Positions 1 through 32,000 of a stretch of 32,000 bases of DNA are shown piece by piece. The notes beneath the pieces are model-generated. The model saw nothing but the letters and a program-made list of their open reading frames with translations. It was not told the DNA's origin and did no database searches. The DNA is from Mycobacterium leprae TN (GTDB lineage: Bacteria; Actinomycetota; Actinomycetes; Mycobacteriales; Mycobacteriaceae), in the NCBI RefSeq assembly GCF_000195855.1, contig NC_002677.1, forward strand, positions 3,210,001 through 3,242,000. The letters are read 5' to 3'. The position numbers were made by a program, and so were the translations under genes. How positions within the stretch are numbered: the stretch's first letter is position 1; the number at the start of each line of letters is the position of its first letter.

Positions 1-646
1 CGCACAGCCCGACAGGACGGCAACTTCTGTCGAAGATACGTACCGGGCATCCCGCAACCAGCTTCCCCACGGTTTTCTGGACATGCCGTAGTTCGGCCGG
101 TGTAGACCTCGGTTGAGCCGTAGCCGTTGTCGAGGAGGTTGCCCGTAGTCATCCCACATACCGGCGTGCCAAGCTGGAATCGAGCCAGTTACCGCTGGAC
201 AATGCCACCTATAGGGACGGCACGGGGTTGCGGGTGCCCACCAGATCGGGGCAGTCCGAGGATGCGCACCAGGCATGATCGAAACCACACTTATAGCGGA
301 GGTCGAGTGTGGCTGAGGCGTCAAAACACCAGTGGGTCAACACCGTGCCGCCGGGGCGGACAACTTGTGGGAGACGGGCATCGAGTTCGGTATGTACAAC
401 AACAGTCGATATCACCGATCCTGTCCGATGCCGGTGAACTTTTCCCCATTTGATGGCAAATTCTGTGCACTACACGGTTTTCATTAAGGAGCTAGTGTCG
501 TGCTTCTGAAGTTCGTTTAATATTCGCCGAAATATAGCCTATTGCTATCACTACAGCCAGTCGCTGGTGTTGCCCACGACTCGTATTTCGATAGGAGAAC
601 TCGCACGTCAGTAACAGTGACACACAGGACGAAAAGTGGGGGGCCT

Positions 647-2887
647 TTAACTACCTTGAGCAGCCGCCAACGCAGCATTGAACACGGCACTCGGACGCAT
701 CACCGCCTTGGCCAGCTCAGCATCCGGTGCGTAGTAACCACCGATATCGACCGCCTTGCCTTGAGCCTCGTTGAGCTCGGCGACGATAGTGCATTCGTTC
801 TTGGCCAACGTTTCGGCCAGTGGGGTGAAGTAGTTCCGCAGATGTTGGTCATCGGTTTGCGTGGCAAGCTCTTGAGCCCAGTACATGGCGAGGTAGAACT
901 GGCTTCCACGGTTGTCGAGCTCACCGGCCTTGCGTGACGGACTCTTCCTGTTGTCCAGCAACTTTCCGGTTGCGACATCCAGCGTCTTAGCCAAGATTTT
1001 GGCCCTCTCATTGCCGGTCTTGATGCCCAGGTCTTCCAGGCTGACGGCCAGCGCGAGGAACTCACCCAGCGAGTCCCACCGCAGATGATTCTCTTCGACA
1101 AGCTGCTTGACGTGCTTGGGCGCCGATCCACCCGCCCCGGTTTCATACATCCCGCCACCGGCCATTAGCGGCACTATGGACAACATTTTGGCGCTGGTAC
1201 CTAACTCCAAGATCGGGAACAGATCGGTGAGGTAGTCCCGCAGGATGTTGCCAGTGGCGGCGATGGTATCTAGCCCGCGGATGAGGCGCTCGCACGTGTA
1301 ACGCATTGAGCGCACTTGCGACATGATCTGGATATCCAGGCCACTGGTGTCGTGGTCCTTCAGGTACGCCCGGACCTTTTTGATCAACTCATTCTCGTGT
1401 GGACGGTAAGGGTCCAACCAAAACAATACTGGCATGCCGGAGTTGCGCATACGGCTGACAGCCAGCTTGACCCAGTCGCGAATTGCTGCGTCGGTAACGA
1501 CGCATAGACGCCATATATCACCGGTTTCTACATTCTGGGTCAGCAGCACTTCGCCCGTCGTGAGGTCCACGATGTTGGCGACGCCGTCCTCGGGAATTTC
1601 GAATGTCTTGTCGTGCGAGCCGTACTCCTCAGCCTGTTGCGCCATGAGGCCAACGTTGGGGACGGTGCCCATAGTCGCCGGATCGAAAGCTCCGTTGGTC
1701 TTGCAGAAGTTGATGATTTCCTGGTAGATGCGGGAAAAGGTGGACTCGGGGTTCACGGCCTTGGTGTCCTTGGCCCGCCCGTCGGCGCCATACATCTTGC
1801 CTCCCGCACGGATCATCGCTGGCATCGACGCATCCACGATGACATCACTAGGCGAATAGAAGTTCGAAATTCCACGCGCTGAGTCGACCATAGCCAACTC
1901 GGGTCGGTGCTCGTGGCACGCATGTAGGTCTTGGATGATCTCATCGCGCTGCGATGCGGTCAGGGTCTCAATCTTGCTATAGAGATCGACTAACCCGTTG
2001 TTGACGTTTACGCCCAGTTCGTCGAACAGATCCTGGTGCTTGGCGAAGGCTTCCTTGTAAAAGGTTTTCACCGCGTGGCCGAAAACGATAGGATGAGACA
2101 CTTTCATCATCGTCGCTTTAACGTGCAGTGAGAACATCACGCCGGTCTTGCGAGCATCCTCCATCTGCTCCTCGTAGAATTCGCACAGGGCTTTCTTGCT
2201 CATGAACATGCTGTCGATGATGTCGCCGTCCCGTAGCGACACCTTGGGCTTGAGCACGACTATTTTGCCTTTCTTGGTTGCCAGCTCCATCTTCACGTCT
2301 CGCGCGCGGTCTAAAGTCATCGACTTCTCGCCGTGATAGAAGTCGCCGTGCCGCATGGTCGCGACGTGTGTGCGCGAAGCCATCGACCATTCGCCCATGC
2401 TGTGCGGGTTGTTACGTGCGTACTCCTTCACAGCCTTAGGTGCACGACGGTCGGAGTTACCTTCCCGCAAAACCGGGTTCACGGCGCTGCCAAGGCATTT
2501 ACCGTAGCGGTTACGGATGTCGATTTCCTGGTAGGACTTCGGATCTTGCGGATAGTCTGGAAGCTTGAATCCCTTGGCCTGCAACTCCTTGATGGCGGCC
2601 ATCAATTGCGGCACCGAAGCACTGATGTTCGGCAGCTTGATGATGTTGGTGTCCGGTAACTGTGTCAACCGGCCCAGTTCGGCAAGGTTGTTCGGCACAC
2701 GTTGCTCTTCGGTCAGGTAATCGGGAAACTCGGCCAGTATGCGTGCTGCCACGGAGATGTCGCTAGTCTGGACCTTAATACCCGCGGGCTTGGTAAAGGC
2801 ACGCACTATCGGTAGAAAGGCGTAGGTCGCTAACAGCGGCGCCTCGTCGGTCAGCGTGTAGATGATGGTCCACTGCTCGGCGCTCAT
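647..2887 (-). CDS. icd2: NADP-dependent isocitrate dehydrogenase, monomeric (~740 aa) type
   Basis: Uninterrupted 746-aa ORF. The N-terminus [28 protein letters not shown] and the overall length are typical of the monomeric IDH family (Mtb Icd2/Rv0066c type). GGGAGA Shine-Dalgarno lies 6 nt upstream of the ATG at 2887. Confidence 0.95.
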
Positions 2888-3049
2888 GATTGTTCTCCCA
2901 GCGTAACTGTTGGTCAGATGTTGAGGGCTCTGCGTTATAACGGCGGCTATTTAGTATCGCGGCTCCAACATGCGTAGCAAGCGCGCGGCGGTGATGAATT
3001 TGGGTGGGCGCAGCCAGGACTCCAGTAAGCGTTCGGAGATAAGGTGACC

Positions 3050-3230
3050 ATTGATTGGTCCGCTGGCACCGGGGAGGGTTAGGCGCGCTGTCGTAGACAG
3101 ACGACGAGATACAGCTCATGCCCGAGGTCGACGGCCGAGCCGGGTAATAAGGGAAGGACAGATGGCAAAGATAAAGCGTTGACGGGACATGCCACCGGAT
3201 CAACCACACGGTGGGTGCATTACTCCCGCA
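3050..3230 (+). pseudogene. C-terminal fragment of an OmpR/PhoB-type response regulator (relic)
   Basis: Frame-hopping translation gives ...LGALS*TDDEIQLMPEV... and ...HRINHTVGALL.... These resemble the winged-helix end of OmpR-family regulators (xxIxLTxxEf ... IxTVRGvGY). It sits directly upstream of the kinase relic. Only about 350 nt lie between the icd2 start and the kinase relic, so the receiver domain must be deleted. Confidence 0.3.
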
Positions 3231-3239
3231 ACAAACTCG

Positions 3240-4618
3240 ATGATGGAGCTCTGCATACATATGTTCGGGATACGGCTGCCGATGCGTGTGCTGTCCACTG
3301 CGCACCATCATCATTGCGGGACAACTATCGGTGATTGCTCTCGTCTTCACCCTAGGCACTTGTGGTGTGCATTGACGTCACCAACTATCAATACAGTCAA
3401 CTCGACCGTCGCCTTGATTGAGTCAACAGCCTTGGCAATATAGACACACTGCTCAACAGAGTGCAACAGACCATACTTAATCGGCCCACATCGGAGAGTA
3501 ACCTAGTAACTAATACATGGTACATGCATTAGCGGAGTGACTGTATCAGTACCCGACGGATATCATCCTGCCTAAACTCACAGAAGGATATTCGAACACC
3601 GCCATCAACGGCGTGCAATACCGCGTCCGTACCTTCTCGGCGGGTCCGGCCTCAATTGCGTTAGCAGCACCGTTAGCCGAAGCGCAACATCGGATAAACG
3701 AACTGCATTCACGGGTGTTTTGATCTGTGCCAGTGTCATAGACGGAACAGGTCTAGTAGGTTGGGTGATCTCGTTCATCATGTTCAATCCTTCCCTCCTG
3801 CTAGCCCAGCAAGCTCGTGCCATCAATGTCCAGCGCGGTTCAGACGAAGTTCAGGTACGCAGCGTGCGTGGAAGCCATCGAGATCGCCGAGGCTAGTCTT
3901 AAGGGAGTACTGGACCGCATCGGAAACGAGCAAGAGCACACCAAGACAGTGCTAGAGGTGGCTCGTGACTTTGTCGACGTCGCCTCACACGAACTGCGCA
4001 CTCCGTTAACCTCGATGCGCACTAACTTGGGGGTGTTGGCCGTCCTGGAGTTAGTCTCCGAGCAGCGTGAGGAGGTAATAAATGACATCATTCGCACCCA
4101 AAACCGGATCTAAGCGACATTGACGACGCCTGAACGGCTGGCACAGGGTGAACCTGACCACCATCGACAATTTTGTCCCGTTCGATGTCATCGAGCTTTT
4201 GGATCGCGCCGCGCACAATGAGCTTGGCATCTAGCCGGGATAGTAAGTGCGGCTGGTGCCCTCGCCCATGATACTGATGGTGGGGTTGCCCACCGGGCTG
4301 CAGCTAATTATCGATAACGCCATCCCCAACGCGGTTAAGCACGATGGTGACACCGAAATCCAGCTCATCGTGAGCAGTTCCCGTGAAGGCGTAGAAATCG
4401 CCATCGACGGCAGCGGCGTGCTAGAAATCGAACGCGCCGCAGTCTTCAAGCGCTCTATCCGCGGATCAACAGCATCGTCTTCAGGACCCAGCTTAGGGCT
4501 GGCGCTGGTCATTCAGCAGGCCGAGTTGCACGGCAGGAACGCGTCTCTACACACCAAGCCGATAGATGGCACGGGACTTTTATCGAGACTGGCTGACAAC
4601 AGCCATAATACCACTTGA
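3240..4618 (+). pseudogene. sensor histidine kinase (PrrB/TcrY-like), multiple stops and frameshifts
   Basis: H-box ARDFVDVASHELRTPLTSMRTNLGVL has its His codon at 3988-3990. N-box is GLQLIIDNAIPNAVKHDG, G1-like box is IAIDGSGV, and G2 box is GPSLGLALVIQQAELHG. The upstream sensor-loop segment reads LPKLTEGYSNTAINGVQYRVRTFSAGPASIALAAPLAEAQHRINELHSRVF followed by TGA. There is an in-frame TAA at 4111-4113, a frameshift near 4150 (RLAQGE / LTTIDNFVPFDVIELLDRAAH), and three stops at about 4231-4245. Confidence 0.75.
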
Positions 4619-5103
4619 GTAGATGGTGTCGGTCATCGAAGCCAGGGAATCCGGCAAAATGTTATAATGTTATGTGGCTTTACGATGATTCACTACGGCG
4701 AAACCTGTTGAGTCAACAATCAAACAAGACGTGGGCCGCGTAAAACAGGAAGTTCAGCAGGACCAGAGCCAAGTCCACAAAGACGAGGCTGCGTAGCAGC
4801 GCTGAAACAGCTTAGCTCGTTACTGTAACTGACGAGTTAGTTGCCTTAGTTGATCACCCTGGCTTGAACAAGGTCGTCACGAACTGGTTATTCCAATTCA
4901 CTTAACGTAAATTTTTCTTGCTATGCAAGCTAAATATTTTGGTAGAGAATAAATTTCAGTAAATCTGGAATTCACTCTCCAAGCCGCGCGATGAAGCACT
5001 AGAAGTGCCACTCAAATAAGCCATCAGAATTAATCTAGTATACATTTCGAGGACTTACATCGACGTTCGTTCAATGTAAGGCTTTAAAATATATAGAAGA
5101 AAC

Positions 5104-5630
5104 ATGACCGACATGATGTACAGAAAAACTCACCGGCCTTGTTGTTATTGATCTGTACAACGATTTTATTTCCGAGGGCAGCAAGATATAGAATCGTCTG
5201 AAATAGTGTCGCTGAAACCAACCGGTACGCTCCACACACGGATAAATTTCTTACTGCCGCACACAAAGTCAATATAAATTTTTTTTCTACGCACGGCGCT
5301 GGCGAAATCACCTAACTACTACGCTACATAATAATATATTTATATTTAGCTAGTCTAAAGAGCTGCATGGTCACGTTGGACCTTCGAGTACAGAAACTGT
5401 GGCGAGTAGAGTCATTTCGAGTTTATACTTCAATCGGGTTAAATTATTTTCCAAGCATATCAGTGTTTCAGTAGTTTCACCAACACCAATTTCGATCTCC
5501 AGATCAAAAACACGGGATCCAGCAATTCATAATTGTGGGAATTATAGAGCAAAACTGTGTCTAAATAACCGTTCGCTACGACGCCAAAATCGGCTACAGA
5601 ATAACGGCGGTCAAGGACATTATCACATAG
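5104..5630 (+). pseudogene. isochorismatase-family (cysteine hydrolase) gene relic in AT-rich DNA
   Basis: At 5126-5188 the translation is KLTGLVVIDLYNDFISEGSKI*, the family N-terminal motif (ALLVIDxQNDF). At 5473-5516 it is SFTNTNFDLQIKNT. After a -1 shift, 5517-5627 reads IQQFIIVGIIEQNCV*ITVRYDAKIGYRITAVKDIIT*, matching the consensus sxFxxTxLDxxLrxxGIxxlIixGxxTxxCVxxTxRDAxxxGYxvxxvxDaxa, including the catalytic-Cys position. At least 2 frameshifts and 3 stops are present. Confidence 0.65.
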
Positions 5631-6242
5631 CTACTATGATATGTAGATATATACCGCTCTTGATGTCAATATCCGGAACTATTTCGCCGCTATTATCACC
5701 GGATAATTAAGTCATCTAGAAAATTTCTCAGCTAAAACTGTCGTAGTATTATAAAAGATTGAGCAGCGACACCTCACTGGCCCTGACCGCCAGAAAGAAG
5801 GATTCCGATCCTGGCAACGATTGCCAGCCGGTCCGCTGCAAAATGGATACGGGCACATCCACCAAGGACGCCGGGCCGATGCCAGTAACAACGGGGAGCT
5901 TCTAAAATACTAACAGACATACAGTCCACGCAGCTCGTCGTAGGCAATGCAACACAGCTCCCGACCGGGTATAAGACCGTCGATCAAGGAGTAGCTGTCA
6001 ACGATCAGATGCGCCCATTAACAGTTACAGTGGCCGCGATCACGATCCTTGGGGTCTTGCTGTGAGTCGCGGCGACGGTGATTATCGAATCAGTTGTCTA
6101 CTTCCCTGTTACTCGAACGGCGGCGTGAGTCTTCACCACCATTAAGGTGGTCGTGGTAACGCTACTTGCCACAGTGGTAAGCATTCTTACGCTGTTGGTG
6201 GCACCGTTGTTCCCGATGATTGTTTGTCACGATTCCTGCTAG

Positions 6243-7080
6243 CATTTTCGCGATGCTACCGGTATCACAGTGACGATCGGGCAGTTGGTCAGCGTCGCTG
6301 GACGGCAGTGTATAATCGCGTTCGATAGGGCATTCGCGGTCGGAAGTCCCTGAGCGATGGACAAGCTAAATAATCAGGAGCTCATCGTCGAAATACCTCC
6401 AGCAGTGGGTATGCCGTACAGCCAATCGGCGGCTTAAACTTCGATGTGGAGTCGCGGTCGCGGGTCAATCTCGCAGAGCAAATGAAGCACCGCCCAGGTG
6501 ACTTGAGCGGCGGTCAGCAACAGCGCTGCGTTACTGCTGATCGCCGCTCACACTGGATCCGGCCTAAGATCATTGTCGACGAACCAACCGCGTACCTCGA
6601 CTTCAACCAAATGGAGGAGGTGCTACAGCTCATCCGCTCACGCACGCAGAACGAACGGAGCCAACAGTGTAGTAATGATTACGACCCATGACAATCGAAT
6701 GTTGCCGTTGGCCTACCGGGTAATCGAGCTGGTATCCGCGGTTGCGTAAACGAATCGGCCATTCGAAACAATGCATATGAAGGCCGGTGCCGTGTTGCTC
6801 AAGCAGAGCACAATAGGCAAGCGTATCTACGTGGTATCTGAAGATAGATTCGAGATTATGTGCGAATTGGCCAACGGCGGTAAGGACTTTGTCAACATGA
6901 CTGGCCCTGAATAATACTTCAGCAAAATCGGCGTACTGTTTCACTTGCCACACTCGGCTACCGTGTTCGCCTGCACCGATACGACGGCCGTCAGCTACAC
7001 GATGCCCAGCTTTCCTTGAGCGGCTCGGCGTGACACAACTGACCGATGCCATCGAGGACCATGACACTATCAGCGACTGA
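6243..7080 (+). pseudogene. ABC-transporter ATP-binding protein fused to a C-terminal cyclic-nucleotide-binding domain (Rv0073-like architecture), relic
   Basis: ABC signature and Walker B read DLSGGQQQR...PKIIVDEPTAYLD (LSGG starts at 6503). The H-loop region in another frame reads VVMITTHDNRMLPLAYRVIELV. The Walker A region is degenerate (ITVTIGQLVSVAGRQCIIAF has no GxxGxGKS). At 6790-7010 the translation is GAVLLKQSTIGKRIYVVSEDRFEIMCELANGGKDFVNMTGPE*YFSKIGVLFHLPHSATVFACTDTTAVSY, a typical cNMP-binding beta-barrel (G..l..qGd.g...Yvv..G.v.v ... G.yFGE.all...pRsATv.A.t). Hydrophobic fragments at 5990-6240 may be remains of the cognate permease. Confidence 0.65.
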
Positions 7081-7719
7081 TAACCGCATAATTCTGAAGA
7101 TAATTAAAGGACCGTTCGTTTTTGTCAAAATTTGCAATTAAAATTCTCGATTTCCATGGCGGGTAGCTGGAAAGCAATTGAACCGCGACCATTACGACGC
7201 GCTATGCCGGCCAGGCATGTACATCAAGCACTGGCAATGTCAACGAACCAATCGTGGAACCGTTGACGGGTCGTCCATTTACCGCCCTGAATCAAGCGAT
7301 CTCACTCTGCAGACGCTGGATGGCACGTTCGACAAAGTTGGGAGACGAAGGCGGCATCGGACCCGAGATGCGGTGTCCAGAAGACGTTGAAGCACTGCAC
7401 GTCGTTACGAACTATACTGGCATGGAACATCAAAAACGGGATGGATAAAGGCGACATCTAAAGCTAACGGAAGTTAACTGAAGCCTTAGGGCAAAAAAGT
7501 GCAACTAGCTGGTGATAACAATTTGGTAACTAACCTCTAATTAATAGCTGTCTCGGTGCCCTCCAGCATCGGAAACGCCGCCTTGATCAAGGTCCGTCAG
7601 ATTGACGCTTCATTGGAAATGAAAGAGGCTCTCTCTTGTGCTGACAAGCGAGCTACATTGCGACGTTTTCCTCTAGCTCAAAGATAAAAAGTTAATAGGC
7701 TCACCGCCGACATCGTGGT

Positions 7720-8907
7720 GGCGTCCGGGTGCGGTCAAATCAAATTTGACTCTCCAGGGGGCAAAGAACAAGTCGCAAAATACAATCGGCTTCTCGAAAT
7801 CGCTCCGGTAACACCAGATCGGCTGTTGTGACTGCCAGCTACTCATTGTAGCTTGCCTACGGCCGCAACATACCTGCCGTAACGATGGCCACCGCTATTC
7901 ATACTGCCACGTAACCGAAAGCAGCACCGTTTCCAGCTTTGGCAACCACTGTCGCCACACTAGGTCACCTGTTACCTGGACCGCGCCGAGCACGTCGATG
8001 GCCCGATACCACGAAGTCGATTGGAATAAGATTAGAAACTACGGCTGACTGTGTCGGCCCAGCAAGCCCCGATACCCGCTTCGGCCAAGGCGAAACCCAG
8101 TGTTATCACGAACACACTATGCGGTATACTGGCTCGTAATCCATAAGAGATTCTACAGAGACGATGTACAGGACTGTACACGGTGCGAAATACCGCGCGC
8201 AGTTTTGTTTGGTCACGGCACCCCGCCGGTTAAGCCACCATCACAACTACGTTGCGTGCGTTACCTAAAGGATCAACAAGGTTGTCGCGAGATAGACGAA
8301 CTCGAAACACCGCAGCCGGCAACATACCGACGTGCCGCAATGCTTTGAATTCCAACCGCCGTGGTGCTGATTCGGATACGGCATCAACCCGCCTACAGGC
8401 CCTCACATGCCGATTACAACGATCGCCACCACTGCGGAAGAGATCAAGAATAGTGGCCAGATACAGCGCCGGTTGGAGGCCTAAACAGGCCACCAACCCA
8501 GTGGAGCACAACAGGCACATCACCGCGCCCAGGTGGTCGTCGGCTCATTTCAAGCCCGAATGCCCGGAACGTGGGCTCATTCCAGACTCAGCGGCGCCAA
8601 CAGTGCATCGCAGACCAACGAATGCACAACGACACGCAACCCCAGCCTGGGCCACACCGTTACTGCCCTACCGATAGCTCCTGCTGCCAGCACGGCGCTC
8701 AGAGAGCTACCCGACGGTATTAGTTCCCCGCTTATTTGCAGAGGGCCACCGAACAGTTTCATTGACTCTGTCGAATACACCGAGCGCCGCTGCCAACGTG
8801 CCCGATGTTCCGGTGAAAAACGTAGGCAGCACCAGCATTATTATCTCATAGCCGGTATCTGAGAAGGAGCCCGCCACCCCACGACACCAACACTGGGAGT
8901 GAGTCAT
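7720..8907 (-). pseudogene. MFS-type transporter relic
   Basis: Minus-strand fragments read MTHSQCWCRGVAGSFSDTGYEIIMLVLPTFFTGTSGTLAAALGVFD and LDLFRSGGDRCNRHVRACRRVDAVSESAPRRLEFKALRHVGMLPAAV. The latter resembles the MFS loop2-3/TM region GxGxRxPxRDAlladxvpxxxRGxAFGfxRamDtxGAv. Further hydrophobic fragments downstream are spread over three frames with many stops. The 3' boundary is a guess. Confidence 0.4.
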
Positions 8908-10699
8908 GTCTGTTTAGATTCGTCGAATTCCTTACGAGGCGCATTGGACTCAACGCTCATGGCCTGGACATGGCAGTGGCCGAGACTCATGCACAATCGA
9001 ACCGCAACACACCCAAAAAGGACCCTAGGAATTCACTAGCTATTAACTAAATCGCTCTGTCACCGCACTTCGTCACGACACAAATCTGTCGCATTAACAG
9101 CGGATGTCGCCGTCTATGAACACCGAATAAGCAAACAGGTACCTATACGGGAGTAATGGCCGGATATGCCCGAAGCGTTCGGCCCATGTCAAACTATCTT
9201 AGCCCGGAATTATTACATGTACGCCTAGCGTAACCTAGTACGCTACTGACCGAATTGCTGTCATTCGAGAGCTGCAGGGCCATTAAGAGGACGTTTACTG
9301 CGGTTGCTCTGAATCCCCATTCTCGCTGCCGCTCACCAGCTAGCCACAAAAATCACCACCCACTCTAGGGAGGCTGGTTCGAAATACAAAAAAACCGCGT
9401 TTCGTTAATCGACGTGTATTTTACTTTATTTGATGACTGCTAAGGATTTGGTCGTGATTATATAGCACTCCATCAGGTCAGGCAGATGGGTTCAACTCCT
9501 GCTTGATGTTTGCCGCCTTAGTCGTGTTCACACAGTAACACAGTCATTCCTGCGATGCTAAGCGCGGTTATAATCGTCGACTCAGTGTGCGAAAAATTCA
9601 CTACACAGCCATAAACCGCAGTGCGAATTTGCATCGGGACTAGTCGATCCAACCGCAACTCCACAAAACATGCAGCAACGTGGAAGACGTGGTTAAATCC
9701 GACCGCGAAGCGATCATTTTCGCATATCCCAGCACAAGTGGATACCGCTAAAAACATAGCTGATTTCTGTTGCCTTCTGATCCAGCCACCCCACGGCGAG
9801 ATGCGCCTGCAGCTGTGTGCAATTCTCAACGTGACACGGTATCCCATTGGCTTAGGCACGAGCCCAGCCACTGCACAATCTTTACCACGTCATTTCTTAC
9901 ATTACTGATTCACTAGCACAAAATTATGCGCACAACAAGCCGTAAACATCCGCGCTAAAATACATAGCGCAGCCAACATGGTTTGGGTATTTTTTTCTGC
10001 TGCCCTTAGTCGCTAATACTGACTAGGATAATAATCCCGTGTCTGACCCCAGAATTATACACAAAAAATCTCATGGTAAAACGCGCCAGCAACGCCGCAA
10101 AAAATTTCAGAGAAAATTTCTACCCCAATTACTAGGATATCGAATCGACAGTCCTCGACCCAAAGATACAGCCGAATACTCTCTTTCTCCGAAGATGGTT
10201 TCAATAGCGACAGCACAACGATTTTCAATCTATCTCCGCGCACTTGACACACACATGAATAACATCAACCCTGCCACCGTAAATGTGCTAGATACACCCA
10301 AGCATTCGGTTACAAATACAATCACCTCGAATACACGTGCAACAACTAACAAACACCCCCGGTGGTATCCGTTACAATCGCTGGATATTCTATAATTCCG
10401 TGCTACAATCTGATTTATGCACGTGGCAGCTCCAGCGAACTGCCCTACCCGTAACCGACTGACCAACTGTTATAATGCCGTAACGATGGCAGCAATGGCG
10501 TGGATGTATGCAATGATGGACAACCGTCTTCCGGGTCAGACCGGCGATCCCTAAAACACAACCACGCAATGTTGGGGGGCGCCGCCGTACAGCGCTAATT
10601 CGATTAAAATGGTAGGCACTCTCGCCGACGGCGGTGAGGATCTATAAGGATTCGAGGATGGTCGCGTCAATAAAGGACCGTCAAGCCAAAGCAGGCCGC

Positions 10700-11575
10700 G
10701 GCAAGGTCCAATGACACCAGCCGGGGCCTTGGCACCGCAGTACGACAATCCAAAGCGGTTCGACCGAGGATCCGGTTACAGAGCGGAAACCGACACGGAC
10801 AAAGACATTCCGTACGGCTAGCGTGAGACTAGGTGAGCACATCGATCATAGACAGCAAAATCGGCCAGCCGGTCCAGTCAATCCACTAGGGAGAACGTGC
10901 ACGTTCCCCCGATCAATTCAACACGAACGGCGGAGATGGTCGCAGCCAGTCGCTGGTCGGCGCCGAACGCAAAGAACTGGGCGTCGGCCGACCACGCGAT
11001 GAACATTGGTTTGTCGAGCTAAGGTAGTCGGGACGCAGCCCCGGTGGGTCACCCCGTGCGCATAGAGATATAGATAACGAAAATTGACGTAGGTCTCCGA
11101 CAATCGCGGAACCGGACAGCGCCGACCACATAACCGGAATGACAGTCCTTAACAACGTCTTCGACTTGGCCGACAAAAATAACCGATTTGAGGCTACTTG
11201 AGGACCATCGGCAGAACGTGTTCGAACGCATCGCCACTCGTGATAACAAGGGCACCCAACCACTCGGAGTAGTGCGTTATGTTACGACACCGTCGGTATC
11301 GTAGCTGATCAACAAAGAAATTCTCTAGGCCAAGGGCAGCAAAAGCACCAGCTACGATGCTGGCGACGCCAGTGATGGTTCGATCAGCGACAGGGCACAG
11401 CAGGTCAGCATGTGCACCCAGCGGCCAGGTAGGGACAATGCTCCGCAGGCCGAAGTTGCTAAGCCGTTCGACTGACCTGCCGCCACAGTTCATTGCCCAT
11501 CATGTAGTCGTGCACAAACAAGACAGGCCTGTCATTCTCCGACCCGGTTGCTTCATGTATGGATAGCTCCGGCAT
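10700..11575 (-). pseudogene. alpha/beta-fold hydrolase relic, divergent from the TetR gene
   Basis: From the ATG at 11575 the translation is MPELSIHEATGSENDRPVLFVHDYMMGNELWRQV. After a frameshift it continues VERLSNFGLRSIVPTWPLGAHADLL.PVADRTITGVASIVAGAFAALGLENFFV...EWLGALVITSGDAFEHVLP. This pattern (PVLfvHG...W..v...L...g.R.iaPt.PLGaH ... lgLe.v.lVG ... TscDaFe) is typical of an alpha/beta hydrolase. The nucleophile-elbow region is scrambled and several stops follow. The 3' end is approximate. Confidence 0.5.
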
Positions 11576-11590
11576 TAATGTCGATCGTCG

Positions 11591-11632
11591 ATATAATATA
11601 TATAATATTTAGATAATATATATATATATATA
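11591..11632. repeat. AT-only low-complexity tract with dinucleotide microsatellites, (AT)4A at 11596-11604 and (AT)8A at 11616-11632
   Basis: Direct reading gives atataatatatataatatttagataatatatatatatatata. It lies in the 119-bp divergent intergenic region between the hydrolase relic (ATG at 11575, -) and the TetR gene (ATG at 11695, +). Confidence 0.9.
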
Positions 11633-11669
11633 GGTGCCTCTCCAATTCGAGATACTGTTGCAGACAGCT

Positions 11670-11688
11670 TGTTTGTAACTTACAAACA
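11670..11688. promoter_or_regulatory. candidate TetR operator: perfect 19-bp palindrome TGTTTGTAA-C-TTACAAACA
   Basis: The 9-bp arms are exactly complementary around a single central C. The palindrome ends 6 nt before the TetR ATG (11695), inside the divergent promoter region. This is the classic geometry for TetR-family auto-operators. Confidence 0.5.
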
Positions 11689-11694
11689 GATTGT

Positions 11695-12310
11695 ATGGAA
11701 AGCCAGAGGCGTACCCAGGAAGAGCGCTCCACAGCCACCCGTGATGCGCTGACTTTAGCTCGGCACAGGCTGTGGAGACTACGGGGTTACGCGGAAGTGG
11801 GCACGCCCGAGATAGCCAAAGAAGCGGACACCACCCGAGGAGCGGTCTACCACCAATTTACCGACAAGGCCGCACTATTCCGCGATGTCGTTGAGACGGT
11901 AGAGCAGGATGCGATGGCCCAAATAGCCTCCGTAGTGGCCTCGTCAGGAGCCAAAACCCCCGTGGACGCGATCCGGGCCAAGGTCGACGCATGGCTCGAG
12001 GGCCTGGCCGATCCACAGGTGCGTCAATTGATCCTGCTGTATGCACCCAGTGTGCTCGGCTGGGCGGCCTTCCGCGACGTCGCGCAACACTACAGCCTGG
12101 GCATGACCGAACAACAGTTGCTCAGCGAGGCCAGCCGGGCGAGGCAGTTGGCGCAGCCGCTGGACCACGTGCTGATCGGCAAGCTCTACGAGTCGGCCAT
12201 GGCCATACGACGCCACCACCGACTACCCGAAGCGAGCCCAGCGAGGAACCAGACAGGTGCTGCACCGACTCATCGAGAGCATGTTGCACGACCCAGCTGC
12301 GAGGCACTGA
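11695..12310 (+). pseudogene. TetR-family transcriptional regulator with a C-terminal frameshift
   Basis: The N-terminal HTH reads RRTQEERSTATRDALTLARHRLWRLRGYAEVGTPEIAKEADTTRGAVYHQFTDKAALFRDV. After ...HVLIGKLYESAMAI (about 12205) the reading frame turns into an Arg/His/Ser-rich tail. The +1 frame instead reads TTDYPKRAQRGTRQVLHRLIESMLHDPAARH* (stop at 12308-12310), which looks like the authentic TetR C-terminus. The 236-aa ORF in the track (to 12405) is therefore probably a frameshift artefact. Confidence 0.55.
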
Positions 12311-12419
12311 CCCGGCACATACGTCATCGCTCCACCAGGACTCGTAGTCACAGAGGCAAGCGTGGCGAACTGTTACCACGCGCTGCGACGAGTTCGCTCT
12401 TGTGATGAGATCGGCGGCT

Positions 12420-15404
12420 ATGAACATCAAGGTCACGCTGGAGCACCGCACTAGCTACACCTTTAACCGGCTGGTCCAGGTGTGTCCGCATGTCGTTCGG
12501 GTACACCTGGCACCACACTCACGCCCGCCTATCGAGGCCCACTCGCTGCAGATCGAGCCAGCCGGCCACTTCATCAACTGTCAGCAAGACACGCTAGGCA
12601 ACGGCTTGACCCGACTGGTCTTGCCGAATCCTATGCGCCGACGGAGCATAGGATTCGGGCTCATCACCAACCTCAAGATGATCAGCCCGTTCGACTGCTA
12701 TATCGAAAACTGGGCCGAGACGTGGCCTGCCACGGCCAGGTCAGGACCGACATTCACCTATCCCGAAGCGCTAGCCGAGGACCTCAAGCCTTACCTGCGG
12801 CCCGTCGACGAAGCAGGCAACCGATTCGTCGACAATGAGCTAGTGTGGGCATGGATTCGCAACTTCCCGGTGCCAGATGGCATCCGAACCATCAACTTCA
12901 TCAACTTCCTGGTCGCGTTCAATCAAGCGATGAACGCCGAGGTCAGCGATATCGTGTGCATGGAACACGGTGTCCCGACAACGGATTTCACGCTGCGCAC
13001 CGGCATCAGCTCGTGTCGGGACTCGGCATGGTTATTGGTATCGATTTTATGGCAGATGAGATTAACCGCCTGGGTTGTGTCCAGCTCAGCTACCTCGTAC
13101 AACTGCCCTCCGATATCGAGGCACTCAACGAGCCATCGGGGCCTGCCACCGAATTCACCTACTTGCACGCCTGGACCGAAGTGTCCATCCCCTGTACGGG
13201 CAAAATCAGGCTGGACCCGATCTCGGGGCTGTTCGCCAACGAGGTCCGCATACCGTTGGCAACCACACCACATACTGCGTCGGCAGCGCCGACCAACGGC
13301 TCAACCGACCCGTGCGAAGCGGTGCTGGACTTCCCTAACATTGTCCACCCAGGTCCAAGAAGACCCGCACATCACGCTGCCTTACTCCGACGTGGCGTGG
13401 CACGCGATCTGCGCGATAGGCCAGCACGGCTACCAACGGCTGACCGTCGGCGGGAAGCCGACAGTCGTCTTGGTGAACATCCACCCGAACAAGGGCCGCA
13501 AAGAGTGGACGATGGTCGCCAAAAGCCCGTCTAAGCGCCAGCCGGCATCCGATCTTACTGCCCGGCTGAAGGCCGCCTGGGCGCCGCAGGGGCTGATCCA
13601 TTTCAGACAGGGCCAGTGGTATACGGGAGAGCCGTTGCCGCAATGGCAGATTACACTGTATTGGCGCACCAAAGGACAGCCACTATGGACCAACGATGCA
13701 CTGCTGACTGATACCTGGAAAGCCGGTCCAAGCGAACGAAACAAGACAACCCTTGAAGATAGCGAGCTAGCCCACAAGGTGCTAGCCCAGGCAGCTGACG
13801 GTCTCGGGTTACCACTCACACAAATGCGGGCAGCATACAAGGATACGCTGCGCCGTCTAGCAGCTAAAGTGCGGATTCCGAGCGGCGCCCCAGTGCAATT
13901 AAGTGACGACCGCGGCCCCACTACCCCGGACAGCGCCGTCAACCGTGTCGCACTGCTTACGCGTCTCGAGGAATCAGTCACCTTGCCGGACGCGTATATG
14001 CTGTCGCTGCACAGCCGTGACGACAACCTCAGCTGGGTCCAAGCAACCTTGCAGCTGCACCGCGGCTGCATTGTGCTGATCGAGGACGCTTCGCTGGCAG
14101 GCTTGCTGCTGCCGCTGGATTCGATCAGCTGGCCACGACCGCATGTGTCGTTTTACCTCGATCCGATGACCTTCTGGCGCGCGTGGTCGGCGGAACCCAA
14201 CACCGCCGCAGCTGTGCTCGAGAACCCCGACTCCGCACCGCCTACCGCGATGGTGGCCGAAATTCGCGGTGAGTTTCTGTCTATTTTCCTATCGCCTACC
14301 GAAACGCTCAAACACTTCGTCAGTCTAGTCTCCGGAGGCGAGACCGCTGCCGCGAACATTGGCTGCCCAGTCGTGATCGAGGGTTACGGGCTGCCGACGG
14401 ACCTGCGGCTGAAGTCGATGTGCGTCAAGCCAGGGCAAGTCGCGGCCGCTGCCAGCTTTGCTGCAGAACGCCAGCAGTTGGAAACCTTTTATGCACAGGC
14501 AGGAATGGCTCGGTTGTCGACGGAGTCGTTTGACGACAGCGGCGCACACGGCAGAACCGGCGGCAATAACCACATCACACTCGGCGACGTCACACCGCTA
14601 CGGCGTCACCCCGATCTGTTGGTCTCGCTGCTGACCTGCTGGCAACGACACCCTTCGCGATCCTACCGGTTTGCGGGGCAATTCGTTGGCCCCATATCGC
14701 AGGCACCGCAAGTTGACGAGGTGCGCGCGTTTCGGCACCTGGTTGTCGATATCACCGGTAACATCCACCACGCCGAGTTTTGCATCGACAAGCTTCACAG
14801 CCACGATAACACCCACGGCAGGCTCAGTCTGTTAGAGTTACGTGGCTTTGCGATGCCGCTGTACCTGCAAATGGTGATAGTGCGTTGGCTGCTGGTTCGC
14901 TCGCTGGTGGCGTGGTTTTGGGAGGAACCGCTGCGCGCCTCAGTGATACGCCACGGCACCAATCTGCACGGCCGATACCTGTTTCCCCACTTCGTTAGCC
15001 ATGATATGGCTGCCATAGCAACCAGCCTGCGTGAACACGGCCTCGCTTTCGAGACCAACTGGCTGTACCCGTTCATCGAATTCCGCTTACCGCGCCTCGG
15101 CACTTCTGTCTTCCACGGTGTGGAGATCGAGTTACGGAACGCGATCGAACCGTGGACTACGTTCGGCGAGAAGTCCACCGTAACCTCGCGCGGTGGCTGC
15201 ACTTATCACGCCAGCCACACCGGGTCAAAAGCAATCAACACTGGCAGCACCCTCGAAGCCCAGGCACGCTGGAGCCGTCGCTTTGAAGCCACCGGTTTCA
15301 TCCCAAGCAAAATTACTATGTCCTGCATCCGGAAAAGCAAGTCAGTATCTCCACCGACATCGACGCGCCTAGCATCCTCAACCTCAGACGCGTCCGCACC
15401 GTGA
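12420..15404 (+). pseudogene. large transglutaminase-family protein (Bact_transglu_N + transglutaminase core + DUF2126-type C-terminal region; Rv2566-like), frameshifted
   Basis: The N-terminus is MNIKVTLEHRTSYTFNRLVQVCPHVVRVHLAPHSRPPIEAHSLQIEPAGHFINCQQDTLGN. The catalytic-Cys motif GISSCRDSAWLLVSIL is in the main frame. The rest of the core, YLVQLPSDIEALNEPSGPATEFTYLHAWTEVSIPCTGKIRLDPISGLFANEVRIPLATTPHTASAAP, is readable only in another frame (about 13090-13350). The main frame resumes at QVQEDPHITLPYSDVAWHAICAIG. Downstream DUF2126-like motifs are GRTGGNNHITLG, RHPDLLVSLLTCWQRHPSRSYRFAGQFVGPISQAPQVDE, ITGNIHHAEFCIDKL, and LLELRGFAMP. It is about 145 codons shorter than the roughly 1140-aa Mtb protein as I remember it. 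Confidence 0.75.
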
Positions 15405-18082
15405 TACGGTATATGGTATCCACAGAAATGGCACTGAGCAACAGTGCATCGTCCTCGGCGCGTTTCAATCACTCTGACGCCGACCGACTGCTAGACGGGT
15501 ACCGCGCCGCCCGCGCCCAGAAAGTTCTGTTCGACCTACACTCTGCCGGCACGGCCGGCCCGGGAATCGGCTACGATGAATTCGTCGACGACTCTGGCTA
15601 CGTGCGACCTAGCTGGACCGAGTTGGCGGATGCGATCGGCGGCCGAGGTCGGGCCGGACTGCATCAATTGCGTTCGGTGATGCACCGACTAATCTACAAC
15701 GATGGCATTACCTACACCGGGATCGACCCAGGAGCGCTCACCAATGACCACGGTGTGGTGCCGGGGCTCTGGCGGCTAGACTCGTTGCCGCTGTTGGTCT
15801 CTGCGACCGATTGGGAGGTATTAGAAGCCGGGCTGATTCAGCGCTCACGCCTACTCGATGCCGTACTCACAGACCTGTACGGGCCACGCCGCTTGCTAAC
15901 CGACGGCGTGCTGCCGCCAGAACTGCTGTTCGGCCACCCTGGCTACGTGCGTACCGACCACGGCATCGAGGTTCCTGGGCATCACCAGCTCTTCATGCAC
16001 GGCTGTGACCTCAGCCGGTTGCCAGACGGCGGGTTCCAGATCAACGCCGACTGGACGCAAGCGCCCTCGGGGGCCGGATATGCGCTGGCGGACCGACGTG
16101 TGGTCGCACAAGCACTTCCTGACCTCTACGAAACGATCGGGCCGCGACCGACTACACCGTTTGCTCAAGCACTGCGGTTGGCACTGATAGACGCAGCACC
16201 CGAGGTCGCTCAGGACCCAGTAGTTGTAGTGCTGAGCCCGGGAATTTACTCAGAAACCGCCTTCGATCAAGCGTATCTCGCAACTTTGCTGGGTTTCCAA
16301 CTGGTAGAAAGCTCGGATTTAGTGGTGTGCGACGGCAAGGTGTGGATGCGTTCCTTGGGCACACTTAAACGCGTCGACGTGGTACTGCGCCGCGTCGACG
16401 CGGACTATATGGACCCCCTGGATCTTCGTGCCGATTCGCTGTTAGGCGTGGCCGGTTTGGTGGAGGCACAACATCGCGGAACGGTGACCGTTGTTAACAC
16501 ACTAGGCAGCGGCATTCTAGAAAGCGCAGGGCTACTGCGGTTCTTGCCCCAACTCTCCGAGCGTTTACTCGGAGAAACCCTATTGCTGCCCAGCGCACCC
16601 GTCTACTGGGCAGGAATCGACAGCGAACGCTTGCACCTGCTGACGAATTTGTCGTCGCTATTAATCAAATCCACCGTAGGCGGAAAAACCATTGTAGGAC
16701 CATCACTTTCGTCCGGACAACTGACTGAAATGGCTGCTCGAATCGCAGCTAAGCCGTGGCAGTGGGTAGGCCAAGAACTGCCGCAATTCTCAACTGCACC
16801 CACAGATCATGATGGCGTGTTGTCACCGGCTAGCATCGGTATGCGAGTGTTCACGGTTGCCCAACGCAGCGGCTATGCACCGATGATCGGCGGTCTAGGG
16901 TATGCCCTGGCATCTGGAATTGATGCCTACTCTCTGAAAAAAGTTGCAGCAAAAGATATTTGGGTTCTTCCAACGGAGCGCGCACGCACCGAGGCGATAA
17001 CCCATTCATTATTGGAGTCGCCGCCAATGACGGGAACAGGCACCTTGGGGGTGAGCTCGCCGCGGGTACTGTCCGACCTGTTTTGGATGGGGCGCTATGG
17101 TGAGCGCGCCGAAAACATGGCACGGTTGCTCATTGTCACCCGCGAGCACTACCACGATTCCCGGCACCGCCAGAACACGGAAGAAAACGCGTGCTTGCCG
17201 GTGCTGATAGCGGCGCTTGGTAAGATCACCGGGACCGACACCGGATCCGGTGGTCAGGCTGACGTGATAGCCGTTGCGCCCTCGACATTGTGGTCGCTCA
17301 CTACCGACCGTAATCTGCCAGGGTCTCTGGTGCAGTCGGTGGACGGGCTAGTATTGGCAGCAAGAGCGGTGCGCGCCCAATTGTCCCGCGACACCTGGAT
17401 GGTGCTCAGTGAAGTAGAGCGCGCTATGGTGCACGAGACCGAGCCGCCGGAGTCGTTGGTCGAGGGCGACGCCCTGCTGGCGTCGGTGCAAGCACGGACA
17501 CTTGCTGGCATGCTGACACTGTCCGGATTAGCCGGTGAATCGATGGTGCGTGATATCGGCTGGACCATAATGGACATCGGAAAGCGCATCGAACGCGGGC
17601 TGGCGTTGACCGCCTTACTGCATGCCACGCTTACCGACGTCCGTAGCCCCGCGGCTGAGCACAGCATCATCGAGTCAATCCTGGTAATTTGTGAGTCATC
17701 GGTCATCTACCAGCGCCGCACGGTAAGCACGATCGATGTTGCCGTTGTCGCTGAGCTCATGCTGTTCGACGCGACGAACCCGCGGTCACTGGTGTATCAA
17801 CTGGATCGGTTACGCGTCGATCTCGCTGACCTTCCGGGCTCGTCGAGGTCATCACTCCCGGAGCGGATGGTGGCCGAGATGAGCACCCGGCTGCGCCGGT
17901 CCGCTCCCGCTCAGCTGAAAGAGGTCAGTGCCGACGGGCGCCGCTATGTGCTGGCTGAGCTACTCGCCGCGGTCGACACCGCGTTGCGTGACTTGGCCGA
18001 CGCGATCACCGCAACCCAATTGGCGGTGCCCTGCGGCATGCAACCACTATGGGGGCCTGACAATCGACAAACCATGTCGTAA
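15401..18082 (+). CDS. circularly permuted ATP-grasp (type 2) + alpha-E domain fusion protein (Rv2567-like), apparently intact
   Basis: Uninterrupted 893-aa ORF. ATP-grasp-like motifs include GITYTGIDPG...WRLDSLPLLVSATDWEVLEAGLIQRSRLLDAVLTDLYG, VVVVLSPGIYSETAFDQAYLATLLGFQLVESSDLVV.DGKVWMRSLGTLKRVDVVLRRVDADYMDPLDLRADSLLGVAGLVEA, and KDIWVL. The alpha-E start is VLSDLFWMGRYGERAENMARLL. The GTG start overlaps the upstream stop (GTGA at 15401-15404). In-frame ATGs at 15413 and 15428 are alternative starts. Confidence 0.85.
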   Translation: MIRYMVSTEMALSNSASSSARFNHSDADRLLDGYRAARAQKVLFDLHSAGTAGPGIGYDEFVDDSGYVRPSWTELADAIGGRGRAGLHQLRSVMHRLIYNDGITYTGIDPGALTNDHGVVPGLWRLDSLPLLVSATDWEVLEAGLIQRSRLLDAVLTDLYGPRRLLTDGVLPPELLFGHPGYVRTDHGIEVPGHHQLFMHGCDLSRLPDGGFQINADWTQAPSGAGYALADRRVVAQALPDLYETIGPRPTTPFAQALRLALIDAAPEVAQDPVVVVLSPGIYSETAFDQAYLATLLGFQLVESSDLVVCDGKVWMRSLGTLKRVDVVLRRVDADYMDPLDLRADSLLGVAGLVEAQHRGTVTVVNTLGSGILESAGLLRFLPQLSERLLGETLLLPSAPVYWAGIDSERLHLLTNLSSLLIKSTVGGKTIVGPSLSSGQLTEMAARIAAKPWQWVGQELPQFSTAPTDHDGVLSPASIGMRVFTVAQRSGYAPMIGGLGYALASGIDAYSLKKVAAKDIWVLPTERARTEAITHSLLESPPMTGTGTLGVSSPRVLSDLFWMGRYGERAENMARLLIVTREHYHDSRHRQNTEENACLPVLIAALGKITGTDTGSGGQADVIAVAPSTLWSLTTDRNLPGSLVQSVDGLVLAARAVRAQLSRDTWMVLSEVERAMVHETEPPESLVEGDALLASVQARTLAGMLTLSGLAGESMVRDIGWTIMDIGKRIERGLALTALLHATLTDVRSPAAEHSIIESILVICESSVIYQRRTVSTIDVAVVAELMLFDATNPRSLVYQLDRLRVDLADLPGSSRSSLPERMVAEMSTRLRRSAPAQLKEVSADGRRYVLAELLAAVDTALRDLADAITATQLAVPCGMQPLWGPDNRQTMS

Positions 18083-18089
18083 CCAGCAT

Positions 18090-18410
18090 GCTCAACCAAA
18101 AGCTTTGGCCGCTAAGCAATCTCATCCCCTAGCTAAGAAGGGAGGCACCTGGTTAACCACAGCATTGGTCCTGGCCGGCAGCGACCCCGCGTACAGTTGC
18201 AAAACCCCTCGCTGTGTGTGAGCTCCGGCCTGGACTCATCCAACAACGCGTTGCCAACATCAGTGAGTTGGATCGAGCAGCGGGACCGATCGATGAGATT
18301 CTTTTCAGGTGGCGTTCCAGCTTTCGAATCTGCTGGCTCAGCGGTGGTTGGGTGGTGTGGAGTCGCCCGGCGACCGCGGTTACGGAGTAACGCAACTCTG
18401 GATCTTTCAT
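18090..18410 (-). pseudogene. LysR-family regulator, N-terminal HTH fragment only (frameshifted and truncated)
   Basis: From the ATG at 18410 the translation is MKDPELRYSVTAVAGRLHTTQPPLSQQIRKLERHL, which fits the LysR HTH pattern (LRYFvavAeelhft.AA.rLh.sQPaLS.qIr.LE..LG). It continues in another frame as IQLTDVGNALLDESRPEL (the LT.aG..ll..ar.il pattern). The effector-binding domain is absent because the relic runs into the 3' end of the 893-aa gene. Confidence 0.5.
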
Positions 18411-18556
18411 AGAAAGGATATAATAAAGTGTACAGATATGTCTTAGACAGTGATGGTGTGGCAAAATTAATTTTCACAACGAGGCTAGATCTACTGAGAA
18501 AGGCATCCAGTAACCGCTACGACCACTAAAGAGCTCGATCTCGTCAAAGTATTACT

Positions 18557-19350
18557 GTGACCAATAGCGATGACTTGTCGGTGGTGCTAACTACGTCGGA
18601 GCACGTCGCTGCGGCCTTGGAGATATTTGGCCGGAGACCCAAAAGAACTAGTGGCGCGCATTTCACCACGATGGGCAACCGGACGGGTGAGTTGCTGGCC
18701 GTCAACATGGTACTTGCAATTTGCAAGCCCGAATATGTACCGGTATTGTGGAGGTCCGTTCTTGTACTTACCGATGCTCGGTTCAATTGTAACACCATTA
18801 AGGCTACCACTCATGTCGTCGCACATCTAGTTGTGGTCAATGGCGCCGTAGTCCGCTGGATTGGGATGAACGCTGGCGGCAACGTGGTTGGTTCGGGTAA
18901 TTGTTCCAGCGCCACCATCGGCCGCGCGCTTCGACTGATCTTGCTCATCGTAGGCGGAGGCATTCCGACTAAATTTGACAAGAGCACCCTCGACACACAT
19001 TCTACAGCTCCGAGAACGAAGAGATTAACCCGCGGACGCCGTATCGCGTCGAACATCGACGTACAGCACCCGGCGGTGATAGATGCCGAGGCACCGCAGA
19101 GCGTGAGCAAAGTACATTTCGGATGACTCCCAAGGAATATTGCGTTTCATTGTCTCGGCACCGAGCATCATCGCGTCCTTCGGTTGGTCCCACGACGAAG
19201 TTCGTAGCTACCTGTGGCTCAACGGCACCAGCGAATGGGACGACGTCAGTTACGACAATCGTTATGTCCTTCTCGAAGGACGCACCTATAATCACAATAT
19301 TACGAAGATGATGTACGACGCAAGTTTAGCAGACAAGTGTCAATCGTCTT
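18557..19350 (+). pseudogene. conserved-hypothetical gene relic, divergent from the LysR fragment; family not recognised
   Basis: The 189-aa ORF has a protein-like stretch: ELLAVNMVLAICKPEYVPVLWRSVLVLTDARFNCNTIKATTHVVAHLVVVNGAVVRWIGMNAGGNVVGSGNCSSATIGRALRLILLIVGGGIPTKFDKSTL. A plausible continuation lies in a different frame (19140-19330: APSIIASFGWSHDEVRSYLWL). The frame switching implies decay. I cannot name the family. Confidence 0.3.
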
Positions 19351-20313
19351 TATTCCTTACGATATACATCTGTTCGCGGTTAACAGAGCCGCTGGTCGAT
19401 ACTCGGCGTTCCTGCCGAGGTGGATGTATCGCGACCACACCGGTACTGCGCGCCATTAAAGATAACCAAAAAAATTGTTACCAGCAGCGTGGTAATCCAC
19501 GAACTTACCTGCTTTAACGGCACCTGCCAGTTCTAATATCCACCCATGAAATAGAGTGACAGATGACAGATGTTATCTAGCACCTCTGCGGCGTAATCGA
19601 GATAGCAACCACCTCTGCGACGTCCTGCTCCTACAGCACCAGGGGTCTATGCCTTGGGAGTACTGAAACATCAAGCGGAATGTACTCTCCTTCTTCCGAC
19701 GGCTGTTTGTTGTGTATTGTCCCGCTCGAGCGGGCTTCTATCTGCACCGCACTTCTTATGCACACCGCAGATTTGACGCGTATAATCCACTGAATACACC
19801 TGTTGTCAGCATACGATGTTGCAACTCATTTTTCGTAGAAGTGTCGTAGTCATTGGATCGAATGATCAACTATAGATATAGAATTCTGAATATGCGAGAT
19901 CGATAACCTTTGATTATCGGTAATAATCTTGCATCTGCATGACTTTAGTCAAGAGTGGGATTATAGTTATTTTCGCTATACGTAAAGAAGAGTGCACTGG
20001 GCGGCAATAATCTGTTACGCGGTGCGTTGCATAACTTTGCGGAAGGTTGTAGCGGTCTATCGGTTCCTCTCTTCGACTGAGAGCTCGTCTGTCTTGAAAT
20101 TTAAATTATAGTGACTGTAAGGTTTAAAACACGCCCTTGAGGAAACCGGTTGAATAGGTTCTGTTAGCTCGGCACGGCGTTGTGATACTCTTCGTTAACC
20201 ATGATCCATCCTAATATGTCAATAATACTATTTATCTTATCTAGACTAATTAGGTTGCCAACAGATCACTGCACTTTTGTCAATCTTCGCGGCACCTCGA
20301 CAACTGATGTCCA

Positions 20314-22128
20314 TTACCTTGCCATGTTGGTGAATCGCGACAAGTGCAATTGATGCGCGACAGTGACTGTCTTGGTTGGGCCGTTACGATGCTTGGCGAG
20401 AATCAAGTCCGCCTCGCCACCACGCGGATCGTCGCGATCAAAGGCATCCGGACGGTGCAGCAAGATCACGACGTCGGCATCCTGCTCTAGGCTTCCCGAC
20501 TCCCGCAAATCAGACAACATCGGCTTCTTGTCGGTGCGCTGCTCGGGACTACGGTTCAGCTGGCTGATCGCCACTACCGGGAGCTCAAGTTCTTTGGCTA
20601 ACAATTTAAGATGGCGGGAGAACTCCGAGACTTCCACCTGTCGCGACTCGAACCGCTTGCCTGACGTCATCAACTGCAGGTAATCGACCACAACTAGCTT
20701 CAGGTTTGTCTTTTGCCGCAGCCGGCGCGCCTTGGCACGGATCTCCATCATGGTCAGGTTCGGTGAATCGTCGATATACAGTGGCGCCTCACTGATTTCG
20801 CTCATCCGCCGCGCCAGCCGTGTCCAGTCATCGTCGGTCATTCGACCCGAACGCATATCGGCGAGCTTGATTTTCGCCTCTGCCGAAAGCAACCGCATCA
20901 CGATCTCGGACTTACTCATCTCCAGAGAGAAGATAACGCTCGCCAGGCGATGCTTGATCGAACACGACCGCATGAAGTCCAGCCCAAGGGTCGAGTTGTG
21001 CGTTGGCACCATCCCTCGACCAGCCAGATACAGATGAGCAGCATTGTCCACCTCGACACACCGCACCGGAACGCTGCGCACCCGCCGCACTGAGTCGATG
21101 CACAGCACCGGAGCCATGAATGCAGCCGTGGTCAGTCGCCCAGCGTGGCGCGGTGTCGACCCGGCCGCAGCAATAATGTCCAGCCCACAACGCAACTGAG
21201 CCGACGTCCGGATACCGTAACTCGTCGGCCATTGGTGCTGGGCGTCTGCGACAATGACGGTACCGTCGGAGAACTCGATCTCGTAGCACGGCCGGCCCAG
21301 CATGACCTCGGTCGCGGCCACCACGCGCGTCGGTGCTTCGTCAACGGCCAGCAACTCGTCACCGACGGCAACATCACCCATCGCCGTCCAACCAGTCGGT
21401 GTGGGCAGCGGCGTGTCCAGCGCGAGCGCCTTGCCCACACCCGGACGAGCCGCCACGATGATCATCTGTCCCGGATGCAAACCGTTGGTTACCTCATCGA
21501 GTTCGGTGAAGCCAGTCGGCGCGCCACGCGAGATACCCCCATTGGAAGCGATGGCATCGAGGTCATCCATCGTCGGCTGCAGTAGATCTTCGAGCGGTAC
21601 GTAGTTCTCAGAAAGCCGGCACTCGGCTACGTCGTAGATTTCTGCCTGCGCGCGGTCGACCACCTCGGCCACGTCGGCACCCTCAGCGCCGGCGTAACCG
21701 TACTGCACCACCCGTGTGCCGGCCTCCACCAGTCGACGCAGCAGCGCCTTTTCAGCGACGATGCCCGCATAGTAACCTGCATTGGCGGCAGTCGGCACCG
21801 TCGAGATCAGAGTGTGCAGATACGGCGCACCACCGATCCTGCGCAACAATCCGCGGCGGTCCAATTCGGCGGCCACCGTCACCGCATCGGCCGGCTCTCC
21901 TCGCCCGTACAGATCTAGGATCGCATCGTAAACATTCTGGTGTGCTGGACGATAAAAGTCACCAGAACGCAGCCGCTCGAGAACGTCAGCAATGGCATCC
22001 TTACTCAGCAGCATCCCGCCCAACACCGACTGCTCCGCGGCTAGGTCCTGCGGTGGCTGACGGCCAAAATCTTCACTGGGTGGAACTGCATCCATACCTG
22101 AGTGCGCCAGATCATCGACGACCGCCAT
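20314..22128 (-). CDS. dnaB: replicative DNA helicase DnaB, interrupted in the P-loop by an in-frame mini-intein
   Basis: I place the start at the ATG at 22128 (MAVVDDLAHSGMD...), with GGGGGAGG upstream. The 40 extra codons of the track ORF look spurious. The N-terminal domain reads QPPQDLAAEQSVLGGMLLSKDAIADVLE. Walker A is split as IIVAARPGVGK / intein / STLGLDF. Walker B is LKLVVVDYLQLM. The C-terminus reads EADLILAKHRNGPTKTVTVAHQLHLSRFTNMAR. Confidence 0.95.
   Translation of the reverse strand: MAVVDDLAHSGMDAVPPSEDFGRQPPQDLAAEQSVLGGMLLSKDAIADVLERLRSGDFYRPAHQNVYDAILDLYGRGEPADAVTVAAELDRRGLLRRIGGAPYLHTLISTVPTAANAGYYAGIVAEKALLRRLVEAGTRVVQYGYAGAEGADVAEVVDRAQAEIYDVAECRLSENYVPLEDLLQPTMDDLDAIASNGGISRGAPTGFTELDEVTNGLHPGQMIIVAARPGVGKALALDTPLPTPTGWTAMGDVAVGDELLAVDEAPTRVVAATEVMLGRPCYEIEFSDGTVIVADAQHQWPTSYGIRTSAQLRCGLDIIAAAGSTPRHAGRLTTAAFMAPVLCIDSVRRVRSVPVRCVEVDNAAHLYLAGRGMVPTHNSTLGLDFMRSCSIKHRLASVIFSLEMSKSEIVMRLLSAEAKIKLADMRSGRMTDDDWTRLARRMSEISEAPLYIDDSPNLTMMEIRAKARRLRQKTNLKLVVVDYLQLMTSGKRFESRQVEVSEFSRHLKLLAKELELPVVAISQLNRSPEQRTDKKPMLSDLRESGSLEQDADVVILLHRPDAFDRDDPRGGEADLILAKHRNGPTKTVTVAHQLHLSRFTNMAR
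20995..21429 (-). other. DnaB mini-intein, 145 aa, no homing-endonuclease domain; Ala1 with a Trp/Cys/Thr (class-3-like) signature
   Basis: The extein junctions restore GVGK|ST (Walker A GxxxxGKS/T). The intein begins ALALDTPLPTPTGW (GCG codon at 21429-21427) and ends GMVPTHN (AAC at 20997-20995), followed by Ser+1. Block B reads VIVADAQHQW, block F reads VRCVEVDNAAHLYLAG, and block G reads VPTHN. Confidence 0.85.
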
Positions 22129-22677
22129 TAACTCTAAACACCTCCCCCTGACACAAACACCCTGACATAAGCATTCGAACGGGCATTCGATATGCCAATG
22201 TTCGGAGCATAAGTCAAGGCCCCAACACCCGCGCCCCAAAGCACCCAACCACGTCGCGCCGGGATGACGGTAGACGTTGCTGGCGAGTACTCCAAGTGGC
22301 TACTGTTCATGAAGCTGTGCATCGTGTGTGTATACCCGTCGACACTGTGTGAAACGGGGTGTGGAGAACCTATGGATCAGTCTGGAGCGCTATCACATCA
22401 CTGCAGATAAACGTCCCATAAGACGACAGATATTGTGTGAACAAGAATCTCTTCGGCGTGTCGAGCCAGGTTACTGCACCGGGCGTGTTGGATTTCAGCT
22501 AGATTTTGGAAGCGTTACGTATTGGTAACGATAAATGGCTCCTTAGTTGCCGAAAATAGTTCGCCAGGGAAACACGCAGTGTTCCCCAGCACCACTCTTA
22601 GAAGACTTTCTACGCACGAACAAAACCCGGTGGCAGCCGATCAGCGGCCGTCACCGGAGTTAACAAACGTTGCGTTT

Positions 22678-23136
22678 TTATCTCGCTGCGACGACGTCGA
22701 GTAACACCACGACATCAACTTCAGGGTGTAAATGCACCGATACCGGATGCGTGCCGACGGCCTTGATATGGGTTTTGGGTAGCCGCACGATTCGCTTGTC
22801 GAGGTTTGGCCCGCCCGCCTTCTTTATAGCGGCGACAACATCACCGGCAGTCACGGAGCCGAACAGCTTGCCGGAGTCAGCTACCGTCTTCATCGGCAGC
22901 GAAACCGAGCCCAACGCCTCGATCGCCACCTTGATTTCGTTGGCGTGCTCGCGGTCACGCATCGCCTTCGTTTCACGTGCGCGGCGGATCTCGTCAGCCT
23001 GTCGCTGGGCACCGCGCGAAGCGACAATCGCCAGACCGTGTGGGAGCAAAAAGTTTCGACCGTACCCGTCCTTGACCTCAACAGTGTCACCGACGGAACC
23101 AAGATGGTCGACATCAGCCGTCAGAATCAGCTTCAT
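22678..23136 (-). CDS. rplI: 50S ribosomal protein L9
   Basis: 152-aa ORF beginning [52 protein letters not shown] lies upstream of the ATG. It is the last gene of the rpsF-ssb-rpsR-rplI cluster. Confidence 0.95.
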
Positions 23137-23183
23137 CGTTTTCGTACTTTCCGTTGGGCTTGCAGCGGTTACCGTCCGTCCGG

Positions 23184-23438
23184 TTATCGCGCCGAGGAGG
23201 TAAAGGGCAGCAGAGCCACCTCGCGGGCGTTCTTCACCGCGATCGCGATGTCGCGCTGGTGTTGCACGCAGTTACCAGTGACCCGACGGGCCCGGATCTT
23301 GCCCCGCTCACTGATGTACGTCCGCAGTAGCGTGGTGTCCTTGTAGTCGATTTGCTGGTTCTTCTTGGCGCAGAAAACGCATTTACGCGCTTTGGCCGGC
23401 TTCTCCGGTGCTGGACGCCGCTTGGTGGACTTGGCCAT
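23184..23438 (-). CDS. rpsR: 30S ribosomal protein S18
   Basis: I place the start at the ATG at 23438 ([79 protein letters not shown]), giving 84 aa. The longer 116-aa track ORF overlaps the ssb 3' end and is not needed. Confidence 0.95.
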
Positions 23439-23463
23439 GTGTGTAATTCTTTCCGTTTCGTTA

Positions 23464-23970
23464 CTAGAAGGGGGGTTCTTCGTCACCGACGCCGAAGGAC
23501 CCCGAGGTTGGGGCACTGCCCCACGGATCGTCACCTACTCCGCCACTCATTTGAGCAGGCGCCTGACGGGATCCGCTGCCGAAGCCGCCGCCCCCGCCAC
23601 CACTGCGGCTAGCCTTGTTGACTTTGGCGGTGGCATACCGAAGCGACGGGCCGATCTCATCGACCTCGACCTCGACAACTGTCCGTTTCTCGCCCTCGCG
23701 GGTCTCGAAGGAACGCTGCTTGAGCCGACCGGTGACGATCACCCGCGCCCCCCGGGTGAGGCTTTCGGCCACGTTCTCCGCAGCCTCCCGCCAAATATTG
23801 CACCGAAGGAACAGCGCCTCGCCGTCTTTCCACTCACCGCTTTGACGATCATAGATCCGCGGTGTCGATGCAACAGTGAAGTTCACCACGGCAGCACCGG
23901 ACGAAGTGAACCGCAACTCAGGGTCAGCGGTCAAATTTCCGACAATGGTAATGGTGGTGTCGCCAGCCAC
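23464..23970 (-). CDS. ssb: single-stranded DNA-binding protein
   Basis: 168 aa from a GTG start with GGGAGG upstream. The OB-fold N-terminus reads [61 protein letters not shown] Gly-rich linker precedes an acidic tail ending DEEPPF. Confidence 0.95.
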
Positions 23971-24129
23971 AATTTCCTCCCTAATTTGGCCCTGTTCCTC
24001 GCCTTGGTGCAGGCGTTGGTCATGAGCGTGTTTTCGGAGAACCTATGCAAGGGCGCAAACCGCGGACGATCGTTCGACTAGTGCTATATGCCTGGTCGCC
24101 CCCGCTACGCGGGCCGCATCGTCGCCAGA

Positions 24130-24420
24130 CTAGTGCTTGTCAGTGCGCATTACCTTGGTGCGCAACACCGACTCGTTGAGGCTGAGCTGGCGGTCAAGCT
24201 CGGATACCGTTGCCGGCGCAGCCTTCAGATCAATGACAACGTAGATGCCTTCAGCGTGCTTGGAGATCTCGTAGGCCAGCCGGCGCCGACCCCAGATGTC
24301 GACCTTATCGATAGCTCCACCGTCCTTGCGGACGACGTTGAGGAACGTCTCCAAAGACGGACCGACAGTGCACTCGTCGAGCGTGGGGTCAAGAATGACC
24401 ATGATTTCGTATGGACGCAT
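24130..24420 (-). CDS. rpsF: 30S ribosomal protein S6
   Basis: I place the start at the ATG at 24420 ([16 protein letters not shown]...), giving 96 aa. GGAGG and GGTGAGG motifs lie upstream. The 12 extra codons in the track ORF are probably not translated. Confidence 0.95.
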
Positions 24421-24433
24421 GGAAACCTCACCA

Positions 24434-24476
24434 CCTCCTCTGGTCTGTGCGGCCACGGTCGATCCGCAGCAGGAGG
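24434..24476 (-). promoter_or_regulatory. candidate rpsF 5' leader hairpin that pairs a GGAGG motif
   Basis: The minus-strand RNA reads CCUCCU-GC-UGCGG-AUCGACCGUGG-CCGCA-CAGACCAG-AGGAGG. It has a 6-bp basal stem (CCUCCU/AGGAGG), a 5-bp upper stem (UGCGG/CCGCA) and an asymmetric internal loop, and ends 13 nt before the rpsF AUG. A second purine-rich motif (GGUGAGG) lies closer to the AUG, so SD sequestration is uncertain. Confidence 0.3.
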
Positions 24477-24479
24477 GTC

Positions 24480-24900
24480 GCCTGCGTCAGCAACTGCACC
24501 AGGCTACCGGACGTCGGGCTTACCGGAAAAATCCGGGCCACTAGCCAATCGGTCACAGTTCCAGCTGCGTCGGTATTCGTCGACCCTGGCCTTTCTGTTG
24601 CCACGTCAGCCTTAGCCAGCGTGCCAGAGTCGAATAGCGGCGGGTCGTATTCGACAAACAGCATTGAGCTGCCTACGCAGCTGGTCAATCGACAAGGAAC
24701 TCAACCTGCTAACTAAGGCCATGTCGATGCCATTGGAGGACCCCCGCGGCGGGGGTGATAATCCGCTGCGAGAGTGCTGAACAACACTTTCGGGCACATA
24801 GTGTGCACCCAAATTTGTTGAGCAGGTCCGCAACGCTCCGGTGCGTCATCGTGGATCAGCTGAAGGGCTCCAACACCGTCAGGGAACACCACCTACATCG
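24480..24900 (-). pseudogene. possible relic of the gene that lies between Rv0051 and rpsF in M. tuberculosis (Rv0052 position)
   Basis: Two overlapping minus-strand ORF fragments in different frames have protein-like composition: ...SLSIDQLRRQLNAV... and ...FVEYDPPLFDSGTLAKADVATERPGSTNTDAAGTVTDWLVARIFPVSPTSGSLVQLL.... The call rests on position and frame-switching only. I do not remember the Rv0052 sequence. Confidence 0.25.
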
Positions 24901-24967
24901 GATGCACCGACTTTGTCGAAGTATAGCATCGCAGGTGAGACCGAGCATCTCGTTTTCTGTGCACACC

Positions 24968-26662
24968 TCATATACTAGATGGTGCATGGGGATGGTGCAT
25001 GGGGCCAGAAGGCGTTGCAGCGGCGGCCAGCTCGGTTTCAGTCACTGATGATGCTGCCAACGTGACTACCCGCCGCATCCCAGCTGGATGCAGCCAGTCC
25101 GGCAGCCAGCTGGGCGGGGCGTACGGGGCGCGGTCGAAAGGTCCGCCCGCCGGATCATCCACCCGTCCACCCAGTCGCACTGGATCTTCGTCAGGCCGAT
25201 AAATTTGACGAATCACCAGCGCGCACAGCGCCACGACCGCAATATCGCGCAACAGCACCGTCGCGGTGAACCACTGCTCCGGGAGCGAACGGCTCGGATT
25301 GCCGTAAAGGTAATACATCCGCGGCACCCACACCAGAGCATCGATCGTCATCCACGCCAGCAGCACCCGGCGGTGCGGCAAGGCCAACACTGCCAGCGGC
25401 ACCAGCCACAGCGAGAACTGGGGGCTCCAGACCTTGTTGGTCAACAAAAATACCGCCACCAGCAAAAACGCTAACTGAACCACTCGTGGCCGTTGTGCAG
25501 CAGTCAGCGCAATATAAGCTACTGCTGCACAACACAATGCGAACAACACCGTTACTACGGTGTTTAGAACCAGGGGTAGCTCGCAGAAACCCAGCTTGGT
25601 ATCGAAACCGCGCCAGCCAGTAAGCGATTTCACGACGTTATACAACGAGTCCATGTCGTCCCCACGGCGAGTGTTAAACCGGAAAAACTCCGACCAGCCG
25701 CGTGGGAAAAGTAATAGCACAGGAAGATTCACCAACAACCAGGTTGTTGCCGCGGTCACCGCGGCGCAAGCCACACCCCCGAGGCGTCCGGTGCGGACGC
25801 CCAACACAAACAACGGGACCAAAAACAGCAGCGGATAGAGCTTGGCCGCGGCACCTAACCCGATCAGCACACCAGCAGATATCGGTCTGCACCGCGACCA
25901 CGCTAGCAATCCACCAGTCGCGAATGCTATGGCCAACGCGTCGAAGTTGGTGAACACCTGAAAAATCACCAGCGGGGATGCGGCGACCAAGGCTGCATCC
26001 CAAATCCGGAGGCCCGCCAGCCCGGCGGTGGCCCAGATAGTCGCTAACCAGGCCAATGCCAGCCCGAATGCAACAACGTCGAAGAACATCACCACCTCGG
26101 CGACCGCCGGTAGGCTGACGGGCTCGCTTAAAGCCGTGTAGCTCTTGGCCACCGCCATCGATACATACTGATAAATACCGGTTAACACCGGATACTCCAT
26201 GTACCGCACCGCCAGCCGACCGTCATAGCGGGTCCGCGGTGTGCCGCTACTGTCGGTTTCGATCCAACTGGATTTGTACGGAAACTTACCTTGGCTCAAC
26301 AACTCTGTGCCGTAGAGCGGCACTATGTCAGAATAGCACAACTCGTAATATGCGCGCTGGTTATCCCAATTGGGGACCCGCTGACCGCCCGGCCCCGTTC
26401 CGGTGGTTTGCAAGCAGGCCGCCTTCGTTGACCAGCCGAGCGCCAAGAATACCAGCCCGATAAGAAACATCACCCGGAGCGGTGTCATCAGCCAACTACG
26501 GCCGATCAGCGCATGGCAACCTACCGGTCCACCGATCGCATCTGCTAGGGCGGCGCCCAAATAGTCTGTGCGGCTGGGGCAATCACGGTTATCGGCGCTC
26601 TGGCGATCAGCGGCCAACGGCCGCGGCGAGATAGTGGTACTGTGCGTCTGAGCGTTGATCAC
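24968..26662 (-). CDS. polytopic integral membrane protein (Rv0051-like; probably a GT-C/DUF2029-type glycosyltransferase-fold protein)
   Basis: The 564-aa ORF has about 10 or more hydrophobic segments (e.g. LRVMFLIGLVFLALGW, VVMFFDVVAFGLALAWLATIWATAGLAGL, LLFLVPLFVLGV, LAFLLVAVFLLTNKVWSPQFSLWLVPLAVLAL). Its GTG start overlaps the ponA stop (GTGA at 26659-26662). Size and position match Mtb Rv0051 (about 560 aa). The family assignment is from memory. Confidence 0.85.
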   Translation of the reverse strand: MINAQTHSTTISPRPLAADRQSADNRDCPSRTDYLGAALADAIGGPVGCHALIGRSWLMTPLRVMFLIGLVFLALGWSTKAACLQTTGTGPGGQRVPNWDNQRAYYELCYSDIVPLYGTELLSQGKFPYKSSWIETDSSGTPRTRYDGRLAVRYMEYPVLTGIYQYVSMAVAKSYTALSEPVSLPAVAEVVMFFDVVAFGLALAWLATIWATAGLAGLRIWDAALVAASPLVIFQVFTNFDALAIAFATGGLLAWSRCRPISAGVLIGLGAAAKLYPLLFLVPLFVLGVRTGRLGGVACAAVTAATTWLLVNLPVLLLFPRGWSEFFRFNTRRGDDMDSLYNVVKSLTGWRGFDTKLGFCELPLVLNTVVTVLFALCCAAVAYIALTAAQRPRVVQLAFLLVAVFLLTNKVWSPQFSLWLVPLAVLALPHRRVLLAWMTIDALVWVPRMYYLYGNPSRSLPEQWFTATVLLRDIAVVALCALVIRQIYRPDEDPVRLGGRVDDPAGGPFDRAPYAPPSWLPDWLHPAGMRRVVTLAASSVTETELAAAATPSGPMHHPHAPSSI

Positions 26663-29127
26663 GGTGGCGTTGTTGAAGTTGTTAGGTCGGGCAATGCCTG
26701 CGTCGGCGGGACAGTGACCGTCGTGGGCGGGCCGACCGGTATGATTATGCCCGGCGCTACTTCAATAGTAGGCTGAATAACCTTCTTCAAAGGAGGCGGG
26801 GGTGCCAGTGTCGGCACACCAGCGTAGCCACCTACCTCAGTCGGCTTGGGGAAGCCCTCGTTAGGGGTACCCTCCAGAGCGCCATCCATCGTCGACTTCC
26901 AGATGTCCGACGGCAGGCCGGAGCCGTAAATCGCTTCTCCTGAAGCGGTTATCAGCGGCACATTGTCTTTGACGGTACCAACCCACACCGCCGTCGACAG
27001 CGAAGGTGTGTAACCGACCATCCAAGCATCCTTGTTAGCGGTGGTATCGCCCAGCTGCACCGTGCCTGTTTTGGCTGCCGACGGCCGCCCGCCAGCTAAG
27101 TTATGGCCACGCGAATAACCGGCAATCGGCTGCATCGCCGCAGTAACGTTATCGGCGACAGCTTTGGCGATGCGTTGGTCGCCGCTGTTGTCCGCAGTGC
27201 TGGCGTCGAAAAGTACCCGGCCCTCAGCATTAACGACTTTTTGCACCAAGTGCGGTCGGTGGTAGACGCCGGACGCAGCCAACGTGGCGTATGCCGATGC
27301 CATATCGATCACGCGGGTTTCGTACTGGCCCAGAACGATTCCGTTGTTGGGCGGTCCTCCTTTACCATCCTCTGACAGGGTGTGCGCTACACCAGGGAAG
27401 CTGCTCACGATACCAGCTTGGTGCGCGGCGTCCGCAACAGCCTGCGGTCCATTCTTAAGTTTGAGCATCAGACGGTAATAGGAGGTGTTCAACGAGAGCT
27501 TGAGCGCCTCAGCGATATTGCAATTTCCACAACTCTCGTCTCCATTGTTGGTGATCTTAATACCATCGACAGTAAGCGGGGAGCTGTCGACCCGATAGCC
27601 CAGACCGATACCTTGCTCGAGCGCGGCGATGAGCGCAAATACCTTGAAAGAAGAGCCGGTTTGCAGCCCAGCCTGGGCAAAGTCAAAACCGTTGGCGTCA
27701 GCACCGCCATAGTAGGCGCGTATCGCACCGTTATGTGGATCGATCGAAACGATGGCAGCACGCATGTCGGGATCCTGCCCGTCAAGGTATTTCGATACCG
27801 CCTTCTCAACTATCCGTTGAGCCTGCGGATCGATGGTGGTAATGACTTGCAGCCCCTGGGTGTTCAAGGTTTGCCGATCGATGTTGAATAGTTCGAACAG
27901 CTCTTTGACCACCTGACGCTCGATGAGTCCATTGGGTCCGGTGGTCTGATTCTGCGCACGAGCCTGGTCAGGCGGCACGGTAGCGGGAAACAGCTGTACC
28001 GAGCGGTCATTCGGCGACAGAGCATTGATGTCCACCATGCCGTCCAGCACCCAGTTCCAACGGGCCGTAACACCCTTGAGATTGATAGCCGGGTCTAGGA
28101 CCGACGGCCGCCGAATTAGCGCCGCCAACAGTGCCCCCTCGGAGCAGGTGAGCTGCTCCACGGGTTTGTCAAAATAGGCCTTGGCCGCAGCTGAAATTCC
28201 GTAGGCTCCCCTACCGAAGTATATTATATTCAAATAAGATTGTAGCACATCGTCTTTAGACCATGCGTCCGACATTTTGATGGCGATGACCAATTCCTTT
28301 GTCTTGCGCATTAAACCGTCAAACCCGTGTTGTGCAGAACCGACTAACGCATTCTTCACATACTGCTGGGTGATAGTTGACCCGCCCTGCAGATCGCCGC
28401 TACCGAAGAGGTTGTTTTGCACCGCTCGCACAGAGGCTCTGAAGTCAAACCCCGGGTTTGAATAGAAGTTGCGATCCTCTGCAGCAATAACCGCCTGGCG
28501 TACATGCACCGGTACTTGGCTGAGGTTGACATCGACCCGGTTACCTTCGGGTGGAACAATTTTGGCGATCTCCAAGCCATTGTTGGCCAGGATCGTCGAG
28601 ACCTGGTTAGTACGAATGTCACCTGGCCTGGGAACTTTCACCATGAAGTAGGTCATGGTGAAAGTGACGATCGGTAACAACAACAACACCACCACAGCGA
28701 GATACAATGAATACCGCACCCAGCGCCAGTTCACCTGCCGGTTGAGGTGTAGGAGCCATGTCCGATTTAACCGCGATCCAGGCACCCTCCAACCAGGCCC
28801 AGTAGCGCGGCCGGGCTGCTTGGGTGACGGTGGATCGCTCGGCAAACGGCGTCGCCTGCCACCGCCCACGGTCGCTGCCGACCGGCCGTCCAGCTTGGCT
28901 GTGACCTCCTTAATAGGGTTGCGCCGCGAGGACATGGACGTCGGGAGTGCCGAGCGGAAGGGCATAGCAGGTGGGGGACCGTCCAAGGCGGCCTTGACGG
29001 CTTCGAGGGGGTCCACCCGCCCAGCCGATCGCTCGTCGGTGGCGGACGGGATGATTGCCGTCATCCGGTCATCGAGTGGAACCTGACGACGCTGACCCGG
29101 CTGATCAGAACTTGGACGCTCACCCAC
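26659..29127 (-). CDS. ponA: bifunctional class A penicillin-binding protein (transglycosylase + transpeptidase), PBP1
   Basis: GT51 motifs are RQAVIAAEDRNFYSNPGFD, GGSTITQQYVKN, and RKTKELVIAIKMSDAWSKDDVLQSYLNIIYFGRGAYGI. Transpeptidase motifs are TGSSFKV (SxxK), SLN (SxN), and KTGT. A Pro-rich C-terminal tail is present. The open frame extends to 29274. I place the start at GTG 29127 (a weak choice) by analogy with the roughly 820-aa long form of Mtb PonA1. ATG 29208 and ATG 29064 are alternatives. Confidence 0.9.
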   Translation of the reverse strand: MGERPSSDQPGQRRQVPLDDRMTAIIPSATDERSAGRVDPLEAVKAALDGPPPAMPFRSALPTSMSSRRNPIKEVTAKLDGRSAATVGGGRRRRLPSDPPSPKQPGRATGPGWRVPGSRLNRTWLLHLNRQVNWRWVRYSLYLAVVVLLLLPIVTFTMTYFMVKVPRPGDIRTNQVSTILANNGLEIAKIVPPEGNRVDVNLSQVPVHVRQAVIAAEDRNFYSNPGFDFRASVRAVQNNLFGSGDLQGGSTITQQYVKNALVGSAQHGFDGLMRKTKELVIAIKMSDAWSKDDVLQSYLNIIYFGRGAYGISAAAKAYFDKPVEQLTCSEGALLAALIRRPSVLDPAINLKGVTARWNWVLDGMVDINALSPNDRSVQLFPATVPPDQARAQNQTTGPNGLIERQVVKELFELFNIDRQTLNTQGLQVITTIDPQAQRIVEKAVSKYLDGQDPDMRAAIVSIDPHNGAIRAYYGGADANGFDFAQAGLQTGSSFKVFALIAALEQGIGLGYRVDSSPLTVDGIKITNNGDESCGNCNIAEALKLSLNTSYYRLMLKLKNGPQAVADAAHQAGIVSSFPGVAHTLSEDGKGGPPNNGIVLGQYETRVIDMASAYATLAASGVYHRPHLVQKVVNAEGRVLFDASTADNSGDQRIAKAVADNVTAAMQPIAGYSRGHNLAGGRPSAAKTGTVQLGDTTANKDAWMVGYTPSLSTAVWVGTVKDNVPLITASGEAIYGSGLPSDIWKSTMDGALEGTPNEGFPKPTEVGGYAGVPTLAPPPPLKKVIQPTIEVAPGIIIPVGPPTTVTVPPTQALPDLTTSTTPP

Positions 29128-29182
29128 CCGCTCAGTCGCTGGCCCGCTCACATTCCTAGGCGACTGATCGCGGTGGCCGTCG

Positions 29183-29617
29183 TTATTCAATGGCCATGCG
29201 GGCACCATTGCACGCCGTCCGGGTGACCGGGGTACCTCTGGGCGGCGGTGCTGACCGTGCCGCACCAAGCACATATGACCTGACCAAGTAATTCCAGCTA
29301 CATGTGCGGCATACCTCCACCACGTAGACCGCGAACTCCTCGTAACGTGTAGCCAGCAAGACTAACTCCTCGGCGGTGCGCGCCGAACCGGAAATCGCAC
29401 CCAATTGATTGCCGAACACCCACGACACAAGTGTGAGCTGTTCCTTTCGGCAGATCGGGCACATCACCTGGCTCGGTTTCCCGTGAAATTTGGCCGCGCG
29501 GAGCAAATAGGGGTTTGCATCACACACTTCGGACACACCGGTACGCCCCGAGTACACTTCGGCCAGCAGAAAACGCCGACGAAGAGAATAGTTTACCACC
29601 TGACGCTGCAGTCGCAC
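29183..29617 (-). CDS. small conserved hypothetical protein (Rv0049-like), Cys-pair containing
   Basis: The 144-aa ORF has a GTG start and begins MRLQRQVVNYSLRRRFLLAEVYSGRTGVSEVCDANPYLLRAAKFHGKPSQVMCPICRKEQLTLVSWVFG...VVEVCRTCSWNYLVRSY. It carries CPxC and CxxC pairs. Its position upstream of ponA is as in Mtb. Confidence 0.7.
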   Translation of the reverse strand: MRLQRQVVNYSLRRRFLLAEVYSGRTGVSEVCDANPYLLRAAKFHGKPSQVMCPICRKEQLTLVSWVFGNQLGAISGSARTAEELVLLATRYEEFAVYVVEVCRTCSWNYLVRSYVLGAARSAPPPRGTPVTRTACNGARMAIE

Positions 29618-29869
29618 GGTAACCAGAGTACGTGCCCAACCGCATCACCGAAACGCAAACCCGACGCCGCTACCCACCCGTTTCTAGACCTAAGTCGCGG
29701 GTACTTTGTCATCTACCTTGGTTGCTGAACTTCATACCATCAACCCCATCACCAGATGGCTTAAAAGCCTGCCTTATATGGCGGCATACACAGGGCAAGC
29801 ACGACCCGAACTAAAAACTAAAGACAGCGACCGCTAGGATACCCGTAAGATCCTTGTAACACCCTAACG

Positions 29870-30688
29870 ATGGCGAGCTCTCCACGGAAGAACACCGGGA
29901 TCGGGGTCTTTACCGCCACCAAACGTTCCTAACATTAGGGGTGATCTGCGCCCCGTAGTAGCCTAATCTCCAGGCCAACAGCGCCTTGTTCCACCCGACG
30001 CCTTACCGAATACACCGCCCACATCACTGTCCTCAGTCGCCTAAGGCGCGCGAGTGGGCCATCCTTGGGGCCGTCCCTTCGTGGTGTCAGTGCTGCTGGG
30101 CATCGGCTGGGAGCTGATACGATCAGGTCAAATCGCTGCTGGACTTCACCACCAATCCTGGAGCTAAGCCAGACGGGGTCACATCCATGGTACTGACCCC
30201 GTTGAGACAACTTCAATTTCAATCGCTCGGCGAGCTCACCGTCCTGATCCTGATGGAGTAAATCTGCACAAAAGACTTGGCTAACACCATAGGCTTCCGG
30301 CTTGGTGATCGACCCGGATTACGCAGCGCTCAATCGCACCGATCTGGCCAACAACAACCGTACGCTGAATTAAAACCTACCGCGGTAGTATGGGCTCGAT
30401 AGTCTAGTGTTGTGTTAGAGCGATCCAGCCAGCGACGCCAAAAGCAACAGTTAATAGGTGCATGCCAGTTTAACTCATGTAAATTGACCCAAAAACGACC
30501 GCGAGTATCTTACTGAGGTGCTCCTGAACCCTTCAGGTATCAAACGATCCGACGTCAAAACCAGGTACCTGGTCGTCGATCTCACCACACCCGGGATGCT
30601 GTCACACTGGATGTCTCCAGCGTTACAGCGCCGCTACCTCGTTTTCACCGGTGACAGCACTGCCAAGCAGGTGAATTACCCCTCGTAG
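29870..30688 (+). pseudogene. possible relic of the Rv0048c-position gene
   Basis: There is no long ORF, but protein-like fragments lie in shifting + frames: MASSPRKNTGIGVFTATKRS*, LTPLRQLQFQSLGELTVLILM, DPDYAALNRTDLANNNRTL, and LLNPSGIKRSDVKTRYLVVDLTTPGMLSHWMSPALQRRYLVFTGDSTAKQVNYPS*. Position and orientation match Rv0048c between the Rv0049-like and padR-like genes. I cannot confirm sequence homology. Confidence 0.3.
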
Positions 30689-30690
30689 CG

Positions 30691-30741
30691 ACAACATACA
30701 CTGGGCGTATATTGTCGTAATATATATCGAGACGATACAAT
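30691..30741. promoter_or_regulatory. cluster of ACAA/TTGT-containing inverted repeats upstream of the padR-ino1 genes (candidate operator/promoter)
   Basis: ACAACATAC-N7-GTATATTGT (30691-30715) matches in 8 of 9 positions as an inverted repeat. It overlaps ATTGTCGT-N13-ACGA(TA)CAAT (30711-30741). The AT-rich core taatatatat lies 60-105 nt upstream of the padR ATG (30798). Confidence 0.25.
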
Positions 30742-30797
30742 GTTGGGAGGCGTTGGAGCGTAGTAAGTAGCGTCACACATAGCCACAGGGGGACTCA

Positions 30798-31340
30798 ATG
30801 CTGGAACTCGCCATCCTGGGTCTTCTTATCGAGTCGCCGATGCACGGCTACGAATTACGGAAACGGCTAACCGGGTTACTCGGTGCATTCCGGGCATTTT
30901 CGTATGGCTCGCTTTACCCTGCTCTGCGTCGAATGCAAGCTGACAGGCTAATCACCGGGCACGTCGCACCGGCCGGGACTCCGGTGCGACGTGCCCGGCA
31001 GGTATACCAACTGACAGACGCAGGCCGCCGGCGCTTCAGCGAGCTGGTAACTGACACCGGGCCGGACAATTACACCGACAACGGTTTCGGGGTGCACTTA
31101 GCGTTTTTCAACCGCACACCAGCGGAAGCCCGGATGCGCATCTTGGAAGGCCGTCGCCGTCGGGTCGAAGAACGCCGCGAAGGTTTACGCGAGGCAGTAA
31201 CGCGAGCCAGCAATTCGTTCGACCGTTATACCCGCCAACTACATCAACTCGGGCTCGAGTCCAGCGAACGCGAAGTCAAGTGGCTCAACGAACTGATTGC
31301 CGCTGAACGGGCACTACTCGGCCGTGTCGAGCAGACGTAA
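30798..31340 (+). CDS. PadR-family transcriptional regulator (Rv0047c-like)
   Basis: The 180-aa ORF begins [52 protein letters not shown], the canonical PadR winged-helix N-terminus. AGGGGGA Shine-Dalgarno lies upstream. It sits 80 nt upstream of ino1, as in Mtb. Confidence 0.9.
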
Positions 31341-31420
31341 ACCGCTGTACCACCCCGAACACTAACCGAGCAACACTCAAAATCATCCCGAAACACTTGA
31401 TGAGGTTAGGAGAACGCCCT

Positions 31421-32000
31421 ATGAGTGAGCACAACCCAGCAGGGGCGCCAGGGGCGTCGACTGAGGTAAGAGTAGCCATTGTCGGCGTGGGCAACTGCGC
31501 GTCCTCGCTAGTTCAAGGTATCGAGTACTACCAGAACGCTGACGACACATCGACAGTGCCCGGTCTTATGCACGTGCGGTTCGGACCCTACCATGTGCGT
31601 GATGTTAAATTCGTGGCGGCCTTCGACGTAGACGCCAAGAAGGTCGGCGTAGACTTGTCGGACGCGATCTTCACCTCAGAGAACAACACCATCAAGATCG
31701 CCGACGTGCCACCCACCAATGTGGTGGTGCAGCGCGGCCCAACACTGGACGGCATCGGCAAGTACTACACCGACACCATTGAGCTGTCAGACGTTCCACC
31801 CGTCGACGTAGTCCAGGCACTAACAGAAGCCAAGACAGACGTGCTGGTGTCCTACCTGCCGGTGGGTTCCGAAGAAGCCGACAAGTTCTATGCCCAGTGC
31901 GCCATCAACGCCCGCGTAGCGTTCGTGAACGCGCTGCCGGTGTTCATCGCCTCCGACCCAGTGTGGGCCAAAAAATTCGCCGACGCCAGGGTACCGATCG
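31421..32000 (+). CDS. ino1: myo-inositol-1-phosphate synthase, 5' part (runs off the window)
   Basis: It is not in the ORF track because it is open at the window end. My own translation from the ATG at 31421 (GGAG upstream) is [76 protein letters not shown]...[48 protein letters not shown]. This is nearly identical to Mtb Ino1 as I remember it. Confidence 0.9.

Follow-up and report, generated by a model that had tools for sequence, protein, structure and literature searches.

On the substitution record, the Mycobacterium leprae gene ML2679 is an intact working gene held by purifying selection, and its upstream neighbour ML2678 is evidently dead as an enzyme, its amino acids drifting as freely as those of the neighbouring pseudogenes. 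The reading frame of ML2678, by contrast with its protein, has been protected against stop codons and uncompensated frameshifts. We infer that what selection keeps in ML2678 is the transit of ribosomes and not the protein, and that expression of ML2679 needs this transit through coupling or polarity. A 3-kb frame preserved only to bring ribosomes to the ML2679 start, while its protein drifts, is referred to here as a ‘translated spacer’, a reading of ML2678 that we favour tentatively and at a little below even confidence. To our knowledge a 3-kb frame preserved without protein-level constraint has not been described, and no description was found in the literature searched.

Gene order at the locus

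The analysed window comprises 32,000 nt of the M. leprae TN chromosome (contig NC_002677.1, positions 3,210,001–3,242,000). On its + strand are two adjoining open reading frames, of 1000 or 994 codons (12402 or 12420 to 15404) and of 893 codons (15401–18082), which match ML2678 (CAC32210.1) and ML2679 (CAC32211.1) exactly and form a pair of the Rv2566/Rv2567 type. ML2678 (12420–15404, + strand) is of the Rv2566 type, built from Bact_transglu_N, a transglutaminase core and DUF2126, with an open frame and protein-level decay. ML2679 (15413–18082, + strand) is an Rv2567-type protein with a circularly permuted (CP) ATP-grasp domain and an alpha-E domain, 889 residues long from the homologous ATG or 893 from the GTG at 15401. 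This architecture, proposed in the first-pass annotation, is recovered by Pfam, with Bact_transglu_N (51 bits, residues 12–82) and DUF2126 in four pieces in ML2678, and full-length CP_ATPgrasp_1/2 and Alpha-E in ML2679. Transglut_core has no Pfam match in ML2678 and has one in the M. haemophilum orthologue; NCBIfam gives no match for either M. leprae protein.

Upstream of the pair is ML2677 (11695–12405, + strand), a degraded TetR-family open reading frame of 236 codons containing TetR_N and TetR_C_41 and annotated as a TetR regulator. It is 79% identical to the M. haemophilum TetR protein across 175 residues, after which the frame changes; a frameshift near 12208 has replaced the last ~37 residues, and the new stop (TGA, 12403–12405) lies 15 nt upstream of the ML2678 start. 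The pairwise dN/dS of ML2677 is 0.29. Downstream, on the − strand (18171–18410), is a LysR relic corresponding to residues 1–92 of the 313-residue M. haemophilum LysR protein at 43% identity. The first-pass annotation had remarked that this relic stands where a third, small transglutaminase gene would be expected. The relic is real and no small transglutaminase gene lies within the window, but the absence is ancestral to the clade and not a loss by M. leprae, as M. haemophilum carries PPE-PE-LysR instead. The ~17 kb of pseudogenes said to surround the pair reduce, when measured, to gene-poor flanks of ~8 kb upstream and ~2 kb downstream.

ML2677, ML2678 and ML2679 could well be what is left of a two-gene Rv2566/Rv2567-type module under TetR control, inherited here from the common ancestor with M. 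haemophilum; our confidence, which applies jointly to the whole of the preferred explanation, is about even. The two-gene order, the domain content and the adjacent or overlapping stop and start are shared with Rv2566–Rv2567 of M. tuberculosis and the mycobacterial orthologues (80 loci including M. haemophilum). The first gene of M. leprae differs from these: a frameshift has cost it the transglutaminase His and Asp, and deletions have removed ~140 residues. A convergent downstream Peptidase_Mx gene (Rv2568c-like), present at 71 of 81 loci, is absent in the M. haemophilum/M. leprae clade.

An Rfam scan of the window gave no match. No repeat that could have caused the assembly break near 14199 was found within the window, which rules out that cause. 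An M. lepromatosis-like contig, found via DnaB and covered within 10-kb flanks, is collinear with the window over 19683–24961 only, and the region of the gene pair would lie further along that contig.

Purifying selection on ML2679

The CP-ATP-grasp domain of ML2679 (15788–16900, + strand; residues 130–500) scores above the curated cut-off (PF04174/PF14403, 425–427 bits, profile positions 1–332 of 332 and 1–371 of 374). The C-terminal Alpha-E domain (17060–18016, + strand; residues 554–872; PF04168, 217 bits, positions 3–292 of 294) has its motifs GRYGERAE (residue 564) and KRIERG (residue 728) unbroken. The only solved relative is PDB 3n6x, a ‘putative glutathionylspermidine synthase’ for which no reported function was found; it aligns with residues 60–519 (counted from ATG 15413) with an E-value of 2e-62 and all 81 shared invariants kept and, unlike ML2679, stands alone as an ATP-grasp protein, with no alpha-E domain fused to it.

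Along the M. leprae branch, pN/pS by parsimony counting is 0.245 for ML2679 (Nd 88, Sd 132), with 0.13 in the ATP-grasp domain and 0.34, indicating relaxed constraint, in alpha-E. Functional genes in the window, treated by the same method, give 0.231 (ponA), 0.203 (GT87), 0.151 (PadR) and 0.079 (dnaB). No change is seen in any of the 81 deep-core columns, those that do not vary among 78 mycobacteria and have the same residue in PDB 3n6x, and the three indels are all in frame. The first-pass annotation had described the gene as clean and had named a dN/dS near 1 or the loss of conserved residues as marks of a young pseudogene; the frame is indeed open, the measured ratio is far below 1 and the core residues are in place.

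Constraint is nevertheless 3.6 times weaker than in M. haemophilum (pN/pS of 0.245 versus 0.069), and ponA, GT87 and dnaB show a 2- to 4-fold relaxation too. In ML2679 the relaxation is concentrated in alpha-E and the N terminus. Of the residues that do not vary among 78 orthologues, 18 are altered in ML2679; most of these lie in alpha-E, where R771Q, G816R, R819L and R890Q are radical substitutions at invariant positions. As these two parts have relaxed since the death of the partner, they are candidate partner-contact regions.

In the protein search, the M. leprae match (100%) was followed directly by that of M. haemophilum (85%), and because the search showed no intact orthologue from M. 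lepromatosis or M. uberis, both species being in that database, ML2679 is probably dispensable for the leprosy-bacillus lifestyle. In a genome scan for a further leprae-like locus, the matches listed included only mycobacteria at ≤78% identity.

Relation to predicted peptide-tagging systems

The system of ATP-grasp, alpha-E, transglutaminase and amidoligase proteins is widespread, and its biochemistry is a prediction. Iyer, Aravind and co-workers predicted ‘peptide-tagging’ systems (Mol Biosyst 2009; summarised in PMC3495828) in which a transglutaminase-like protein reverses the tags made by the ATP-grasp ligase. The Rv2566 family is described in PMC2588565, and Rv2567 does not make GABA-trehalose (2026 preprint 10.64898/2026.04.15.718621). 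This literature agrees with the first-pass assignment of the pair to a module of unknown product and target. Like the predicted systems, M. leprae retains the ATP-grasp ligase and alpha-E; unlike them, its cis-encoded transglutaminase-like ‘eraser’ and GCS2-like ligase are inactivated. With the cis copy inactivated, the three-component system is incomplete in the M. leprae window, where no active transglutaminase-like peptidase is encoded with the ligase. On the published prediction, M. leprae would keep a peptide/amide ‘writer’ without the cis-encoded eraser and second ligase, and ML2679 would work alone or with the paralogous ML0605–ML0607 module. In M. leprae the ATP-grasp and alpha-E protein is evidently worth keeping without the adjacent fused transglutaminase-amidoligase, an argument for a role of the writer in its own right.

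ML2679 might instead be functional only because paralogues, namely the small transglutaminase-like ML0607 with ML0605 and ML0606 (the Rv2409c–Rv2411c module), supply the missing activities. ML0607 is listed as the Rv2409c orthologue, is not a pseudogene and has a detected transcript; the predicted reversal of ligase tags by a transglutaminase-like protein would suit such a role, and relaxation in alpha-E and the N terminus is as expected if partner contacts have changed. Cross-talk between the two paralogous modules is, however, without a demonstrated case, no paralogue is known here for the DUF2126 amidoligase activity, and the proposal gives no reason for the open frame of ML2678. A paralogous partner for ML2679, with ML0607 as the candidate, is plausible, and supply by paralogues is compatible with our main explanation for ML2679; as the condition on which the gene works it is possible but doubtful.

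Decay of the ML2678 protein

Lesions in ML2678 were called against the intact M. haemophilum gene (1133 residues) and 65 other orthologues. They comprise three frameshifts (+5 nt at ~13081, +1 nt at ~13344 and a terminal −1 nt at ~15327) and in-frame losses of 21, 18, 12, 105, 243 and 6 nt. Enclosed between a 5-nt tandem duplication (CAGCT-CAGCT) and the compensating +1 nt is an out-of-frame segment of ~88 codons (13081–13344, + strand), in which the triad His (13166–13168) and Asp (13214–13216) codons are readable in the ancestral frame only. The codon of the catalytic Cys, within the CRD motif of the transglutaminase core (13014–13016, + strand), is still in frame. The DUF2126 lesion region (14419–15327, + strand) has five deletion junctions and the terminal −1 nt, which shifts the last ~25 codons. 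The 18-nt deletion at ~14419–14438 removes the invariant PGVIEVN, and at the 243-nt deletion (15174) 41 of 82 residues are invariant; the other deletions are of 12 nt at 14594, 105 nt at 14720–14723 and 6 nt at 15223–15239. Lost from the conserved core are 7 (PGVIEVN), ~35 and 81 residues. With these shifts and deletions the gene does not align end to end with its orthologues in one frame, in keeping with the first-pass description of it as frameshifted and shortened, but the open reading frame itself is uninterrupted, with no stop between 12345 and 15402, and is an annotated CDS.

Among 461 columns invariant in 65 orthologues, 122 are changed in ML2678 (26.5%) and 3 in the M. haemophilum gene, and the rate at these residues equals the overall nonsynonymous rate. 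The branch pN/pS is 0.64 throughout, and 0.59 in the out-of-frame part when read in the old frame; the pairwise dN/dS of 0.46 falls within the range of the flanking pseudogenes (0.39–0.47). By pN/pS, dN/dS and invariant columns alike, there is no purifying selection on the protein and its amino-acid evolution is neutral. A protected sub-domain surviving within ML2678 is ruled out, as the changes are spread evenly and no run of unchanged columns exceeds 16, where 17 would be expected.

An open frame in ML2678

ML2678 resembles a classical M. leprae pseudogene in its neutral amino-acid evolution and differs from one in having neither in-frame stops nor uncompensated frameshifts within it. There are no stops in ~990 codons (983–988), against ~15 expected from random placement of the gene's own 454 substitutions (mean 15 stops). 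The probability of finding none is 2e-4 with 60% of the substitutions placed randomly and 0.019 with 25%; calculated from the density of stops in the flanking pseudogenes, which have 9 in 556 codons, it is ~1e-7. In its two other frames this DNA contains 37 and 22 stops. Alignment gaps number 16 in 983 codons, versus 35 in 556 codons of the flanking pseudogenes, and are multiples of three or compensating pairs or clusters. The exception is the terminal −1 nt, the only uncompensated shift, after which the frame runs into a new stop next to the start of ML2679. Since nearly all indels preserve the frame, frame-breaking mutations have been purged. The first-pass view of a decayed partner therefore holds for the protein, but the gene is not simply dead, because its frame has been actively kept open.

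Ordinary selection could hold this frame if the protein made from ML2678 is still of use without catalysis, for instance as a scaffold for ML2679 or a regulator of it. The open frame with its frame-preserving indels, the compensation of the +5 by the +1 shift, the recognisable Bact_transglu_N and most of DUF2126, and a detected transcript are all consistent with such a product, and inactive transglutaminase-like domains have been proposed elsewhere as peptide binders (PMC3495828). A protein of this kind would not, however, be expected to change at invariant residues at the overall nonsynonymous rate, with an even spread and no protected stretch. Nor would pN/pS be expected to be equal in its in-frame segments and in the out-of-frame segment translated as before the shift, or its pairwise dN/dS to match that of flanking pseudogenes. 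The three deletions from the conserved core and a truncating allele circulating in natural strains also speak against it, and we consider it unlikely.

That both genes are decaying, ML2679 as a young pseudogene not yet hit and ML2678 open by luck, is very improbable: the unseen M. lepromatosis and M. uberis orthologues, the 3.6-fold weaker constraint, the 18 altered residues and the absence of ML2679 from a 2009 transcript list would fit, but ponA, GT87 and dnaB are equally relaxed, the ML2679 deep core is unchanged (0 of 81 columns, against 26.5% under drift in ML2678), luck would have to overcome the 2e-4 or ~1e-7 given above, and, by rough calculation, a neutral phase explaining all of the excess pN/pS would occupy ~16% of the branch and leave ~3 stops and 2–3 frameshifts in 889 codons, of which none is seen. 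Very recent loss is the disfavoured member of the three options offered in the first pass.

Proposed ribosome transit to ML2679

The ML2678 frame may be open because ribosomes must cross it for ML2679 to be expressed. If ML2678 acquired a premature stop, translation of ML2679 would be uncoupled, and as much as 3 kb of C-rich mRNA (C 962, G 817 across ML2678) would be left open to Rho-dependent termination or decay, which would silence ML2679. ML2678 combined a transglutaminase-like papain-fold domain with a GCS2-like amidoligase domain, and no working enzyme is made from it any longer.

Joining the two genes is a rebuilt junction, GTGATACGGTATATG (15401–15415, + strand), in which the stop TGA (15402–15404) is followed by the homologous start, ATG at 15413. 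ML2679 has no Shine–Dalgarno sequence of its own, and its start is 8 nt past the ML2678 stop. The ancestral TAATG overlap, now TATATG, has been broken by a 1-nt insertion, and the junction was remade through two mutations such that the stop again adjoins the start. The GTGA overlap that was first taken as a signature of former coupling is literally present at 15401–15404, but it belongs to this derived junction and is not the ancestral arrangement.

Upstream of the three open reading frames, the sole promoter-like hexamer pair on the + strand, a consensus match only, is in an AT-rich (AT)n tract (11588–11633, + strand); no promoter-like site was found on that strand from 11.7 to 15.4 kb. The ML2678 transcript, listed as that of the Rv2566 orthologue, was detected in vivo in a 2009 array study, and ML2679 is absent from the detected-transcript list of that study. 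Proteomic evidence for ML2679 was looked for and not found, and neither the supplements to the M. leprae RNA-seq study nor those to the M. lepromatosis genome study mention these genes.

As in operon polarity and translational coupling, a needed gene here follows a dispensable one, and lesions in the upstream gene would be expected to hurt the downstream gene. The difference is that ML2678 decayed anyway, but solely by mutations that let ribosomes pass. Pseudogenes of M. leprae are biased toward operon 3′ ends (Muro et al., PMC3061063).

ML2678 clearly exemplifies a gene neutral in sequence and constrained in frame, and its annotation as a 1000-residue conserved hypothetical protein should carry a flag as non-functional at the enzyme level. 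If ribosome transit is what holds the frame, counts of ‘functional’ genes in reduced genomes would be inflated by such frames, and some annotated CDSs of M. leprae would be protein-level pseudogenes surviving as expression devices. Operon polarity would then act in reductive evolution as a force that can be measured, shaping the order and the manner of gene decay.

A frameshift allele in natural strains

Within ML2678 is a polymorphic G run (14920–14922, + strand), in which the GGGG allele corresponds to Glu841fs. This GGG→GGGG frameshift allele is common among natural strains: 4 of the ~20 read-set contigs examined have it, it occurs in 37 index blocks, against 143 for ML2679, and it is also reported in a 3I clinical strain (PMC11597610). 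The 3I strain Br-014-03 has GGGG, whereas Thai-53 and TN have GGG. Translation of the GGGG allele would end at 14996–14998, ~415 nt short of ML2679. The circulation of this allele therefore means either that the last ~140 open codons of ML2678 are not strictly required or that the mutation arose too recently for selection to have removed it. If ribosome transit explains the open frame, the allele would be a natural experiment on it. Fusion of ML2678 to ML2679 by the GGGG allele is ruled out, as the shifted frame stops at 14996.

Identity and ancestry of the module

Two open reading frames, at 12402–15404 and 15401–18082, are exact matches to ML2678 and ML2679, which several M. leprae genome records list as hypothetical coding sequences. 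In Pfam, ML2679 has full-length CP_ATPgrasp_1/2 matches and Alpha-E, and it carries every testable feature of the Rv2567-type CP-ATP-grasp plus alpha-E class. ML2678 has Bact_transglu_N and a DUF2126 match split into four pieces; no transglutaminase-core match was found in it with Pfam, and neither a continuous DUF2126 nor the selection expected of its class is seen. NCBIfam has a model for neither protein. The Pfam matches and exact identities confirm the first-pass assignment of the pair to a module of a transglutaminase/DUF2126 gene and a CP-ATP-grasp/alpha-E gene. The domain families and peptide-tagging logic of this module are already published, with the ATP-grasp protein as predicted writer and the transglutaminase-like peptidase as predicted eraser (PMC3495828), the Rv2566 family comprising a papain-fold domain and a GCS2-like ligase (PMC2588565). 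In the sole experiment on the module that we found, GABA-trehalose was not made by Rv2567 (10.64898/2026.04.15.718621).

The gene pair is adjacent, intact and conserved in essentially all of the 80 mycobacterial loci compared. Among relatives whose module is intact, M. haemophilum is the closest, with the order TetR, 1133-aa transglutaminase/DUF2126 gene, 891-aa ATP-grasp/alpha-E gene, PPE, PE and LysR. Owing to this order, and to the collinearity of 6483–18372 with the M. haemophilum locus, the M. leprae arrangement is taken as inherited, with the PPE/PE pair lost later. Retained beside the module, as the first reading had it, is a short LysR relic (18171–18410). A Peptidase_Mx gene lies downstream in 71 of 81 mycobacterial loci but is lacking from the M. 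haemophilum/M. leprae clade, so its absence in M. leprae is ancestral to that clade.

Selection on ML2679

Judged from its sequence, ML2679 is alive. By branch-specific parsimony counts, which are not likelihood estimates, its pN/pS is 0.245 in M. leprae (88 nonsynonymous, 132 synonymous) and 0.069 in M. haemophilum, with respective values of 0.13 and 0.061 for the ATP-grasp domain, 0.34 and 0.068 for the alpha-E domain, and 0.34 and 0.076 for the N-terminus. Constraint is relaxed 2- to 4-fold from the M. haemophilum values in ML2679 and its functional neighbours alike (ponA, 0.231 and 0.102; GT87, 0.203 and 0.120; PadR, 0.151 and 0.000; dnaB, 0.079 and 0.019). Its indels number only three, all in frame, and neither conserved alpha-E motif is disrupted. 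Of the columns invariant across 78 mycobacteria, 81 are also identical in 3n6x, the single solved relative; all 81 are unchanged in ML2679, where drift at the ML2678 rate would be expected to change about 21. Since pN/pS resembles that of functional neighbours, indels are in frame and the core is unchanged, ML2679 is unlikely to be a young pseudogene, in keeping with the intact downstream gene first described.

Changed in ML2679 are 18 invariant residues, 13 of them past residue 540 (including R771Q, G816R, R819L and R890Q), and its partner-facing parts may have relaxed. A partner in trans could come from ML0607, a paralogue of the small transglutaminase-like type; this Rv2409c orthologue is listed as both transcribed and intact. 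The protein search, with both M. lepromatosis and M. uberis in the database, returned an intact ML2679 orthologue from neither.

Decay of ML2678

ML2678 is, to judge from its lesions, dead as an enzyme. Its true start is ATG 12420, as in the first-pass annotation, since several orthologues carry a stop right after the upstream GTG/ATG. Relative to M. haemophilum and outgroups, a 5-nt tandem duplication (CAGCT-CAGCT) at about 13081 opens an out-of-frame stretch, which +1 nt at about 13344 closes again; about 140 residues are gone through in-frame losses of 21, 18, 12, 105, 243 and 6 nt between 13435 and 15239, and −1 nt at about 15327 shifts the last ~25 codons. The gene is thus frameshifted and shortened, as had been proposed. 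The catalytic Cys codon (13014–13016) is still in frame; those of His (13166) and Asp (13214) exist only in the old frame, within the ~88-codon out-of-frame stretch. Deletion has removed the conserved core PGVIEVN (7/7 positions invariant), and the 81-residue deleted segment held 41 invariant positions. Among residues invariant in 65 orthologues, 122 of 461 are changed, versus 3 in M. haemophilum, the changes being evenly spread with no protected stretch in ML2678. Branch pN/pS is 0.64 in every segment versus 0.16 in M. haemophilum, and 0.59 on the M. leprae branch when the old frame is used for the out-of-frame segment. In pairwise comparison with M. haemophilum, dN/dS is 0.46, with 0.39–0.47 for flanking true pseudogenes.

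The gene junction

The homologous start of ML2679 is ATG 15413. The genes overlap by TAATG in M. haemophilum; in M. leprae a 1-nt insertion has turned this into TATATG and erased the old stop; with the −1 nt near 15327, the ML2678 frame ends at TGA 15402–15404, 8 nt before this ATG. The GTGA sequence that the first-pass annotation took for a relic of operon coupling is present, but is a by-product of these two later mutations and not an old coupling signal. ML2679 starts at or beside the upstream stop, and the junction sequences, read by eye, lack a Shine-Dalgarno sequence before it in both M. leprae and M. haemophilum.

An open frame in a dead gene

The ~990 codons of ML2678 contain no stop, against 37 and 22 when this DNA is read in its two alternative frames. 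When its own 454 lineage-specific substitutions were placed randomly, with the mutation spectrum kept, a mean of 15 stops arose; the fraction of zero-stop trials was 2e-4 with only 60% of substitutions randomised and 0.019 with 25%. The 556 codons of flanking pseudogenes hold 9 stops, many frameshifting indels and 35 alignment gaps, compared with 16 gaps in the 983 codons of ML2678; these 16, the terminal one excepted, are multiples of three or form compensating pairs or clusters. This combination of neutral substitutions and purged frame-breaking changes is unlike a classical pseudogene. The observation and main interpretation of the first-pass annotation hold; beyond them, and more unusual, is the active preservation of the reading frame in the dead partner.

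Selection on ML2679 may purge stops and frameshifts from ML2678, a proposal based on the missing Shine-Dalgarno sequence beside the upstream stop, the lack of an internal promoter-like site and the C-rich ML2678 mRNA. With a stop or frameshift in ML2678, translation would no longer be coupled, and the message would be left open to Rho-dependent termination or decay. No promoter-like site was found on the + strand at 11.7–15.4 kb, the only one being the AT-rich tract ahead of the TetR ORF. That ORF (ML2677) is degraded by a C-terminal frameshift with a new stop 15 nt before the ML2678 start, which would be compatible with serial translation of all three ORFs from a derepressed transcript. A 2009 array study detected the ML2678 transcript in vivo; ML2679 was not listed. 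Counting against selection through ML2679 is a GGG->GGGG insertion at 14920–14922, with which ML2678 would end at 14996. Carried by about a fifth of sampled M. leprae read-set assemblies, and by a sizeable minority of natural isolates, this allele is published as Glu841fs for a 3I strain (PMC11597610). Either translation of the last 415 nt is not needed, or the allele arose recently and does mild harm.

Other features of the window

An (AT)n microsatellite at 11591–11633, sixty nucleotides upstream of the TetR ORF, contains promoter-like hexamers and may belong to the variable AT repeats used in strain typing. Two ML2678 insertions are perfect tandem duplications (12890–12908, CATCAACTT twice; 13082–13091, CAGCT twice), which point to replication slippage; the perfection of the copies suggests that they are fairly recent. 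M. leprae-branch substitutions in 12420–15404 are strand-asymmetric (G>A 164 versus C>T 95, + strand) and the window has a negative cumulative GC skew, fitting a + strand that is lagging near the origin.

Independent M. leprae read-set assemblies (L082, L083, L096 and L097) all break within ML2678 at 14093–14228, upstream contigs ending at 14122 or 14228 and downstream ones starting at 14199; no repeat within the window was found to cause this. L082 alone spans the break, with a variant of 14138–14195 (8 mismatches and a 1-nt insertion) that shares M. leprae-lineage changes and keeps some ancestral bases, suggesting either that the genome carries a second copy at another site, ~94% identical to this piece, or that the sample was mixed.

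Between dnaB and LysR are ~10 kb of genes in M. haemophilum (contig L092, 11807–21657: methyltransferase, MFS, GntR, PemK, thioredoxin-like, PPE/PE, CoA-transferase and cyclase) versus ~2 kb in M. leprae (18083–20313). Relics of these genes are kept on an M. lepromatosis-like contig (L090, 4705–14704), indicating a lineage-specific deletion in M. leprae. Within the interval, gene finders call a 189-codon ORF (18557–19126) in every M. leprae contig examined, with no Pfam match and no likeness to the M. haemophilum genes of the interval. DJ-1/PfpI and DUF1707 genes, intact in M. haemophilum (L092, 6920–7561 and 1255–2154), are missing or decayed beyond recognition in M. leprae (~24850–25000 and ~29300–30700), at sites among the functional genes ponA, GT87 and rpsF.

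Follow-up and report, generated by a model that had tools for sequence, protein, structure and literature searches.

Class 3 inteins are defined by the absence of an N-terminal nucleophile, by the co-varying residues Trp at B:12, Cys at F:4 and Thr at G:5, and by Ser or Thr at the +1 position (Tori et al., 2010). The intein in the replicative helicase of Mycobacterium leprae TN (Mle DnaB) has an entry in InBase and is the subject of work by Tori and Perler (PMC5222942) and by the Lennon/Belfort group (PMC6195587, PMC7360933, PMC8557812), and it was explicitly assigned to class 3 in 2016 (Tori and Perler, PMC5222942). In the numbering of that study, His B:10 is His65, Trp B:12 is Trp67, Cys F:4 is Cys124 and Asn G:7 is Asn145. 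Replacing Cys F:4 by Ala left neither splicing nor cleavage; replacing His B:10, Trp B:12 or Ser+1 by Ala left precursor only; a Cys in place of Ser+1 still spliced; and in the Asn145 to Ala mutant a branched intermediate accumulated (PMC5222942). The authors concluded that Mle DnaB follows the class 3 pathway (PMC5222942).

The same intein has been reported to splice in two reporter systems. When placed in an MBP-intein-paramyosin precursor in E. coli, it spliced at 15 °C only (PMC5222942), and in the MIG reporter substantial unspliced precursor was seen together with C-terminal cleavage. According to the published work, its splicing is reversibly inhibited by zinc, and likewise by hypochlorous acid and N-chlorotaurine; intermolecular disulfide products have been described alongside the C-terminal cleavage; and the protein carries, besides the catalytic C124, the three non-catalytic cysteines C48, C81 and C110.

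The stretch of M. leprae DNA analysed here (32,000 nucleotides, hereafter the window) contains the dnaB gene that encodes this element (Table 1). The gene reads on the minus strand from an ATG at 22126-22128 to a stop codon at 20314-20316, and its translation matches the Pfam N-terminal domain (1e-33) and DnaB_C (7.5e-95) of the helicase. An exact-sequence look-up found the 604-residue protein to be 100% identical to M. leprae DnaB (DNAB_MYCLE, CAC32212.1, CAR72780.1, BBC17872.1, AWV48884.1) which, together with the InBase entry, bears out the statement in a preliminary description of this DNA that a DnaB intein of 145 residues was already catalogued for M. leprae. That description also placed the element in a ‘minimal genome’, which was a misnomer, as the M. 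leprae genome (3.27 Mb) is reduced but not minimal. Within the assembly collection, 116 blocks, complete genomes among them, encode the exact 604-residue protein, and in all 116 dnaB lies downstream of ssb-rpsR-rplI, the same order as in the window. Rfam and tRNA scans of the 32-kb window were both empty.

Read on the minus strand, positions 20995-21429 give 145 codons without a stop (ALALDTPLPTPTGW…VADAQHQWPT…VPVRCVEVDNAAHLYLAGRGMVPTHN), which correspond to DnaB residues 234-378 and are flanked by MIIVAARPGVGK and STLGLDFMRSCS. The insertion falls between the Lys and the Ser of Walker A (ARPGVGK/ALALDTP...VPTHN/STLGLDF, with solidi marking the junctions), and joining the two flanks rebuilds the motif as A-RPGV-G-K-S-T, leaving a spliced DnaB of 459 residues from the 604-residue precursor. 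On the precursor, the Pfam DnaB_C match is split into two stretches with a break at residue 233/379, and because the profile resumes at residue 379, at position 33 of 255, the helicase domain is interrupted exactly at the insert. Within the C-extein the match is unbroken, residues 379-601 covering profile positions 33-255. The claim, made from the letters alone, that the insert splits GVGK/ST is therefore exact, both by translation and by the DnaB_C break, and this position is that of the site b (P-loop) allele. At site a, in the H4 motif (…LRESGSLEQDAD…), the DnaB of the window has no second intein, the sequence there being continuous.

Table 1. Features of the dnaB locus in window coordinates, with the basis on which each was placed.
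Feature	Position	Strand	Basis
dnaB CDS (604 codons and stop) for the DnaB precursor, one intein	20314..22128	-	translation, Pfam, 100% identity
N-extein (DnaB 1-233), up to the Walker A residues ...ARPGVGK	21430..22128	-	translation
Class 3 mini-intein Mle DnaB (145 aa)	20995..21429	-	translation, phmmer, alignment, literature
Block A region, Ala1-Gly13, ALALDTPLPTPTG; Ala1 non-nucleophilic	21391..21429	-	family alignment
Cys48 codon, non-catalytic Cys	21286..21288	-	translation; alignment
Block B, Gly56-Thr69, GTVIVADAQHQWPT; Asp62 B:7, His65 B:10, Trp67 B:12	21223..21264	-	PMC5222942 numbering
Variable B-F linker (residues ~85-112)	21094..21177	-	alignment
Block F, Pro121-Ala136, PVRCVEVDNAAHLYLA; Cys124 = F:4, putative initiating nucleophile	21022..21069	-	alignment, PMC5222942
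Block G, Gly139-Asn145 plus Ser+1; Thr143 G:5, His144 G:6, Asn145 G:7, Ser+1 G:8	20992..21015	-	
Uninterrupted C-extein (DnaB 379-604 and stop codon)	20314..20994	-	translation; Pfam DnaB_C

A Pfam-A scan of the 145-residue insert returned no family at E<=0.1 and no endonuclease domain. This silence is due to the models, not to the insert, and because Pfam gave no family the splicing blocks were assigned from PDB homologues and the published numbering. A phmmer comparison of the insert against all PDB chains gave full-length matches to 6RIX (E=2.8e-68), 6RIY and 6BS8 (E=5.9e-58), entries titled ‘replicative DNA helicase’, and a weaker similarity, at the N-terminal end, to the gp41-1 intein. 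Judged by sequence similarity, the resemblance of the insert to inteins is no chance match. The presence of blocks A, B, F and G and of a HINT fold follows from the full-length alignment to these solved inteins, which places Cys124 of the insert opposite the catalytic residues of 6BS8 (Cys118) and 6RIX (Cys124).

The residues that carry the class assignment are Ala1, His65, Trp67, Cys124, Thr143, His144 and Asn145, followed by Ser+1, which doubles as the Walker A Ser. Their codons were checked by eye against the raw sequence, from the gcg of Ala1 at 21427-21429 (minus strand), through Trp67 (21229-21231), Cys124 (21058-21060) and Thr143 (21001-21003), to Asn145 (20995-20997) and Ser+1 (20992-20994). 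Thus the insert begins, as had been claimed, with Ala rather than with Cys, Ser or Thr, has its Trp two positions downstream of the block B His, its Cys in block F and a Thr before the terminal His-Asn, and ends in His144-Asn145/Ser+1. Block B is of the DxxH variety, with Asp62 at B:7. All of these residues agree with the block numbering of PMC5222942, in which Trp, Cys and Thr fall at B:12, F:4 and G:5, respectively (the last by arithmetic from Asn145 = G:7), and the published positions of C48, C81, C110 and C124 match the window exactly. At 145 residues in total, with about 28 variable residues between the conserved parts and no Pfam endonuclease match, the element is a mini-intein that, as the preliminary description held, leaves no room for a homing endonuclease. 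The linker at about residues 85-112 lies at the place that a homing endonuclease occupies in full-length inteins.

Taken together, these observations lead us to identify the segment, with a probability of about 97%, as the Mle DnaB mini-intein at DnaB site b, removed by class 3 splicing. The sequence features of that class are all present (Ala1, Trp67, Cys124, Thr143, Ser+1), and the class 3 chemistry, which the preliminary description had rightly inferred from sequence alone, is further supported by the published mutants of the same intein (PMC5222942). Since this chemistry is already published for the very same intein, there is nothing new in the class or in the element. A standard, class 1 intein is ruled out, as Ala1 is not Cys, Ser or Thr.

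The combination of Ala1 with a +1 nucleophile would also fit a class 2 (KlbA-like) route, in which it is the side chain of Ser+1 that directly attacks the N-terminal splice junction, Cys124 having a purely structural role. Class 2 KlbA inteins (e.g. Mja KlbA) likewise start with Ala and have no N-terminal nucleophile; however, they have Asp at F:4 and no Trp-Cys-Thr triplet, unlike Mle DnaB, in which the triplet is not only present but also invariant across M. leprae and the best 80 of its more than 530 relatives (see below). Furthermore, the loss of all splicing and cleavage upon changing Cys F:4 to Ala points to class 3, not class 2, and a class 2 route is thus ruled out as a classification and very improbable as a mechanism. 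Of the three mutants that had been proposed as tests in E. coli, those of Cys F:4 and Trp B:12 are the ones already published for this intein, with splicing lost (PMC5222942), and the Thr G:5 to Ala change has been reported for the Bethlehem prototype, where splicing was temperature-dependent (PMC2807308).

By class 3 chemistry, Cys124, assisted by the block B residues His65 and Trp67, with Asp62 in place of the usual Thr, would attack the Lys(-1)-Ala1 peptide bond to give a block F thioester branched intermediate. Ser+1 would then take over the N-extein by transesterification, giving the standard block G branched intermediate, the intein would be released by cyclization of Asn145, and an O-N acyl shift would restore the intact GKST P-loop.

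To place the element among its relatives, we scanned one genome per species, which returned more than 530 relatives, and kept the best 80, which with M. leprae make an 81-row alignment. The 80 come from Mycobacterium, Mycolicibacterium, Rhodococcus, Nocardia, Promicromonospora, Nocardioides, Kribbella and others, and range down to 54% identity. All 80 share the insertion site (…G-K/A-L…T-H-N/S-[TV]…), and all 80 are mini-inteins of 130-160 residues. Conservation within this set (the best 80 of more than 530, plus M. leprae) is strict in the splicing blocks and at the upstream junction. Invariant in 81 of 81 rows are A-8, A-7, R-6, P-5, G-2 and K-1 of the N-extein; A1, L2, L4, T6, L8, T10, P11, G13 and W14 of block A; Asp62, His65 and Trp67 of block B; Val122-Arg123-Cys124 and Leu133-Tyr-Leu-Ala136; and Pro142-Thr143-His144-Asn145 with Ser+1. 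The sole gapped and poorly conserved part of the alignment is the stretch at about residues 85-112.

The genome scan gave no locus of 100% identity, and the closest relative it found is that of M. lepromatosis, with 92% amino-acid identity. At the nucleotide level, the inteins of the two species are 90.8% identical and the exteins 93.6-94.9%. Codon differences number 25 synonymous and 11 non-synonymous in the intein, compared with 36 and 7 in the N-extein and 33 and 2 in the C-extein. Residues 85-112, the linker, account for eight of the 11 replacements in the intein. This distribution points to purifying selection acting on the splicing domain, as would be expected were splicing a requirement for DnaB function. 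A very improbable reading, that the insert or even dnaB itself is degenerating as many M. leprae genes are and that the intein is a non-functional relic, could draw on the pseudogene-rich genome and two parts of the window that are poor in ORFs (3.4-11.7 kb and 18.1-20.3 kb), on the replacements T16A and G31E of the M. leprae/M. lepromatosis lineage at positions otherwise >=96% conserved (best 80 of more than 530), and on the poor or temperature-restricted splicing of model precursors in E. coli, but we dismiss it in the face of an intact reading frame with every catalytic residue kept, non-synonymous changes concentrated in the linker, splicing in two reporter systems, and an exact protein that recurs in those 116 assembly blocks, complete genomes included.

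The same alignment (again the best 80 of more than 530 relatives, plus M. leprae) allowed us to follow the non-catalytic cysteines through the family. In the M. smegmatis intein DnaBi1, Cys48 is known from the literature as the disulfide partner of the catalytic Cys; every substitution tried there abolished splicing, yet the residue was termed ‘non-conserved’ in the 2018 structure paper. We find Cys48 kept in 79 of the 81 site-b inteins, from Mycobacterium to Kribbella (~55% identity). The two exceptions, L057 and L058, both belong to Promicromonospora and both have Thr, and Thr also stands at this position in the TerL intein of phage Petp2012. The conservation of Cys48 across the family is what we add here to the literature. 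Its near-universality suggests, by sequence comparison, that either a thiol switch or a structural need for Cys48 may be ancestral to the whole site-b family rather than peculiar to M. smegmatis.

Among the same 81 sequences (best 80 of more than 530, plus M. leprae), Cys81 is common to 25, and Cys110 is unique to M. leprae, with Arg at this position in M. lepromatosis. Two further residues, Ala16 and Glu31, occur only in M. leprae and M. lepromatosis; the former position is Thr in 79 of 81 and the latter Gly in 78 of 81. These features, Cys48, Cys81 and Cys110 together with Ala16 and Glu31, may bear on the cleavage at the C terminus and on the disulfide-linked intermolecular products that have been described for the M. 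leprae intein.

With regard to function, the +1 Ser is described in the literature as the P-loop residue that coordinates Mg-ATP, and in RadA a P-loop intein abolishes ATPase activity, which together make it plausible that the helicase depends on splicing. The unspliced M. leprae DnaB precursor would accordingly be expected to be an inactive helicase, and its splicing may be conditionally regulated in vivo. A more specific proposal is that in M. leprae the P-loop intein serves as a conserved thiol switch, braking replication post-translationally through Cys48-Cys124 pairing, its splicing being modulated by the redox state, by zinc and chlorine species and perhaps also by temperature; this we regard as speculative and rather unlikely. 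Regardless of its regulation, the intein occupies the ATP-binding loop of a helicase that is essential to a human pathogen, and its absence from humans has led to its being discussed as a drug target. Owing to the catalytic Cys, splicing responds to oxidants, zinc and hypochlorite, a sensitivity that may couple replication to host stress.

This intein, with its class and catalytic residues, has been catalogued and biochemically characterized, and structures exist for homologues of 68-76% identity. The nearer of these is M. chimaera DnaB1 (6RIX/6RIY, PMC7664689), which is 76% identical over the full length and likewise a class 3 intein of 145 residues with catalytic Cys124. Its differences from Mle DnaB lie chiefly in the linker, and it has neither Cys81 nor Cys110. 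M. smegmatis DnaBi1 (Msm DnaB-1; 6BS8/6OWN) shares with Mle DnaB the DnaB site b, class 3, the mini-intein form and the DxxH block B, at a global identity of 67.8% (the published value is 68.0%). However, DnaBi1 is shorter, with 139 residues against 145 and a shorter linker, and has one non-catalytic Cys (C48) against three. M. smegmatis DnaB also carries an extra, class 1 and endonuclease-containing intein at site a (DnaBi2), which M. leprae is without. As for the M. leprae intein itself, the construct of Tori and Perler (2016; PMC5222942) differs from the window in its cloning flank, which reads Phe-Gly-Val-Gly-Lys where the window has Pro-Gly-Val-Gly-Lys.

On the comparison of insertion sites suggested in the preliminary description, the P-loop site is the same in M. 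smegmatis DnaBi1, whereas the M. tuberculosis intein sits at site a and belongs to class 1. Like Mle DnaB, the M. tuberculosis intein (Mtu DnaBi) and Msm DnaBi2 are mycobacterial DnaB inteins with Ser+1. In contrast, Mtu DnaBi lies in the DNA-binding loop H4, has a homing endonuclease and starts with the Cys1 of its class, none of which applies to Mle DnaB.

Finally, the phage relatives have other host proteins, but the mycobacteriophage Bethlehem DnaB intein, the class 3 prototype (PMC2807308), and the TerL inteins share with Mle DnaB the non-nucleophilic residue 1, the triplet and the Ser or Thr at +1, and the class 3 phage inteins are, like Mle DnaB, usually inserted in the P-loop of a helicase or ATPase. 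The phage forms are full length, unlike Mle DnaB: MP-Be DnaB ends at Asn341, and the TerL intein of Petp2012 has LAGLIDADG motifs. The latter, in the terminase of Mycobacterium phage Petp2012, is 49% identical to Mle DnaB over residues 2-70, the N-terminal splicing half. Its first residue is Pro, its blocks B and F contain SASHGW and VKC, respectively, and it ends in LTHN/T. Between these two blocks it has a far longer insert than Mle DnaB, with the LAGLIDADG-type motifs LGLWLGDG… and LLRGLIDSDG. The full-length state of the Petp2012 intein thus places Mle DnaB, which has no endonuclease, in a lineage with phage-borne relatives that carry one, in agreement with the link between endonuclease-less mycobacterial and phage-borne inteins already argued in the literature.

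Across the 81 DnaB site-b inteins that we aligned (the best 80 of > 530 relatives, plus the M. leprae intein), position 48 was Cys in 79, at identities down to ~55%, and was Thr only in two Promicromonospora inteins (L057 and L058). In the 2018 structure paper on M. smegmatis DnaBi1, Cys48 was termed non-conserved, yet splicing needs this residue, which also forms a regulatory disulfide.

Three other residues were specific to the leprosy lineage in the same set of 81. Cys110 was found in M. leprae alone, whereas the intein of M. lepromatosis, the closest locus in our one-genome-per-species contig search (92%), has Arg at this position. Ala16 and Glu31 were common to M. leprae and M. lepromatosis only, these positions being Thr in 79/81 and Gly in 78/81 of the inteins respectively. 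High-molecular-weight disulfide products and C-terminal cleavage are on record for the M. leprae intein, and Cys110, Ala16 and Glu31 could be a cause of both.

The flanking N-extein residues -5 to -1 (window 21430-21444, minus strand) read Pro-Gly-Val-Gly-Lys, and the Pro at -5 is encoded by the window as well as by all 80 homologues. The native flank used for cloning was given as Phe-Gly-Val-Gly-Lys (Tori and Perler, 2016; PMC5222942), which is probably a slip in that paper.

A scan of the 145-aa intein (window 20995-21429) against a 2025 copy of Pfam-A returned zero families at E <= 0.1, despite 76% identity to a crystallised intein, that of M. chimaera DnaB1 (6RIX). This class 3 mini-intein would escape domain-based annotation. 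The intein is also richer in G+C (65.3%) than the dnaB exteins (59.1%, within 20314-22128) and the window as a whole (55.9%).

Elsewhere in the window, the 8.3 kb between 3360 and 11690 contained zero ORFs of at least 150 aa, and its GC content dips to 38.8% at 5001-5500. Sensor histidine kinase fragments here are split over separate ORFs, and look like a frameshifted pseudogene. At the far end of this stretch, a perfect 9-bp inverted repeat, a likely operator, stops 6 nt upstream of a TetR-family gene (ATG at 11695). Two intact genes with overlapping stop and start codons follow the TetR-family gene. Downstream of dnaB, window 18083-20313 has few ORFs, a GC content of 45-53% and a markedly AT-rich patch at ~20100-20260; its 189-aa ORF (18557-19126) had no Pfam match, and the region is probably decayed sequence.

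Features located in the window
Feature	Position	Strand	Basis or context
Sensor histidine kinase fragment, H-box 'ASHELRTPL'	3817-4113	+	ORF
Sensor histidine kinase fragment, ATPase-like 'DNAIPNAVKH…'	4247-4618	+	ORF
(AT) microsatellite, ~8.5 units	11616-11632		
Inverted repeat tgtttgtaa-c-ttacaaaca	11670-11688		
DUF2126/transglutaminase-N gene	12402-15404		after TetR-family gene
Circularly permuted ATP-grasp/Alpha-E gene	15401-18082		after TetR-family gene
Cys110 codon	21100-21102	-	81 family members compared
Cys48 codon	21286-21288	-	81-row family alignment
Glu31 codon	21337-21339	-	81 family members compared
Ala16 codon	21382-21384	-	81 family members compared

Related sequences are also found in phages. 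For the M. leprae intein, matches to the N-terminal half occurred in 399 phage records, including 299 from mycobacteriophages, the genes concerned being chiefly terminases or annotated as 'HNH endonuclease'. Terminase gp13 of Mycobacterium phage Petp2012 (L085) carries a full-length class 3 intein, with Pro as first residue, the Trp-Cys-Thr triplet, Thr at +1 and LAGLIDADG endonuclease motifs. In contrast to the Cys of 79/81 site-b inteins, the phage terminase (TerL) class 3 relative has Thr at the position of Cys48.
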